Positions 1 through 55,508 of a stretch of 55,508 bases of DNA are shown piece by piece. Source of the DNA: a virus (Duplodnaviria; Caudoviricetes); IMG/VR virus record IMGVR_UViG_3300050343_000179, positions 1 to 55,508 of that record, one strand, 5' to 3'. Made by a program: the position numbers and the translations under genes. Position 1 is the stretch's first letter. Each line of letters opens with the position of its first letter. The notes beneath the pieces were generated by a model. It was given only the letters and a program-made list of their open reading frames with translations, did no database searches and had not been told where the DNA came from.

Positions 1-11
1 ATCGAATGACC
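1..11. repeat. 11-nt terminal direct repeat, probable cohesive end (cosN)
   Basis: ATCGAATGACC at 1-11 is identical to 55498-55508. It lies ~150 bp upstream of terS. Across the join the minus strand reads TGTGG-GGTCATTCGAT-GCACA, a TGTG/CACA dyad. Confidence 0.8.
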
Positions 12-32
12 CCACAAATGACGCACATTTAA

Positions 33-39
33 AGGACCC
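33..39 (-). other. cosQ-like packaging termination site
   Basis: Minus strand GGGTCCT is identical to lambda cosQ and lies 21 nt before the terminal repeat, a lambda-like spacing. Confidence 0.7.
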
Positions 40-250
40 ATTTTATTTGTATTATAAATAAATAGTAAGTGTTATTTAATACTAATAACAAAATGTAAGA
101 ATAGTTTGTATTAATCTATTTTCCCGAAAAATTGCAAAAAAATATTAATAGGATCAATCCTACGAATTTTTGAAAATATATTTTAATAAAAATATTGACT
201 AAATATTTTAATATATAGGAAAGTGTCGAAAATTGATGCCGCCATGGGCC

Positions 251-650
251 GCCTGTGCGCCTGCGTGCCGCCTGTGCGCCTGCGTGCCGCTGTAGGCGCC
301 TGCGTGCCGCCTGTGCGCCTGCGTGCCGCTGTAGGCGCCTGCGTGCCGCCTGTGCGCCTGCGTGCCGCCTGTGCGCCTGCGTGCCGCCTGTGCGCCTGCG
401 TGCCGCCTGTGCGCCTGCGTGCCGCCTGTGCGCCTGCGTGCCGCCTGTGCGCCTGCGTGCCGCTGTAGGCGCCTGCGTGCCGCCTGTGCGCCTGCGTGCC
501 GCCTGTGCGCCTGCGTGCCGCCTGTGCGCCTGCGTGCCGCCTGTGCGCCTGCGTGCCGCCTGTGCGCCTGCGTGCCGCCTGTGCGCCTGCGTGCCGCCTG
601 TGCGCCTGCGTGCCGCCTGTGCGCCTGCGTGCCGCCTGTGCGCCTGCGTG
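251..650. repeat. GC-rich tandem array, 21 units of 19-20 bp
   Basis: Unit GCCTGTGCGCCTGCGTGCC. The 20-bp variant GCTGTAGGCGCCTGCGTGCC occurs at 289, 328 and 462. The last unit is partial and there are no spacers. Confidence 0.97.
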
Positions 651-661
651 TGTGTCTGAGA

Positions 662-687
662 CCCTTAAACTAAGGGCCCGCAAGTCC
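662..687 (+). repeat. bipartite motif AAAC-N8-CGCAAGTCC, copy 1
   Basis: CCCTTAAAC-TAAGGGCC-CGCAAGTCC matches three copies at 2948-3029. Confidence 0.85.
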
Positions 688-723
688 TAGCCAAAAAAAA
701 TCACCCTCTCGGGTGATCTGTGA

Positions 724-969
724 TCAATCCTGATTTTCTGGCCAGTCTGCCGGAGATGGCAGAATTTTAAGTCTTGAGTATTGACCAGCCGTGATTGTAA
801 CGCCATCAAGCATTGCACGCCTAGCAGCGTAGTGGAGAGGCTTAGGCGGTGCCATGTAGCCAGCGTAACCCTCCGGCCAGAACTGGCAGGGGTGGCCGTC
901 TTGTAACCAAGCAAAGCCCCGTCTTGGGTTGCCGTTTGGGCAGTTCGTAGCCTTTAGATAAACAAGCAT
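724..969 (-). CDS. hypothetical protein, 81 aa
   Basis: ATG start after an AT-rich spacer, co-oriented with the upstream small genes. Confidence 0.6.
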   Translation of the reverse strand: MLVYLKATNCPNGNPRRGFAWLQDGHPCQFWPEGYAGYMAPPKPLHYAARRAMLDGVTITAGQYSRLKILPSPADWPENQD

Positions 970-1008
970 GATTGAAAAATTAAATGTGATTTAAGAAAAA
1001 AGTTAAAG

Positions 1009-1716
1009 TTAAACTGATTTCACATATTTAGCGCCTGACCCGTGAGCTTGAACATATATATCCGTCTTATCCCCGTCACATAAAGAACAGGTCAGACACT
1101 GCGCTTTGCTTCCTTCTACGGTTGCAGGACATTTTTTGATTCCTGCATACTCGATATTGGAAGGAACAACGCTAAAAGTTTTCCAGCCATGCGCGCTGGC
1201 GTCCAGGTAATCTTGCATCCCGTCACAGCTAGCTTGCATGGAACCTTTCGCCCACTGCGCCCAATCTTCTCGCCATTGGTGCGTATAGGCTGTGTGACCT
1301 GCAGCTGCGCCATTCACAGCGTTAAAGATAATTGGATTAATGATCGCAGGATCGCCATAGGCTCCCCACCTAATCTTGACCTTTGACAGGTACTTTTTAC
1401 CTTGCTCAACCGTTAGATCTGTTTCGTACTTACCAGCCTTGAACGCACGCCAGACACTCAACGGAGCTTGCCCCACGTTGACATAGCAAGAGCGGGAACC
1501 GTCTTCCTGCTTCCTGTGTCCACAGTTTCCACAGATCGAAACGTCAGCCCCGATCTGAACAGCCTCAACAGGGTTTAAATCACTTCTCAGGATCCACACC
1601 TGAGCCATATTGCCGGTCTTCCTGTTGCTTGATTTCAGCGTCAAGATCACCACGTAAGGTGATCCGTCAATGGGGCTTAACCCTTGGTCAATGATAAAGC
1701 CGAGAGGTTTTGACAT
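1009..1716 (-). CDS. Cys-rich conserved phage protein (recalls GP88/DUF7227-like families), possibly metal/Fe-S binding
   Basis: 235 aa with SNRKTG, CGNC-x11-CYV, RWGAYGDP, YTHQW and a C-terminal CPA...CLTCSLC. Confidence 0.7.
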   Translation of the reverse strand: MSKPLGFIIDQGLSPIDGSPYVVILTLKSSNRKTGNMAQVWILRSDLNPVEAVQIGADVSICGNCGHRKQEDGSRSCYVNVGQAPLSVWRAFKAGKYETDLTVEQGKKYLSKVKIRWGAYGDPAIINPIIFNAVNGAAAGHTAYTHQWREDWAQWAKGSMQASCDGMQDYLDASAHGWKTFSVVPSNIEYAGIKKCPATVEGSKAQCLTCSLCDGDKTDIYVQAHGSGAKYVKSV

Positions 1717-1749
1717 TTTTTTTAGTAAGTAAGTTTTTTAAAAAAAGAA

Positions 1750-1952
1750 TTAAGAAAGATCGGAGAGAAAATGGCCGTGAATTAAAATTTTAATTTTGGC
1801 CGCCAAGATTTCGTCGGCAGGGTCAATAGAACAGGTTTCGTCTAAAAGATCTCCTAGGCGTAAAAGTTCTGGCCTAGTGAGTTTTGTAAAATTTTTAATA
1901 GTTAAGTTTTTAAAAATTTTTTGCTGAGCATGAGCAATCTTGGGTCTGACAT
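1750..1952 (-). other. frameshifted small gene (possible -1 slippage, pseudogene or sequence error)
   Basis: The ATG at 1952 gives 16 codons. The -1 frame is open to TAA at 1750, and a T-TTA-AAA heptamer precedes the 0-frame stop. Confidence 0.45.
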
Positions 1953-1993
1953 TTTTTTAGAATTGATTAATTAATTTTTTTAGGGTGAGAATC

Positions 1994-2194
1994 CTAAGGG
2001 CGCTGAGAGGCCCCTACAGCGCCTCCTGCAGCGCCTAAGACGGTTAAGGCTAGGGAAGCTTGGATGAACTGCCCTAGGCCCTTCCTAGCCTCCACAGTGT
2101 TCACTGGGAGAATCACAGCAGAAACGAGGGCAAGGTGGCACAGAATGACGCCAGTGGCTGCAGCACCAAAGCCGAAAAATTTTAAAGTTGACAT
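1994..2194 (-). CDS. small membrane protein, 66 aa
   Basis: Two hydrophobic segments; has the shared poly-A leader. Confidence 0.65.
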   Translation of the reverse strand: MSTLKFFGFGAAATGVILCHLALVSAVILPVNTVEARKGLGQFIQASLALTVLGAAGGAVGASQRP

Positions 2195-2229
2195 TTTTTT
2201 AAAAAATAGAGTTTGCAGAAAAAATTAAA

Positions 2230-2415
2230 TTAAGCGAAGGACCAGCGACGGGCCGTGGTAGGGCTGACGCCGTAACGCTGTCCAATTGCCTTCCATGTAG
2301 CACCATTGCGCTTTAAGCGGTTAATGCGTGTTGAGCGTGATTCTGTGACGTAGAGAAGAATCACTAGGGGGAGCGTGATCAGTAGAAGGAGAGAAGCGAA
2401 AAAAAGAGAAGTCAT
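2230..2415 (-). CDS. membrane-anchored helix-turn-helix protein, 61 aa
   Basis: N-terminal TM segment, then GATWKAIGQRYGVSPTTARRW, an HTH pattern. Confidence 0.75.
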   Translation of the reverse strand: MTSLFFASLLLLITLPLVILLYVTESRSTRINRLKRNGATWKAIGQRYGVSPTTARRWSFA

Positions 2416-2613
2416 TTGAAAAGAGATTTTTTAAACGTGAGTGTTTCGCTCACTCCCCAACAATAACAGATTTTTTTGCAGTGGAGTCTAAGACCATCCT
2501 TATAGGGTCAGATATAAAATTGTCCATACCCCACAACGCAGTCGTGGTCTGAGAATTTGCGGGAACCTAGAAAATGCCGAACGGCAAAATAAAAAACGAA
2601 ATGTTCGCCATGA

Positions 2614-2675
2614 ACATTTTTGCATTCGGATCGCAAAGTGTTCAGCGTGGACATTTTTGCATTCGGATCGCAAAG
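2614..2675. repeat. two 25-bp direct repeats with hairpin potential
   Basis: ACATTTTTGCATTCGGATCGCAAAG at 2614-2638 and 2651-2675. Confidence 0.9.
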
Positions 2676-2878
2676 CGTTCGATAATGAGAATCATTCTCA
2701 TGCATCCGAGTTGGTGTAAACAATTGCGCGAAAAAATGCGATTAGCAGCGAATAGAATTGCTGTGCAATTTTTTCTAGTTGTTTCTCGTAAACGAGAAAT
2801 ATCAAATTAATTGTTTATATTTAGTGATTTTGATTGTGTTACTTAGTGGCGTAATTTAAATCGTTAAATGTTACAAAT

Positions 2879-2908
2879 AGTACAGATGTACTATAGTACA
2901 TGTGTATC
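2879..2908. promoter_or_regulatory. cyanobacterial LexA (SOS) box plus a degenerate second box
   Basis: AGTACAGATGTACT (2879-2892) fits the cyanobacterial consensus AGTACWNWTGTACT. AGTACATGTGTATC follows at 2895-2908. Confidence 0.65.
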
Positions 2909-2947
2909 AGTAAAAAAGTATTTTCAAAATCGTGTGTGTGAAAAAGC

Positions 2948-3029
2948 CCCTTAAACCGAACCCTCGCAAGTCCCCCACCTAAAACCGACCCCTCGCAAGT
3001 CCTCGCTTAAACCCAAACCCCGCAAGTCC
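2948..3029 (+). repeat. three tandem copies of bipartite motif AAAC-N8-CGCAAGTCC
   Basis: Copies at 2948-2973, 2978-3002 and 3005-3029. Confidence 0.9.
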
Positions 3030-3033
3030 CCGG

Positions 3034-3804
3034 TCAAAATCCAGTTGCAATTGCTTTGCCCAGTGCTTCGCCAAACCTTCTGTTTAGATTTTTATTAGCA
3101 GCTGTCTTTCCAACTTCTTGGAACTTAAATACAGAAGGCAGCACAGGCGGCCTATTTGAAATACTGAAAAGCAAAGCCTCATTGTTTTCAAAAGCTTTGG
3201 GAGTGTTGAAGTAAATTCCAGGCTGCAACCCCCCATACTTCATTGATTCAGAAAGCTGAGTGGAAATCATCCTGTACTTAGACCTGCGACCAGACTTGAT
3301 GATTTGCTTCACAGAAAGGTCGTTAGAGCTTCTGGCTGCCCTGTAAGCTTGCTGGTCAGAAAGAATGTCTGAATACATAGAGGGCCTAACATTGCCGTAT
3401 TTGTTGGTCTTCAGGAAATCAGACTGAGTAGGAATAGCGAACTGGCCAGCCCTGAGTACACCTTTGGCTCGCAAGGATTTCTGGAATCGGGTTGCGTATG
3501 CGTTTCCACCCTTAATTACAGGCAAAAGGTAATCAGCCGGAGCATTGCCTTTAGCACCATCATCACTAATCTCGAGCCTTACCGAAAGGTCTTTTTTTGT
3601 GCTGTACTTCTTTATTTTTACACTATTAAGAGTGAAGGGTACAGGATTATTAAAAACCTTCTTCATCTCCTCTTTTTCAGCATCTCTTACATCCTTGGCA
3701 ATAGCGTTAAGAGCCAAAGACGTAGCAAAAGGCACCTGGACAAGCTTTAGTGCGTCCAGGCGCTTAATAAGCGGATTTATATCAAGTGAAACAGTGCCAG
3801 CCAT
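3034..3804 (-). CDS. putative tail completion/neck protein (lambda gpZ-like)
   Basis: Basic 256-aa protein. QVPFATSLALN...VFNNPVPFTLNS is typical of this family in GpA-terminase phages. Confidence 0.55.
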   Translation of the reverse strand: MAGTVSLDINPLIKRLDALKLVQVPFATSLALNAIAKDVRDAEKEEMKKVFNNPVPFTLNSVKIKKYSTKKDLSVRLEISDDGAKGNAPADYLLPVIKGGNAYATRFQKSLRAKGVLRAGQFAIPTQSDFLKTNKYGNVRPSMYSDILSDQQAYRAARSSNDLSVKQIIKSGRRSKYRMISTQLSESMKYGGLQPGIYFNTPKAFENNEALLFSISNRPPVLPSVFKFQEVGKTAANKNLNRRFGEALGKAIATGF

Positions 3805-3813
3805 GCAACAAGG

Positions 3814-4050
3814 CTAGCAGTCGTGAATTGGCCCAGGTGCTCCCATTGCTTCAGCCTCTAGCTGTTGGATGTCCATGAAAGTGTCAGCCGCTTTTTTCCT
3901 GATAGCAGCTCGCAGCTCATTGGCCTTCTTTTCAACGAGGTGCATACTGCTACAAAAACCAGTAAGGCAAATCGAATCCTCGCATACGCGAACGTTCAAC
4001 CCAAGCCCGTCCTCAGTGTTGGCAATTTCAATGCTCATGCTTCTCTCCAT
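3814..4050 (-). CDS. hypothetical protein
   Basis: Co-oriented, tightly packed ORF. True start may be the ATG at 4038. Confidence 0.65.
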   Translation of the reverse strand: MERSMSIEIANTEDGLGLNVRVCEDSICLTGFCSSMHLVEKKANELRAAIRKKAADTFMDIQQLEAEAMGAPGPIHDC

Positions 4051-4195
4051 ACTGCTGAAACAACCCGGTGTAACAACCCCTGAACGGGTGATCAGGTTGA
4101 TCCCTGCCGTCTAACTCGTACAAAACATCGAGGTAAACGGTTCTCATGTACTGCTCATGCGCTGCAGCACCAGCTTCTGATTTGAATCCTGTCAT
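4028..4195 (-). CDS. hypothetical protein, 55 aa (not in ORF track)
   Basis: Hand translation MTGFKSEAG...LDGRDQPDHPFRGCYTGLFQQYGEKHEH. Fills the gap in the operon. Confidence 0.7.
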   Translation of the reverse strand: MTGFKSEAGAAAHEQYMRTVYLDVLYELDGRDQPDHPFRGCYTGLFQQYGEKHEH

Positions 4196-4204
4196 GGCTT
4201 GAAT

Positions 4205-4450
4205 CTAACGAGTCCTCAGGCAATATCCCTTAGCCCGATACCAGCCAACAGGGCATGTGTCGAACGCAGGGTTTGGCAGCGTATCTCGAATTTGAACAGC
4301 GCCAGGCGAAACCACACAGTATCCACCGTTTTGCCAGTACCCAAGCGGACAGCTATCGCCGATGCGCTGGATGGGTGGTCCCGTAACCACGGCTAGAAGG
4401 AAAAATAAGGGCATGTTCATGAAGAGTAATAGAAACAAAAAGGGTGACAA
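4205..4450 (-). CDS. small exported Cys-repeat protein
   Basis: Hydrophobic N-terminus and two CPxG(Y/W)...GYC repeats. Confidence 0.7.
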   Translation of the reverse strand: MSPFLFLLLFMNMPLFFLLAVVTGPPIQRIGDSCPLGYWQNGGYCVVSPGAVQIRDTLPNPAFDTCPVGWYRAKGYCLRTR

Positions 4451-4525
4451 TTAGAAAAGGAACAATACGACCAAGACAAGCCACAAGCAAAAGCCAGATA
4501 CAAGAAAATTAATAGTGAGTGTCAT
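4451..4525 (-). CDS. 24-aa hydrophobic peptide (not in ORF track)
   Basis: MTLTINFLVSGFCLWLVLVVLFLF; ATGA overlap with the kinase stop codon. Confidence 0.4.
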   Translation of the reverse strand: MTLTINFLVSGFCLWLVLVVLFLF

Positions 4526-5052
4526 TCGATCAGGCCAGTGACTACTTCCCGGAGGTGCCCAAAAGTTCCGCTGTTGCGAACCACCGCATCAGGCAAAACA
4601 TCAAACAGCGCCCCTTCACTAGCGTGGCTACCCTCATAAACCACTCCAGGTCGATCTATTAGCCAAAGCTCTCCGCCAAGCCTGCGAATCATCTCGGCCT
4701 CGTTTGGAAACCGCACATCGTCGATGACAACATTCCGCCCACGCTTCAGCTGCTTCTCTACAGCCCCTGCGGCAACCATGATCCAAAGATCAGGATGAAC
4801 GCAAGACCGGCCCCACTCAGTCCCCAGCGTTTGCATCATCTGACGAGGAGAGACCCCAATCTCAACAATTTTGTCTTCCTTCTTGTCCTTAAGGCAGGCG
4901 AGACCGTTGTATCCAAGAGACGAAAGGATCTGTGCCGAAAACTTCCGCAATGGATCAGCAAAAGATAACCTTTTGTAACTCCGAAGCATTCCCGCAACAG
5001 TGGACTTCCCGGAGCCGGGAGCGTGACTATAAAGGCCGATTAATCTTGTCAT
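4522..5052 (-). CDS. deoxynucleoside monophosphate kinase (T4 gp1-like)
   Basis: P-loop PGSGKST, SFADPLR, PRQMMQTLGTEWGR, IDDVRFPNE and HASE motifs. Confidence 0.92.
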   Translation of the reverse strand: MTRLIGLYSHAPGSGKSTVAGMLRSYKRLSFADPLRKFSAQILSSLGYNGLACLKDKKEDKIVEIGVSPRQMMQTLGTEWGRSCVHPDLWIMVAAGAVEKQLKRGRNVVIDDVRFPNEAEMIRRLGGELWLIDRPGVVYEGSHASEGALFDVLPDAVVRNSGTFGHLREVVTGLIE

Positions 5053-5156
5053 TGATTTTGTTGATTAGTTGTTTTTTAGTGTTATGAAACCAAGTGCCAA
5101 ATGTGTAGCCAGACACCCACGCAATAACAGCCATGCAGCTGATGGTTCCAGCAATC

Positions 5157-5357
5157 TCACGAATCACTAGAGAGTCGCTGTCGCTTGTAACCCATTGAGC
5201 GAAGCTTTTGAATCTTCTTTTCAGCTTCAGTAGATTCAACATATCTTCCAGGGGTGAGTGCGACTCGTCCTTGTCCTGAGATTTCAAACCAGCTTCCTCC
5301 TGCGTTTTCAATAAAGATTGCGAAGGCATCGGACTTTTTGAGATGTACTGTTTGCAT
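5157..5357 (-). CDS. hypothetical protein, 66 aa
   Basis: ATG begins 5 nt after the upstream stop codon. Confidence 0.6.
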   Translation of the reverse strand: MQTVHLKKSDAFAIFIENAGGSWFEISGQGRVALTPGRYVESTEAEKKIQKLRSMGYKRQRLSSDS

Positions 5358-5362
5358 GTTTT

Positions 5363-5620
5363 TTAATTGGGTTTTTCCCCATCTGGGGCATGAAATAAGC
5401 GTTCCAGCATCAAAGAGTCTGGATCTGTGTAGTTTTCATCGTCAGGGGTGTTCCTGTCGACAAAGGCCATTGCGACCGGATCTTCAATAGATCCCGCCAT
5501 GATGACCTGATCAAGATCAACGTCCTTAAAGGCAAGAAGGGATATGTTGTTGGATCTGACAAGAATCCCGATAGCGAATCGCTCCCAAAATCTGGTGTAC
5601 CAGCGCATTAGAGAGCCCAT
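5363..5620 (-). CDS. hypothetical protein, 85 aa
   Basis: TGATG coupling to the upstream gene. Confidence 0.7.
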   Translation of the reverse strand: MGSLMRWYTRFWERFAIGILVRSNNISLLAFKDVDLDQVIMAGSIEDPVAMAFVDRNTPDDENYTDPDSLMLERLFHAPDGEKPN

Positions 5621-6201
5621 CAGTTCATAGCAAAAGCGTAACTATCAAGGCTGCTGGAACTAGCCAGGCGAACGATGATCCCATCGGTTGGAAGCTCTGA
5701 CCTGCCAAAGCATCCAGCCTTCCAACGCCGATGACACCACTCAATCTCGGAGAAGCTTGAGCAACAAACAGCGGTTGCAACGTCAAAGCCAAGGAAGGCA
5801 AGGCGATCTAAAGTAAGGAATCGATCTCCATCAGCACCGACAAGCGTGTCAGCGATGAAATGATCGTCGCCAGAGAGCGTGCCTTCAACGTGGATCGTCA
5901 AGGGCTGCTGTAAGCGCTTGGGGAGAGCTGCACGCCCTACTTGAAGAAGATCATCTCCTGAGAGGCCCCTACAAGCCTCCAGGCGGCCATAAAAGTAATA
6001 GGCGGAGCATCTAGTGCCTGTGAAGGCTTCGGACACGCACAGAGCCTCTTGGAGGCTGCTAGCGATCAAACGGCTCTCGGCGGAATACCTGTCCAAAAAC
6101 TCTGGACTTGGCGAAGGAAGCCGAATCTCCGCTGGTGGACTTGAAGGCATTGTTAAACGCAATCTTGTTTGCATTGCAAGAGTAGCTGCTAAACGCACCA
6201 T
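5620..6201 (-). CDS. degenerate NAD-dependent DNA ligase adenylation-domain protein
   Basis: LPTDGIIVR (motif IV), IHVEGTL (motif III-like) and GRLEACRGLSGDDL. Motif I KxDG is replaced by AFTG. No OB, HhH or BRCT domains. Confidence 0.65.
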   Translation of the reverse strand: MVRLAATLAMQTRLRLTMPSSPPAEIRLPSPSPEFLDRYSAESRLIASSLQEALCVSEAFTGTRCSAYYFYGRLEACRGLSGDDLLQVGRAALPKRLQQPLTIHVEGTLSGDDHFIADTLVGADGDRFLTLDRLAFLGFDVATAVCCSSFSEIEWCHRRWKAGCFGRSELPTDGIIVRLASSSSLDSYAFAMN

Positions 6202-6202
6202 G

Positions 6203-6400
6203 TCAACATCCGGCGCTGATATTCCTGGCTGCCTCCTTAGCCAACCAGTTAGCTCCAGCTTTTGTGGTGCAGTACAGGCGGCTGAGACTATCGACCACGA
6301 CTAGCAACTCTTCACGGCTCATCCCCTGTGACTGCCTCCTAAGCCGCTCCATGAAGAACTCGGTCTGCTGGCATGGCTCGATCATGGAATGCGGCTCCAA
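6203..6400 (-). CDS. nblA: NblA-like phycobilisome degradation adaptor
   Basis: 65-aa two-helix protein, QTEFFMERLRRQSQGMSREEL, resembling the NblA pattern EQQF...RQQV..ISREDL. Confidence 0.55.
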   Translation of the reverse strand: MEPHSMIEPCQQTEFFMERLRRQSQGMSREELLVVVDSLSRLYCTTKAGANWLAKEAARNISAGC

Positions 6401-6448
6401 ATGCGCCTAAGGCTTCGACAAGGTTAGCTGGAAGGCTCTTTTCAGACA

Positions 6449-6696
6449 GCGGGTCGCTGAGATCCCTTGCGGCGCAGTAACTGTATGCAAACGGGTCGGT
6501 CGTTGACCCGGCCAAATCCCTTGGTATGACTGGGATGGGTCAATAATAATAAATGTATCACTAAATATATATATATATATATATATATACTCTTACTTAC
6601 ACACACATACTTACTCGTGTGGCATAAAAAATGACCCAACCGACCCGCCCTTGCGCCGCAACGGATCTCGCGGGTCAGGGTGTGGGTCGTGGGTCA
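6449..6696. other. putative replication origin
   Basis: AT-rich core with (AT)12 at 6565-6589, nested inverted arms and ~9 GGGTC/GACCC pentamers, just downstream of the primase-helicase. Confidence 0.55.
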
Positions 6697-6831
6697 GAGT
6701 GCCTTTGAGTGCAGGCTTTTCATTGGTGGACGAACGCTAGCGGAGTTCCGCACCCTCTTGTCCAAGGAAGGGGGCCAGTCACTAGCTATCAAACAATACG
6801 CAGTCTTCAGCAGTATGTCGAGAATGTTTAG

Positions 6832-9492
6832 CTAATCCGTGTCGATTATTGCCGTTAGTGGAATCACTGTAGCTCGTGATTGCTTACTTCCGCAGAATCT
6901 CACCATCGCCGGAGACTTGGTAGCGCCCAAAACCCGCTTCAGTGCTTGCTTATGAGCCCCTCCAGACCATGCCGTTTCATCCAAAAGCCGCTCCAAATTC
7001 GTATTTGAGTTCGCAATCATCATCGAGCCGGACATAAGTCTGATTCCATATCTGCCTAACACTTTTTCGCAAGTTTCATCCGAACCTTCAATTGTTCCCA
7101 TTTTGGGACCGCAAAGACTCTCAACGAGATTCATGATCGTGAACCTTCTGCCGCCCTCCACGGTGATCATTGATTCAAGGATCCGCGCAAGGCATTGATC
7201 TTCATCAGCGTCACGTTCATCGCGCCGCTGTGATGTCCAGTCAATGCCAGCGCAAAACTCAGCAGCCTCTACATCAGACAGCTCACGATCACTGCCTGGG
7301 AGCAAGCTGAACGCACCTGCCAAGAGTGTGCCGTGCTGATCACCAAAACGCTGGCCGTGCTCGACAGCTAGGGCTGCTGCAAACTTCCGCGCATTGGCCC
7401 TAATAGTCGGCACCCGCGCCAGTGTTCGTGCCACCAGGCTGCGACCTGTTTCGGGAGTACAGAGCTGGGCGATCTGTGCCTCAAGCGGAAGCCAGTCCCC
7501 CTCGCCCTTCTGCAAGGTAAGGACACAGAATCGATCACGATCAGCGCCTTGAACAAGGGAAGCGTTGATTGATGAAACGCAGAACATGCTGCGGATTTCG
7601 TATTGATTAGCTGCACCACCACCAGCCGAGCCTTTGATGATTTTGCCGCCTTCAGATGATGCGATCCTTGCCATTGCCAGAACGTTGTCACGATTTTGTT
7701 TCTCGCGGGAGTCGTTCTGCTCAAATTCATCGAACAGAACAGGAATTGCATCAGACCGGAGTGCAGCGCGAAGGCCGGGTTCAGTGGTGCCACCTGTGGC
7801 TGATTGATAAATGCCGCCTAGTAAAGGCTTAAGGAAACGACTGAGGATTGTTGTCTTACCCGTGCCCTTGCCTCCGGTGACCCAGATATGTGAGCGCCAC
7901 TCAAGTGCGCCACAGATAGGAGCAAGAGCAACCCAGCCAGCAAGCAGGAACGCATAGGAAGGTGATTCCCAGGAGAAAGATTTTGCAAGGTTAAAAAGCT
8001 GAACAGAAACATCGTCTTCTAACGGGATTTCACTAGGCCCATCAAGGGGTTTGGCGTGTTCGTAAAAGTAGTAGCTCGATATTCCGTCTGATACTTTTTG
8101 CTCGCGATTATCAACTATCATTCTCATGCCAAGGTGAAAGATAACGCGATTAGCATCCACCCAAGCACCCCGGCCTCTAATACGATCAGGATCAAATACA
8201 CCTTTCTTGTGTGATTCTTGCATTAGCCATTCGGTAGCAAGATCCCAGTCAAGTTTGTCGTTTACTGTGAAGTTACGTTGCCAGAACTCTAAGGAGCTGG
8301 TTAGTGAGATTAGGTGCAGTTTGGTGTGTGAAGATATTGTCAGTTCAATTGCTTGTGAGCTTGCTCTAGGCATGTAGTAATGCTTGCCATGTTCATAACC
8401 AAGGAACTGAAAAGGTATTACTGCATGATGTTCTTCTGGTGCTTCGTTTGGCTCTTCGGCATCAACATTTTGGGGTAATTCCCAGCCGTTTGCTATTGCA
8501 GTGTTGATTAGTTTGCTGATTGACGCCCTGATTGGCGCATCACCAATTGAGAGAATTTTCTTGGCTGGCTCCCATGTGCCGGGTGATTGCCAGTCAGCTT
8601 CCAGAACGATGTCCTGTGCAAGGGACTGTCCGAAATGGTGGGTTAGGGCTGCGAGGCAGGCAAAGCATGTGGGGTATGTTCCTTGACCTGCTTCAGTGCG
8701 GAGCGGGATGTAATCACGGAGGATTTCGACAGCAAGTGTGCGCTGCTCTGCGGGTGGGAGTTTAGAAAACCAGTGGTGAGACGGTTCTGCTGGGCGGGTG
8801 CCACGTTGAAAAATCGTTGGAGCAGCAGCGCCGATCTCGTCTGGGGTGAATGTTTCAGTTCTGGTCGAGGCGATAACCGTGCGTTCGCCAGTGCTGGGGT
8901 GGATGCCACCGGGCAGGCGCATGACACGGGATGCGTTGGAGATGGCCTTGTCTGGCTTGGAGTCAGGCGCAACGATCTCGATTGCGGTTGCGATCCGGCG
9001 CTGTAGGTCAGAGAAATCTTGAATGTCAGGCTCTTGGCCTGGGGTGAAAAGCCAGTAATGGTGCAGGGATTTGCCGCCGGTCCAGACCGAGACTGTTGGC
9101 TCCGGGAGGCCAGCCATTGCAGGCAGTGCTGCTTGAGCTTCGCGGTCGAGATTGCCGTCGCACTCTGCAAAGCAGGCGATTGCGTGCTCGATGTGGGCAT
9201 TGGATGCGCCCCAGGCTTTGATCTCACCAGCCCGGTTGATGTGCTCCGGCTTGGTCCCCCATACGGCAGGCTGGTCTGAGGGTGGATTGACGACGAAGCC
9301 AAGGCTGCTGCCTGAGTTACGAGCGAGGATGCGTTCGATTTTGTTGCGCGGTATGTCCTCGGCGTCGGCCTTGATGTGGATGCAAGGCCGCGACGGATCC
9401 GAGGGATAAACAGCGAAAACTATGGGGCCGGTGCTGCGACCGATGGCTTCAAGGAAGTCTTCGGTGATTGACCAGTCGATAAGGGATTTCAT
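6832..9492 (-). CDS. primase-helicase (RepB-like primase, PriCT-2-like linker, P-loop helicase)
   Basis: FAECD, TGGKSLHHYW and SRVMRLPG primase motifs; Walker A GGKGTGKT and Walker B VLFDEFE. Confidence 0.88.
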   Translation of the reverse strand: MKSLIDWSITEDFLEAIGRSTGPIVFAVYPSDPSRPCIHIKADAEDIPRNKIERILARNSGSSLGFVVNPPSDQPAVWGTKPEHINRAGEIKAWGASNAHIEHAIACFAECDGNLDREAQAALPAMAGLPEPTVSVWTGGKSLHHYWLFTPGQEPDIQDFSDLQRRIATAIEIVAPDSKPDKAISNASRVMRLPGGIHPSTGERTVIASTRTETFTPDEIGAAAPTIFQRGTRPAEPSHHWFSKLPPAEQRTLAVEILRDYIPLRTEAGQGTYPTCFACLAALTHHFGQSLAQDIVLEADWQSPGTWEPAKKILSIGDAPIRASISKLINTAIANGWELPQNVDAEEPNEAPEEHHAVIPFQFLGYEHGKHYYMPRASSQAIELTISSHTKLHLISLTSSLEFWQRNFTVNDKLDWDLATEWLMQESHKKGVFDPDRIRGRGAWVDANRVIFHLGMRMIVDNREQKVSDGISSYYFYEHAKPLDGPSEIPLEDDVSVQLFNLAKSFSWESPSYAFLLAGWVALAPICGALEWRSHIWVTGGKGTGKTTILSRFLKPLLGGIYQSATGGTTEPGLRAALRSDAIPVLFDEFEQNDSREKQNRDNVLAMARIASSEGGKIIKGSAGGGAANQYEIRSMFCVSSINASLVQGADRDRFCVLTLQKGEGDWLPLEAQIAQLCTPETGRSLVARTLARVPTIRANARKFAAALAVEHGQRFGDQHGTLLAGAFSLLPGSDRELSDVEAAEFCAGIDWTSQRRDERDADEDQCLARILESMITVEGGRRFTIMNLVESLCGPKMGTIEGSDETCEKVLGRYGIRLMSGSMMIANSNTNLERLLDETAWSGGAHKQALKRVLGATKSPAMVRFCGSKQSRATVIPLTAIIDTD

Positions 9493-9592
9493 AAATCGCC
9501 ACAGTGGCGTTGCTATTAGAGCAGGTTTAGAGAGTAGCGCAACTATATGCGCTGTTATTTGCTACAGCATGTGTACACAGGTCGAGGCAGGG

Positions 9593-9621
9593 TTGCGTTT
9601 TTGAGTCGAAGAGCGTATGCT
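9593..9621 (+). promoter_or_regulatory. sigma70-type promoter for the plus-strand operon
   Basis: TTGCGT-17 nt-TATGCT in the divergent intergenic gap. Confidence 0.5.
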
Positions 9622-9686
9622 TTCGCAGAGCCGTATTTCCCTAAGCTCTGCAACTGTTATGGCGTCACGCTCCATGCTGCGTTTGT

Positions 9687-10019
9687 ATGCAACCACCTAA
9701 ATTAAACAAAATTCTCGCTTTAACGCAAAGCTCAAACGAAAACGAGTCGGATGCTGCTTGCAGAATGCTTTGCAAAGCTCTTGTCTCGATGGGCTACAAC
9801 TTTTCTGAAACTAAAGATTCGCATGAGCCGGTGGACCCTTACGCTTATGACTGGCCTGACCCGCCTAAAGAGCCTGCCCGTGATTTTAAAAAAATAACCA
9901 ATAAGTACGAGACTTATTGCAAGTGCTGCAAGAAATATATACCTGTAGGTACGAGAGTCTTCTGGATTCCTGGCGAAGGAGTTATACATATTGAATGTAG
10001 AGAGGCTTTTGATCGATGA
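9687..10019 (+). CDS. hypothetical protein, DUF2786-like N-terminus plus Cys/His C-terminus
   Basis: KLNKILALTQSSNENESDAA; CKCC...HIEC. Confidence 0.6.
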   Translation: MQPPKLNKILALTQSSNENESDAACRMLCKALVSMGYNFSETKDSHEPVDPYAYDWPDPPKEPARDFKKITNKYETYCKCCKKYIPVGTRVFWIPGEGVIHIECREAFDR

Positions 10020-11422
10020 CCTTTCTCCGCCCCCGCCAAGTCCAGGCGATTAATGACATCAGGGTTGCGTACCGGTCTGGGTATCGGGCTCCGATTCTGT
10101 GTGCTGCTACTGGCTTCGGCAAGACCCATACCAGTGCTGCGATTATCCAGTCTGCGCTTGATAAGGGCAAGACTGTTTGGTTCCTTGCCCACCTTCGTGA
10201 AATTTTAAACGACACATCTAGCCGCCTCAAACAGGCTGGCATCTCGTTTGGAGAGATCGCTGCTGGAAAGCCATTGGAGTATTACAAGCGAGTTCAACTT
10301 GTGAGTGTTCAAACAGCAGTCCGCAGGACAGATTTACCTCAACCGGATCTTGTTATTGTTGACGAATGTCATTTAGCAGCAGCTAAAACATACAAGGTCG
10401 TTCTTGGCCGCGCTGGCAATCCGGCACTTCTTGGGCTTACCGGCACCCCATGCCGGTTGGACGGCAAAGGGCTTGACGAAATGTTCGACACGATTGTTCC
10501 TACTTGCTCTACTGATGATTTGATTGACGAAGGGTTATTAGCACCAATTGTATATTTTGCACCTGAACGCCCAGACCTAAGCAAAGTTAAAACATTTGCA
10601 GGCGACTACAAGGTAAATGAGTTGGCCCATGTGATGGACAACCCAGACCTGACTGGCCGTGCGGTTGAACAGTATATGTTGCACTGTGACGGGGCAAAAG
10701 CTGTTGTGTTCTGCACGGGGATTGATCACGCCGAGAATGTAGCCGAAACATTTCGTTTGGCTGGTTACAAGGCTGTTGCAATTTCTGGCGAAACAAAACC
10801 TCCTGAAAGGGAAGCTGCATTAACAGGACTTAGGAATGGAGATTTGCAAGTCGTTTGCAACGCAAAGCTTTGGTCGGCAGGGGTCGACATACCTCAACTG
10901 GAGTGCATTATTCTTCTAAGGCCGACCAAAAGTTTAACTTTTTACTTGCAAGCAATTGGCAGGGGACTGCGAACTTCTCCAGGTAAAAATAATTTAGTTG
11001 TTCTTGACCACTCTGGATCTATTTTTCAGTTCGGCCCTCCTGGGATGGCTAGAAAATGGAGCCTAAGAGGTCGTGACAAGCGTGAACAGGCAGGTCCTGT
11101 CAAGCAATGCCCTGCCTGTTTTTGTTGCCATAAGCCTGCCCCTCAATGCCCAGAATGCGGTTTTATCTACCCCGTTGATGACAAGAAAGACTTAAACCAG
11201 AGCGATGATGATCTTGTTGAGCTTACGTCTGACGAAATGCTGGCAATGGAACGTCGTATCAATGCAAAAAAGTCTAAAGAAGAAAGCCTTCGCCGCCAAA
11301 AGGAAGTTGGTCAAGCTAGGACTTTAGATGCTCTCGTCCTATTAGGCATAAGTAGAGGTTACAGATTTCCAGTACAATGGGCGCGAAAGATTTTAAATTC
11401 TCGTGCAATCAAGCGAAAGTAA
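10016..11422 (+). CDS. superfamily II DNA helicase with C-terminal Zn finger
   Basis: ATGFGKT, DECH, LTGTP, QAIGRGLR and CPAC...CPECG. Confidence 0.95.
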   Translation: MTFLRPRQVQAINDIRVAYRSGYRAPILCAATGFGKTHTSAAIIQSALDKGKTVWFLAHLREILNDTSSRLKQAGISFGEIAAGKPLEYYKRVQLVSVQTAVRRTDLPQPDLVIVDECHLAAAKTYKVVLGRAGNPALLGLTGTPCRLDGKGLDEMFDTIVPTCSTDDLIDEGLLAPIVYFAPERPDLSKVKTFAGDYKVNELAHVMDNPDLTGRAVEQYMLHCDGAKAVVFCTGIDHAENVAETFRLAGYKAVAISGETKPPEREAALTGLRNGDLQVVCNAKLWSAGVDIPQLECIILLRPTKSLTFYLQAIGRGLRTSPGKNNLVVLDHSGSIFQFGPPGMARKWSLRGRDKREQAGPVKQCPACFCCHKPAPQCPECGFIYPVDDKKDLNQSDDDLVELTSDEMLAMERRINAKKSKEESLRRQKEVGQARTLDALVLLGISRGYRFPVQWARKILNSRAIKRK

Positions 11423-11756
11423 GATCCAGCAAGAGATCAGACTGGCGTGTAGTCGCGGCTCGACAAGGCTGTGGAGAAATAACAGCGGCAGTTTGCCTAA
11501 CCCTAAAACCGGTACTTATGTGCAGTTTGGCGTCGGTAGTCCCGGCGGAAGTGACCTGATTGGCTACCGGAAGGTGACGATTACGCCAGAAATGGTGGGC
11601 ACTGAAATCGCAGTATTTGCTGCTGTGGAGGTAAAGGCCGCCAAGGGGCGTGCGACTGAACAGCAGAAGGCTTTTATTGAGCACATCCGAAACGCAGGCG
11701 GTCTTGCAGGGGTGGCTAGATCAGTTGACGAAGCGAAATCTATACTGTTAAACTAA
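11403..11756 (+). CDS. VRR-NUC domain nuclease
   Basis: SESKIQ, GSDLIG, AVEVK, TEQQ..F and GGLAGVARSV. Confidence 0.92.
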   Translation: MQSSESKIQQEIRLACSRGSTRLWRNNSGSLPNPKTGTYVQFGVGSPGGSDLIGYRKVTITPEMVGTEIAVFAAVEVKAAKGRATEQQKAFIEHIRNAGGLAGVARSVDEAKSILLN

Positions 11757-11827
11757 TGAACGATACAATTGCCCTTGCGCTTTTCTCTGGCTTTTGTATT
11801 GGCCTTATAGCCTCTAACCTTTTATGA
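11756..11827 (+). CDS. 23-aa hydrophobic peptide (not in ORF track)
   Basis: MNDTIALALFSGFCIGLIASNLL; coupled on both sides (TAATG, ATGA). Confidence 0.5.
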   Translation: MNDTIALALFSGFCIGLIASNLL

Positions 11828-11925
11828 CACCCGCATTCATTCAGTATTTAAAAAATCAGTACGCCAAGGCTATGCGAATCGCAAAGCAAAAAGCTAAGGC
11901 AAAAGAATCGAAATCAGAGGATTGA
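11824..11925 (+). CDS. 33-aa basic peptide (not in ORF track)
   Basis: MTPAFIQYLKNQYAKAMRIAKQKAKAKESKSED; coupled on both sides (ATGA, TGATG). Confidence 0.5.
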   Translation: MTPAFIQYLKNQYAKAMRIAKQKAKAKESKSED

Positions 11926-12107
11926 TGAACAGTCTTTATTTTTGCGTGGCCTGTGAGTCTCCAGGTCAGGACCGGCAGTATGTCGAGGTACTGGCCCGGT
12001 CTGAGGAGCAGGCAATACACAAGGCATCTCGTATTCATCGCAACCGGAAGAGCTATCGGCTATTGGTTCCTGAATCAGTTGTCAGGTTTCAGGAGCGCAG
12101 CTTTTGA
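11925..12107 (+). CDS. hypothetical protein
   Basis: TGATG-coupled ATG at 11925. Confidence 0.6.
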   Translation: MNSLYFCVACESPGQDRQYVEVLARSEEQAIHKASRIHRNRKSYRLLVPESVVRFQERSF

Positions 12108-12355
12108 TCTGCCCGAATTGCGGTGCCTCTGGGAGGGGCACTAAAAAGGTTCTCAGTACCCGGCATTCACATGGCGGCACTGTCACTCGTCAGATCAAAT
12201 GTAGATCGTGCAATTATTTGTATTTTACGTCTGAGTTTGTCATTGACCGGATGTTGGTGAACTGTCGTGGTGGCCATTATCATGCCAGCTCGACGATGAT
12301 TGATGCAGTGTCTGCAACTCTTAGGGAGCATGGACTGGAGCAGGATGATGCGTGA
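12104..12355 (+). CDS. NrdR-like zinc-ribbon protein
   Basis: CPNCG...KVLSTR...TRQIKCRSC..FTSE; no ATP cone. Confidence 0.75.
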   Translation: MICPNCGASGRGTKKVLSTRHSHGGTVTRQIKCRSCNYLYFTSEFVIDRMLVNCRGGHYHASSTMIDAVSATLREHGLEQDDA

Positions 12356-12542
12356 TGCTGGTATTGCCGATTCGCCTGGTAGAGCTGAAGCGTGCAAGAT
12401 GCAGCGATTTGAGGCAACCTTTCGCGAAAAAAGCGGATGGGAGCACGTTGAAATTATTGATGCAATGAGCTATCACGGTGCATTGAAGAAACTTAAGGGT
12501 AGGTCCAAGACACTATTCTCTTTGTGCGTAATTAATGACTAA
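12300..12542 (+). CDS. hypothetical protein (start probably the ATG of MDWSR)
   Basis: In-operon ORF containing MDWSRMMRDAGIADSPGR. Confidence 0.6.
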   Translation: MMQCLQLLGSMDWSRMMRDAGIADSPGRAEACKMQRFEATFREKSGWEHVEIIDAMSYHGALKKLKGRSKTLFSLCVIND

Positions 12543-12616
12543 TGCTGAGGCAAAGCGTCTGATTGCTGAATCAGACAAACGATTACTTGAAATTTATCAC
12601 TGGAGACTGAATCCTC

Positions 12617-13300
12617 ATGAGCATGAAACTATTGATCATCGATACGGAAACGACTGGCTTAAGTCCAGCCGACAGCACCGTGATCGAACTGGGAGCTGTC
12701 CTGTTTGATGTTGAGCTGCGATCTGTTATTTGTCAGGTCTCGTTTCTGCTGCCGACACTGACAAACGAGGCCGAGTTCGTGAATCGGATTCAGCCTGCGT
12801 TGACCATGAAAGCGCCTGATCTGACGAGCCCAATGGCGGCGTCATTTTGGGCGATGGTTGCTGAGGCTGACTATGCCATCGCACATAACTCTGCATTCGA
12901 CCGGCAGTGGTTCGGTGGTTCCGGCTGCTTGCCTTCGATGCCGCTGCCATGGATCTGTTCAATGGACGAAATCTCATGGCCGCTGAATAGCAAGCGGGGT
13001 CGCAGCTCTGTGATGTCGCTGTGCGTCGATTACGGCGTTCCCGTTTGGCAGGCCCACCGTGCTCTCACTGACTGCATCTATCTGGCTGAGGTCATGAAAC
13101 GCGAGCCTCAGCTAGAACATCTGATCGAGAATGCCTTGCTGCCGAGGCATGTCTACGTCAGCAATCTTGGCTACGAGCAGCGCCAGCACTGCAAAGACGC
13201 TGGGTTCACTTGGAACAATCTGGTTCCGAAGATGTGGGCCAAAAAAATGACAGAGCATGAAGCTGCGGCACTAGATTTCTCTGTCTCTATTGCCGATTAG
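12617..13300 (+). CDS. DEDDh 3'-5' exonuclease (DnaQ-like)
   Basis: IDTETTG, AHNSAFD and HRALTD motifs. Confidence 0.93.
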   Translation: MSMKLLIIDTETTGLSPADSTVIELGAVLFDVELRSVICQVSFLLPTLTNEAEFVNRIQPALTMKAPDLTSPMAASFWAMVAEADYAIAHNSAFDRQWFGGSGCLPSMPLPWICSMDEISWPLNSKRGRSSVMSLCVDYGVPVWQAHRALTDCIYLAEVMKREPQLEHLIENALLPRHVYVSNLGYEQRQHCKDAGFTWNNLVPKMWAKKMTEHEAAALDFSVSIAD

Positions 13301-13347
13301 TCGAAACAGTGATACCATTCGTCTTGCAAACATCGTTGCGTTTTTGA

Positions 13348-13542
13348 ATGACAAGCAAAGCTGTACCCGTAGCGGTCAAGGTGCGAGCCTTAGCTGCAAC
13401 CGCTCAAGACGGTAGTTGGTGCGTAATTGGTTATCCAGGCGTCACCGATGAAGCCCTTGTTGAAGACGCTCGACTTTTGGCTGGCGATGGTGAAATTCGT
13501 CAGCACTGGATTGAAATGGAACTTGAATTACCAAACCAATGA
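13348..13542 (+). CDS. hypothetical protein, 64 aa
   Basis: ATGA overlap with the next gene. Confidence 0.65.
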   Translation: MTSKAVPVAVKVRALAATAQDGSWCVIGYPGVTDEALVEDARLLAGDGEIRQHWIEMELELPNQ

Positions 13543-14369
13543 ATTACCACGATCATCCAGCTTTATCTGCCAGCAAGCTCAAGAAATTCGCTTGCGGCAC
13601 AGCAGTTGATTATTGGGCTGCCTACGAAGATCCAGACCGTATGCCAATGGTGCCCTCTGATGCGATGCGTCAGGGCAGCTTGGTTGACTGTTTGATCACA
13701 GAGCCTGAAAAGTTTAGCCGTAAATATGTTGTCGCTCCTAGAGCGGACCGTCGCACAAAAGCAGGCAAGGAAATCTGGGCAGAGGCCCAAGAACTTGCTC
13801 GCTCCAAGTGCGCGGACCTGATCACCGAGGAGTGGCACCACACTGCACAGCTGATCGTCAGCAAGCTCAAAAACGATCCAATCGCTTCTGAGTTCCTGCA
13901 GGGTTCAGGGCAGGTGCCTCATTTCTGGCACGACCCAGAGAACGATGTTGAGTGCCGTTACTTGCCTGACTTGGAGCAGCCAGAGGACGGTTTGCTTGTG
14001 GATCTGAAGAAAGCCCGGAGTGCGAACCCACGCGATTTTGCTAGGCAGTCATTTGCACTTGGGTACGATCTCCAGGTAAGTCACTACGCAGAGGGGTTTC
14101 GAGACCGCCACGGTACTTATCCAAAGCAAATTGTGCTGCTGGCTTACGAGTGGGCGTTCCCTTTCAACTACTCGGTAAATATCGTTAGCGACGAGCTGCT
14201 GGAGGTTGGTCGTCAACGCCGCAATGAGGCTATTGAAGGCATCAAAGCCTGTCGTGGCACGAATGAATGGCCGTCTTGGGGCATCAACACGATGGAAGCT
14301 CCGCGTTGGTATCAAGTCGAAGATCCAGCCAATGACACTGATGTTGCTGATTTGTTGGAGGGAGTCTGA
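13539..14369 (+). CDS. RecE/exonuclease VIII-like PD-(D/E)XK nuclease
   Basis: YH..PALSASKLK, DRRTKAGK, CRYLPD, VDLK and YDLQ..HY. Confidence 0.88.
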   Translation: MNYHDHPALSASKLKKFACGTAVDYWAAYEDPDRMPMVPSDAMRQGSLVDCLITEPEKFSRKYVVAPRADRRTKAGKEIWAEAQELARSKCADLITEEWHHTAQLIVSKLKNDPIASEFLQGSGQVPHFWHDPENDVECRYLPDLEQPEDGLLVDLKKARSANPRDFARQSFALGYDLQVSHYAEGFRDRHGTYPKQIVLLAYEWAFPFNYSVNIVSDELLEVGRQRRNEAIEGIKACRGTNEWPSWGINTMEAPRWYQVEDPANDTDVADLLEGV

Positions 14370-14926
14370 TGCAATTCGTAGGAGACCTGATGAACGAGCC
14401 TTGGCTAAAAGCTTTCATGTTCCCGGCATCTGGGCGCATGACACTGACCGTCAAAGGCGTTCGCAAAGCTGAGGTTGCGTTTGACGATCAAGAGCCAAAA
14501 CTCCAGACGATCATGTCGTTTCAGGAAATTAATTCTGAGCTGACCTTGGCCAAAATCAATGCCATTCCATTGATCAAGCTTTTGGGCAATGATGTTGCGT
14601 TATGGACTGGCAAGCGTGTGACTTTCTACGCGACTAATCAGGTCATGCCTCACCCGCTTCGCAAGGACGAACCTTGCATTCGCGTCTTTGGAAGTCCTGA
14701 AATTGACGAAGAGATCAGCTGCGAGTGGACACCGCCCAAGCGCCGCAAGATTGTGCAAAAGCTGCACCCTACAGGTATGTTCAAGCCTGCAGTAAAAAAG
14801 ATCGAGGAAGCTGACCCATCACAGCTTGATTCGATTCGTCAGCGCATTTCGGAGCTGAGAGCGTCCAATAATCTTTCGGAGGAGGAGTACAATCAGCTTA
14901 TTGCTAAAATCCAAACCATGAGTTAA
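14369..14926 (+). CDS. putative ssDNA-binding/recombination partner
   Basis: Coupled to the RecE-like gene; LTLAKIN...G.D...WTGKRVTFY pattern common in phage recombination modules. Confidence 0.5.
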   Translation: MQFVGDLMNEPWLKAFMFPASGRMTLTVKGVRKAEVAFDDQEPKLQTIMSFQEINSELTLAKINAIPLIKLLGNDVALWTGKRVTFYATNQVMPHPLRKDEPCIRVFGSPEIDEEISCEWTPPKRRKIVQKLHPTGMFKPAVKKIEEADPSQLDSIRQRISELRASNNLSEEEYNQLIAKIQTMS

Positions 14927-14953
14927 AGTATTTCTCGCAAGCCAAGACCGTTT

Positions 14954-15229
14954 ATGTCTTCTATCAAGGTTGTCAGTGCTGCTGATATTCCAGCACGCAC
15001 GAGCCGACACAGCAAAACAAGCCCATTGCGAGAAAAGATTGCTGCTCTAACGCCTGAAACCAGTCTTTTCGTTCTTTATTACTGCGAAGAGCTTGACGAG
15101 GGCTACAAGGCCAGCACCATCGCTCAGATCGCCGGTCGCATGACCAAGGAATCCAGTCAGTACAAGTATTCAGTTCAGTCCGAGTCAGCCAAAAACGGCT
15201 GCTACATCATCTGTAAAGCAAAATCATGA
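14954..15229 (+). CDS. hypothetical protein, 91 aa
   Basis: In-operon ORF with ATGA overlap. Confidence 0.7.
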   Translation: MSSIKVVSAADIPARTSRHSKTSPLREKIAALTPETSLFVLYYCEELDEGYKASTIAQIAGRMTKESSQYKYSVQSESAKNGCYIICKAKS

Positions 15230-15594
15230 CCGATTCATTTTCAGTAAACGGAGCCTTGTTCCCTCAGACCGCTGAGGACTTGAAAGCTCGGTTGAAAGAC
15301 AAGTTTAACCCTCAGACCCAGTACCCAAGCTGTGAGGGCGTCGTGAACATTCCTGCCACTGTGGCTTACCAGCTAGCTGAGTACATCATGCAAGGCAAGC
15401 CTCTTGGTGAGCGCAATGAAATTCCTCTTGCTATCAGCGGATGGAAGAGGCAATCATCAAGCGGTAAGACTTACATCAGCCTGAGTTTTAAGCCTCACTA
15501 CAAGTACGAGAAAAACGCTGAAGGTGTTGTTAATGACGCTGCCCAGTCTGTGGCCAAGGCCACTGACGGGAACGTTGTAGACGACTTTTTCTAA
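15226..15594 (+). CDS. single-stranded DNA-binding protein-like
   Basis: SGWKRQSSSGKTYISLSF and an acidic/aromatic tail DDFF. Confidence 0.7.
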   Translation: MTDSFSVNGALFPQTAEDLKARLKDKFNPQTQYPSCEGVVNIPATVAYQLAEYIMQGKPLGERNEIPLAISGWKRQSSSGKTYISLSFKPHYKYEKNAEGVVNDAAQSVAKATDGNVVDDFF

Positions 15595-15604
15595 ACCCTC
15601 TACC

Positions 15605-15632
15605 GGGGCAGAATCATCCTGCCCCTTATTTT
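15605..15632 (+). terminator. intrinsic terminator
   Basis: GGGGCAG-7 nt-CTGCCCC followed by TTATTTT. Confidence 0.7.
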
Positions 15633-15635
15633 AAA

Positions 15636-16025
15636 ATGGCAATTTACAACAGCAATTCACTTGACAGGTCAATCCTTTCTACAGAGTTGCCGCATCTGAG
15701 CTGCAATGAGCTTCGTAAGCTTTACCATGAGCTTATTGATTGCATCAATGAAATCACGGCCTCTTTGGCGGAGGTTTCAAGCTTTGAAGAGAAGCACGGC
15801 TATGCGCCCGACACTGAATGGTGTTACAGAGCAAAAAAAAAGCTGCGAATCTCGACGCAATTTGCAGCCAAGATTGAAGCGATGAACAAGCCGCTGCCAA
15901 AAAATTACAATCAGTTGTACCAAGATCACTTTCTCCGCATTCTTTTGGAGGAACTTGGCCCTGCTGCACTTAAAAAAATCCAAGCCGAAGCTTCGGTAAT
16001 CGCTCGATCAGAATCCAATGAATGA
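15636..16025 (+). CDS. hypothetical helical protein, 129 aa
   Basis: In-operon ORF. Confidence 0.7.
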   Translation: MAIYNSNSLDRSILSTELPHLSCNELRKLYHELIDCINEITASLAEVSSFEEKHGYAPDTEWCYRAKKKLRISTQFAAKIEAMNKPLPKNYNQLYQDHFLRILLEELGPAALKKIQAEASVIARSESNE

Positions 16026-16182
16026 AAAGCAACTTGAAGTCAGTATTGAGTCGGTCAAAGGTCTTTTAATTGACGGCTATAACAATTACGAAAAAAGCCT
16101 TCAACGCCGCCAAGGTGATTCCCGGTATTGGGATGGCTACATTCGCGGTATTCAACACGTTCTGGAAATGCACAATCAATGA
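16018..16182 (+). CDS. hypothetical protein, 54 aa (not in ORF track)
   Basis: MNEKQLEVS...YWDGYIRGIQHVLEMHNQ; overlaps both neighbours by a few nt. Confidence 0.7.
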   Translation: MNEKQLEVSIESVKGLLIDGYNNYEKSLQRRQGDSRYWDGYIRGIQHVLEMHNQ

Positions 16183-16346
16183 AAATTAAATTCGGCCTTT
16201 TTACTCGCTTGCAATTTGCCTTATTGGCTGTCATTAGTCCTCAACGGCTAGTCACAGCAATCACAGCTGGGTTCCTATCAGCTGTTGACTCGTTAGAAGA
16301 TGACGAGCTAAGAATGCTTGTAGAGGAAATTAACGATGCAGATTGA
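16179..16346 (+). CDS. hypothetical protein, 55 aa
   Basis: ATGA-coupled start MKIKFGLF within the listed 16128 ORF. Confidence 0.6.
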   Translation: MKIKFGLFTRLQFALLAVISPQRLVTAITAGFLSAVDSLEDDELRMLVEEINDAD

Positions 16347-17061
16347 CCCTTATTTTCAGATTGGCCTTCTTAGCCAGACCAGGGATCCAGCCACTCTTTG
16401 CTGGCAGGCCATGCATCAGGATTATTCAGAGGGGTGGGTCTTTCATGACGAGCCATTGAGTGAGCCAGATGCTGGTGACCGAATCGTAAAGCACCTGCTT
16501 CTGGGAGGTCGCGGCCATTACGGGCCGCTAGAGCACGCAAGCATTACGTTCGCTGTTGGTTATTTTCCTCACTCAGTAATCCAACAAGCCCGGACCCATA
16601 GGGTTGGCACTAGCTGGGACGTTCAATCGATGCGCTACACCGGCAAGCGAATTGCTGCTGTTGCTGAAGGTATTGTTGATGTCGAGGAGGCGTTCTACCT
16701 GCGACCTGTTGGTGATTACACCAATCGCCAGGGCAAGCGGTACACATACGACGAGCGGCTACGGGCCAAGGATCTGCAGCACTGCGAGGACTCGGCTCGG
16801 CGCTATAAAGAAGCCTTGGATGCTGGCATCTCCGAAGAACACGCGAGGGGAGTGCTGCCATTTGACTACCGGCAGCATTTTGTCGTGACCTTCAATCTAC
16901 GCAGCTTGATGCACTTTCTCGACTTGCGGGGCAAGGCTGACGCGCAGCTGGAAATTCATCAGATGTGCCAACTCATGATGCCACATTTTGAAAAGTGGAT
17001 TCCATCAGTTCACGGCTGGTACACAAAAAATCGCTGGGGTAAAGCACGTTTAGCACCATGA
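16336..17061 (+). CDS. thyX: flavin-dependent thymidylate synthase
   Basis: GHYGPLEH, QARTHRVGTSWDVQSMRY, EHARGVLP, NLRSLMHFLDLR and AQLEI. Confidence 0.96.
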   Translation: MQIDPYFQIGLLSQTRDPATLCWQAMHQDYSEGWVFHDEPLSEPDAGDRIVKHLLLGGRGHYGPLEHASITFAVGYFPHSVIQQARTHRVGTSWDVQSMRYTGKRIAAVAEGIVDVEEAFYLRPVGDYTNRQGKRYTYDERLRAKDLQHCEDSARRYKEALDAGISEEHARGVLPFDYRQHFVVTFNLRSLMHFLDLRGKADAQLEIHQMCQLMMPHFEKWIPSVHGWYTKNRWGKARLAP

Positions 17062-17354
17062 CAAAACAATCACGCCGCACACCGTTCAAGTTCTCCGTTG
17101 GTGATCGAGTCGCTGAAAAGCCTCGTATCCACCTAGGGCTTGCAGTTAAGCAAGAAAATCAACGCCGCTATCCGTCACGAACCGGCACAGTTACTGAGCT
17201 TAGGTCTAAGACTAGAAAAGACGGCCATCAGCGCAAATACCTTGCTGTTTTATGGGATGGCTTCGCAACGCCATCTGAGCATGAACAGATGCGAGTTTGC
17301 GCTGTTGATGATCTTCAGACTTTAGAGCAGGACTTGATCTTGAATCACGATTGA
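17058..17354 (+). CDS. hypothetical protein (SH3-like pattern)
   Basis: FSVGDRV...GTV...VLWDG; ATGA-coupled. Confidence 0.7.
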   Translation: MTKQSRRTPFKFSVGDRVAEKPRIHLGLAVKQENQRRYPSRTGTVTELRSKTRKDGHQRKYLAVLWDGFATPSEHEQMRVCAVDDLQTLEQDLILNHD

Positions 17355-17468
17355 ATTAGGAGGGGACGCCACCGGCTCTCGCGCCTGCGTGGCTTGGTTC
17401 AGGTGATCCCCATGCGCCTCAGGACAAGCCAACCCTGAGATTGGTTTGAAAAAAATCATATCATGCGG

Positions 17469-17669
17469 TCAACTGCGATCTAACAGCAAATCCATTGATG
17501 CCGCAAAAAGCATACTCTTTAGGCGTATCAACTCTTCTTGCTCTGCAGGATCACCCCCAGGCCATTTTTCTAGCTTGAGCGTGACAGATTCAAGCAAAAG
17601 TTTCACTATGCGCTCTGACGCTAAAATTTGAACGACTGGCTCATTGGTGTTACTTGCGTCCGCTGTCAT
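17469..17669 (-). CDS. hypothetical protein, lone inverted gene
   Basis: Fills the gap; KWPGGDPAEQEEL motif. Confidence 0.65.
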   Translation of the reverse strand: MTADASNTNEPVVQILASERIVKLLLESVTLKLEKWPGGDPAEQEELIRLKSMLFAASMDLLLDRS

Positions 17670-17712
17670 CTCAAACCAATCTCATTTTTAACGTTTTTAC
17701 GGCTTTATTTTA

Positions 17713-17886
17713 ATGAACACGTCTGAAACTGGCATAAAACTAATTGCTCACGGGGTAGAATCCTACTTCAAGCCCTGGTATTTTGATGGGAAAGTTGTTT
17801 ATTGGGGCAACCCGGAGCAGACTGAGTCAGGCGCACTGGCAGCAGCTCAAGAACTAAAAGCTTTTCTTCTCAATCGTCTCGAATGA
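17713..17886 (+). CDS. hypothetical protein, 57 aa (not in ORF track)
   Basis: MNTSETGIK...PWYFDGKVVYWG...; ATGA overlap with the next gene. Confidence 0.6.
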   Translation: MNTSETGIKLIAHGVESYFKPWYFDGKVVYWGNPEQTESGALAAAQELKAFLLNRLE

Positions 17887-18191
17887 CCAGTCATCGATCC
17901 CATTCTGGGAAGCTAAGTGTTTCTGACAAGAGCGGAGAATGGATTGCAACTATTAAGACTGACTCTGATCTTTTCCAGATAGCCTTAAACGCAGTAACAG
18001 CTGAAAGCGCAATATTACAAGGCGAGCAGCTTTATGCTGATTTACGCGCAGTTGCTAATCCGAAGCCGTACTGCTGGCAGTGCCTGCATTGGAAGTTAGT
18101 ACAATCAGAATGCAGTCTTGGTTTTGCCGAGGGGAAATCAAGTGGTGGAAGATTTGCCAGCCAATGCTCGGCCTTCTGGTTCGACGATTGA
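17883..18191 (+). CDS. hypothetical protein with C-terminal Cys cluster
   Basis: CWQCLHW...C..GF.E...A..C. Confidence 0.7.
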   Translation: MTSHRSHSGKLSVSDKSGEWIATIKTDSDLFQIALNAVTAESAILQGEQLYADLRAVANPKPYCWQCLHWKLVQSECSLGFAEGKSSGGRFASQCSAFWFDD

Positions 18192-18360
18192 GATACCCTG
18201 CTGGGCAATAGATTTTGGTGAAGGTTTTTATATTGAAATCTTACGTGACGAAAAGCAATCTATTAGGTACAGGTCTTGCAGCCCAGGCGGAGCAGTCTGC
18301 AGGTATTCAGATGATTTCTGGCGTGCAAAGACTTACCTGTATCACATGATGAACCCTTAA
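18118..18360 (+). CDS. hypothetical protein (start uncertain, probably ~18185)
   Basis: YRSC...CRYSDDFWRA; last gene of the plus-strand block. Confidence 0.55.
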   Translation: MVLPRGNQVVEDLPANARPSGSTIEIPCWAIDFGEGFYIEILRDEKQSIRYRSCSPGGAVCRYSDDFWRAKTYLYHMMNP

Positions 18361-18989
18361 AGTTCGTCTAGTGTTCCATGTTCCATCCAATACTTAATGT
18401 AATCTTCGCGCTCTTGGCTCCAGAATGATTGCTCCCTGAACCATTCAATCATTGGCCGATCAGATTTTGATCCATTACAGAACTTGCAACAGCACACCAA
18501 GTTATTCGTGACACTCATACTGCCACCTTTCGATCTAGCAAGGATATGATCCAAGGTGTCTCCGGGCTGACCGCAGTAAGCGCAACGATCATCCCACTCA
18601 TCAAATATTTGACGCCTGAACCTGTGCCTGCTTTTTTTCTTTGGTACAAGCTCTGACCCTATTATTTCGTGTCCAATAAATCCGCCACTTAGAGGCACCA
18701 CCTCCATGTCAAAACTTACTATCTCTTCCGTCAGTTCCTCTAGTCGTGATGCAAATATCTCACTAAATTCTTCAGGCTCCTGATCTTCCTTTGCCGAGGT
18801 CAGAAACATGATTTTTGCAGTTGTTAGGTAGCGTTTTTCGACTTGATAGGAAATGCTATTTTCCGGCAGTCGCTTTGGGCATTTTTGTGGATCGCAGACC
18901 CAGCCATTTTTGCCATGACTCATCTCTGAGGTAGGCAAGTACTCTCGGCACAGACTGCTTCTTCTACATTGCCTGAACTCAGCTGCCAC
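18357..18989 (-). CDS. HNH endonuclease with N-terminal extension
   Basis: CAYCG...TLDHILARSKGG...NLVCCCKFCNGSK. Confidence 0.9.
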   Translation of the reverse strand: MAAEFRQCRRSSLCREYLPTSEMSHGKNGWVCDPQKCPKRLPENSISYQVEKRYLTTAKIMFLTSAKEDQEPEEFSEIFASRLEELTEEIVSFDMEVVPLSGGFIGHEIIGSELVPKKKSRHRFRRQIFDEWDDRCAYCGQPGDTLDHILARSKGGSMSVTNNLVCCCKFCNGSKSDRPMIEWFREQSFWSQEREDYIKYWMEHGTLDEL

Positions 18990-19034
18990 TACTGCCGTTG
19001 TCAGGCTTACTAATGCTAGCCAAGGGGTTTGCTT

Positions 19035-19550
19035 CTATCCCTTGCTGCCCTGAACCGTTGCATCACCGTTGTATCTGCCTGTTTTTGAATAGCTGTTTAT
19101 TGGAACTTCGCTCATCCTCATAAAGATGATCTGCCCTATTTTCAGGCCAGGGTATAACGGAAGATCATAATGGCGTCTTACATTTACTAATTCGAGGGTT
19201 AATTTACTGCTACAGAAGCCTGGATCGATCCACCCGGCAAGCAGGTTTTCGTATCCTTCCCTAGCTCTGCTTGATTTCAACGCAAACTGAGCGCAAATGT
19301 GATCAGGGATTTTCTTAAAGGTTTCATGCGTTTCGGCCAAGACAAACTCTCCTGGCGTCAATCGATAAGGGTTCTTTTCTGTTCTGTTGGAAATGTCAAC
19401 ATGGAGCAAATCTTTTTGCCCTGCGACTTCAATCATCAGCCCACTCCCCAGCCTCACGTCTAGCGATGCCGGGTTGACTAGGTCTTCAGACCAGTCTTCC
19501 ATTGCTCCGCCGGAGCACAGCAGAGTAATTTCTCGATCAGAAAGCACCAT
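19035..19550 (-). CDS. dcd: dCTP deaminase
   Basis: LSDREI, NPASLDVRL, KSSRAREG, IDPGF, TLEL and IGQ. Confidence 0.93.
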   Translation of the reverse strand: MVLSDREITLLCSGGAMEDWSEDLVNPASLDVRLGSGLMIEVAGQKDLLHVDISNRTEKNPYRLTPGEFVLAETHETFKKIPDHICAQFALKSSRAREGYENLLAGWIDPGFCSSKLTLELVNVRRHYDLPLYPGLKIGQIIFMRMSEVPINSYSKTGRYNGDATVQGSKG

Positions 19551-19552
19551 TT

Positions 19553-20626
19553 CTAGTAATCCCAGCGTATTCTTGGACCGCCTTCTCGCATGCCGAGATG
19601 GACAAACCCTTTGTTAGCTCCATATCCTAAGCTATGCAGCCAATTTTGGTCACACCATTCTTGTACAGCGTAAATGTCAACGCCCTGTACATAAAAATCC
19701 ACAGCGCCAACGCCTGGTGCGGGGTACAGGTGCTCTGAGCCGCTCGCACCTCCAACTGATCGATTAATCGCTGGTGGCCTGTAGCCAGACGTAATGATTA
19801 CCGGCTTTCCGCCAAACCTGCCACGAACACGCTCCAGAAACGCGGCCAGAGTCGCTGCAGTATCTAGCTGATGCTGCTCGTTAAATCGCCTCTCTTCCAA
19901 ATTCAGCGCAAATTCTCCCAGCGTGACGTGGGGTGTCAGCCTGCTAGAGAATGCGGATTCAGGCCGTAGTTTTGCAGTTTCAGTTGGCGGTGACTGATCG
20001 CCACCTTTCCAGAGCTTGCCCTCGGCTTGCCTTCGACGTTTCAGACCGGCTTCAAAGCTGCTCCCAGGGTTTCTATACAACAGCATCGCGTCAGGAACAG
20101 CTTGCCAGTCTTTCGCACGAAGATTTTTGCTGATAGTTTCAAAGCCTTGTGATCCATAAAATCCAGAGCCGAGGTTGTAGGCAAAACTGATCAACGCCGC
20201 TTGCTGATTTTCCGCCATTTCCGCCCAATAGGGAACAGTTTGCGAAAGTTTTTCTTCAATCTTGTCTACTGTTTTTTCTAGCAAGGCATCGCCTTCTTTT
20301 CTCCTGATCCAGTCGCCTTCTCTTACGGGGCGGCCATCAGGATGAGTCAGTGAGCCCCATCCAATCGTCCAGAACCCTGCAGGGCACAGATATGCCTCGG
20401 CGTGCCATCCTTCAAACTTCTTAATAAGTTCCAATGCTTGCTTGTGATCAGACTGCTTGCCTGATTGACTCCATGTTGCGAACCATTCTCGATCACGTCG
20501 CATGGCAGCTTCGTATCCATTAGCCGCTAGATCTTCTTCTAGCAACGAGATACTTGCAGCTTGATGCGGCAAACCTTTGTAATAGCGGAACAGCTGCTCC
20601 AAGGCGATCGATTTACTGTTCGTCAT
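19553..20626 (-). CDS. dual-domain endolysin: GH24 lysozyme plus peptidase M15
   Basis: IKKFEG/YLCPAGFWTIGWG/RRQAE lysozyme motifs; SGYR..N..VGGA..SEH, AVDF and FVHL peptidase motifs. Start taken at MTNSK. Confidence 0.9.
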   Translation of the reverse strand: MTNSKSIALEQLFRYYKGLPHQAASISLLEEDLAANGYEAAMRRDREWFATWSQSGKQSDHKQALELIKKFEGWHAEAYLCPAGFWTIGWGSLTHPDGRPVREGDWIRRKEGDALLEKTVDKIEEKLSQTVPYWAEMAENQQAALISFAYNLGSGFYGSQGFETISKNLRAKDWQAVPDAMLLYRNPGSSFEAGLKRRRQAEGKLWKGGDQSPPTETAKLRPESAFSSRLTPHVTLGEFALNLEERRFNEQHQLDTAATLAAFLERVRGRFGGKPVIITSGYRPPAINRSVGGASGSEHLYPAPGVGAVDFYVQGVDIYAVQEWCDQNWLHSLGYGANKGFVHLGMREGGPRIRWDY

Positions 20627-20837
20627 TCCAGGGTGATTTAATGTGCAGGTCGTTAGTTTTGGGTGGCGGCATGGCTGGCGGCTGTGATTTATGCCAGCGT
20701 TCAACTTCAGCATCGATCCGAGGCTTAAGTGTTGCCTTGAACTTGCGACGTTGAATTTCTTGCCTTACGCCCTCAATCGGTGATCGCGTCGAGAATCGAA
20801 ACAACCATCGCCCGTCAGCAGGGATCAGTTCTTTTTT
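20613..20837 (-). CDS. -1 frame extension of the holin-like gene (or independent small gene)
   Basis: Open from the A-AAA-AAG site: ELIPADGRWLFRFSTRS...SPWNDEQ. Confidence 0.6.
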   Translation of the reverse strand, partial: KKELIPADGRWLFRFSTRSPIEGVRQEIQRRKFKATLKPRIDAEVERWHKSQPPAMPPPKTNDLHIKSPWNDEQ

Positions 20838-20974
20838 CCTTTCAATGCGCGAAGTGCATGAAAAATAAGCTGAATTACGCTGTTGTCTCTCATCGGAGAT
20901 AACGCGATCACCTCAGATGCAGCAGCAATCACAATCCAAGTGATCGGTGATGCCAGGATTTCTTCGATGCCCAT
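20825..20974 (-). CDS. holin-like membrane protein, 49 aa (not in ORF track)
   Basis: MGIEEILASPITWIVIAAASEVIALSPMRDNSVIQLIFHALRALKGKKN, upstream of the endolysin. Confidence 0.7.
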   Translation of the reverse strand: MGIEEILASPITWIVIAAASEVIALSPMRDNSVIQLIFHALRALKGKKN

Positions 20975-21000
20975 CGGTAATCCATCAGTTCAGGTAAATT

Positions 21001-21267
21001 CTAATCCTTTCCGGCTTCTAGGACACTTATACGGTTCCCGTGATCATTCAGGCGTTCGTAAATTTCTTTTCGATCCATGTTGGCCTGAACCTTTTCGGCT
21101 TTCATGTCTTGGTGCAGATCCTCTAGCTTGGTCGCTATTGACTCAACGCCAGCGGTAAGCCTAATAACCGCTTCACGGCTTTCGCTTGTACGCCTACTGA
21201 ATCCTGAGACTGACATCCCCGCGATACCAATGGATGCTCCCAGGATCGCGGCATAGATTTCGATCAC
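21001..21267 (-). CDS. TM plus coiled-coil lysis-associated protein
   Basis: N-terminal TM segment, heptad region ending RISVLE; lies in the lysis cassette. Confidence 0.65.
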   Translation of the reverse strand: MIEIYAAILGASIGIAGMSVSGFSRRTSESREAVIRLTAGVESIATKLEDLHQDMKAEKVQANMDRKEIYERLNDHGNRISVLEAGKD

Positions 21268-21335
21268 TGTTCACTGAGTCGACTGGTTTCTCACCCTATT
21301 TTAATGGTTTTCTCGGTTGCATTCGATGCGGTTGA

Positions 21336-21674
21336 TCATGCAAACACCCGGTATGGATTTTCTGGTGCTACCTCAAAGGCTTCCCAACCATCAGGCAGAT
21401 CACCTAGATAGTTGATGTGAAAGCCATCAAGTGTTGTTGGAGCAACGATCTCAGTGCCGTCTTCATCCCACTCACCACCTTCTGTGATGGTTCCCACGAC
21501 ATCAATAGCGCGGGAGTGTGTGTAAGCCTGTAGCTGTTCTGTTTCGTTACCGTCTTCATCAGTGACAGTAGTCAAGAAGCCAGCAGTACGAGCAGCATCT
21601 AGCCAAGCAGTTTCATCAGCAAACCGGAAGAAAGGACCGGGTACTGGTGGGGTTTCGAGTAGTTCTTCAGTCAT
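21336..21674 (-). CDS. putative fibre assembly chaperone
   Basis: Small acidic ORF immediately after a fibre gene; IDVVGTI...GFHIN...PENPYRVFA. Confidence 0.55.
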   Translation of the reverse strand: MTEELLETPPVPGPFFRFADETAWLDAARTAGFLTTVTDEDGNETEQLQAYTHSRAIDVVGTITEGGEWDEDGTEIVAPTTLDGFHINYLGDLPDGWEAFEVAPENPYRVFA

Positions 21675-21679
21675 AGTAG

Positions 21680-24600
21680 TTAGGAAGTCAATTTGACAAG
21701 TTCTTGATCAGTCTTACGAGTGGGGAAGTACGCAAGGCGGGAGATGTGGCCGTTTATAACATTGTTTCCATTGTTTCCTATTTGCGCTCTATTTAACGTA
21801 TTCAAATCTCCAGTAATAACGGTTCCTTCACCAGAGAGAGTCTTGTCGACACATGTTATGTAACTAGAAGTGTTGTATCCACTGGCCGCCTTGTACGAAT
21901 TAGTGGGCGCAGCAAGGGACACATCACTGCCACTGAACTGAAAATCATGTTGACCGCTACTAGCGTTGCGTTTATGGAATAATCGACCCGTAGCGTTTGT
22001 GCCATTGTCAATTTGAAGAATTACACCATTGGATGAATTACCTGACAGCCATTGAGTGGTGATGTCACTGTAAATCGTCCCTTCACTTTGGTTATACCAA
22101 CTATCAACACCTAGGGCACTGGTTGATACATCCGCTGCACGGGTGACGGTTGAGCCGGTTGTGGGGATGTAGGAGCTTGCATATGGTGCAGCTTCGATTT
22201 GAGCGCCCCAGATGTAGATAGGGTCAGTTGCAGTTAGCATGTTGATGTCAAAGAACCTGTAAGTGTTATTCCTATCTCCGCCAACCTTGACGTATCTTTT
22301 CCACTCACCGTCAACCGTAGTTGATATACCTCCGACTGGATAAAAATCATTAATGTCTACATTAAAGCTAGTTGTTCCCCCATTTACTGTTTTTGCCCAA
22401 AATGATATCGCATAGGTTGTATTAGGAGTACCGCCTCCTGCAGATCCGACCCGCCATACATTACTACCAGCAGAACCAAACGAAAGTTTACGAACTGACT
22501 CTGATACACCTCTTGGTGAAATAATGTTCTCAAGTGATTGAATTATATTTGAAGCAAGCGGTGATCCCGCCACTACGTCAGAACCTAGAGCAGTGTTAGT
22601 CCTCGCCTCTTCAAGCAGCAGCTCCCCGTTCTCATACCTGGCAGCACCTGAGATGGTGGATGTCGTGGGTATGTATTCAGTAGGAGTCGTGCCTTCTTCG
22701 GTCTGAGCGTGCCATAGGCTTATTTGAAAACTAGAAGGGATGGAAGCACCTTGAACAGTTCTCAGGTCAACCAACAATCTGCCGTCTGTATTAACTGCTG
22801 ATGTGGTTACGACTGTAAATTTCTGCCATTCAGTAGTGACGTTAATTGATTCGGTCCCATCAGATCCAATAGTCGAGTTAGTCATACCGGGCTTTCTTAA
22901 TCCTAAGGTTGCATTAGCATTGCCTTTAATCCAGATTGAGCTTACGTAAGATTCACCAATGATAGAACTTGTATCTTGATATATGTAACCAAACTCATTT
23001 GATGAAAAAGTAGTTGCAGTAGCAGTCCCGTCAGGGGCGGTTGTAGTAGACGAAATAACAGCAAAGTTACTTTTAGTCCAAGCAGCATTAGTAAATTGAT
23101 TGCTATACCGCAATTTATTAACCGGCGTCGTTTTAATCAACCCGGTTGCATCATCAACATAAGTCGCACTACTTGCACGACTGTCGAATGTATCAACACT
23201 TGGGGTGTATTCGGTTAGCTCAGAGCCTTCTTCTAATTGGGCTCCCCAGAGGTAGACGCCTTGTCCAGTACCAGCATATACTCGATTATTCCAATTACCA
23301 TCCTGACTTAATCTAACTTCAGTATAAGTTGTTGCAGCGGAAGAGGTTGTTGCAGTAATAGCAATTCGTTTCCATCCGTTTCCAACGTCTTGGATGTTAG
23401 TGACAGGAGATCCAACGGGAATAGACGAGGTATTGTTTACTAAATCAAAAGCTGCAATGCTGTTTGATATGGCTCCACCACCTGAATAAAACAAGAGGAA
23501 GCAATAGTTAAGACTTGCGGCTTTAACGTAAACGCTAAAGGTATAATCGGTAGCGTTTTTAAGCGTTGGTGTTGTTTGAAATACTTGATGACTGTTTGAT
23601 ACTGTGTTGTCTAAGACAAGTTCAGCGGTTTGACTGCCGTCTGGAGCAACTAAATTGTCTGGGATAATATTAGTATTTGCTTTATTCCAGACACTCTGAT
23701 CAACCCTTTCGCTATACGTCAGCAGGTTGGTCTTAGCAAACTTATTACCTTCAATCGTTGCGATGTCAGGTGAGCGCGTTACGCTGATTGAGGTTGTGGG
23801 GATAAGGGAAGTTGGGAAGGACCCTGCTTCTACCTGCATGCCGCCAAATTCCACACTAAGACCAGTTGTCATGCTCAGACTAAGTTGTGCAAAACCTGAC
23901 TGAGTACAAGTTAGTTTCACTGAAACTCTTCCTCCATCTAAAGTTGGAACCACATAATCTGTGTTTGAAATGTTTGCCCCCACGTTGCTTATTAATTTAC
24001 ATCCTACCTGACTAGCAGATACTTTTTTAGCGTAAAAAGAAACAACATATTCCACACCTTGCTGCACGGCGAAGAGCCCACCGTTGCCAGGGGCTGCTCC
24101 TGAGTTGTATGCGACTGAATTAAGATTTGCCGTAGCAGTGTATAAATTTATCCCATTTATTACGCCAGTTGCAGCTCTTCCATCATTAAAAGGCACGAAG
24201 CTGTTTTTAAATAAGTTAGTCCGTTCCTCTTCAATCAACAACCCCAAGGACTGACCAGTCACTGGGTCATGGTCAAAGCGGGGTGCTCCACTAATCGTTG
24301 CACCTGTGGGGATGTAGTCACCGGCGGTTGGAGATTCTTCCAGTTGTGCGCCCCAGAAATATACGTTAGTAATATAAGAATCGCCTTTATTTAAGACGTA
24401 AACACCTGTAGAAGCAGAGGGGTCAGTATGAGTAAAGGTAAAAGTAAATTTCTGCCATTCCGAAGTAGTCTCAAAAGAATTGACTGGAGTTTTAAATTGA
24501 GGTGAAGCGATGTAAAAGCTAAATTTATTATTAGTGCCGGGCGTTACAGCCTTTGCGTAAACAGAAATTGTATAGGTTTGACCTTGAGTTAATGTAACAC

Positions 24601-24982
24601 TTTGGGAAACATTTGTAGCGCCGGTTTGACTGAAATACAATAAGTCAGCAGTAAGAGTCCCATCAGGTGCAGCAATAGAATTAGGTGTAATAACTGAATT
24701 TGATGCAACAGTCCACTGATCAAACTGCTCACTATACCTAAGCAAATTAAACGGACTGGTTTTAATCAACCCATCACTACCGACATACGTCCCAATACTG
24801 GCACGGCTGAAGGTGATTAGATTGTTGCCACTGACTCTATCTGTAAGCGTTCTCTTATCTGCAAACCGTAGGTCTAGTGATGACGAACGAAACAAGCCGA
24901 GGCTATCTACGCCACCTGAGATGCTTTGGCGCAGTCCGGGGTTGAGGCCAAAATTAAGCCCAGTGTTTAGATTCGTTGCCAT
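21680..24982 (-). CDS. head-spike/fibre-type protein with repeated beta-sandwich modules, 1100 aa
   Basis: FSRAS..TY, GLLIEEERTNL and five WGAQLE...YIPT-type repeats. Confidence 0.75.
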   Translation of the reverse strand: MATNLNTGLNFGLNPGLRQSISGGVDSLGLFRSSSLDLRFADKRTLTDRVSGNNLITFSRASIGTYVGSDGLIKTSPFNLLRYSEQFDQWTVASNSVITPNSIAAPDGTLTADLLYFSQTGATNVSQSVTLTQGQTYTISVYAKAVTPGTNNKFSFYIASPQFKTPVNSFETTSEWQKFTFTFTHTDPSASTGVYVLNKGDSYITNVYFWGAQLEESPTAGDYIPTGATISGAPRFDHDPVTGQSLGLLIEEERTNLFKNSFVPFNDGRAATGVINGINLYTATANLNSVAYNSGAAPGNGGLFAVQQGVEYVVSFYAKKVSASQVGCKLISNVGANISNTDYVVPTLDGGRVSVKLTCTQSGFAQLSLSMTTGLSVEFGGMQVEAGSFPTSLIPTTSISVTRSPDIATIEGNKFAKTNLLTYSERVDQSVWNKANTNIIPDNLVAPDGSQTAELVLDNTVSNSHQVFQTTPTLKNATDYTFSVYVKAASLNYCFLLFYSGGGAISNSIAAFDLVNNTSSIPVGSPVTNIQDVGNGWKRIAITATTSSAATTYTEVRLSQDGNWNNRVYAGTGQGVYLWGAQLEEGSELTEYTPSVDTFDSRASSATYVDDATGLIKTTPVNKLRYSNQFTNAAWTKSNFAVISSTTTAPDGTATATTFSSNEFGYIYQDTSSIIGESYVSSIWIKGNANATLGLRKPGMTNSTIGSDGTESINVTTEWQKFTVVTTSAVNTDGRLLVDLRTVQGASIPSSFQISLWHAQTEEGTTPTEYIPTTSTISGAARYENGELLLEEARTNTALGSDVVAGSPLASNIIQSLENIISPRGVSESVRKLSFGSAGSNVWRVGSAGGGTPNTTYAISFWAKTVNGGTTSFNVDINDFYPVGGISTTVDGEWKRYVKVGGDRNNTYRFFDINMLTATDPIYIWGAQIEAAPYASSYIPTTGSTVTRAADVSTSALGVDSWYNQSEGTIYSDITTQWLSGNSSNGVILQIDNGTNATGRLFHKRNASSGQHDFQFSGSDVSLAAPTNSYKAASGYNTSSYITCVDKTLSGEGTVITGDLNTLNRAQIGNNGNNVINGHISRLAYFPTRKTDQELVKLTS

Positions 24983-25312
24983 TCAAGCAGCTCCTACTTT
25001 TGCAGCCACCGTTGGGGTTCCACCGCCGATACTTACTAGTCGGACTCTTGCGTATTTAACAGGGCAGCCATTCAAGGCATAGCCAGTAGTTCCGTTAGCG
25101 GTAATTCTCGTGTCTTCGTTGTCTTGATCTAAATTAAAAAAGCTTACATTATCCAAACTACCTTCAAAGCGCAAGACGAGATTCCCGTTTACACCGCTTA
25201 CAGTTACCTGAAACATCAGGCTGACACCAGGCGTTTGCGCAGAATCGGTTACGCCTACTGAGGTTAGGTCGCTAAATTCATGGACTTCGTAGCCACTTTG
25301 CAAGCCGATCAT
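24983..25312 (-). CDS. small beta-rich virion protein, possible spike base
   Basis: 109 aa, beta-rich (LRFEGSLD), abutting the spike/fibre gene. Confidence 0.55.
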   Translation of the reverse strand: MIGLQSGYEVHEFSDLTSVGVTDSAQTPGVSLMFQVTVSGVNGNLVLRFEGSLDNVSFFNLDQDNEDTRITANGTTGYALNGCPVKYARVRLVSIGGGTPTVAAKVGAA

Positions 25313-25426
25313 TTTCTTCGCAAGTTAAAGCCCAGTGTCTGAATCATAGCGCAAAACCATGTTCTTCTTTACTTCAATGGATCCAGTTTGTCTGCGTCAG
25401 ATTTCAACTGCATCTAGCCTAAGAGG

Positions 25427-26080
25427 TTATGCCTCTTGTATTTTGATCACATACGCAACAGTGTTGTCAGTGTCAGTCGTTGTCCACGAACCCCACGAAT
25501 AGTTCCCGTCAATGTCGATCTGTTTGTATGCTGCGCCAACTGCTCCCTTACTACTGCTAGATTCTGAAATTTTTGTTGAACCGGTCGGAGCTCCCATCGT
25601 TGTAAAGTCATCATCAAGAAAAGCCAGAAGAAGGGCGAGGTCATCTTCATCAAAAGCGATTGAAGTATTGTTGTGACTGGGTGTGTTGCTGGTTGTGTTA
25701 GTCGCCTCGACGGATAAGTTATAGCTCGAAGTGGAACCAGAGCGTCTGAAACGCATGACAACCCCATAATCAGTATTATTATCGTCTATTTCAAATGAGA
25801 GGTTGCTAGGCGGATCTGAGATAACTCCATAGTAAATTGCTACGCCAATACTATTATTCTCGCCTCTCACGAGTTCTGTTGTAGTAATACTGGAGCTTGT
25901 CAGTCCTGGGGTATCAGTATCATCTCCAAATGCAAAAACTATTAAGTCGTTAGCTGCAAAGTTAGATGATGGGACCAAGTAACTATTATTGTTATCAGGT
26001 GTCCAAGCGACAAGGTTTGAGACTTCCCAGTTTACTGGAGAAGAAGAATAACCGCCAATTAGTGCTTGATGAATGCCCAT
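25427..26080 (-). CDS. fibre-associated protein, 217 aa
   Basis: TAATG-coupled to the long fibre gene; Ser/Thr/Asp-rich. Confidence 0.65.
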   Translation of the reverse strand: MGIHQALIGGYSSSPVNWEVSNLVAWTPDNNNSYLVPSSNFAANDLIVFAFGDDTDTPGLTSSSITTTELVRGENNSIGVAIYYGVISDPPSNLSFEIDDNNTDYGVVMRFRRSGSTSSYNLSVEATNTTSNTPSHNNTSIAFDEDDLALLLAFLDDDFTTMGAPTGSTKISESSSSKGAVGAAYKQIDIDGNYSWGSWTTTDTDNTVAYVIKIQEA

Positions 26081-29000
26081 TAGCTTAACCCCGCGCCTGA
26101 AATAACAAATTCATTTGATCCGACGCATAACACTGTACAAAGTCCATATTGGGCCAAAGTTCGATTCCCAATTGCTGCAGATCCGGCAAACCTCAAAGTA
26201 ACGCTAGAACCCTGCGTAATTGTTTGATCGCTGCCGCTGTCGTTATAGATAGAGACCACATTGCCAGCACTGAAAACACCGCTTGGAACAGTCACCCCGC
26301 CGGTTGTTGTATTGATGTGTTTGCCGTTATCCCCTGCGACAAGCGTATATGCGCTCGTTTGGCTGTTTTGTGGAATGTCACTTGGCCCGTCCGCTCCATC
26401 CGCTCCTGGTGCCCCTGTCGCTCCTGGCACCCCGTCAAGCCGTACAATTTGAATGGTTGAATTATTGACTACATAAGTTGCATTACCTGATACTGTATTT
26501 ATTTTCTTCAGCTGAAATCTAATCAAGTCATCAGAGTCTGTTGTGGTGACAACTCTTGTGATCGTAATATATGTGTGATTTGATCCACTATTTGATCGTA
26601 TGTAGCCACCTTTCACGCTTCCTAGCTCGCCGAATGCGCTGCTACCGTTAGGTGCTTGCCCAATATTTAATTCACCTGTCCATCTGTAGTTGCCTGTTGT
26701 TCCAGTTATAACAACGGTGCAAGTCGCTAGATAAGTGCCAGCAGCTGAAAGCGTTATTTCACCGGCAGAGTTACTGAAAAAACCGCTTGGCGTTCCAACA
26801 GCCGTTGCGACATTTACCGTGGTGTAGCTGGTAGAGTCTGCGCCTAAGGCAGTGGCAGGCCCTGTGTAGATAGCGGTGCCAAACGAACCCGAACCTTGAG
26901 CAGCAAAAGTTCCATCCGCCCGTAAGAAATTGGCCGTGCCACCACCACTAGCAGGAACCAGCCCAGCGTTAGCTGAACTCATCAATGGCAGAGTTGTATT
27001 CGTGCCTGTGCTGCTAGTTAGAACCCGCGTTGCGTCTGTATAGCTCAGGTTTGTGTCTACGTTGACCTCTGCCCCAGCCTGAATACCTGCAAGCTTTGTT
27101 ATGTCGCCTGCCGTAGTGTATTTATTTGTAGTCGAAGCGTCTGATATGTCATCAGCGTCTAAAACAACCGCGCCAGTTTGAGTGTTGACGCTATCGACAG
27201 CCCCGCCACCTGCTGGAGCCGCAAAAGTGCCATCCGCACGTAAGAAATTCGTGGTTCCGCCACCGGAAGCAGGGACTAAGCCTGCGTCCCCGGTGCTCAT
27301 CAGCGGCAATGTTGCGTCCGTTCCAGTGCTGCTTGCAATGACCCGCGTGGAAGCCGTGTAGCTCAGATCTGTGTTGCCTGATCCGCCAGACTGAACCACC
27401 CAGTCGTAATCCGTGCCAGTCCAGCTCAGCACCTCTCCATTTGATGCGGTTGAAGTGTTTAGATGCGTGTCTACGTCTGAATCTGTATATGCAGTCGGGA
27501 TCGTTGGCTTGTTTTGAATGAACGCATCTGAACCGCTGTTTGTTTCGTTCCAATTCGCCTGAACGTTGACTTCAGCTCCAGAAGCAATCCCGCTTAACTT
27601 GGTCTGCTCTGCGTCAGTAAATGCGTTGGTATCTGCATTTGACTCGTATGCTGTTTTGATTTCCGACGCCGACTGATCCGCTGTTGCTCCTGCTTCTATT
27701 CCTGTAAGTTTCGTTTTTTCCGCATCGGTAAATGCGTTCGTATCAGCGTTGTTTTCGTATGCAGTCTTGATTTCGGTGTCCGTCTGGTCCGCTGTTGCTC
27801 CAGATTCAATCCCCGAAAGTTTTGAGATCTCCGCTGCTGTTGTGTATTTATTAGTGGTGCTGGTGTCTGAGATGTCATCCGCATCTAAAGTAACCGTTCC
27901 TGTGAGCCCATTTACGCTTAATACATCTGAAGCCGGATAACTAAGCGCGGTCCAGCTACCGATTTGCGCAGGGTCGCTTCCGGTGATGACGTAAACCTTG
28001 CCCTCATCGCTTCTTACCACCCAGTCGCCCAATTCACCCGTAATCGCCAGCATTGCGGCCTGACTTGCAACCGTACCTTTGAACTCGGTAATAGCGAGAT
28101 CAGGAAGCTCCGAAACAGCCAGCTTTCCGCCAACTAAATTTGCCTTTCCTGCAAGGTTGGTTGAAAGATTGTCGAGTTGCGTTTTGTCAGAGCCTGTAAG
28201 CAGTCCAGCGTCTCCAGCTGCTACAGCAAGCGGAATAGTTGCATCGGCTCCAGTAGATGAACTGAGTATGCGAGTGTTATTTGCATAGCTCAAGTTAGTG
28301 GCAACGTTTACCTGAGCGCCAGCCTCTACGCCTGAGAGCTTGGTTTGTTCTGCATCAGTAAAAGCATTCGTGTCCGAATTAGATTCATACGCAGTTTTAA
28401 TCTCAGACGCAGTTTGATCTGCAGTCGCTCCAGACTCAATACCTGTGAGTTTGGTTTGTTCGGCGTCGGTAAATACGTTGGTGTCTGAATTAGACTCATA
28501 CGCAGTTTTAATCTCAGCCGCTGTTTGGTCCTGTGTTGCGTTTGCTTCAATGCCAGACAGTTTTGATTGCTCGGTATCGGTAAAAGCATTTGTATCTGCA
28601 TTGTTTTCGTATGCGACCTTAATTTCAGCATCCGTTTGATCTGCTGTCGCACCAGCCTCGATACCTGCAAGCTTGGTTGATTCAGCGGTCAAATAACCCT
28701 GGTAACCAGTGTCGTACCCAAGGTCAAGAGTCCCTGAGCCTGTAATTGGTCCGCCAGTTGACGTGAACCCTGTTGGCGCACTTAAATCAACAGACTGAAC
28801 AGTAGTGCTGTCAACGTAAGCTTTTACTGCGCTTTGAGTTGGCACAGTGTTTCCGTCCGCTGCTCCAGTTGAAGCAATCAACGAAGTGTTAGCACTAATC
28901 TCTTTTAGTTGAACGCCAACAGTGCTAAATCCTCCATTGCGAGAAAATGGCCCAATGAAATTCAGGCCAGAAATGTTGAACTGACTTGTGTTAATAGTTG

Positions 29001-31062
29001 CTTCGCCAGTAGTGCCATCAATACTGAACGTTCCGTCGCCAATCTCAAAGTCGCCCTTTTCGTTGATTGTTGCGCCAAATACCCTGCCGTTATTTAACTC
29101 AACGCGCTGATTAGCAGGAATCGGAACACCTCCGTTCCACGGCAGAGCATCGTAATTGGTCCCTGCCCCGACAAATTCCATCGTGTGCAGAGCACAAGAG
29201 ATTTGCGAACGAAGGCGGAAGTCAAGTTGTTGACCTACTGAGATCGGAGTGCGAAGACCACCGTTTACGGTGTTAAAAAAGTTCAGCCGATAGCCAGCAA
29301 GACTGGGGCTGTCTGCTGCGACAACATTGCCGCTTGCGTCAATCGGAACGCTACCTGTAATGATGTATGCGCCTTGTATTGGGCAAATAAAGTCAAGCCC
29401 AGACAAAACAGCAGAATCACCTGTGTTCGGCGTGTATCCAGTTGCGCTGAGAGTTGTAATGCCAGTCGTATAATCGTAGCTCGCAGAAGAAATGTTATAA
29501 GTGTTTCCGCTAATCGTTACTGTTCCGCCAGAAACGTACTCATGCGCATAAGAAAAAGAGTTCAACACGACTGTGAAGCTGTTACCAACCCCGGCAGTAA
29601 CGCCAACCGCATTTCCTGCCGAACCTGGCTGGCCAGCTGAAGGAAATGTTTGCCTGGGGAACATTAACTGACCAGGGTTAGGCCGTGACAAGGTGCCGAT
29701 TCGATTAGATGTGAGGCTTATGACTTCAGCTGTCAGTTCGCCTTGCCTTGTAAATTGATAGGTGCCAGACGCTGAACCAGTAATATCAACCGAAGCGCCT
29801 CCTTGGGTAAGGCTTACCTTGAAGTTGTTAGATGTCAGCCCAGATGAAATTACAAAATAAGTTGTGGCTTCTGCTAGACCTGCTGGCAGGGTTCCATCAG
29901 TCGCATTAAAAGTTAGCTGGTCATTTACTGCTAATGGATGCGCGTTTACCGTCGTAAAGGTGTCTGTATTTACATCAATTGTGACAGCAGCTTCCGCCCT
30001 GTCTGCTCCGTAGGACGCAATGCGAGCAGCCCCTGTGAAGTTAGGCAAGCGGCTGTATCCATCAGCGACTAAGCCTTGATCGCCAAAATCAGTCGTTCCA
30101 CCGCCGCTTAAGTTAGCCTGACCACCGGACTCTGCTTTAACATGAAACGTGCAAAATGTACCAAAAAATGATACTAATTGCGCGTATCCGTCAGACTTAA
30201 CTGAGCATCCAGGACCGCCTAAATTTACCTGCGTATAGCTATCCACCACCATTGAGCGAATAGGACTATTCGCCGCACACTTGTCACCATCAACTTCAAT
30301 GCCGCCGCCAGTATCACCAACAGAAACAGATCCAGCATTACCCGCATCATCTTCTGCCGTAATTGACGAGCAGTTTTGAATGTACGGAGACTTAAGGATG
30401 AACGCACCTAAGCCGCTTGCATTTAGTGGCGCAGCTGTGTTGTCCGCTTGTTCGTCGAACGAAATGGCCCATGACTGCTGGTTATTAGCAAGATCAGCCT
30501 GATGCCCAGCAAACTCAAGGCCCCACACCCAGAACCCGCTATCAACCTTGAAGAATCCGTTCATCTCCTGCCCCGCAGCAGGCTGAATCTTCACTTGACG
30601 AAGGGACTTCGCGAAAATTCCAACGTCCCTTGGAACGCGAAGCGGTAAAGACGCTTCCACGTAAGTTCCAGGGGCAACCTCGATTACGTCGCCAGGTTCT
30701 GCAGCCGCAATTGCAGCCGCAAACGTCAGCAGCGGTTCTTCTGGTGAGGTGCCGTTATTGCTGTCATTGGCTTTTGCATCTTTGCTGATATAGATTCGGC
30801 GGCTATCGCGTGCGCGTTTTGCTATTAATTCTTCAATAGTTATCTTCTTAGCTACACTGTTCGCCGTGTCGTAAATCGGCAGTAAATCAGAATTTACTGG
30901 ACTTGTGTAGAAATCAAGATCTGAAAAATCATAAAACGGCCCTTGCGGCCCTTGGGTTTGGACCTCGACAATCTTGCCCGTAGCATCAGTGACTTCAACA
31001 ATTTTGTTGGTGCCAGCACTAATTTCAACGATTGAAACGTTACATCCAGAGTCGCTGCTCAT
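26080..31062 (-). CDS. long tail fibre/adhesin, 1660 aa
   Basis: YISKD..DSNNG..PLLT beta-helix entry, 37-aa KLxGIE repeats, short collagen-like stretch. Confidence 0.85.
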   Translation of the reverse strand: MSSDSGCNVSIVEISAGTNKIVEVTDATGKIVEVQTQGPQGPFYDFSDLDFYTSPVNSDLLPIYDTANSVAKKITIEELIAKRARDSRRIYISKDAKANDSNNGTSPEEPLLTFAAAIAAAEPGDVIEVAPGTYVEASLPLRVPRDVGIFAKSLRQVKIQPAAGQEMNGFFKVDSGFWVWGLEFAGHQADLANNQQSWAISFDEQADNTAAPLNASGLGAFILKSPYIQNCSSITAEDDAGNAGSVSVGDTGGGIEVDGDKCAANSPIRSMVVDSYTQVNLGGPGCSVKSDGYAQLVSFFGTFCTFHVKAESGGQANLSGGGTTDFGDQGLVADGYSRLPNFTGAARIASYGADRAEAAVTIDVNTDTFTTVNAHPLAVNDQLTFNATDGTLPAGLAEATTYFVISSGLTSNNFKVSLTQGGASVDITGSASGTYQFTRQGELTAEVISLTSNRIGTLSRPNPGQLMFPRQTFPSAGQPGSAGNAVGVTAGVGNSFTVVLNSFSYAHEYVSGGTVTISGNTYNISSASYDYTTGITTLSATGYTPNTGDSAVLSGLDFICPIQGAYIITGSVPIDASGNVVAADSPSLAGYRLNFFNTVNGGLRTPISVGQQLDFRLRSQISCALHTMEFVGAGTNYDALPWNGGVPIPANQRVELNNGRVFGATINEKGDFEIGDGTFSIDGTTGEATINTSQFNISGLNFIGPFSRNGGFSTVGVQLKEISANTSLIASTGAADGNTVPTQSAVKAYVDSTTVQSVDLSAPTGFTSTGGPITGSGTLDLGYDTGYQGYLTAESTKLAGIEAGATADQTDAEIKVAYENNADTNAFTDTEQSKLSGIEANATQDQTAAEIKTAYESNSDTNVFTDAEQTKLTGIESGATADQTASEIKTAYESNSDTNAFTDAEQTKLSGVEAGAQVNVATNLSYANNTRILSSSTGADATIPLAVAAGDAGLLTGSDKTQLDNLSTNLAGKANLVGGKLAVSELPDLAITEFKGTVASQAAMLAITGELGDWVVRSDEGKVYVITGSDPAQIGSWTALSYPASDVLSVNGLTGTVTLDADDISDTSTTNKYTTAAEISKLSGIESGATADQTDTEIKTAYENNADTNAFTDAEKTKLTGIEAGATADQSASEIKTAYESNADTNAFTDAEQTKLSGIASGAEVNVQANWNETNSGSDAFIQNKPTIPTAYTDSDVDTHLNTSTASNGEVLSWTGTDYDWVVQSGGSGNTDLSYTASTRVIASSTGTDATLPLMSTGDAGLVPASGGGTTNFLRADGTFAAPAGGGAVDSVNTQTGAVVLDADDISDASTTNKYTTAGDITKLAGIQAGAEVNVDTNLSYTDATRVLTSSTGTNTTLPLMSSANAGLVPASGGGTANFLRADGTFAAQGSGSFGTAIYTGPATALGADSTSYTTVNVATAVGTPSGFFSNSAGEITLSAAGTYLATCTVVITGTTGNYRWTGELNIGQAPNGSSAFGELGSVKGGYIRSNSGSNHTYITITRVVTTTDSDDLIRFQLKKINTVSGNATYVVNNSTIQIVRLDGVPGATGAPGADGADGPSDIPQNSQTSAYTLVAGDNGKHINTTTGGVTVPSGVFSAGNVVSIYNDSGSDQTITQGSSVTLRFAGSAAIGNRTLAQYGLCTVLCVGSNEFVISGAGLS

Positions 31063-31397
31063 GCCGTGTAACCTTCCTGAACAAGAACACTTCCTGCCAC
31101 ATAATACTCCTTTAATCCGTCCGGGTTGGTCAAAAGCACGTCATAGCTTGACCCGGTAGGAATCAGCTGTGACTGATCATCTGTTAAAAGTATCTTAAAT
31201 TTGCCATTTGGCTTATCAAGATATTCCACAGTAAAATCAACATATTTTTTGGTTCTTTTCGTATTCCACGCCTCAGCCTCAGCAGTCCAGCCTGTCAGGT
31301 CGACAGGCGTGCTGTTGCTGTCTTTTATCTGAAAAGTCAAATCAAAATCTGACCTGCGCCTAAGCGTAATGTCGTACTTGCCTGGAAGTATTGCCAT
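31059..31397 (-). CDS. fibre attachment protein (BppU-N/LtfC-like)
   Basis: PVDLTGWT...YDVLLT...YYVAG pattern, directly upstream of the fibre. Confidence 0.65.
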   Translation of the reverse strand: MAILPGKYDITLRRRSDFDLTFQIKDSNSTPVDLTGWTAEAEAWNTKRTKKYVDFTVEYLDKPNGKFKILLTDDQSQLIPTGSSYDVLLTNPDGLKEYYVAGSVLVQEGYTA

Positions 31398-31421
31398 GGC
31401 ATTTCTTGTGGACTTGTTGTT

Positions 31422-31550
31422 TTATTTTAGCGGGTCTGGCTTTCCGCTCAATATGGTCACCGCTCGCTTGTAAAACATGCAGTCAGTTTTGCCTGCTTTT
31501 TCAAGGGCGGCTTTTACCTTTCGCCAATTCTCGTAAGTGTGTGAGTTCAT
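31422..31550 (-). CDS. hypothetical protein, 42 aa (not in ORF track)
   Basis: MNSHTYENWRKVKAALEKAGKTDCMFYKRAVTILSGKPDPLK; TAATG-coupled. Confidence 0.7.
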   Translation of the reverse strand: MNSHTYENWRKVKAALEKAGKTDCMFYKRAVTILSGKPDPLK

Positions 31551-31798
31551 TACTCCTCTTCGACAGGTGTGAGTGACGCTTGATGCGCAGCAACAACATC
31601 CGAAGTCCAGACTGCTGCAGCTACGTCTTGAACCTCTTGCACTTCACCGGAGACATCATCACCGGGTTGGAAGACGGAACGGTGATAGGACCGACCTACT
31701 TCAACATCATCCTTGAGGACGATATCAGCACGACGAACACCAATGGATAGGTCTTCGTTTACTTCAATCTTGTAAGCTTGCTTTTCCGTGAAAGCCAT
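31550..31798 (-). CDS. putative tail fibre chaperone, 82 aa
   Basis: YHR...PGDDVSGE...AVWT; follows a fibre gene. Confidence 0.65.
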   Translation of the reverse strand: MAFTEKQAYKIEVNEDLSIGVRRADIVLKDDVEVGRSYHRSVFQPGDDVSGEVQEVQDVAAAVWTSDVVAAHQASLTPVEEE

Positions 31799-31874
31799 TT
31801 TAGGAACCCACGACTGTGGGAGACAGGTTTAATAGTTTTCGTAGTTTATGGACAGTTGCGGTCTGTTGATTTGA

Positions 31875-33221
31875 TTAATTTGTGTAATAAGATACAGATC
31901 CTCTGAAAGATTTAGTGCCAGTATATCCAGAAGGAGGCTCACCCCTAAGAGTTGTACCAGAAATAACAAAATTAAAAGTATTAGCTTCTAGAGTTGTACT
32001 ACTTACAAGACATCCACCACCTTGATTGAAAGAAGCAGGAGCAAAAGGCAGGCTAAGTCTAACTTTCTGATTTGAAACACTGTAATCAATATCAGCTTGA
32101 AAAATCAAAGTGACTAATTTACCAACTTTGACATACTGTGAACTATAAAGAGTTACAGCAGTTTGAGAAGAGCCATCATCTGCGGTAATGGTTGCAGTCC
32201 AAGTTCCCTCTTCATATTCATCAATCGTGTTAGCAGCAGCAGTGCCGCCGATTGATACGGAGCCTGCAAACGTAGCCGAGCCATCATAATTCAATTTTGT
32301 AACTTCACTTCCGTTATATTTAAGATTAATGGCAACTCTGCTACTACCACCCGCTGTGTTGTCTGAGCCTAAAGTAAATGACGCAAAACCTGTATTTTGC
32401 TGTAACTTTCCTTCTGAATTAGTACCCAGTGCAGATGTCGCGAATCGTCTAGCTTGTACTGTTGAACTGCTCTGAGTACCGCCTGTAAGTGTGACATTAT
32501 TAGCAAACTCAGCCGCTCCTGTGCTGTAAATAAGGACGTTTCTAGTAGTACCGTTATAACCTTGTATTATTGTGCCGTTGTTACCTCCAGATCGTTGAAT
32601 TACGATGCCACCGTTATTTTTAAGTAAGCTTCCGTCGCCGGTACTTTGATTTGTATTAAGAGTGCCTTGAGTAATACCACCAGCAAACGTAGCCGAGCCG
32701 TCACCATTGAGGGAGAAAGTTCTGACGTTTCCATTGTACCCAGAAACATATCTGCTACTAGAAGTGGCACCCGCTGGACGTTGTACTAATACGTTGCCTG
32801 CGTTACTTAAAGTAACACCTGCCTTATCAGTAGCAGTTGTAGAGGCTTCACCTGCTTCAACAGAGCCAGCAAACTCAGCCGTGCCATTAGCATTCAGCGA
32901 AATATTCGGCGAGGCAGGTAACGTTCCGCCGATTGATACGGAGTTAGAGAACTGAGCCGAGCCACTGCCGTTAACAAGCAGGCGCTGAGTACCATTAGTT
33001 GTAATTGCAATCTCATTAACTCCAGGCTGATAAATACCCGTATTATTGTCGCCATCAAAACTAAGCGAAGGCGCAGCAGCACTACCCGTTCCAGCATTCT
33101 CCAGCAGATCCGCAATGCTGACTTTCTTGGTCAGATTACCGCCAACGTCAACAATCGGAAGCACATCGGTACTAACCGGATCTGTGTAAGCAGCCAGATC
33201 AGTAATTTTGATGTCAGCCAT
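31875..33221 (-). CDS. tail fibre protein, 448 aa
   Basis: KITDL N-terminus, GSAAAPSLSFDGD, repeated GSATFAG, and ANTIDEYEEGTWT/YVKVGKLV tip. Confidence 0.85.
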   Translation of the reverse strand: MADIKITDLAAYTDPVSTDVLPIVDVGGNLTKKVSIADLLENAGTGSAAAPSLSFDGDNNTGIYQPGVNEIAITTNGTQRLLVNGSGSAQFSNSVSIGGTLPASPNISLNANGTAEFAGSVEAGEASTTATDKAGVTLSNAGNVLVQRPAGATSSSRYVSGYNGNVRTFSLNGDGSATFAGGITQGTLNTNQSTGDGSLLKNNGGIVIQRSGGNNGTIIQGYNGTTRNVLIYSTGAAEFANNVTLTGGTQSSSTVQARRFATSALGTNSEGKLQQNTGFASFTLGSDNTAGGSSRVAINLKYNGSEVTKLNYDGSATFAGSVSIGGTAAANTIDEYEEGTWTATITADDGSSQTAVTLYSSQYVKVGKLVTLIFQADIDYSVSNQKVRLSLPFAPASFNQGGGCLVSSTTLEANTFNFVISGTTLRGEPPSGYTGTKSFRGSVSYYTN

Positions 33222-33309
33222 TCGCTTGCTACGGTGGGTTCTACTGTAAGCCTAGCTCTAGTCAAGCTTTATCGAAAGGACACGGACATTCGCCGTGCCC
33301 CTATTGTAG

Positions 33310-33477
33310 TCAAGCTTCGGTAACTGTTCCGCCAGCAGCAACAAACTCTTCCAGCAAGTCGTGCAGGTAATTGTGAGCTTCATTTAGTGAATCTGGATAG
33401 GTTGCCCATCCAGTGCCATCATCAAACTGTACGCGGATAAGGCCCGTTTGATCAGATTCTGCTGAAACAACTTTCAT
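33310..33477 (-). CDS. small acidic protein, 55 aa, possible chaperone (not in ORF track)
   Basis: MKVVSAESDQTG...LEEFVAAGGTVTEA. Confidence 0.55.
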   Translation of the reverse strand: MKVVSAESDQTGLIRVQFDDGTGWATYPDSLNEAHNYLHDLLEEFVAAGGTVTEA

Positions 33478-33508
33478 AGCGATGCCCCTTACTAAGTCTC
33501 TATTGTAA

Positions 33509-36500
33509 TCAGGCTTTAGTCGTAATTATCAGGCCGTGGGCAGCGTGCTGGTTGATCTCGTTAGAAGCTACACCACCATTAAGCCGCATTTTGTATAAAT
33601 AGTAAATATCGTGCATACCTGAACCCAAAGTCCTTGCCCATTGCGAACCAGCGGTATCATTCATGCCTATCGTTTCACCGTAAAAAGCATCATCTGGTGG
33701 TGATGAAACTGAGTCAATGCCTGGTGCTACATAGCAAAATGAATAATCAGTTGGCCAATTGCTTCCCTGATAATTTGAATAGATGTCCAGGAAAGCCGTT
33801 ACCAGTGTTTCGCTAGCTTGCACAAATGAGCAGCGAGGGGTTGTTGGATAAACACTGGCTGGCACTGTACTCCAGGCTGAACTCACAACACCCCAAGAGT
33901 TGCCAAAGAAGTAACGGCTACTTACGTCATAGAGGTTATACAGGTTTGCGATATACACCCTTGGGTAATTAGCTGAATTTGCGCCTGTAATTACTCCCCC
34001 TAAACTAACAATGCTGTTTCCTGCTGATGTAGTGCGTATCACTCCGATCAGTCGTTTGGTTGCCTCGCCATTTTTAACCAGGATTCCATCTTGATTGCCT
34101 CTTGCAGGCGGTGTTCGGTCACCGGACCACGCCGTATACTCCAACGCAAATGTTCCGTTGAGGGAATCAGTTGGATTTGTGTCGTAGAGATAAACGTCGT
34201 AATTTGTATTGGCTACATTTGCCGTCGCCAAGCTAAACGAAAGTACGCTGCTAAAGCGTCGGACGCGCCACCGCCTGGTGATGTTGTCGTACAACGCAAG
34301 TTCATTTCCGCTGTATGGGTGCAGGTAAACCGTGCTACCGCTTTGATTGCTATCCAGGATTGCGCTGGTGGAGCTAAGACTGATCCGGCAGTTGACTACA
34401 GATTTAACTGCATCCCCCAGCGCTTCAATCAACGTGGCGGGGCTGATTGCTAGGTCATTACGCACAAAAGCTTGAGCTTCTGATGCTGTAGCGAGACGAA
34501 TCACGCCCTCTTGCGTTTGGGTGGAAAGCGGCAATTCAGGTAACGGTCCACCAAATGGCCCCATGCTGATTTTATCTACAGTGGCTAGATAGGGCTTAGA
34601 ACCGCTCTCTTGCCATGTGGGCCTGCCAACGACTTCAGCACTGGTTAGATTTAACTGGGAATTAACAGCTAAATTGTCAACAGAAAGGTTCTCGTAATAG
34701 GTAGGGAAATCAATTGTGTAGTCATCACTTCCTAGCTGATCAACACTTAAAACTGATCCGGTTGCTAGATCTTCTAATCCTCGGTTATTGACAAGGAACC
34801 CCTCTTGGTTAAAACCAGATGCGTAAACTCGTCCGCCGTTTTGATGCGTGAAGTAATAAGTAAAGCGGTTAATGTTGCCCAGCTCTTGCTGGTACTGAGG
34901 CATGGCCTTGGTGTAGTTTAAATAACCGGCCCATTCCCAAGCGTGGCCAAACAATCTAATAATGCTGGGGCGACGGAACTCTAGTGGCCAATTTGCCCAC
35001 GAAGTTGCAGCTCCGCTTGGTGGCGCAATGCCATCTAACTGCGTTCCAGGGTTACGGTCGCGGTCGTCAAATGCTCGTGGCAGCAGAATTGTGTGTGCAT
35101 CGCTGTCGCTAAAACCTATGCTCACAAGAAACGAATGTATCCCCAGGTAATCAGTGGCCGTGCGGTATTGATTAATAATTAGCGGGTCAGTGCTCCATAC
35201 GGTCGCTAAGTCATAGCCACAAGTTACGGATGTCCCACTTCCATCAGTGTCATTGTCAAAAGCAATTTCTGGCTGTGCATTAGGCAGGAAATCTTCGTTG
35301 TTATAAGCCTGTTCCATGTGGACGAATGCTTCTTGCCATTCGCTATCTAGGAATGAGGTATCAGTTGTTTCCTTAACGCACATATAGTGCTTTCCGTTTG
35401 CCGTAGCATTGTCGCCAGGACGGTAATACTGTCCAGCAGTCCACGGTGCCGCAGGATTTTGACGACGTAATACAACACTCGCGGTTCTCTTCACGCCAGC
35501 GCCACTGGCTGGTTCGCCACCGACTTGCAAAACTGTAAGTATTTTGGTGTTTGGGATTCCTGAGGTTGGCGTTTGCGCTACATAATCCCGAACAGGTAAA
35601 CGGCACTGATTATTCGTGTTGTTTAAAATTAAACTGAAGCGTCTTGCCTCGCTAGAACGGTTATCTCGCAAACGGCGGATGTAAACTCTCCGGCCTGCAA
35701 GTGATGGATAGTATTGGCCTGTTGGTACTCCTGAAGGTGCCAAAATAGCTTGACCAGGCTGAATGCCGTCTTCGTTTTCAACGGTCCCCAAGAAATTTAA
35801 CTTGTCAGGATCAGTTACGTCCCAAGTGCTAGCAGGCAGCTGTACTCTGTAGTCAGCGCCTGTAGGATTCTCAATCCATAGCCAAGATCCTTGGCGAAAC
35901 GTGTAATCCCGTTCACGTAAAATATTGGGTTCGCCAGGTGTTACAACACTTTCTTCTAAAGACTCACCCAAGTTGAACCAATTTTGGCTTTGGATTGCAG
36001 CATCGGTTTGACCGTCAGCAACATCACCAACATAGATTTTAACTACGTTTCCTCTTTTTTCTGCGAGGTTGCTTGCAACACGTAAACGTCCCGTCGTCCA
36101 GTCCTGGTCATTATTAAACGCATATGTTCTATAGTCTTCGGATAAAGCCGCACAGCCACCGAAATTACTATTGCTGTTAGTAATAGTCAATTCACCGCCT
36201 GATTGAGTCCAATGGTGAACCCCTTGTCCGATAGCGAATACACTTACCTCTTGAATAACAGCGTTATTAATTGCACGAATATGAAACGATCTGCGGTCGG
36301 GGTTCATCCTGATGTTGTCAGGCGATGCGTTGATATACGTCGTGTAGTTAGCAACTGTTCCCCATGCCCCACTGGAATACAGCTGCCAGCAGCCCATGTC
36401 CTGCTGGAGGGACACAGATGTGAACTGAGCAATCACCATGCTGCGGAAGCCTTCTGGCTTGTTCCCGTTCGCAAAAACACCGCCCATGCCCCACACTGAG

Positions 36501-37426
36501 CGGACACTTGTGTTGTAGATATATGGGCTCGCAGAACCTACGGTGTCTGTGGCTGACGTAGGGGTGCTGGGTAACGGTCCAACAATTTGATATTCCGTTT
36601 CGCTTGAAACCGTATTGCTTGCAGATAGGTCAGCAGCCGCAAAACTTGCCAGAATTTTTTGATAAAACAAATCAAGTTCGGCTTGGCTGCAAAATTCAAA
36701 ACAATGCAGCAAATGGTGACTGTGGGTAGCGTTTAACTGGTCCTTGAACGTAAAACCATAGTAGTAACCTGTTCCACTGACTTTAAAAATTGATCTTCGG
36801 TTGCTGTAATCTGCTGCTTCGTTAGCAGATGCTGGTACAGCATTGGGGCGCAACAGTGTTTTACGTAGATCCAGGCTGACGACGCTGCACCCTCTGGGCA
36901 GTATCACCCCGCCCGATGGATCGTTAAAGCTAATCAGATCTGCATCAGTTGGTTCATAGGAACTGCTCCTTGCCGGGAAGTCGGCAGGGCTAAATGTCTT
37001 ACCATCGTCGTTCAGGACAATATACTCACCCGGCGCAACAACAATTGAAACCAGGGCACGGTCTTTCTGGCGTTGTGTAGTGAACCAGTCGCGGCTGGTG
37101 ATAATGGCTGCTTCAATCGCCGCGCGGTTAATGGTTTTAAATGGCCGCGCCTCGGAATATCCGCATTCAAGTTTTTGCAGGCTTATACGCCGCTCGATTT
37201 CAACTTCGGTTGCTTGGTACGCTCCACCAACAAAGGTATCTTGTCCGGTATACCCATTTACATAAAGAACATATGGAGCAGACAGTGGGTCTGACGGCAA
37301 ATCCGCGTTACCAGCTAACTGCCTCAGTTCATCTGCGACTAGATCCACCTGCCCACGAAACTGAGCCTGGGTGGTATCAATATGTCCCAAAGAACCAGCT
37401 TGGCCCGCACGGCTGATCTCAGTCAC
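33509..37426 (-). CDS. large tail spike/fibre structural protein, 1305 aa
   Basis: LYVN..TG.D...RPFKTINRA beta-helix entry; WTAGQYYRPGD CBM-like motif. Confidence 0.75.
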   Translation of the reverse strand: MTEISRAGQAGSLGHIDTTQAQFRGQVDLVADELRQLAGNADLPSDPLSAPYVLYVNGYTGQDTFVGGAYQATEVEIERRISLQKLECGYSEARPFKTINRAAIEAAIITSRDWFTTQRQKDRALVSIVVAPGEYIVLNDDGKTFSPADFPARSSSYEPTDADLISFNDPSGGVILPRGCSVVSLDLRKTLLRPNAVPASANEAADYSNRRSIFKVSGTGYYYGFTFKDQLNATHSHHLLHCFEFCSQAELDLFYQKILASFAAADLSASNTVSSETEYQIVGPLPSTPTSATDTVGSASPYIYNTSVRSVWGMGGVFANGNKPEGFRSMVIAQFTSVSLQQDMGCWQLYSSGAWGTVANYTTYINASPDNIRMNPDRRSFHIRAINNAVIQEVSVFAIGQGVHHWTQSGGELTITNSNSNFGGCAALSEDYRTYAFNNDQDWTTGRLRVASNLAEKRGNVVKIYVGDVADGQTDAAIQSQNWFNLGESLEESVVTPGEPNILRERDYTFRQGSWLWIENPTGADYRVQLPASTWDVTDPDKLNFLGTVENEDGIQPGQAILAPSGVPTGQYYPSLAGRRVYIRRLRDNRSSEARRFSLILNNTNNQCRLPVRDYVAQTPTSGIPNTKILTVLQVGGEPASGAGVKRTASVVLRRQNPAAPWTAGQYYRPGDNATANGKHYMCVKETTDTSFLDSEWQEAFVHMEQAYNNEDFLPNAQPEIAFDNDTDGSGTSVTCGYDLATVWSTDPLIINQYRTATDYLGIHSFLVSIGFSDSDAHTILLPRAFDDRDRNPGTQLDGIAPPSGAATSWANWPLEFRRPSIIRLFGHAWEWAGYLNYTKAMPQYQQELGNINRFTYYFTHQNGGRVYASGFNQEGFLVNNRGLEDLATGSVLSVDQLGSDDYTIDFPTYYENLSVDNLAVNSQLNLTSAEVVGRPTWQESGSKPYLATVDKISMGPFGGPLPELPLSTQTQEGVIRLATASEAQAFVRNDLAISPATLIEALGDAVKSVVNCRISLSSTSAILDSNQSGSTVYLHPYSGNELALYDNITRRWRVRRFSSVLSFSLATANVANTNYDVYLYDTNPTDSLNGTFALEYTAWSGDRTPPARGNQDGILVKNGEATKRLIGVIRTTSAGNSIVSLGGVITGANSANYPRVYIANLYNLYDVSSRYFFGNSWGVVSSAWSTVPASVYPTTPRCSFVQASETLVTAFLDIYSNYQGSNWPTDYSFCYVAPGIDSVSSPPDDAFYGETIGMNDTAGSQWARTLGSGMHDIYYLYKMRLNGGVASNEINQHAAHGLIITTKA

Positions 37427-37436
37427 GTTTTTAGAA

Positions 37437-38447
37437 TCAGGATGTTACCAATAGTTTAATGTCTTCTGTCGTCACAAACTGCACAGTGCCTGCCACGATT
37501 TCCGCCGGGCGCAGGTTTACGGCGCTAGCAGTGACCAAGATGTTGGCTTCATAGTACAGACCGCCTTGGATCGATCCGTTAATATCGCCACAGCTACCTC
37601 CTCTGTCAACCATCCAGAATTGTGCAGTAGCTTCGCATCCTTTCTCCGTCATCATCAGTAATTGGAACAGCGCAAGGCCGCTGTCCTTTTCGTTGGTGTA
37701 ACACTTACGGTCGATGAGAAACTCAGCAGAACCGCCACCCGTGACCAACGACTTGACTGCATTGCCGAATTTTTCTGATACGGAGGTAGTCTCTACGCTT
37801 GGAGCATTTAATTCAAGCGACCATTGAGCAAGGTCACAAAGTTGCTGCCAAGCCGCTTCATACGGGGAAACAGTAACGTCCCCCGCAACAGAGAATAGAT
37901 TAATCCGGTTAGGCAGACACCCAGCAAGGGCATCGCATCGTTCAAGGTAAAAGCTTACGCGGTCCAAACTGTCGATGTGTATGTAATATTCACCAGAGGC
38001 GCAAGGCGGAATGACGTTACCCACAGAAGTGTCACCTTCGCGTGAATAAAACTGCGAAGCGTCACCCACAGTTGTCGAAGCAAAAAAATCGTCACCAGAC
38101 TGAGTAATAAGCTGATCTCCTGCTTGAGTTACAACAAACCCGTCGCCGTCAGGATACTGTTCTGTTGAAGTTTTATAAAACCTGTCGCTGTTGCTGCTTA
38201 TTTGGGTTCTGTTTGGTCCTAAAAACCAGTTACTCCCGTAATAACTTGCATATCCGTCAACCCTTGGAGGAAACGGGCCCGTTGCTGTCGGTAAGCAGTC
38301 AACAGTTACACGATCTCCATTCCAATAGCCTGATTTAGACGCAGTGTAAAGGTTGTTTCCGACATCCAAAGCCGAGTCTGAAATAATAAACAACTCCGGG
38401 GCTGCTCGTTTTAAAAGCAGCTTTCCGCCAACACCAAGTACAGCCAT
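37437..38447 (-). CDS. minor tail protein with tail-tube-like fold
   Basis: MAVLGVGGKL N-terminus and WSLEL...ETTS...GGGSAEF C-terminal half. Confidence 0.6.
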   Translation of the reverse strand: MAVLGVGGKLLLKRAAPELFIISDSALDVGNNLYTASKSGYWNGDRVTVDCLPTATGPFPPRVDGYASYYGSNWFLGPNRTQISSNSDRFYKTSTEQYPDGDGFVVTQAGDQLITQSGDDFFASTTVGDASQFYSREGDTSVGNVIPPCASGEYYIHIDSLDRVSFYLERCDALAGCLPNRINLFSVAGDVTVSPYEAAWQQLCDLAQWSLELNAPSVETTSVSEKFGNAVKSLVTGGGSAEFLIDRKCYTNEKDSGLALFQLLMMTEKGCEATAQFWMVDRGGSCGDINGSIQGGLYYEANILVTASAVNLRPAEIVAGTVQFVTTEDIKLLVTS

Positions 38448-38842
38448 TAGAAATTACCGACGGGTTTCCCATTCACTTGAAAGCTCACAGATACTGCTTG
38501 CACTGCACCCACCGAAACGCTTGGGCTGACGCTGGTTACAAAGGCAGAACAGCTAAGCTTCGTACCATCCTGACGGCGAAGCACAAAATCTACGGAGTCA
38601 CTCGCCTCGTTGTTTTTAAAAACAGAATTGAGCAATGTAGTCGCAGGGTTGTTGCCGGGGTCGTACAAAACAGTCGCTGATCCAGTTGTACCCCTCATGC
38701 CTTCGACATATGTCCTGTCGTAGCTGCCAATCGATGTATCCTCTAATGCGTCTTTTGAAACGCTAAGACTCCACTCTCGGCACTTGCCTACAGCACTGCC
38801 GTTGAATCTTAATTCGCCATCGCTTCCTGTTAAGACTCCCAT
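38447..38842 (-). CDS. tail-tube-like minor tail protein
   Basis: GSDG...REWSLSVSKDALEDTSIG...GSATVLYD...VSFQVNG. Confidence 0.7.
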   Translation of the reverse strand: MGVLTGSDGELRFNGSAVGKCREWSLSVSKDALEDTSIGSYDRTYVEGMRGTTGSATVLYDPGNNPATTLLNSVFKNNEASDSVDFVLRRQDGTKLSCSAFVTSVSPSVSVGAVQAVSVSFQVNGKPVGNF

Positions 38843-39216
38843 TAGCCGTCCAGAGTTGCTACCAACGTTACACGTATTCTAGATCGACCAGGCACCAAAG
38901 ACTCGACGCTTGGCATTTCAGACCACCTCCAGTTCAAATAACTTGGTATTTGATTCTCTGGTCCGGCCATACCTTCAAACACTGTCGCAGGTAACGTCAA
39001 GATTTTTGCCCCACCACGACTGTCGTGCCAGCTTTGAAGAACTGCTGCAGTATTGGTATCATCAAGCAAAAATTCTAGATTCAGCGTTGCATTAAATGCC
39101 TTACTCCCATATAGCCGGGTCGTACCTGCACCGCTAATACTGTCAAAACGCTTGGTTGGGTACTCGCCCGGTGTAAAGCTACGCCGTGTTGGCCTTACTG
39201 CTGGAAAATTGATCAT
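38842..39216 (-). CDS. distal tail (Dit/gpM-like) protein
   Basis: 124 aa; position and FP...P..R / WRW pattern. Confidence 0.55.
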   Translation of the reverse strand: MINFPAVRPTRRSFTPGEYPTKRFDSISGAGTTRLYGSKAFNATLNLEFLLDDTNTAAVLQSWHDSRGGAKILTLPATVFEGMAGPENQIPSYLNWRWSEMPSVESLVPGRSRIRVTLVATLDG

Positions 39217-39218
39217 TC

Positions 39219-42200
39219 TTACGTCCCCTCAATTACAAAGTTGCTGTCGTCAAATTCGGCCACCATTTGAGAGTAACCGCTGTCAGCAGTTGGGTAGTAA
39301 GTTGCTACAACATCTATGTTACCGTCCTCGTCAAATGAAAGAGATTGGGTCTTATAGCTTTGGACACTGCTGATGGAATTTTTTAAACAGAAAACAGCAG
39401 AACTTTGAGTGCATTTGCCGCTGGCAATCGTCAGCGATGCCTCCTTGATTGCATTATCCTTTCCGTCCCAAAGCAACACGTCATAGGTGCCGTCTGCAAT
39501 CTCGGGCCATGACGTTACGGTTCCGTCCTCGGTGATAGCGCCGTTTTGTGGCTGGTTGTAACTGATCGTTTCCATGCCTAGCTTGAAAACCGAACCAATG
39601 TCCAATGCTGCCTCTGTAGGCGTGGTTTTAAAAGTAACGCTATGAGTGACAAGTCGTCGCGTCAAGCATTCCCACTTGGCGCGATCAATTGCATGACGCT
39701 GACTAGTGCAGTAATCACTTAAATCAATTTTCTCCAATGGAGCATCTTCAGGTGTGCTGCTTTCCCGTACTGTCACTTCCCGCGAAACTGGGAAAAGACC
39801 TTTTCCAACGGTTCCGCTTGTCTCGCGCTCTTCACGCCAAATCACGGAAACCTTTGGCGGTATGCGATCTTGATCATCGGAAAACGAAAGCGAGAAAGAA
39901 TCTTCGAGAATATTGCCACTTGTAAACAACTGCGTAATAGTTTCAGGTGCATCGAAGCTGGCCACAGGTTCCAACGCAAACTTGCCATTACGAATCACTA
40001 GGTCGAGCAAATAATTTGCAGCCGTCTGTGCTCCCCATGACCGGATATTGATTTTGTCGCTGACCGCTCCATCAAAGAAATATCGGCGGTTGTAAGTGAA
40101 CGTGGACGCCGCAGTAAAACTCGCTTGATCAATTTGAGCAGAACTTAAAACTTGTCCGGTTCCGTACCTGTCATTTGTCAGCAGGTCTAGCAGTACTTCA
40201 GGAAAGCTTGACGTGGCATTGATCCCACTATTCACATAAACACTAAATTGATTCAGTGTCCTAATCTCTTTGCTGCTGCGAATGTTCATGCCGACAATCG
40301 CCATGTTGTCATAATTCGGCGTGCTGGTGTTGGTCGTAATGGAATTGATGTAAACAACTTGATGCTCTGGCTGGCTGGTACTGGCAGTGATTTCGTTATA
40401 AATAAATGATTCGGCTAAACGAGCGTAGGCATCCGCGTAGAACTCATCATCATCATCAAAACCTGTCCCAAGATCTTTTTTAATGACGCTTGTGACGTTA
40501 ATTTGGAATACTGGGCTTATCGCAACCGCTGGGTCTATCAACCCAGACACACTAAGTGGATCACGAATCTGTAGCGTGTTACCCACTTGGAACAAACTGC
40601 CGCCGTCTGTGAGAGTGAAGCTTGTGATGCTGCCGCCTGCGGGATCAGGCGATCCCCCAATTAACGGCACTGTCACCACAATCGTGGCTTGTGCGTTTCG
40701 ACCAGAACCAGTCGTGGCATCAAGAGTTACGTTATACGTGCCAGCTTGATAACCCTTGCCGACAGTCATTCCCGCTGTATCAACACCAGAAATCTCGGTC
40801 TCTAGTGGGGACAAACTTTGAATAGCAAATGTGTCCTGGCTACGCGCCACCTGTTCGCCTGTGAAAGACACATTGACGTTGCCACTCGTTACGGTCCTGA
40901 GATTGCCAAGGTGCGGATCTAATACCTCAAGATCCCCCGTTGCAATATTGTTTCTTATTTCCCAGCCGCTGATCGGGGTCATGCGAATCTCCCAGCGGCG
41001 AACGTCAGCAAATTCAAAACGCAGATAGTTATATACTGCAACTCCTGTTGTGCTCCTGACGCCAAATAGTTGATTCAAGTCGGTGTAAGAGTCATTGGAT
41101 CCAGCAACCCGGTAGCTGACACGAAAAAATGAATAACGTGTCTCGAATGTGCTGTACTGACCGCTAATAAAATTCGTCAGGTTTGCATCATCAATGTCTT
41201 TGCCATCATCTTTATCGCAAGCATCAAAATCAATGCGCTCGTAGCCCCTAGCGTCTTTGAAATTACAAAGCCCTGAAATGTTTACCTGAAGATTGCTGCG
41301 GATCCCGACTTCAACTACACGTCCCTGACGTTCAGTTGAAAAGATTGCTTCTGCCGCCTGCATAATGTGGCTGCTCTGTGTGGCGTTATAACCACCAGCT
41401 GCCTGCACCGTCCCAGCGGTCCACAAGTTCGCCTGACCAGCACGAATAACTTCAAATATTGCAGTGGTTGTCGTCCCACCACCGACAGGATCATTATCTG
41501 CATCAGAAACGAAAACTTCATCTGACCTTTGCTTGCATATTGCTAATGCGCTGCCGATTCGGTAAAGGTCTCCGTAGTTAATCTGTTCGTCATTGGATCT
41601 TTGACGAGAAGCGACAGCTTGACCTACGTCGCCGCAACTAGCCTCGCCTTCATCGCCACCTTGCTGAAATACTCGCTGTATGTCGGAGCTTGAGTAAATT
41701 GTTACAGTTACATCATCACCGACAGCCAGACTGGTCAGAGTGTCTGAGCCACCAATAGCGCCAACACGCCCTGGGAAAATGTAATTCTGTTTATTGCGCT
41801 CGGCCCTTTGCTGCCAGTCTGCGGCGCAGTTAAGTTCACCATCGGATCTAGTTTCGGCTTTACGAGCGGTACGGAATGACGGGTTTACCCTAAATGAAAA
41901 GTTGTTTCCAATAAATCCATAAACCCCAAATGCCGTTTGGTTGCTTGGGGTGGAGACATAACAGAAATCAGTTGTCCAAGCATTACCTAAACCGCGAACC
42001 TGAAACACGTCACCACCGCCAGCATTTTGAGCGTTGCCTGTATCGTTTGCAGCGAGTTGCCCAGCAATGCGATCAGAAGACGAAAGACGCCCCCCATCAG
42101 GGCTCGAATAAATTGTTATTCGCCCAAAGTCACTGTTCAAGTCATAACCGTTGATCAAGTTGTTACCAATGGCAAACTGCTCTGCATCCAAATTTGTGAT

Positions 42201-42701
42201 ACTGGCTTCACCTATTAAAAACACTGCTCTTAATAGTTGGCCGCCACCAATGCTGTAAATTTGCGACCAAATTAAATTCGTATTAACTCTTACTCCGCCA
42301 TAAGCGATGCCGTCGATAAACTGCCTATTTGCATATACAAGTGGTACAACAGAGCCCAGCTCAACTACGTTTTGAACAGAGTCAAAACCGCTTTTAGGCG
42401 TAAAACGTGAGCCATTGACTAGATTCTGACCCTGGACCGTCTTGGAATCGAGGTTTTGCGCTTCTGGTGCTTTTGGTTTTGGGGCCAATAATGTCGCTAA
42501 ATAAGTTAAGGCAATGCCAATGACTAGCTGAATCAGAATTGACACTGGGTCAACAAATGCTGTTGGCTCTCCAGGTCGCAACTTGGAATGCAGAATTGCT
42601 TGCCGCATGAAAAAGCGGTAATCCTTTTCGCTCATCCCCGTGAGCTGCATGATCTGCCGATCCTGCGGCAGTAAAGCAATTTGGCGGTTTGGATTCAGCA
42701 T
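39219..42701 (-). CDS. tail tip/hub protein (gpJ-like), 1160 aa
   Basis: LLAPKP, ELGSVVPLVY, LDLLTNDRYGTG and FFDG...LFTSGNI. Confidence 0.8.
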   Translation of the reverse strand: MLNPNRQIALLPQDRQIMQLTGMSEKDYRFFMRQAILHSKLRPGEPTAFVDPVSILIQLVIGIALTYLATLLAPKPKAPEAQNLDSKTVQGQNLVNGSRFTPKSGFDSVQNVVELGSVVPLVYANRQFIDGIAYGGVRVNTNLIWSQIYSIGGGQLLRAVFLIGEASITNLDAEQFAIGNNLINGYDLNSDFGRITIYSSPDGGRLSSSDRIAGQLAANDTGNAQNAGGGDVFQVRGLGNAWTTDFCYVSTPSNQTAFGVYGFIGNNFSFRVNPSFRTARKAETRSDGELNCAADWQQRAERNKQNYIFPGRVGAIGGSDTLTSLAVGDDVTVTIYSSSDIQRVFQQGGDEGEASCGDVGQAVASRQRSNDEQINYGDLYRIGSALAICKQRSDEVFVSDADNDPVGGGTTTTAIFEVIRAGQANLWTAGTVQAAGGYNATQSSHIMQAAEAIFSTERQGRVVEVGIRSNLQVNISGLCNFKDARGYERIDFDACDKDDGKDIDDANLTNFISGQYSTFETRYSFFRVSYRVAGSNDSYTDLNQLFGVRSTTGVAVYNYLRFEFADVRRWEIRMTPISGWEIRNNIATGDLEVLDPHLGNLRTVTSGNVNVSFTGEQVARSQDTFAIQSLSPLETEISGVDTAGMTVGKGYQAGTYNVTLDATTGSGRNAQATIVVTVPLIGGSPDPAGGSITSFTLTDGGSLFQVGNTLQIRDPLSVSGLIDPAVAISPVFQINVTSVIKKDLGTGFDDDDEFYADAYARLAESFIYNEITASTSQPEHQVVYINSITTNTSTPNYDNMAIVGMNIRSSKEIRTLNQFSVYVNSGINATSSFPEVLLDLLTNDRYGTGQVLSSAQIDQASFTAASTFTYNRRYFFDGAVSDKINIRSWGAQTAANYLLDLVIRNGKFALEPVASFDAPETITQLFTSGNILEDSFSLSFSDDQDRIPPKVSVIWREERETSGTVGKGLFPVSREVTVRESSTPEDAPLEKIDLSDYCTSQRHAIDRAKWECLTRRLVTHSVTFKTTPTEAALDIGSVFKLGMETISYNQPQNGAITEDGTVTSWPEIADGTYDVLLWDGKDNAIKEASLTIASGKCTQSSAVFCLKNSISSVQSYKTQSLSFDEDGNIDVVATYYPTADSGYSQMVAEFDDSNFVIEGT

Positions 42702-43171
42702 TACTGGAGGTTTATATTGCCTGTAGAGGGAAGACTCCCGACAAGAGCTTGTGTCAACAGTCTGCGCGGTGCGTTCTGGCTTACCGCATCCAATGGGCTG
42801 CCAAGTCGAATCGATAAGCGGCTTGAGTCATGTTCTAAGCCTGTAACTGCATATACTTCTTCTCCGTAAGTGCTCCCTTCATCCAACGTATCAGGGTCAA
42901 GCCATACCGTGCGGATTTGAATCAACCATCGATTTTGGGCTGCTTGCTGAAAAACTAATAGGTCAAGCTGATTAACAGCAAAGACAAGGCTGGCACTGAT
43001 ATTTCCAGCTTGCAAGTCAACCGTCCCACCGCTAAACCCGAAGGCCCCAAAGATATAACTTTCGCCGTTATAAGTCCTTGTTTCGCCATGATGAAAATTC
43101 TGGAATCCATATCCGGCTGAAGCGCCAGCGTGATCCAGCAGCTTTATGTAGGTTCCAATTGCAATAGTCAT
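42701..43171 (-). CDS. minor tail protein (gpL-like)
   Basis: YNGESY.F..F, L.SPLDAV...PRR; follows the tape measure. Confidence 0.65.
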   Translation of the reverse strand: MTIAIGTYIKLLDHAGASAGYGFQNFHHGETRTYNGESYIFGAFGFSGGTVDLQAGNISASLVFAVNQLDLLVFQQAAQNRWLIQIRTVWLDPDTLDEGSTYGEEVYAVTGLEHDSSRLSIRLGSPLDAVSQNAPRRLLTQALVGSLPSTGNINLQ

Positions 43172-43584
43172 CTGATACCCACCTGTGCGCGAGTGGCAGG
43201 ACGATTGCGAAGATCACTCAGAACTTTTGCTTGTGCATCGCGAGCTGTCGATTTCATGCCCTGTGAAAACTGCTCGACGGTGACATACTCAACGTTATTG
43301 ATAACAGTAGTTTCAGTCCTGACATCAATCGGGTTGCTGTTTATTGAAGCGATGCGTTCACGCTCCATAACTTTTTCCTTAGTGTAAGAGGTTGAGGTGC
43401 CGATGGCCTCAGCGTTCTCGGCAAAGGCGTTATTAGAGCTGTTTTTCGCGCCGCCCATTGCTTTACGAGCAGCCTCAAACTGTTCATTGTTAGTGACGAC
43501 TCCGCTTTGGCGTGGAATAAAAAGCTCTCTCCCACGCTCTCCAACGATGTAAGGCGTGTTTGCGGTTACTGGGCCGCCGTTGGC
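43168..43584 (-). pseudogene. tape measure protein C-terminal segment, out of frame
   Basis: Frame reads ANGGPVTANTPYIVGERGRELFIP..., a classic TMP C-terminal motif, directly after an in-frame TGA. Confidence 0.8.
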
Positions 43585-45473
43585 TCAGGAAAAGCTTGCC
43601 CCGCTTCAGCTTCGTACTTGGCCAGCCTTGTCCTAAGGTCATCTGTTTTGTCAGCTGCTTTATTAAAAGCTTCAGCAAACTGGTTCTCAATAGCTTGTTC
43701 AGCGGAAGCACCAATTCCTTTTGTTTTTAGAGAAATATCGCGCAGTTGTCTATCAAGAATCTCAGACAATTTTAACGCTGCATTCCTTGCTCTAAGAGCT
43801 TTATCAATACCACTTCCGCCTGACAACTTGCCATCGCCATCAAGATCACCGGTAGGAGGAGCAATTGTGTTAGGTCCGGCGAATTTAGAGGGGGAAAATG
43901 ATTTCAGAATATCCAAAAATTTTTGCACTTCTGGAGAGGGTGCGCCCTGCTCCTGAGGTTTGCCGTATTGCTTACGCAGAATATCTTTTTCTAGTTGCGT
44001 TGGGCCCAGGAAAGGTATTCCGTCAAAGTTTGCTAAACCCTGAGTAATAAACATAACAGTTTTAACTATTGGCGCAAGTATCTCGCCTATTGCTCTACTT
44101 GCGCCCACTGTTATCTCGTAAACGGCTTCAGCAAAAGCAGCCGTCTCTGCTATTAGTCGCTGGAACTGTTCTTTGTTGCCATTGACATAGTCAATAATTT
44201 CCTTAAGGCTGTCTTGAAAACCTGCACCTATGAATAAAAACAAATTACCGTAAGATTCCTGCATCTCATCTAACGCAATCTGAAGCCTAACTCCTGCTTT
44301 TTCAGGACCACTAGCTAAGGCTTTAGCAACCTCTGCATAATCTTCACCCTGCTGCTCGGTGAATCTGACGAATTTTGCGATTGTCACCTCTCCCTTCTTA
44401 AATTGTTCTGCTAACTCCTGAAGGCTGATCTTGTTCGCGGCAGCAAATTTTGCCACGGCACCTGGAATGCGTTCACCGATTTGCCCGGAAATTTCTTCAG
44501 CACTAGCCTTGCCCTTACTCAGAACCTGAGTTGTAGCGAGAAACAATGCCTGCAAATCTTCTTGAGACTTACCTGCGGCAACGCCAGAAACGGTAATACC
44601 CTCGTAAATCGCTTGAGTTTGCTTGACGGTAAGGTTATTTGCTTTTGCAGCAGCCGTTACGCCCGTATAGCCCTTGATTACATCGATAAGCCTAATTGCG
44701 TATTTTTTACTGATCTCTCTAGCAAAATCAAGATTTTGGTTGTACTCGACAATATCTTTAGACACCCCGCCAAGGGCACCTTTTGCCAAGTTCAATTCAG
44801 CCACATATTCCGCAACGCCAGCAGCTGCTTTTCTTACCTGACCAACCTGCGCTCCAAGCGCACCGCCAAGGATTGCACCACTAGTACCACCAATCGCGCC
44901 CAATGTGGCTCCAATCGCACCTTCGGGGCCACCAAACACACCAGCACCTGCAATCGTGCCTGCAATCTGTGCTCCAGTCCTGAGTCGGCCTCCGCGACCT
45001 CTGCCCTTACCCTCAGCCTTGGCAAGCTTCTTGTCCAGCTTGGCAAGCTCAATACCCGCCTCCTTGAACTCTTTACCCATAAGGTCAGCAGAGTCCCTTA
45101 CGGCTAACAGTTCATTCTTCTGAGCACGAAGAGCGTTGATTGAGTTCTTGGAATATTTAACGACAGTGCCGCTAGCCTTTTTCAAGGCTCTGTCTATCTT
45201 TTCAATCTCATCCCGGGCTTCCTTAAACTCTTTACTTGTTACGTCAACAGAACGCCTCAAAGCTTCAAACGCATCTCTTTGAGCGTTTAAGTTATTTAAT
45301 GATTTTACCGATGAAGACTGAAGGTCTCTTAACTTTTGAATTAATTCTGAAAAATTGTTCTCAGCACCATCGACCTCAGCAGAAACCTTCTTCATTGAAG
45401 ACTTGAGTTTTTCAAGCCCTTGCAGCCCGTCAACGACAGCATTAATCTTCAGGACAGTCTCGTTACTTGCCAT
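43566..45473 (-). CDS. tape measure protein, N-terminal 635 aa (interrupted)
   Basis: Coiled coils and TMP domain TQVLSKGKASAEEISGQIGERIPG; follows the chaperones. Confidence 0.9.
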   Translation of the reverse strand: MASNETVLKINAVVDGLQGLEKLKSSMKKVSAEVDGAENNFSELIQKLRDLQSSSVKSLNNLNAQRDAFEALRRSVDVTSKEFKEARDEIEKIDRALKKASGTVVKYSKNSINALRAQKNELLAVRDSADLMGKEFKEAGIELAKLDKKLAKAEGKGRGRGGRLRTGAQIAGTIAGAGVFGGPEGAIGATLGAIGGTSGAILGGALGAQVGQVRKAAAGVAEYVAELNLAKGALGGVSKDIVEYNQNLDFAREISKKYAIRLIDVIKGYTGVTAAAKANNLTVKQTQAIYEGITVSGVAAGKSQEDLQALFLATTQVLSKGKASAEEISGQIGERIPGAVAKFAAANKISLQELAEQFKKGEVTIAKFVRFTEQQGEDYAEVAKALASGPEKAGVRLQIALDEMQESYGNLFLFIGAGFQDSLKEIIDYVNGNKEQFQRLIAETAAFAEAVYEITVGASRAIGEILAPIVKTVMFITQGLANFDGIPFLGPTQLEKDILRKQYGKPQEQGAPSPEVQKFLDILKSFSPSKFAGPNTIAPPTGDLDGDGKLSGGSGIDKALRARNAALKLSEILDRQLRDISLKTKGIGASAEQAIENQFAEAFNKAADKTDDLRTRLAKYEAEAGQAFPEPTAAQ

Positions 45474-45823
45474 TACTTATCCGACTTGTTCAGTTCTGAG
45501 AGGGCTGCGGCTTCCATTACCTGAAGATCCTCCAGCATCTCACGGGGATTCTCTACATCATAAAGGGACATCAGTCCTGAAGCACCAAGCAAAACCTCAT
45601 ACTTCAATCCAACGTAACCACCCATCGTGACGGTCCATTGCGTTTGCATTCGCAAGAACATCATCAACGCATCCCAATTCTCTTCCCACACTTCAAAGTG
45701 CTCCTCCTTAGGAGCGGCCTGACGCTGCGGCTTCAATCCAAACACCGCCGCATCATCACCACTTTTATCTTCTACCCTCTTGCCGCCTTTCGCCCAATAC
45801 TCGACGGCACCTTTTAGTTTCCC
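45473..45823 (-). CDS. tail assembly chaperone, -1 frameshift extension (gpT-like)
   Basis: Frame is open from G-GGA-AAC (45817-45823); VWEENW..F.RMQTQW...GLKY...LQVME. Confidence 0.85.
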   Translation of the reverse strand, partial: GKLKGAVEYWAKGGKRVEDKSGDDAAVFGLKPQRQAAPKEEHFEVWEENWDALMMFLRMQTQWTVTMGGYVGLKYEVLLGASGLMSLYDVENPREMLEDLQVMEAAALSELNKSDK

Positions 45824-46140
45824 AGCTTGGCCCCCTCAAATGTCTCGGTGTAAGCCTGCAACACGCCGCGAATCCAGTAAGCATCATCAGCAAATTCTTT
45901 CATCGTTGCCTGACTAAACGGAACCGGCTTGCCTTCTTCGTCCTCAATGCCCTCCCATCCGATCAATACAGACTTAAGCAAATCAAAATCGCCTTTATCA
46001 GCAAGCTTTTGGAACTCAGACCTTGGCACCCGCTTAAACACCGCATCAAAAGTCGAAGTTTCAAACACCCCACCATCAGCAGGCTCCTCAACTTTTACGG
46101 GCCACTTAAAAGTCTTGACCTTTTTGCGAACGAATGCCAT
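45814..46140 (-). CDS. tail assembly chaperone (gpG-like)
   Basis: Lies between tail tube and TMP; ends LGN on slippery GGGAAAC. Confidence 0.88.
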   Translation of the reverse strand: MAFVRKKVKTFKWPVKVEEPADGGVFETSTFDAVFKRVPRSEFQKLADKGDFDLLKSVLIGWEGIEDEEGKPVPFSQATMKEFADDAYWIRGVLQAYTETFEGAKLGN

Positions 46141-46174
46141 TAAACAGATTTAGCTGCAATTAGTTTACAGCAAT

Positions 46175-46201
46175 AAAAAAAGCCGTGCTCTCCAACACGG
46201 C
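46175..46201 (-). terminator. intrinsic terminator after major tail gene
   Basis: GCCGTGTT-GGAG-AGCACGGC followed by T7. Confidence 0.8.
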
Positions 46202-46223
46202 CTCGGAAACCCATCTGTTCAGA

Positions 46224-47162
46224 TCAAGTGTACACCAAGCTGAACTCGTCGTTACCTGCTGTGGAGGGAATCGCGGTGTATGGGATGTTCAGCATCGCAA
46301 TGCCGTCCTGGTCACCATAGCTCACGTCTCCGATATCGACTTGGGTGCTAGCAAAATCAACAATGTTCCCAGCAGTGGTGCCGTGCTGGAACGTCAAGTT
46401 ACCCAGCGTGCCATCAGTCAAGGCAGCGGTAAAGTAATCCTTCGTGGCAATTGAAATCATCTCGATGGTCACGCTACCGCTTGCGTTGCGATCAGTAATG
46501 ATCACTTCCTTGTCACAGCCAATCAACTCGCGGTAAACAACAGAATTTCCTATGTCCATGCTCACAGACTGCAAACAGCCAGAGTAAGAAAGCAAGGAGA
46601 AGGTGTCTGTGTTGCCGTTCTTGAAGATCAGCGGTGTTGCTTGATTCGCGTAAGTGACGCTAGGCAGTGCTGAATCGTCAGGAGCGTTATAGATGCCAGT
46701 GAAGGTAAAATCAATCGAAGGGATTTCGCCAACGTTTGCATTTAAGGTAAAAGTTCCCCTGGCACCAGTCACCTTGTGACGAACACCATCAATGTTGTAG
46801 TGAATAGTGACTGACTTGAAACTGCTGCTAGTAGGAGAATAAGCAACGCTTGCTCCTGCACTGACAACCTCGTTCAATCCGCAAGCCCTAAGCGCCTTGC
46901 CGTACTGAGGAGCGGTGCCAGCAGTACCAGATCCTGCTAGCTCAACGCTGAATGTACATTCAACGCGAGTGTTAGCCAACAGTTGCTCAGAAGCGCCCAA
47001 GTAAGGACGAATCAGATCGCGATTAACAACATCACTCTGCTGTGGAGTGATGTTCAGATCCCTCACCAAAACCGCGTCGGTTCCTGTTGGAGTCGGATCG
47101 ACTCCGTAGCTCGACTCTGTTTCGATCAGAATCAGTCGTTTCCTGAGAAGAAGTGGTGCCAT
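46224..47162 (-). CDS. major tail tube protein
   Basis: 312 aa; E..YG.DP, VELAGSGTAGTAP, GARG; followed by a terminator. Confidence 0.85.
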   Translation of the reverse strand: MAPLLLRKRLILIETESSYGVDPTPTGTDAVLVRDLNITPQQSDVVNRDLIRPYLGASEQLLANTRVECTFSVELAGSGTAGTAPQYGKALRACGLNEVVSAGASVAYSPTSSSFKSVTIHYNIDGVRHKVTGARGTFTLNANVGEIPSIDFTFTGIYNAPDDSALPSVTYANQATPLIFKNGNTDTFSLLSYSGCLQSVSMDIGNSVVYRELIGCDKEVIITDRNASGSVTIEMISIATKDYFTAALTDGTLGNLTFQHGTTAGNIVDFASTQVDIGDVSYGDQDGIAMLNIPYTAIPSTAGNDEFSLVYT

Positions 47163-47268
47163 TTTCTTGTGGGGGGTCGGCGGGAAGTGTTCGCTTGATC
47201 AGAGTGCGTTTTCCGGTTTCTGGATCGATTAAATACGACCCACCTTGACCGCTGTACTCGTCTTTCAT
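47032..47268 (-). CDS. small hypothetical protein overlapping the tail tube start
   Basis: MKDEYSGQGGSYLIDPETGKRTLIKRT N-terminus fills the gap; the tail overlaps by 131 nt. Confidence 0.55.
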   Translation of the reverse strand: MKDEYSGQGGSYLIDPETGKRTLIKRTLPADPPQENGTTSSQETTDSDRNRVELRSRSDSNRNRRGFGEGSEHHSTAE

Positions 47269-47293
47269 CGTAATCCTTGCAACTGCTTAGACC

Positions 47294-47722
47294 TTAATAG
47301 GCAGTAAGGTCTGCTACTTGAGTGCGATAAAGCACTTCGTAATCACAAGAAAATACCCCTGCAGGCTGATCCGCATCAAAGAAATCAAAGTTAGTAATTA
47401 CAGGCTGAATATCAATCGCCAATCCACCCAGAGTCAAATCCGCCATTAACAGTGAGTGCATCGACTGGATCACCGGATCAGCGTCCGTGTAAGCGTTAGG
47501 GGATCGAATGGTCACGATCACTCTTACCCTCATCGTCCAGTCAAGCTTTGGCAGGCTTGTGTTCTGCTGACAGGTGTCAGTTGTTGGTTCAACAATGACT
47601 GCAGGCGACTCAGCTCTAGCCAATGCTGTAACCCTTGATCTATAGACCCTTCCACTCACGCCAGCAGTGCTTGCAAGCGTTGTGGCGATCTGAGCCAAAA
47701 TTTGCTCGCGTCTGGTAGCCAT
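47294..47722 (-). CDS. tail terminator protein
   Basis: TRREQI...GRVYRSR...YRT; position in the neck cluster. Confidence 0.75.
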   Translation of the reverse strand: MATRREQILAQIATTLASTAGVSGRVYRSRVTALARAESPAVIVEPTTDTCQQNTSLPKLDWTMRVRVIVTIRSPNAYTDADPVIQSMHSLLMADLTLGGLAIDIQPVITNFDFFDADQPAGVFSCDYEVLYRTQVADLTAY

Positions 47723-48006
47723 TAGTCTTTCATCAACATTAACTCGACAAACTTGCCATCGTCCATCAGGTTGGCGCTTCTAACAGTGTATTTGACATCA
47801 TCAACAGTTACCTTGTCGCTATGCAAAAGGTTTCCAAACTGCGAGGTCAAACAGGTCAATTTAAAATCAGTTGTTAGTACAACGCCATCGGCAATAATTT
47901 CGCTAGGCATGTCTAAAATTCCAACGCCCTCAATAGCGCCAGACTTAACGCACACGCCAAAATCATCAATGGCCAAAAATACGCTTAGATCTTCTTCAAA
48001 TGCCAT
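47722..48006 (-). CDS. head-tail joining (gpFII-like) protein
   Basis: Start MAFEEDL; GILD.P...V.VD...YTVR...DDG. Confidence 0.75.
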   Translation of the reverse strand: MAFEEDLSVFLAIDDFGVCVKSGAIEGVGILDMPSEIIADGVVLTTDFKLTCLTSQFGNLLHSDKVTVDDVKYTVRSANLMDDGKFVELMLMKD

Positions 48007-48037
48007 AAAAAAAAAGCGCCTAACCAAGGCTAGACGC
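48007..48037 (-). terminator. intrinsic terminator after head genes
   Basis: GCGTCTAGCC-TT-GGTTAGGCGC followed by T9. Confidence 0.75.
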
Positions 48038-48046
48038 ATACGGTGA

Positions 48047-48418
48047 TCAGGCGTACTTCAGGGCACCAAAAGCGTTGACGCTATAGGTGTGAGTAGAAGT
48101 AGATACTGTTGAAACAGCCTTGATGAAACGCTTGGCGCTTCCTTTGTCGAAAACTAACGTTTGCTTGCTTGCGCTTGTGCTCACTTGAGTGAAAGAGGCG
48201 TCAGAAACGTCAGAATAAGTTCCGCCAGATGTATCAGCTGATTGAATTTTGACATCCAAGGTTGATGTTCCGCCATTCTCAACATCGAGAATCACGCAAA
48301 TGTCGCCTTCGTAGTCATTCAAGTCAACAGCTGTGCCATCAAGAGCAGAGGTGCGTGAAGCTGTTGGTGCTAACGCAAAATGCGAAAGCTTTTCTAAGCC
48401 AACAGAAAGGATGGTCAT
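48047..48418 (-). CDS. putative capsid decoration protein
   Basis: 123 aa, beta-rich, last gene before the head terminator. Confidence 0.6.
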   Translation of the reverse strand: MTILSVGLEKLSHFALAPTASRTSALDGTAVDLNDYEGDICVILDVENGGTSTLDVKIQSADTSGGTYSDVSDASFTQVSTSASKQTLVFDKGSAKRFIKAVSTVSTSTHTYSVNAFGALKYA

Positions 48419-48657
48419 TGGTCTTCTCCAAGGGTTTGCTTTTTACTGGCACGCCGTGCAGGAGGCTTAGGCGGACAGGACGGTGCCTTCGGAGGGCACG
48501 ATGGAGCAGCCTCAACAAGCGGCTCAAGATCTGCGGCCACTTTGGCCTTGTCGCTGTTAATCAGCAGCGTGGCAATGCCTTGCTCGACTTCAACAAAAGA
48601 GCCTGCTTTCACAGGCTCCCCGTTGATCATCACATTGCGTGTGATTTCAACTCTCAT
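48415..48657 (-). CDS. small head-associated protein with Pro/Lys tail
   Basis: Directly after the capsid gene; APSCPPK occurs twice. Confidence 0.65.
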   Translation of the reverse strand: MRVEITRNVMINGEPVKAGSFVEVEQGIATLLINSDKAKVAADLEPLVEAAPSCPPKAPSCPPKPPARRASKKQTLGEDQ

Positions 48658-48662
48658 GAGCT

Positions 48663-50846
48663 TTAGCTAGCGAAGCAGAAGGCAGAAGGCTGCTTGACAG
48701 CAAAGTCAACATCCTGAAGAGCGATAACGCGAACGGTACCAGCAGTAGCGCCAGCGTAAGGATCAACAGTGAGATCCAAGCCAGACCACATGCCCATGAT
48801 GAACATGGAGAAGTCACCGAACAGTGCGTCGTTAGAAGCAAGCTGGTTGGAGACGATTACGGGATAACCGTTGATCTCGTTATCAGCGAAGACGAACTGG
48901 CCGCTTCCAGCGTCCTTCTTAGTGCCTTTCAAGCCGCCACGGGTGGTGGCGTTGACGATGTAGCGAAGAGAGCCAGCGTCAGCGTTACCTGCAGCAACGT
49001 CGGTTTCCATCGCAATGTACTCAAGGAAGGTGCCGGTGCCCGTAAGGGTCTCGGATCCAATTCCGCTCACGTTGGTCAAACCTTGAGGCTGATTGGAAGA
49101 GCCGGTGCCGTAGATAGCAGCGCGGTCAATTTCCAGTGCGATCACACGAGCAAGGTCGTTGCGAACCATGCCTTCAACGTCGATGCTGCTCTGAAGCAAC
49201 AAGCGACGGCTGTAATCAACAAAAGCACCCACAGTTTTGGGTGTCATGTTGACCTGATCGATTGCTTGCTGAGATTCGCTAGGAGCAGCGTTCTCGCCGA
49301 CCCAGTAGGCCGTCGCACTTGAGGTCAATCGCGGAATTGACACATTGCCCTGGAGGCCGGTCAGCATCGTTGCGCCAGCCTGAGCGATTGACAGGCGGTT
49401 ACGAAGCAGATCGATGAAGCTTCCAGCCAGAAGCACATCGTCAACCAAGTCACCACCAGCTGTAGGCGTACCTACAACCAAGTCGCGACGAAGGACTTCG
49501 TTAGGGATAACGATGCCGTTTGAAGAACGCTCGTACTGCTTGGCAGCAGCCTCGCCAACTTCAATTTCAAATGCTGCATCGCGACGAGCCTGAGCATCAC
49601 CCTGGTTAGAGAGATAGTTCAGAGCTTTGACGAAGCTGAAGCTGCGGGTCTCTTTATCAGAAAGCCCAATGTCGTTGGCGGTGATGCTGTGTTCCACGGG
49701 TTGAGTTCCGATTTTTTCGAGGACAGCAGCGCGAGCCTCATCGACAGACTGGCCGCCGGAGATCAATTCGCGTGCAAGGTCGGAGAGGTTATGACGCTCG
49801 CCGAGTTTGTTGATAGACGCAATCCGGGTACGTTCGGCCTCTACGGCCTCAGACCGGATCACCTCCACATCAGTTGTGGTGCTTTCCATGACTTCCTCAG
49901 TCACTGTGTTTACGGGAGATGCGGTCGAAGCCGCAGTTTCAATATCAGAGTCAACGTCCTCTAAAGAACGATCAACTCCAACGTTTACGTCAGAATCAGA
50001 GGTCTCAAGAGAACGTCCAACTCCAACAGTGGGGTCAGCTGGGATAACAGCTAACGAAACCTCGTAAGGCGACCAATTGGTAGCTACGAGGCCATCTTCG
50101 CGCTCCTCCATTTTATCAATGGAGTAGCCGAAAGAAACGCCGCGAAGGATTCCATCGCGAACGTCTTGGAGCACTTCTTGCGCAAATTTATTGCGCGAAA
50201 AGCGCACCTTGGCGTAACCGCGTTTCTTCTCACCATCAACCCAAGCACGTTCGACAACGCCGATCATGCGATCAGGATCATGGTTATAAAGAAGCGGTGC
50301 GCCATCGTTGAGTCGCGAAAGATTCGCAGACTCCATGCCGTGACTCAGGATTTCGTTTCCAAAGTAACGAGCCACGGGATATTCAGAGCTGAATGGAAAT
50401 TCCATGCTCCTTTCGTCAACCATGTTGAAACTTGTTGCTTCAACACGCTTGAACTTTGTACCTTCAAGATCGCGAGACAATTCTTTTTTAGAACTCTCTT
50501 CTGCGACAACATCTGGCACCTCCGTAGTAAGTTCCATTGCGCGTAAGGCTGCGATCTTTTTCAGTGTACTGAATCTATGCCCTGCATAAACATCAGTCTC
50601 ACGCCAACCTTCGCTTCCTTCACGGTAAATTTGAATTAACGCTGCAGGATTTTCTTCCTCGCCATTAATTACAACTTCCGCTCCAGGTACATCAAGCTGG
50701 CCATCGCGGATGATTTTTGTGATCTTGCCCTGTGCGTTTCCGCCAGGAGTGTTCCAGCGCACGAAATCACCAACTTTTAATTCGTCAGGTTCGGCTCTGG
50801 TCTCTTCATCAATTGGAAGATCCATGATTGGTTCCTCAGCCATCAC
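48663..50846 (-). CDS. prohead protease-major capsid fusion (HK97 fold)
   Basis: PLLYNHD, VSFGY and EVSLAVIPADP protease motifs; C-terminal HK97 capsid (ALEIDRAAIYGTG, FGDFS). Confidence 0.93.
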   Translation of the reverse strand: MMAEEPIMDLPIDEETRAEPDELKVGDFVRWNTPGGNAQGKITKIIRDGQLDVPGAEVVINGEEENPAALIQIYREGSEGWRETDVYAGHRFSTLKKIAALRAMELTTEVPDVVAEESSKKELSRDLEGTKFKRVEATSFNMVDERSMEFPFSSEYPVARYFGNEILSHGMESANLSRLNDGAPLLYNHDPDRMIGVVERAWVDGEKKRGYAKVRFSRNKFAQEVLQDVRDGILRGVSFGYSIDKMEEREDGLVATNWSPYEVSLAVIPADPTVGVGRSLETSDSDVNVGVDRSLEDVDSDIETAASTASPVNTVTEEVMESTTTDVEVIRSEAVEAERTRIASINKLGERHNLSDLARELISGGQSVDEARAAVLEKIGTQPVEHSITANDIGLSDKETRSFSFVKALNYLSNQGDAQARRDAAFEIEVGEAAAKQYERSSNGIVIPNEVLRRDLVVGTPTAGGDLVDDVLLAGSFIDLLRNRLSIAQAGATMLTGLQGNVSIPRLTSSATAYWVGENAAPSESQQAIDQVNMTPKTVGAFVDYSRRLLLQSSIDVEGMVRNDLARVIALEIDRAAIYGTGSSNQPQGLTNVSGIGSETLTGTGTFLEYIAMETDVAAGNADAGSLRYIVNATTRGGLKGTKKDAGSGQFVFADNEINGYPVIVSNQLASNDALFGDFSMFIMGMWSGLDLTVDPYAGATAGTVRVIALQDVDFAVKQPSAFCFAS

Positions 50847-52324
50847 TCAACCTCCTCTGGGAGTTCATCAATAATGTCACGGTCAAGTTCAACATTAAGT
50901 TCTTCGGCTGCTTGCTGTTCACGAGAGAACTCAGTGAGGTTATCAAAGAAGTCTCCGCCAAGCTTCGCGACTATCTGAGCTTTGGTCATATAACCAGCCT
51001 GCTCCATCTGGCGGTAAGCCTTTGCTTCCTTCAATGGATCAACCCAATCCCATCCGCGTGCCATCCATCGTGGAGTGTCGTAACGCTCAGGCCGTGCGTC
51101 GTAATCGTCAAAAGGCAGTTCACCGGCTAATACAGCAAGGTCAAGCCATTCGCGAAACACACGATTATGAAAATTTTCAATCAAATAAGACTGAATAACC
51201 TTCCAATGCTCGCGATCTTCAAGCAAACTCAGTCTGCTGCTGCTGTAATTCGTCTCGCTAAAATCACGACTCAGCGTCTCGTAAGAACAACCAAAACCTG
51301 ACGCAAAACGCCGAACCTTATTTTTCACAAACATCTCGTACTGCTGATCAGGCGAGCTGATGTTTGGCACGCTTACGTTCTGGCCAGGCTCTAGATATTT
51401 CCACATGCCAGGCTCAAACTCGCTAATCCTGCGGTCAGCCTCGACATCATCGCCTTCAAGTTCGCCTTCTGGGCTTGTGACGAATCCCATCACAGAAGCT
51501 CCAGCACGGGCACGAATCACAGCGGCCTCCTCGTAACCCTGTAACTGATGAGCATCAGCCATCACTGAATGAAACCAAGGCACTCCGCGATGCTGTTGCG
51601 GACGCTCTGGAATAAACAGGTGAATTACGTCTTCCGCAGGCAGAAAAACATGCTTATCGCCTTTCTGAGGTGCATTTTGGAACCAATAGTCACCAGGATG
51701 ACGAGTTAAGAACGCATAGCGAACAGGACGACCCCATTCATTGATCTCAACGCCCATCCTCCACTCGTTGAGCTTCGCAAGCGTTGGTCCTTGATACTCC
51801 TCGTCGAGAACATCTGACTCGATCATCTCAAGTGCTAGTGGCACCCTGCTACCACCAAATGGGCGACGAATAATGCGGAATAACGCCTCACCTGACTCAG
51901 GCAAAGCACCAGTCGCCAGCCATTCCATCATGTGGAAGCTATGCCGTCCCGCAACATCGCAATACTGCGCACGGGTCCATAAATGCCACTTTTCCTCGAT
52001 CAGCCGATTGATTGCTTCACTAGGCTTCCGGCCCCGAACCTGCTGGACCTGGGACTGAAGCTTGATGCCACTGCCAACAACATTGACCTGAGTGGTGCGC
52101 TTAGCCTGTTTTGCATACGGATTATTCCGTACCATCTCACGCGAACGGTCGCGCAACTTGCTCAAGCTATTGCGAATTTCCGCGTCAGCACTGGCCCTAG
52201 TGCTCATCCAGTCGCTAGTAAGACGCGAAACAATCGCACCCGCATAACTACGGCGACGGCGAGGTTGCTCGCGAGGGACTCGTTGCAATCCGAGCGTTCT
52301 TAGAAATCGTGTACGGAGTCCCAT
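50843..52324 (-). CDS. portal protein, lambda family
   Basis: LRDRSR...NNPYA, RPQQHRGVP, NYSSSR and WVDPLKE. Confidence 0.95.
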   Translation of the reverse strand: MGLRTRFLRTLGLQRVPREQPRRRRSYAGAIVSRLTSDWMSTRASADAEIRNSLSKLRDRSREMVRNNPYAKQAKRTTQVNVVGSGIKLQSQVQQVRGRKPSEAINRLIEEKWHLWTRAQYCDVAGRHSFHMMEWLATGALPESGEALFRIIRRPFGGSRVPLALEMIESDVLDEEYQGPTLAKLNEWRMGVEINEWGRPVRYAFLTRHPGDYWFQNAPQKGDKHVFLPAEDVIHLFIPERPQQHRGVPWFHSVMADAHQLQGYEEAAVIRARAGASVMGFVTSPEGELEGDDVEADRRISEFEPGMWKYLEPGQNVSVPNISSPDQQYEMFVKNKVRRFASGFGCSYETLSRDFSETNYSSSRLSLLEDREHWKVIQSYLIENFHNRVFREWLDLAVLAGELPFDDYDARPERYDTPRWMARGWDWVDPLKEAKAYRQMEQAGYMTKAQIVAKLGGDFFDNLTEFSREQQAAEELNVELDRDIIDELPEEVE

Positions 52325-52911
52325 CAGCTTCTATTAAACCGGACGTAGAGATTATGCGGATCGCCAAGGCCAGAGGCAATCAATTTGGCTTTATTCTCCT
52401 TCGCCACAATAGACTTCAATCTTGACTCAAGTTCAAGCAATTCCGAAAGATCATATCGCTTTAAATTACGACTTCCGATTTTGTACTCAGCGACAGCACC
52501 GCCAGAAACGATGGACCTGATTGCTGCTTTTACCGCATCAAGATCTTTCTGCGCCTGTGTCCTGCCATCAAAAGCTCCAGGTGTGCCCGTGTAGGCCAAT
52601 GACGGGCGAACCTCAACTTGACCTCGGCTGTATTCCTGAACAGTGTTATCGCTTGCCTTGGTTAAGACTGCTTGAAAAAACCAGCCGGGATTGGCGATCA
52701 TTGAGCCACTAACGGCAGAAGATAAAGTTGTCTTCCAGCCGCTGTTATAGGCAACTGCTGTTGCTGTAACGCCCTCTGATTCAGCGTTTAGACGAAAATA
52801 ATAAACTAAAGAATGAGTGGAGCTGGTTACAGCATCGCCAAACACGTCAACAGTCTCGGCATCAACCCATACCGCATCCACGCCGCTTGTTATGGATGGA
52901 GGGATTGCCAT
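52324..52911 (-). CDS. head completion/adaptor (gpW-like) with N-terminal extension
   Basis: C-terminal EYKIGSRNLKRYDLSEL; lies between terL and portal. Confidence 0.75.
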   Translation of the reverse strand: MAIPPSITSGVDAVWVDAETVDVFGDAVTSSTHSLVYYFRLNAESEGVTATAVAYNSGWKTTLSSAVSGSMIANPGWFFQAVLTKASDNTVQEYSRGQVEVRPSLAYTGTPGAFDGRTQAQKDLDAVKAAIRSIVSGGAVAEYKIGSRNLKRYDLSELLELESRLKSIVAKENKAKLIASGLGDPHNLYVRFNRS

Positions 52912-52946
52912 CTACATAAGTCACTTGATATTGAGCAGTCTAACTC

Positions 52947-54806
52947 TTACCACTGATTAACGAAACTTTTCTGAGTTCGCTTAGCCGAAACTGCACGCTT
53001 GGACTCTTTCCGCTCTTCAGGTGTTCTTTCCATCTGGTCCCACAACGTTCTGCGGTCTTTGATTTGATACACGCGATTTAAGGCCGCGTAAGCATAAACA
53101 AGCTCGTCCAATGCTTCGTTTCTTGCGCTGCTCTTTTTTACCCAGATTCGCTCAGGAAATCCATTCCTGAATCTGAGCACCTGTTTTTCTGCAGTCAACT
53201 CCTCGAAATAATCTTTATCAACCGTTGGATAAAAATGCAAATACCCTGGGCCGACATCGTTGTGCTTCAATCTGCCGAACAGCAGTGACTTGATCGTGTC
53301 CGATCCAACAGGGAAAACCTGAGCACCTTTCTTGAGGGTCTTGCCCTGCGCATTCAGGTCAACCTTGCTCGCCTTGCCAATTGGCGGCTTGTTCTTGGTT
53401 GACATGCCCTTAATTGCAACAACACCCAAGCTCTGACGCTCTCTTGCGTATTGGTACACCTCACTGGTGTGGTGACCACCAGAGTCAATTGCTACCACCA
53501 TTGGCTTCAACTCACGACCATCTTCAGACTCATATGGAGTTTGCACAATCTCATCCAATTGCTTCCACACTTCCTTGCGTGACGGATCACCGTAAATTTT
53601 CACCCTATCGATCAGCCAACCTTGCTCCTCACGGCCCCATCCCCAAACACTGAGCGACAAGCGGTCGTCCTGGGTGTCGCAGCCAACAGTGAGCAACAAT
53701 GCCCCTGAAGGCAGCACACCCTGCTTGTAATTTTCTTCAGCTGAACGTTCGCTAAGAGCATCTGCGCCCACCTTGGACGCATATTCGTCCTCCCACGTTT
53801 CTCCGAGGACAGTGTTGACGAATGTCTTTAACTGCTCTGCGTCGTTCTTCGCATCAAGAAACTCCTCGACCAGCGTTGACCAGCTTGCGTTTGGGCTGTA
53901 GCTGTACGCCGCCCAGATATGAAACGAGACGTGCTTACCATTGCCAGGCGCGGTGGGCCGCCACTCACCGCGTTCAACCATCCAACGCTTCTTCGCTGCT
54001 GGGATCCATACGCCACAGCCTTCGCAGCAGTAACTAGCTGTGTCAGGGTCGTTGTCGTGCCACTTCATGTTTGCCCATTTCAAATACTGCATATGTCCGC
54101 AGTCAGGGCACGGCACGAAATAGCGCCTTTGATCACCCTGTAGAAACATTCGCTCGACACGGCTGAAATCTTTAACCGTTGGCGTTGACCCCGCCACGAT
54201 TTTTCTGTTCCAGTAATACTCAGTACGCCTAATCCCAAGCTTGATCTGATCGCCCTCGGTGCCAGCTGAAGGTGGATAGCCATCAACCTCATCAAATAGC
54301 ACCACTCGCCTGCTCACGCGCCTAAATCCACGCGGACTGTTAGCGCCAACCAAGCTCAAGCTCCCGCCAGGGAATTGCTTCTGCAGGATCGTGTTGGCTC
54401 CGTCTTTTGACTTGGCCTCGCTCACTACACCTTTAAGGCAAGGCGTGTCGCGCAACATTGGCGCGATCTCTTCCTTTGAATAGCCCTGTGCATCCTCAAT
54501 CGTGGGCTGCACAATCATGATCGGACATGGATCCTGGTGAATATGAAAAGCCGCGACGTGATTAAGAATTTTGCTGTACCCGACACGGGCACTTTTCATC
54601 ACGCTGATCTGCTCGATCTTCGGATTAGTGATTGCATCCATTATTCCTTTCTGATATGGCAGCGTGTGCCATCTACCGCCTTCTGCGCTTGATTCTGCGC
54701 TTAAATACGCATAAGAGTCCGCCCACTCACTTAAAGTCATCTTCTTTGGCGGTTTAAACGCTAAAGCGGCTGACTTTCTTAGTTTTTCTACGTTATTCGC
54801 TGTCAC
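52947..54806 (-). CDS. terL: terminase large subunit (lambda GpA family)
   Basis: LPYQ, KSARVGYS, DEVD, STPT, DTQDDRL, IDSGG and RNEALD. Confidence 0.97.
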   Translation of the reverse strand: MTANNVEKLRKSAALAFKPPKKMTLSEWADSYAYLSAESSAEGGRWHTLPYQKGIMDAITNPKIEQISVMKSARVGYSKILNHVAAFHIHQDPCPIMIVQPTIEDAQGYSKEEIAPMLRDTPCLKGVVSEAKSKDGANTILQKQFPGGSLSLVGANSPRGFRRVSRRVVLFDEVDGYPPSAGTEGDQIKLGIRRTEYYWNRKIVAGSTPTVKDFSRVERMFLQGDQRRYFVPCPDCGHMQYLKWANMKWHDNDPDTASYCCEGCGVWIPAAKKRWMVERGEWRPTAPGNGKHVSFHIWAAYSYSPNASWSTLVEEFLDAKNDAEQLKTFVNTVLGETWEDEYASKVGADALSERSAEENYKQGVLPSGALLLTVGCDTQDDRLSLSVWGWGREEQGWLIDRVKIYGDPSRKEVWKQLDEIVQTPYESEDGRELKPMVVAIDSGGHHTSEVYQYARERQSLGVVAIKGMSTKNKPPIGKASKVDLNAQGKTLKKGAQVFPVGSDTIKSLLFGRLKHNDVGPGYLHFYPTVDKDYFEELTAEKQVLRFRNGFPERIWVKKSSARNEALDELVYAYAALNRVYQIKDRRTLWDQMERTPEERKESKRAVSAKRTQKSFVNQW

Positions 54807-55350
54807 CAGCTAAATCTTCTAAGGCTTCGCGCACAATATCATCTAAAACACCAATAGCGTCTGTGTCTAAGTCTGGTATCCGCTGTTTTGCCTTGGTTGG
54901 TATCCCTAATAGCTTTGTTCTTGCGCGGGTGATAATTTCTGACCACTCCAACGCGATGTCTTCTGCTTTGACCAAGAGTCCCTCTTTTTGTTGTCGGTCA
55001 AGTTCAAGCAATTCTGCCTTTAAGTGCTCCGTTCGCGCACGGGATTCGTCATAGTCGGGGATCGACTCCTGAGTCTTGCTGATCCTTGGCTGCTCCGATC
55101 CTGAAGCCATCCTCTCCTCGCGACTGCGCAAAGGCTTCTTTTCTTTGCCTTGCCCGGCGGCTTTAGGGCCGATACCAATTCTCGTTTGAGTGTTTCTAGC
55201 CCATTCCTCTCGCATTGTTTCGCTATCCACAACAGGCTTGCCAGATGAGTCTTTCTTGACCGATAATCTTCCGCTTTTTACTGCTGCGTATACGGCTTCG
55301 GGTGATACGCCCAATGCGCGTGCGGCTTCGGACCTGCTTATTAACGCCAT
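54793..55350 (-). CDS. terS: terminase small subunit (Nu1-like)
   Basis: N-terminal HTH (SRSEAARALGVS), then coiled coil; directly upstream of terL. Confidence 0.9.
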   Translation of the reverse strand: MALISRSEAARALGVSPEAVYAAVKSGRLSVKKDSSGKPVVDSETMREEWARNTQTRIGIGPKAAGQGKEKKPLRSREERMASGSEQPRISKTQESIPDYDESRARTEHLKAELLELDRQQKEGLLVKAEDIALEWSEIITRARTKLLGIPTKAKQRIPDLDTDAIGVLDDIVREALEDLAGDSE

Positions 55351-55497
55351 GATGTAAATACGTTGAAGAAAATATAGCGCACACTAAAAAAAGATGCTAA
55401 GATGTCCGGTTTCGTTTTTTCGATCCTTGGGCGAAGTGTGTTTTCATTTATTTAATCGAAACAACTTTCGTGGGCGATGCCTAGGAAAATAGTGTGC

Positions 55498-55508
55498 ATC
55501 GAATGACC
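55498..55508. repeat. 11-nt terminal direct repeat, probable cohesive end
   Basis: Identical to 1-11. Confidence 0.8.

Follow-up and report, generated by a model that had tools for sequence, protein, structure and literature searches.

Control of phage genes by host LexA has been known from a few temperate phages of model bacteria. In the temperate coliphage 186, the tum operon is under the LexA-repressed promoter p95, and Tum is an antirepressor acting on CI. In the tectivirus GIL01, host LexA boxes replace a CI repressor (PMC4551915, PMC6182141), and the system includes dinBox sites at P1 as well as gp7 and gp6.

Here we analyse a window of 55,508 nt, the whole of a marine cyanophage-like record, with a focus on positions 1-3030 (the segment). 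Compared with GIL01, the segment likewise has host-type LexA sites in a phage control region, more than one box and no encoded CI-type repressor. It differs in belonging to a cos siphovirus with a probable cyanobacterial host, in abutting predicted boxes that number up to 11 in a relative, and in that neither a gp7/gp6 counterpart nor a lysogeny function was found. With 186 it shares a small, putatively LexA-controlled unit near the right, cos-proximal end of a cos phage, but neither CI, nor an integrase, nor anything resembling Tum turned up in a scan of 40 ORFs. The GpA-family terminase, the gene order, the short cohesive end and a conserved element ~25 nt upstream of the cut are as in the lambda cos system (cosQ-cosN-cosB, GpA/Nu1), whereas the predicted overhang is 11 nt rather than 12 nt, and the tandem arrays and AT tract found upstream are absent in lambda. 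As in lambdoid morons, a self-contained cassette with its own terminator lies between conserved blocks and is present, absent or swapped between close relatives; unlike in morons, copies of a conserved motif flank the cassette and host-type SOS boxes form a putative gate. The 61-aa ORF of the cassette can be likened, by layout only, to phi29 p16.7, a small membrane-bound organiser of replication whose N-terminal membrane helix is combined with a homeodomain-like C-terminal part that binds DNA; the cassette protein has half its length, and the match to an HTH family falls just below the Pfam cut-off. Here, LexA-type sites occur in abutting arrays across uncultured marine phages that show no lysogeny genes, and these arrays are tied to GP88/DUF7227, a putative protein superfamily widespread in phages.

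Genome ends and layout of the segment

The features discussed below are as follows (position, strand, description; a dot marks features without strand).

1..11 and again 55498-55508,. : cosN region with the cohesive-end sequence ATCGAATGACC, inside the conserved GGGTnAyTTCGA block of relatives
34..39, - : cosQ-like element GGGTCC(TT), ~25 nt inward of the end
41..240,. : AT-rich tract that includes three A/T repeats of ~24 nt; the minus strand has a promoter-like site at 229-202
248..650,. : tandem array rich in GC, with a 19-bp unit repeated 21.1 times as assembled, 95% matches
661..692, - : site B, one motif copy then CACACAC (repeat families D2 and D8)
690..719, - : intrinsic terminator closing the cassette (9-bp stem, GAGA loop, U8)
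724..969, - : 81-aa ORF; homologue in the relative L160 84% identical
1009..1716, - : 235-aa Cys-rich protein (phrog_2554)
1750..1956, - : candidate frameshifted ORF of ~65 aa, ATG at 1952
1994..2194, - : 66-aa protein with two hydrophobic stretches (judged by eye); L160 homologue 78% identical
2230..2415, - : 61-aa protein, N-terminal hydrophobic helix and C-terminal HTH (HTH_23 match)
2599..2672,. : pair of 37-bp direct repeats (family D7), both with an internal inverted repeat; one copy in L160
2685..2701,. : palindrome ATGAGAATCATTCTCAT; G001 and L160 share it, and L078 has four copies
2878..2909,. : pair of abutting LexA-type boxes of 16 bp, the first TAGTACAGATGTACTA (consensus match), the other with 2 mismatches
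2949..3031, - : site A, three tandem copies of motif GGACTTGCRRGGGKTCGGTTTAAG, following the upstream operon
3034..3804, - : 256-aa protein whose gene closes the upstream operon (phrog_1924 'minor tail protein', E 9.5e-47)
52947..55350, - : terS (55350-54793) and terL (54806-52947), across cos from the segment (GpA_ATPase and GpA_nuclease matches)

The two record ends carry the identical 11-nt sequence, as read from the letters, and share nothing beyond these 11 nt, so that no long terminal repeat was found; IMG/VR classes the record as being without end repeats. Alignment of seven contiguous relatives revealed a block, GGGTCCT-N17-20-GG(G)TnAyTTCGA, kept 150-200 bp upstream of terS and followed by CTAG, and the record ends fall within it. 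Two further assemblies (the left end of G003, and L160) end at the same block. The GGGTCC(TT) element is present in 7/7 aligned relatives with sequence at that point, and also in L160 and after gp46 of S-CBS3. TerL belongs to the GpA family (GpA_ATPase 1.7e-84, GpA_nuclease 3.8e-94), and the head module follows the lambda-like order terS-terL-W-like-portal-protease/capsid. Given the terminal duplication, the block conserved upstream of terS and the GpA-family TerL, the record ends are, on sequence grounds, a genuine lambda-type cos with a predicted overhang. The analysis fixes the cos site of this phage lineage, and with this assignment the segment is the end away from terS, called 'right' in lambda, of a siphovirus with a lambda-type cos, in line with the cos-proximal location first given to it. 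In lambda, this end is packaged last and ejected first.

The sequencing runs listed as containing this stretch are marine, with no RNA run among them; contigs of four such runs (four studies) match 640-4000 in pieces at 90-100% identity, none spanning the whole interval, and the population has a breakpoint at 2706. Synechococcus phage S-CBS3 has an endolysin with 63% identity to that of the window, TerL has 45% identity to its counterpart in S-LBS1, the nearest cultured TerL relative, and the primase has its best match in S-H1. The host probably belongs to the marine picocyanobacteria.

An initial annotation of the segment had pointed to an AT-rich block, a GC-rich tandem array and one motif bracketing the gene cassette at both ends, all of which are present. 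GC is 22.5% in 1-200 and ~78% in the array, whose unit comprises two CAGGCG sub-repeats of ~9.5 bp, so that the true period is ~9.5 bp. L160 has an AT tract at the same place and CAGGCGCACN x 22 at the array position, where other relatives have different arrays. At ≤1 mismatch, the 12-mer core of the motif gives 6 matches against 1.5 expected, a count reached in 0/100 shuffles, and the motif, the LexA box and the AAAAAAATGTC leaders of the cassette are absent elsewhere in the 55.5-kb genome. Relatives carry the same motif in the same place, those from IMG/VR in the form GGACTTGCRAGGGGTCGGTTT and in 2-4 copies. The motif does not fold significantly as RNA (z -1.1 and +0.4), a result in favour of a site that acts as DNA. 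The hairpin repeats of the initial annotation exist as the two 37-bp repeats with their inverted repeats; their RNA fold is no better than that of shuffles (z -1.05).

Beyond site A, the model of the 256-aa protein aligns with 9mu2_P, a chain of the SaPI1 neck structure (VIA Z 9.5, rmsd 3.2, 107 aligned), and a Foldseek search with this protein gave no match. Its predicted fold is neck-like and looks like that of a virion neck protein.

The cassette and its DUF7227-type protein

The cassette consists of five co-oriented minus-strand ORFs, one of them probably frameshifted, in keeping with the about five small genes annotated initially. The shared poly-A leaders noted there were confirmed as exact AAAAAAATGTC leaders, of which the window has three, each at a start codon (1716, 1952 and 2194). 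The ATG at 1952 yields 16 aa, and the neighbouring frame, 1956-1750, is open for 68 codons; contigs of 3/4 marine runs have an additional base at 1927/1928, which makes a frameshifted gene of ~65 aa probable. The closing terminator (hairpin 719-698 plus U8) has -13.1 kcal/mol and z -3.67, with 0/200 shuffles as good.

The 61-aa protein matches HTH_23 at E 2.4e-5 and 24.5 bits, just under the cut-off of 24.6, and is 47% identical to S-CBS3 gp41. Its homologues lie downstream of box arrays in L160/L126 (90%), L122 (60%) and L130 (46%). No family match was obtained for the 66-aa protein (Pfam, PHROGs) or, in profile searches, for the 81-aa ORF. The L160 cassette shares the genes for the 61-, 66- and 81-aa products, with a DUF7178 gene in the slot of the 235-aa one. 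Cassette content varies between relatives, and this comparison makes the cos-proximal end, with its flanking repeats, a hotspot at which cassettes are exchanged.

The 235-aa protein matches phrog_2554 (E 4.4e-58) and scores 22.3 bits on DUF7227 (PF23872), below the Pfam gathering cut-off of 27 and over its C-terminal 42 residues only. In hhalign, its family aligns with the DUF7227 proteins of L003, L106 and L069 (96.2%, E 2.6e-9, 199 columns), which score 249-270 bits on PF23872. Profile comparison thus identifies the 235-aa protein as a homologue within this related group. No link was seen by hhalign between GP88 (PF17338) and the family of the window (probability <1%, thin alignments); as a lead only, the ESM Atlas places some GP88 and some DUF7227 members in neighbouring clusters. 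The model of the protein (pLDDT 87) has weak fold matches, with radical-SAM enzymes on top of the lists at Foldseek E >= 0.15 and VIA Z <= 3.7, and its invariant Cys residues are spaced CX2CX11C against the radical-SAM motif CX3CX2C. In the T7-like phages S2B and jiawei, a homologue of the 235-aa protein is among the genes adjoining the terminal repeat. The function of GP88/DUF7227-type proteins is probably DNA-related.

LexA-type boxes in the window and its relatives

The LexA box of the initial annotation was recovered as the sole RGTACNNNDGTWCB match in 55.5 kb, AGTACAGATGTACT at 2879-2892, which is abutted by a second 16-mer with 2 mismatches at 2894-2909. Being a palindrome, it was scored on both strands, giving 0.32 expected matches, and 2 were reached in 7/100 shuffles. 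The box fits both RGTACNNNDGTWCB and AGTACWNWTGTACT, the cyanobacterial consensus (PMC3091678). Among the cyanobacterial LexA boxes tabulated there (Table 1), the one predicted for recA of Prochlorococcus AS9601 has exactly the 14-mer of the window, and the recA box of Synechococcus WH7803 is one base off the window's box read on the opposite strand. A search for a confident sigma-70-like promoter over the boxes and toward the cassette found none; the sole promoter-like site over the boxes in the window and in G001 points away from the cassette, and in relatives such matches run in both directions. From the boxes to the first start codon there are 460 bp with several hairpins between. Both observations count against the LexA-gated reading proposed below.

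IMG/VR relatives share the order motif, 1-11 abutting LexA boxes, palindrome, cassette, terminator, GC-rich array, AT tract and cos. Motif, boxes and array are thus kept together, a combination that the initial annotation had proposed to look for, and conservation of the predicted boxes backs its link to host SOS. Nine of 13 oriented syntenic stretches carry 1-7 boxes (≤2 mismatches) within 420 bp after the motif and none elsewhere in those stretches; a tenth, L072, stops too early, and its continuation L160 has 4 boxes. The lineages of L003/L087 and of L069 keep the motif and have no LexA boxes, a point against LexA gating. Abutting boxes follow a 16-17 bp period, and their number differs between near relatives, from 2 in the window to 11 (TRF) in G003, despite 98% identical TerL. 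Where 4-11 boxes abut, their number exceeds what an operator requires, which counts against reading them as operators.

A census blind to genes, collecting IMG/VR loci with two abutting boxes, yielded 41 viral loci (36 clusters at 90% identity; 18 blastn groups). A GP88-like gene lies 0.45-1.4 kb from the boxes in 13/41 of these loci and in L101, and in 14/14 cases (the 13 loci plus L101) it is directed away from them. Pfam GP88 was confirmed in 7/7 census genes tested, plus L101, while L123 and L156 hold a protein of the 235-aa type. A background set of 54 loci fetched via the 235-aa protein alone (470,524 bp) has 12 boxes against ~1.5 expected, and in 5 loci a box lies 0.36-1.7 kb upstream of the gene for the homologue. 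In the non-cyanobacterial phages Rey, jiawei and S2B, which have homologues of the 235-aa protein, no host-type LexA box was found within 0.9-2.5 kb upstream of the gene; SOS control would thus not be inherent to this protein family.

Proposed control of the cassette and competing explanations

Building on the observed anatomy, cos site, conservation and gene association, we propose, at a little short of an even chance, that the segment is an accessory operon gated by host LexA (SOS) in the variable, cos-proximal right end. Along the minus strand, the three copies of the lineage-specific motif after the upstream operon would be followed by two abutting LexA-type operators within an AT-rich, palindrome-rich control region. 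Next would come the five-ORF accessory cassette, encoding the putative membrane-anchored HTH, two-TM, frameshifted small, DUF7227-type Cys-rich and 81-aa products and ending in its own strong terminator, and then a motif copy, the GC-rich array of ~10-bp period, the AT tract and cosQ/cosN. Host LexA on the tandem boxes would keep the cassette silent in undamaged cells, and RecA-driven LexA cleavage, triggered by UV, other DNA damage or possibly phage replication itself, would release it. The recurrent cargo of such LexA-box operons would be a GP88/DUF7227-type protein. LexA binding, promoter direction, timing and the roles of motif and arrays are proposed parts of this model.

The same boxes might instead be decoys that, multiplied by replication, titrate host LexA and switch on the SOS regulon for the phage. 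The variation from 1 to 11 boxes between close relatives, the 16-17 bp period and the lack of clear promoter geometry are in favour of such a sponge, and repeated decoy sites are an established principle (PMC3322331); our literature search gave no described phage example. However, the boxes consistently lie upstream of a co-directional operon, with 14/14 GP88-like genes pointing away as expected of operators, and the one or two boxes of the window and L078 would titrate little; we consider it improbable. Similarly unlikely, in our estimate, is that a regulator encoded by the phage, sharing the LexA site or mimicking it, uses the boxes as its operators; the membrane-anchored 61-aa HTH protein is one candidate. 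Box arrays do precede its gene in the window and homologues in L160/L126, L122 and L130, and tandem arrangement is frequent among phage operators; but only 3/41 census loci have such a homologue within the sequence examined, the boxes match predicted host recA and lexA boxes base for base (same table in PMC3091678), and the scan of 40 ORFs brought up nothing LexA-like or CI-like.

Other explanations turn on the repeats and on the position at the genome end. The motif copies and/or arrays could be iterons beside AT-rich unwinding tracts, the region serving as an origin of replication or in plasmid-like maintenance. At both sites AT-rich DNA comes after direct repeats of 24-31 bp, the motif lacks a significant RNA fold, and array placement is conserved between the window and L160, all of which agrees with this, yet profile searches found no initiator or partition gene nearby, the neighbouring 256-aa gene resembles a virion neck protein, and array sequences differ between phages otherwise nearly identical in genes; we give it a low probability. 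Just as doubtful to us is a packaging accessory region in which arrays, AT tract and motif help terminase, as a packaging run comes to its end, to find or cut the cos that lies downstream. These elements always lie within ~0.7 kb upstream of the cosQ-like block, and a GGTTAGG core is common to the CCTAACCT arrays upstream of terS in S-LBS1 and the 26-bp arrays of G003, G004 and G005; against it, G003 has wholly different arrays despite 96% identical TerS and 98% identical TerL, and the three-copy motif site is 3 kb from cos. The initial annotation had suggested a first-injected early module for entry or host takeover in the manner of T5 first-step transfer, or a lysis/dormancy decision. The segment does sit at the end that lambda ejects first, has its own regulatory signals and encodes a protein whose homologues adjoin the terminal repeat in S2B and jiawei. 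The T5 parallel fails on ends that share 11 nt and no long terminal repeat, and no evidence supports entry or takeover: the cassette ORFs have no takeover-gene match (Pfam, PHROGs, NCBIfam), the cassette is exchangeable between relatives, and LexA-type operators, which keep genes off in an undamaged cell, predict silence on entry and so disfavour expression at that time. We rate this the least probable of the explanations. With no integrase or repressor, LexA-like and CI-like ones included, among the 40 ORFs scanned, a lysis/dormancy switch is left without a known partner.

Decoy and operator roles could also be combined, in that expandable LexA-site arrays titrate LexA and thereby switch on the host SOS regulon, while the phage operon reads the level of free LexA, coupling infection to the daily cycle of UV damage in the surface ocean; we hold this to be improbable as well. 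If true, 2-11 sites per genome would become hundreds to thousands per infected cell after replication, and the operon that responds would supply a GP88/DUF7227 enzyme and a membrane-anchored HTH protein in phages that are apparently lytic. If LexA does bind these sites, the host's state of DNA damage would be something that cyanophages sense or manipulate. This would matter for how the diel cycle and UV affect viral production in the ocean, and would offer a handle on the role of GP88/DUF7227 proteins.

Genome layout and the cos ends

The window, a complete IMG/VR virus record of 55,508 bp, has its nearest cultured phages among the Synechococcus siphoviruses (endolysin 63% to S-CBS3, TerL 45% to S-LBS1, primase to S-H1), and the runs containing its DNA are marine and seawater viromes, with no RNA run among those listed. 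Its features are arranged as follows.

55350-54793, minus strand: terS
54806-52947, minus strand: terL, with GpA_ATPase and GpA_nuclease
after terL, minus strand: W-like head-tail joining protein, portal, protease-capsid fusion, tape-measure and tail genes
20713-19553: endolysin
9687-18191, plus strand, and 9492-3034, second minus-strand block: helicases, primase, exonucleases, thymidylate synthase and dNMP kinase
3034-3804: gene of the 256-aa protein
2949-3031 and 661-692: three tandem copies and one single copy of a lineage-specific motif
2878-2909: two abutting LexA-type boxes
1009-1716, minus strand: gene of the 235-aa protein
within 1-3030: GC-rich array of CAGGCGCAC units

Neither an integrase nor a CI/LexA-like repressor was found among 40 ORFs scanned, a set that takes in only the larger ORFs of the structural block, and a tRNA scan returned no tRNA. 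In the tail region, the 1660-aa ORF at 26080-31062 contains 111-bp repeats (27617-28590), presumably repeated protein domains, and a perfect (AT)12.5 run at 6565-6589 separates the genes 5620-6201 and 6832-9492.

The first 11 bases of the record recur as its last 11. After joining the ends at these shared 11 nt, we aligned the junction with the region upstream of terS in seven relatives that have uninterrupted contigs there. The junction falls within a block conserved in them (GGGTCCT, 17-20 nt, GG(G)TnAyTTCGA, ..., CTAG) about 150-200 bp upstream of terS. The contig of the close relative G003 (TerL 98% and portal 99.6% identical to those of the window) begins at the same cos block, and that of another relative, L160, terminates there. 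As judged from these alignments, the record ends are a genuine cos site. In lambda, the cos-proximal, terS-distal end is packaged last; given this analogy and the cos placement of the record ends, 1-3030 would be the end packaged last.

In L160, two more LexA-like boxes (5075-5131) flank the cosQ-like GGGTCC, immediately ahead of the cos cut region. In S-CBS3 (L113 5683-5740), the last gene, gp46, annotated as 'minor tail protein' and with weak similarity to the 256-aa protein of the window, is immediately followed by a GGGTCCCTT ... GGGTGATGTTGAG block similar to the cos block of the window lineage. The terminal region of S-LBS1 upstream of terS (L112 5236-5642) holds many CCTAACCT/AGGTTAGG repeats, which share a GGTTAGG-like core with the 26-bp arrays of the relatives G003, G004 and G005 (L103, L104 and L107 arrays).

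Repeats and genes of the cos-proximal segment

Re-reading the sequence item by item located every feature that the initial annotation had described in 1-3030 at its assigned position. The observation stands, and there is more to it than that annotation stated. The 19-bp array unit resolves into two CAGGCG sub-repeats of about 9.5 bp. The third 'gene' (minus strand, 1902-1970) yields merely 16 codons from its ATG at 1952, and the adjoining frame, 1750-1956, is open for 68 codons. At 1927/1928, contigs from three of four marine runs have an additional base. A gene of about 65 aa (1750-1956, minus strand) is therefore probably disrupted in the record, either by a true frameshift or by a base misread in an A/T run. 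A chimeric assembly had been considered; overlapping contig pieces from four studies span 640-4000, which speaks against it. Population contigs have loose ends at 2706, 2953 and 3002, which fit recombination at these repeats. No cultured phage matched 1-3100 by blastn, and Rfam gave no match in 1-4000 at E ≤ 1.

The motif is restricted to this region of the window genome. It is always oriented toward terS, and usually lies directly after the 256-aa gene, or after other genes in G003, G004 and G005; the cultured cyanosiphoviruses S-LBS1, S-CBS3 and S-H1 have no multi-copy motif. An origin as a host-derived repeat was rejected, the motif being absent from host genomes: a scan of 185,579 species genomes gave only four single-copy matches, on MAG contigs in unrelated context, one of them an ordinary terminator hairpin. 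A terminator or antiterminator RNA was likewise rejected, as neither strand of the three-copy stretch folds better than its shuffles. We read the motif as a candidate DNA site for protein binding, which may mark an operon boundary or serve recombination.

The adjacent 256-aa protein (phrog_1924) scored a VIA Z of 9.5 to a SaPI1 neck chain and had no match by PDB sequence profile search or Foldseek. It resembles neck or minor-tail proteins of virions, and is therefore unlikely to bind the motif. Its gene ends the DNA-metabolism operon, distant from the structural genes and just across cos from terS. Given this location of a neck- or minor-tail-like gene, late transcription may, like that of lambda, begin upstream of cos.

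Architecture and LexA-type boxes in relatives

Scanning IMG/VR for two motif copies yielded 36 loci, twelve of which contain a homologue of the 256-aa protein. The copy spacing is a multiple of 15 bp in about half of the 36; these were put aside as apparent collagen-like coding repeats on the basis of that spacing and of two loci read individually (L065 and L071), whose GGACCTGCAGGG runs would encode Gly-Pro-Ala-Gly. A search through the 61-aa cassette protein found one relative only. Taking as boxes the 16-mers with at most two mismatches to TAGTACANNTGTACTA in the oriented stretches of 13 loci, we found that nine stretches have boxes no more than 420 bp past the motif, and none elsewhere. 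After merging of near-duplicates, eight lineages have boxes (the window, G003, G001, G004, G005, the G002 group, L078 and L160) and two do not (the L003 group and L069).

The common order runs from the motif copies through a T-run and ACACACGG to the boxes, followed by AT-rich DNA, often with the palindrome TGAGAATSATTCTCA, and then by genome-specific GC-rich tandem arrays. In L160, three copies of the motif come with four boxes and the palindrome; homologues of the 61-, 66- and 81-aa genes are 78-90% identical to those of the window, and a DUF7178 gene stands in for both the 235-aa gene and the frameshifted ORF. Its distal part comprises a terminator, a degenerate motif copy, 22 copies of CAGGCGCACN, an AT tract and the cos block, so that by sequence L160 matches the window part for part. 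The distant relative L003 is co-linear, with a 256-aa homologue, four copies of a motif nearly the same as that of the window, AT-rich DNA, a DUF7227 gene, terS and terL. The combination of motif, array and LexA box, which the initial annotation had proposed to look for in relatives, is thus kept in them, and the enclosed genes swap while it stays.

Individual relatives show further repeats. G003 (L103 4532-4834) carries 11 tandem 16-bp LexA-like units, CTATAGTACTAATGAA, with a GAAC right half, followed by at least five copies of a 26-bp unit in which the contig stops. The palindrome TGAGAATSATTCTCA (window 2685-2701) or its half-site TTGATTCTCA recurs: L078 has four occurrences beyond its box, and in L069, G002 and G004 it sits shortly before the cosQ-like block. 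We take the 7-1-7 shape of the palindrome to be reminiscent of Fur-family boxes.

Among the predicted boxes in Table 1 of PMC3091678, the window 14-mer equals the recA box of Prochlorococcus AS9601 exactly, its other strand is one base off the Synechococcus WH7803 recA box, and the AGTACATTTGTAYT boxes of the relatives are similar to the lexA boxes of marine Synechococcus. A gene-blind scan of IMG/VR for two abutting GTAC-N4-GTAC boxes linked by TATA gave 41 loci, with a chance expectation estimated well below one; at 90% identity they fall into 36 clusters, and by blastn into 18 groups, with up to 11 boxes per locus. Upon clustering of the ORFs that lie up to 2 kb from the boxes, the commonest neighbour was a GP88-family protein (13 of the 41 loci, plus the locus L101), encoded always 0.45-1.4 kb from the boxes and directed away from them; all seven tested, and that of L101, matched Pfam GP88. 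In the largest group of box contigs (L144 1-8235), the boxes are followed by small ORFs, the GP88 gene and ribonucleotide reductase genes, one of which is interrupted by an HNH endonuclease.

The protein type of the window itself occurs in two further box loci. Loci retrieved solely via the 235-aa protein contain 12 boxes in 470 kb versus about 1.5 expected, five of them 0.36-1.7 kb upstream of the homologue gene. The 235-aa protein (phrog_2554) is homologous to DUF7227 proteins (hhalign 96%), and those of L003, G002 and L069 hold the same spot before cos. No link to GP88 was detected by hhalign, and the ESM Atlas gives a hint of one. The predicted structure of the 235-aa protein is confident (pLDDT 87) and has no clear match; radical-SAM enzymes come top in both match lists with non-significant scores. 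The open-access literature searched held nothing relevant on DUF7227, GP88 or phrog_2554.

Proposed control region and its alternatives

The initial annotation had read the segment as an entry system. Instead, 1-3030 forms the end next to cos, variable and flanked by repeats, in a lineage of lambda-like cyanosiphoviruses; its conserved core is noncoding and would act as a control region, with host-type SOS boxes ahead of an accessory operon. Two rivals to a simple operator role of the boxes were kept, namely that the boxes are decoy sites for LexA, or that they are read by a phage-encoded protein. They were kept on account of observations that speak against simple operators. Promoter-like hexamers over the boxes conflict in direction: those of the window and G001 face the 256-aa gene, those of G002 and the relative L084 face terS. 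The boxes lie 460 bp from the first start codon; arrays of 4-11 sites are larger than repression would require; and a host-type LexA box is missing upstream of the 235-aa homologues that the Mycobacterium and Caulobacter phages Rey, jiawei and S2B encode. No relevant report on phage LexA decoys or cyanophage LexA sites was found in the open-access literature searched.

LexA-gated phage genes, as proposed for this segment, are an already known kind. What is new is that the boxes abut in arrays, that they occur in marine cyanophages which apparently lack lysogeny genes, and that they are associated with GP88/DUF7227.

Follow-up and report, generated by a model that had tools for sequence, protein, structure and literature searches.

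A conserved slippery heptamer and open −1 frame upstream of a cyanophage endolysin gene point to programmed frameshifting in a small membrane protein gene

A short membrane protein ORF that lies upstream of the endolysin gene in IMG/VR virus record IMGVR_UViG_3300050343_000179 is followed by a long open −1 frame, raising the question of whether the two encode separate proteins or are joined by ribosomes that change frame. We analysed the entire 55,508 nucleotides of this stretch (the window) together with related loci. A preliminary description of the sequence had proposed a −1 programmed frameshift at an A_AAA_AAG heptamer, producing a short isoform and one of about 120 amino acids. The comparison supports that proposal and we consider it highly probable that this is a real −1 programmed frameshift giving predicted isoforms of 49 and 120 amino acids with one transmembrane helix in common. 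This very probable recoding site is kept in about 160 related phage contigs and is missed by current annotation.

The short ORF, its heptamer and the −1 frame

The short ORF (ORF A, Table 1) was found on the minus strand as originally described, ending in GGA AAA AAG AAC TGA with the heptamer in phase. It has a single hydrophobic stretch (residues 6-24, Kyte-Doolittle 19-residue mean 1.86), is separated by about 200 nt from the endolysin ATG downstream and matches phrog_22542 (E 5.3e-30), annotated as of unknown function, with no Pfam or NCBIfam family match. The −1 frame contains no stop from approximately 20912 to the TAA at 20615..20613 and past the heptamer reads ELIPADGRWLFRF...SPWNDEQ over 72 codons (extension B), which bears out the transframe junction peptide K-ELIPADGR suggested earlier and gives a predicted long isoform of 48 + 72 = 120 amino acids. 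The absence of an early ATG in this frame was likewise confirmed, a TTG being the sole ATG, GTG or TTG ahead of codon +55. As described, the frame stays open to the endolysin start. It terminates within the 5′ end of that gene, whose ATG at 20626 lies 11 nt upstream of the −1 stop and in the same frame as ORF A; the resulting overlap is 14 nt in the window and an overlap is present in 132 loci, the −1 stop falling 8-59 nt inside the endolysin gene across relatives.

Table 1 Features of the frameshift site and neighbouring genes in the window
Feature	Coordinates	Strand	Basis or remark
Endolysin	19553..20626	minus	Domain matches; N-terminal module of ~55 aa with LFRYYKGLPHQ, then Phage_lysozyme and Peptidase_M15_3
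−1 extension B (predicted)	20613..20831	minus	72 sense codons + TAA; ELIPADGRW...SPWNDEQ; base 20831 read twice
TTG in −1 frame	20802..20804	minus	Alternative start named in the preliminary description; start of S-CBS1 gp23
Proposed hairpin ATC-CCTG-CTGA-CGGG-C-GAT	20807..20825	minus	Bases present; functional role unsupported
0-frame stop TGA of ORF A	20825..20827	minus	One codon past heptamer
ORF A, 49-aa membrane protein (short isoform)	20825..20974	minus	ORF reading; MGIEE...KGKKN
Slippery heptamer A_AAA_AAG	20831..20837	minus	X_XXY_YYZ, in phase with ORF A, GG[A AAA AAG]
88-aa ORF, GTG start	21001..21267	minus	phrog_26178, E 3.2e-40; opens the conserved cassette of small genes that precedes the endolysin

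An A_AAA_AAG heptamer by itself is not remarkable in one genome and chance suffices to account for it: the window holds 23 copies of AAAAAAG, where shuffled sequences have 18.2 ± 4.0, and 17 of 100 shuffles reached 23. Its significance comes from conservation in relatives and not from this count. Independent DNA contigs from two sequencing runs (X1 record 1 and X2 record 16) cross the site with 0 differences and 0 gaps, and the run of six A is therefore not an assembly slip of this record. Runs containing the stretch or part of it number 20 rows, 2 of them RNA with small shares; within the cassette the RNA contigs of those two cover only 20026-20391, in the endolysin, and otherwise represent parts outside it.

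Conservation of heptamer and −1 frame among relatives

The comparison set comprised 165 loci (the window, 3 isolate records, 158 IMG/VR loci and 3 MAG contigs), some of whose contigs were fetched twice; counts of distinct sequences refer to 126 distinct 114-nt segments. An in-phase X_XXY_YYZ heptamer 0-2 codons ahead of the short-ORF stop, with the −1 frame open into a homologue of B, was present in 163 of the 165 loci, so that the conservation on which the preliminary description had made its proposal depend is borne out. In one relative (L072) a TAG stands in the −1 frame one codon past the heptamer, and in another (L120) the heptamer is the imperfect G_CCA_AAG. Four forms were identified, AAAAAAG at 130 loci, CCCAAAG at 27, CCCAAAA at 5 and GGGAAAG at 1 (98, 23, 4 and 1 of the distinct segments), and among the distinct segments the stop comes directly after the heptamer in 12, one codon later in 113 and two codons later in 1.

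The codon that supplies the first base of the heptamer varies widely. Preceding AAA_AAG we found GCA (38), GGA (22), AAA (9), TCA (7), AGA (6), CAA (5), CGA (5), ACA (2), CCA (2), GAA (1) and GTA (1), while TTC (27) precedes CCA_AAR and CCG (1) precedes GGA_AAG. Eleven different amino acids are thus encoded at this position and the third base fits the heptamer pattern every time; outside the site, A is the third base of just 23% of four-fold codons in these ORFs (GGA 10%), and lysine is encoded by AAA and AAG 214 and 217 times, respectively. On a FastTree phylogeny of 129 distinct stretches with the site masked, a short alignment on which change counts may be inflated, we counted at least 30 changes of the X codon, 28 of which altered the amino acid, and at least 9 of the heptamer type, with the pattern kept throughout. 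The heptamer is thus conserved more strictly than the amino acids it encodes would demand, and where it is replaced, other slippery heptamers take its place in a coordinated way. Directly observed are the site and its phase, the openness of the −1 frame, and the conservation of all three together with the coordinated changes.

Extension B has the properties of a conserved protein. In 164 of the 165 loci the −1 frame stays open over 55-95 codons, and conservation by codon position in the −1 phase is 0.81/0.88/0.63, a third-position wobble that fits coding in this phase. The peptide (E/G)LIP(A/P)DGRW is conserved starting at the first codon past the heptamer, columns D40, W46 and H47 are invariant and thirteen columns are conserved at ≥90%. 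A profile search with B matched 63 representative proteins at E ≤0.001 among 1.84 billion, with no family match in PHROG, Pfam or NCBIfam. A start codon of its own is frequently lacking: no ATG, GTG or TTG occurs in the −1 frame between the upstream stop and codon +12 in 83 of the 126 distinct sequences, nor up to codon +25 in 37. In-frame A-B fusions were identified in public protein sets (P0009, P0010 and P0051) with their junction in the lysine run; these could be homopolymer assembly errors and would show only that a transframe protein is encodable.

Alternative accounts of the downstream frame

The open frame could belong to a second gene, B being started alone at the TTG at 20804 or at a non-canonical CTG or ATC overlapping the stop, with the lysine run of ORF A serving as a basic C-terminus of the membrane protein or as an A-rich aid to initiation. 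Existing annotation leans this way, since S-CBS1 gp23 begins at the TTG and S-CBS3 gp22 at an internal ATG in GenBank and gene callers give B-like ORFs of 51-102 amino acids in public sets; a CTG also overlaps the stop in most relatives. We nevertheless regard two separate genes as very unlikely. Independent initiation at the TTG, which the preliminary description had set against its own proposal, finds that codon as TTG in only 16 of 72 distinct relatives (it is CTT in KBS-S-2A), the canonical starts are missing from the 5′ end in the majority of sequences given above and conservation of the peptide extends upstream of every candidate start. A need for lysine or A-richness leaves unexplained the third base that always fits across eleven amino acids, the choice of AAA-AAG against 1:1 lysine codon usage elsewhere, and alternatives that are exactly C_CCA_AAG, C_CCA_AAA and G_GGA_AAG in phase. 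Termination at the TGA could also be followed by a restart at the CTG or ATC that overlaps it in the −1 frame, making B a separate but translationally coupled product. The stop is always 0-2 codons from the heptamer and overlaps CTG ATC of the −1 frame in most relatives, as such coupling would have it, but the in-phase X_XXY_YYZ and its coordinated variants are left without explanation, the −1 residue between heptamer and stop (E, G or A) and the leucine after it belong to the conserved peptide, and in the 12 of 126 sequences with the stop directly past the heptamer the −1 frame reads GTA or GTG GGC, leaving no common restart codon. Reinitiation is accordingly a highly improbable source of B.

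The same long protein would also arise from RNA polymerase slippage or variation in run length of the DNA, one extra A being present in some templates. One clade with GCC AAA AAA AAG (eight A) and the junctions of P0009, P0010 and P0051, which lie in the lysine run as an indel in the run would place them, are compatible with this. Transcriptional slippage sites are usually homopolymer runs of eight or more A or T, whereas the window has only six A and 33 of the 165 relatives carry C_CCA_AAR (32 loci, three or four A) or G_GGA_AAG (one), which are unable to support homopolymer slippage and are canonical ribosomal heptamers. A polymerase would moreover not need the strict phase with the 0 frame. 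The DNA contigs of the two runs described above show no length variant at the site, a weak argument given that contigs drop rare variants. We therefore regard slippage at the nucleic acid level as highly improbable too. Finally, there may be no second product, the open −1 frame and heptamer being by-products of a DNA or RNA constraint such as an endolysin mRNA leader. B has no known protein family and its structural model is of low confidence, yet the open frame in all but one locus with its invariant residues and third-position wobble, and the 63 profile matches, make this reading extremely improbable.

Slippage, related systems and the lysis cassette

In the preferred reading of a programmed −1 frameshift, ribosomes translating the 49-codon ORF would come upon A_AAA_AAG, its AAA occupying the P site and its AAG the A site. 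The majority would continue and terminate one codon further on, giving the 49-amino-acid protein, while a fraction would slip backwards by one base through tandem re-pairing on AAA AAA, proceed through GAA CTG ATC and add 72 residues. The 120-amino-acid product would have the same transmembrane and amphipathic helices, then a basic, mostly helical, proline-containing tail. Shifted ribosomes would terminate 11 nt beyond the endolysin ATG, and by ending there, within the start of that gene, they may make its translation dependent on the slip. That slippage occurs, at some rate, and that it can dispense with an RNA stimulator, we infer from the sequence comparison. An AlphaFold2 model of the natural fusion P0010 built on a 70-row alignment was poor (pLDDT 61.4, pTM 0.26), its low-confidence helices spanning residues 10-25, 31-48, 57-62 and 66-97, and neighbours in the ESM Atlas were unnamed viral clusters only (scores 0.87-0.88, best 0.88).

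The small hairpin proposed as following the heptamer stands as far as its bases go and finds no support as a stimulator. A 71-nt minimum-energy fold skips the named helix and at −17.3 kcal/mol is no more stable than shuffled sequences (−17.75 ± 2.86, z 0.16), RNAalifold on 65 relatives returned 0 conserved pairs, and the named helix pairs in 75.2% of cells, compared with 74.7% after shuffling; it contains a single compensatory pair and shows no covariation. The RNAalifold set was 65 of the 72 distinct sequences of the first set, leaving out L002, L061, L062, L064, L066, L068 and L072 (indels or other spacing). The hairpin is at no more than chance level and, the three approaches being concordant, a hairpin or pseudoknot stimulator was rejected. 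Upstream SD-like 4-mers were not enriched either: 15 of 126 sequences have one at −20..−7, whereas the counts for two control intervals are 44 and 0 of 126. Efficiency may be low with neither a conserved downstream structure nor an enriched SD-like motif. A Synechococcaceae MAG with a relative of the cassette, incomplete and the single genome of this census, with the phage contig linked to it by binning, has one tRNA-Lys (UUU) and no CUU among the 38 tRNAs found. In E. coli, AAG is shifty for just this reason, a single tRNA-Lys (UUU) with no CUU. According to the portions available of two reports, the dnaX heptamer alone gives 14-16% shifting in vitro (bioRxiv 10.1101/2025.10.02.679949) and phage tail-gene frameshift sites are usually without hairpins (PMC3091744).

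A number of recoded genes share features with this site. Frameshifting of −1 at A_AAA_AAG occurs in E. coli dnaX (tau/gamma) and in IS3-family transposases (IS911, IS150). The heptamer and its phase are the same here, as would be tandem tRNA-Lys slippage and two products with a common N-terminus in a ratio set by translation; those systems however rely on a hairpin or pseudoknot past the heptamer, joined in dnaX by an SD-like element ahead of it, and no such stimulator is detectable here, the shifted product is shorter in dnaX and would be longer here, and the gene is a small membrane protein gene in a lysis cassette. The lambda holin gene produces holin and antiholin, S105/S107, from one gene via dual starts. 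If the lysis role is right, the resemblance would lie in two isoforms of a small membrane protein made from one mRNA at a fixed ratio beside an endolysin gene, although here they would differ by 72 C-terminal residues through recoding and in lambda by two N-terminal residues through initiation; neither lambda S nor any named holin family showed homology in PHROGs, Pfam or NCBIfam. Recoding is reportedly linked to lysis in a Lactococcus phage. In MS2, too, recoding is tied to phage lysis and shifted ribosomes end near the lysis gene start, but the shifted peptide is described as functionless in the part available of that report (PMC10885494), whereas the −1 peptide here is conserved as protein in all clades; coupling to the endolysin start is for our site suggested by the overlap in those 132 loci. 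Tail assembly chaperone frameshifts (lambda G/GT, P2 E/E+E′) resemble our site in having a conserved −1 slip near the end of a short ORF and a longer product with the same N-terminus. They differ in gene family, function and place, being flanked by the major tail gene and the tape measure gene; the present site is between tail fibre genes and the endolysin. The available text of PMC3091744 describes chaperone sites as usually lacking an RNA stimulator, with a heptamer that varies among relatives in a kept phase.

The membrane segment common to both predicted isoforms and the location directly upstream of the endolysin suggest that the two may take part in lysis, one as a holin-like protein and the other modulating it. 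Traits typical of holins are present (small size, one transmembrane segment, the charged C-terminus KGKKN and proximity to the endolysin), and phrog_22542 places ORF A in no described holin family. A holin/antiholin or lysis-timer role is plausible from the one transmembrane segment and the position, and a part for the frameshift in lysis timing is a tentative suggestion that we hold with some doubt. Unlikely, in our estimate, is the bolder proposal that the frameshift is a lysis clock in a large group of cyanobacterial siphoviruses, with isoforms co-assembling as effector and inhibitor and the same slip setting the amount of endolysin, the latter because shifted ribosomes would terminate inside the endolysin gene. 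Were it true, holin and antiholin would be made by recoding and not by dual starts, co-assembly would take place via the common transmembrane helix and one heptamer would fix the stoichiometry of the whole lysis cassette.

The literature searched, supplementary tables (e.g. of the PRFect and spanin papers) aside, held no frameshift report for a cyanophage holin-like or lysis-cassette gene, and neither 'holin' nor 'frameshift' occurs in the portion available of the S-LBS1 paper (PMC6157547). Within that literature this would be the first −1 frameshift found for a lysis cassette. Conserved −1 frameshift sites known from bacteria and phages are few, and a gene family with good support would join them. 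Four interchangeable heptamers with no detectable RNA stimulator form a natural series useful for studying slippage efficiency in cyanobacteria. S-CBS1 gp22/gp23 are probably one recoded gene, as are S-CBS3 gp21/gp22, which would correct the annotation of these isolated phages and fill a gap of 204 nt in KBS-S-2A where the B stretch is unannotated. The site would also offer a handle on lysis timing in marine and freshwater Synechococcus siphoviruses, a little-known matter.

An o-spanin is a small lipoprotein with a lipobox cysteine, often encoded in another frame of the i-spanin gene. Assignment of the −1 product to a two-component spanin in this role was rejected, as it has no cysteine or signal sequence and a Kyte-Doolittle maximum of −0.17; many Synechococcus phages are without an identifiable spanin, according to the part available of PMC6139136. 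When B was modelled in complex with the endolysin's conserved N-terminal module, the score was 0.03 against a mark of 0.32, a value that carries no weight for or against an interaction. The 88-amino-acid ORF, whose PHROG is annotated as of unknown function and for which Pfam and NCBIfam gave no informative family, has an N-terminal hydrophobic segment (residues 2-20, Kyte-Doolittle mean 1.68) and a coiled-coil-like tail, and its orthologues are S-CBS1 gp21, S-CBS3 gp20 and KBS-S-2A CPKG_00006.

Organization of the cassette

The tail-fibre genes on the minus strand (21680-24982 and upstream) are followed by a small cassette whose features are listed below. The preliminary description had placed the heptamer A_AAA_AAG at the end of the short membrane ORF (ORF A), where it was indeed located and in phase, and the -1 frame (ORF B) proved to be open up to the endolysin start, its stop codon lying 11 nt past the endolysin ATG. 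A -1 slip at A_AAA_AAG would add the 72 codons of B to the first 48 aa of A, giving a predicted long product of 120 aa, with reading after the slip continuing as GAA CTG ATC CCT... to give ELIPADGRWLFRF...SPWNDEQ. ORF A contains a single clear transmembrane stretch (residues 6-24, Kyte-Doolittle mean 1.86), and none was detected in B (Kyte-Doolittle maximum -0.17), the first half of which is basic. No tRNA genes were found in the 55,508-base virus record. An acidic 112-aa ORF (21336-21674, minus strand) separates the 1100-aa tail protein from the lysis cassette; it had a PHROG match of unknown function, phrog_18574 (E 2.6e-12), and none in Pfam.

Coordinates of the cassette features (in the window unless a locus is named)
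Feature	Position	Strand	Remarks
88-aa ORF	21267-21001	-	hydrophobic segment at N-terminus
ORF A, 49 aa	20974-20825	-	ends GGA AAA AAG AAC TGA
Heptamer A_AAA_AAG	20837-20831	-	X_XXY_YYZ phase relative to ORF A
ORF B, -1 frame	to 20613	-	72 codons, then TAA 20615-20613
Endolysin	ATG 20626 to 19553	-	Phage_lysozyme and Peptidase_M15_3 domains
Probable recoded gene in isolate loci	L001:2769-3160, L002:2451-2803, L003:2774-3128		split or missed by GenBank

Comparative analysis of the heptamer

The window holds 23 copies of AAAAAAG compared with 18.2 +/- 4.0 in shuffled sequences; the heptamer in one genome alone is not more frequent than chance and the test therefore has to be comparative. Searching a phage collection with blastn identified isolate relatives sharing the cassette, the Synechococcus siphoviruses S-CBS1, S-CBS3 and KBS-S-2A, in each of which a single codon separates an in-phase A_AAA_AAG from the stop of the A homologue and the -1 frame is likewise open. 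Two IMG/VR scans using profiles of B (near and distant clades) contributed the best 80 of 169 loci and 78 loci, and a scan of species genomes added 3 MAG contigs. The conservation in orthologues that the preliminary description would expect was found in 163 of 165 related loci, in which the A-like ORF has an in-phase heptamer of the X_XXY_YYZ type ending 0-2 codons ahead of its stop and the -1 frame is open into a B homologue. Heptamer forms by locus were A_AAA_AAG (130), C_CCA_AAG (27), C_CCA_AAA (5) and G_GGA_AAG (1), with some contigs recovered by both scans and counted twice, and by distinct 114-nt segment (n = 126) 98, 23, 4 and 1 respectively. The only two loci to break the rule are L072 (1477-1550), which keeps the heptamer but has TAG one codon on in the -1 frame (CAG in the closely related L068), and L120, whose A-like ORF ends with G_CCA_AAG (TTG CCA AAG) instead of the C_CCA_AAG (TTC CCA AAG) of its relative L115. 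A 0-frame stop one codon past the heptamer, in 113 of the 126 distinct sequences, is the only other conserved feature. Many relatives (e.g. L004:1492-1501) have a second formal in-phase heptamer, A_AAG_GGY, overlapping the first where the next codon is GGC or GGT, which is probably a by-product.

On these comparisons amino acid conservation does not explain the heptamer pattern. Ahead of AAA_AAG the X codon specifies one of A, G, K, S, R, Q, T, P, E and V; before CCA_AAR it is F, always as TTC, and before GGA_AAG it is P (CCG). In none of the 126 distinct sequences does the third base of this codon depart from the heptamer pattern. At the other positions of ORFs A and B, counted over 72 distinct loci, 23 % of four-fold codons end in A, GGA makes up 10 % for Gly, and lysine is encoded by AAA 214 times and by AAG 217 times; two codons upstream of the heptamer the lysine counts are 33 and 26. 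A FastTree phylogeny built from 129 distinct A-B stretches after masking the nine site bases implies at least 30 changes of the X codon and at least 9 of the heptamer type, counts which the short alignment may have inflated but which point clearly one way. Of the 126 distinct sequences, 122 have AAG as the A-site codon. AAG is the shiftiest A-site codon when a single tRNA-Lys (UUU) decodes both lysine codons. Among 38 tRNAs called from 39 Rfam matches (L165-L201) in the Synechococcaceae MAG G001, an incomplete genome linked by binning to the contig of the cassette relative L086, there is a single tRNA-Lys (UUU) and CUU is missing; Gln (UUG) and Glu (UUC) are likewise each represented by one tRNA.

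Proposed translation of ORF B and alternative explanations

The peptide (E/G/A)LIP(A/P)DGRW is kept directly after the heptamer, and codon-position conservation in the -1 phase over the ten codons past it is 0.81/0.88/0.63. Between the upstream stop and codon +12 the -1 frame lacks ATG, GTG and TTG in 83 of the 126 distinct sequences, and as far as codon +25 in 37. The TTG at 20804, which the preliminary description had named as an example of an independent start that would count against its proposal, is not conserved, the equivalent TTG being present in 16 of 72. Judged from the sequences, B is very probably read from the heptamer onward. Independent initiation of B, termination-reinitiation at the CTG or ATC overlapping the stop of A, and conservation of the A run as an A-rich leader each leave the in-phase pattern and the coordinated variants unaccounted for. 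Polymerase slippage cannot be the general mechanism, given the C_CCA_AAR and G_GGA_AAG forms, and DNA contigs of two runs, which drop rare variants, had no length variant at the site; within the clade with eight A it may contribute.

The small downstream hairpin of the preliminary description did not hold up: RNAalifold gave 0 conserved pairs in 65 sequences, the 71-nt window fold was no better than shuffles (z 0.16), and the helix, which coincides with the codons for LIPADGR, could pair in 75.2 % of cells (shuffles, 74.7 %), only one pair being compensatory. Upstream SD-like 4-mers were not enriched. The lack of a detected stimulator was not counted against frameshifting: the dnaX heptamer alone is reported to give 14-16 % shifting in vitro (bioRxiv 10.1101/2025.10.02.679949) and hairpins are usually absent at phage tail-gene frameshift sites (PMC3091744). 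The proposal of short and ~120-aa isoforms produced by frameshifting retains its conserved site and predicted product length and loses its hairpin.

Of the five defining features of -1 frameshift sites, four could be examined here; three of these were found, and the other, a non-obligatory stimulator, was not detected. From the comparative data we judge the recoding site to be genuine and strongly conserved, with a mechanism already known from other genes, the same classic -1 slip as in dnaX, IS3 elements and phage tail chaperones. No report of frameshifting in a cyanophage lysis-cassette membrane protein was found in the literature searched. GenBank splits the probable recoded gene into gp22 and gp23 in S-CBS1, with gp23 (B) begun at TTG, and into gp21 and gp22 in S-CBS3, with gp22 (B) begun at an internal ATG; in KBS-S-2A CPKG_00007 is followed by a 204-nt gap without a gene, and the TTG position is CTT. 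Three proteins in public sets (P0009, P0010 and P0051; 125, 121 and 148 aa) are in-frame A-B fusions joined within the lysine run, and could reflect either genuine gene fusion or homopolymer errors. Among the 12 examined of 63 B representatives, seven consist of B plus an upstream -1 frame extension (P0022, P0024, P0030, P0036, P0045, P0055, P0056), P0050 and P0069 mix frames, and in P0025 and P0027 B is preceded by a short, unrelated N-terminal stretch.

Endolysin overlap and possible role

ORF A belongs to phrog_22542, of unknown function, whereas searches of PHROGs, Pfam and NCBIfam returned no family for B. Atlas neighbours were unnamed viral clusters only, and a model of a natural A-B fusion was poor (pLDDT 61), with four helices. 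The proteins belong to no described holin family, and B lacks the lipobox cysteine expected of a spanin.

The B stop falls 8-59 nt inside an endolysin-like ORF at 132 loci, and at 128 of them the endolysin and ORF A share a frame; in the window (20613-20626, minus strand) these two likewise share one reading frame, bridged by the -1 ORF. The placement of this stop inside the endolysin start suggests termination-reinitiation coupling. An effector/modulator pair in lysis is proposed on three grounds: the placement immediately before the endolysin in every clade, the membrane segment common to both predicted isoforms and the B/endolysin overlap. Tentatively, the short form would act as effector and the long form as modulator, or vice versa, at a ratio set by the slip, possibly with translational coupling to the endolysin, a role we consider possible rather than probable. 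A prediction of binding between B and the endolysin N-terminal module scored 0.03 against a mark of 0.32, which speaks neither for nor against an interaction.

At one of the 165 loci, L081 (1492-2466), the -1 frame continues into the endolysin in frame and with no intervening stop codon (...SIRYSWTMNQKPIRLIDLFKYYKK...), the enzyme being possibly GH19-like; a shifted ribosome would there yield a membrane-anchored A-B-endolysin fusion. Endolysins of all clades (window 20462-20626, minus strand; loci L004-L164) share a ~55-aa N-terminal module with the consensus ...PIRLxDLFRYYKxLPHQxAAIxELE...RDQxWFxTWS. The module has no Pfam family, Pfam matches in the window beginning at residue 69, and in the alignment it is joined to differing catalytic domains.
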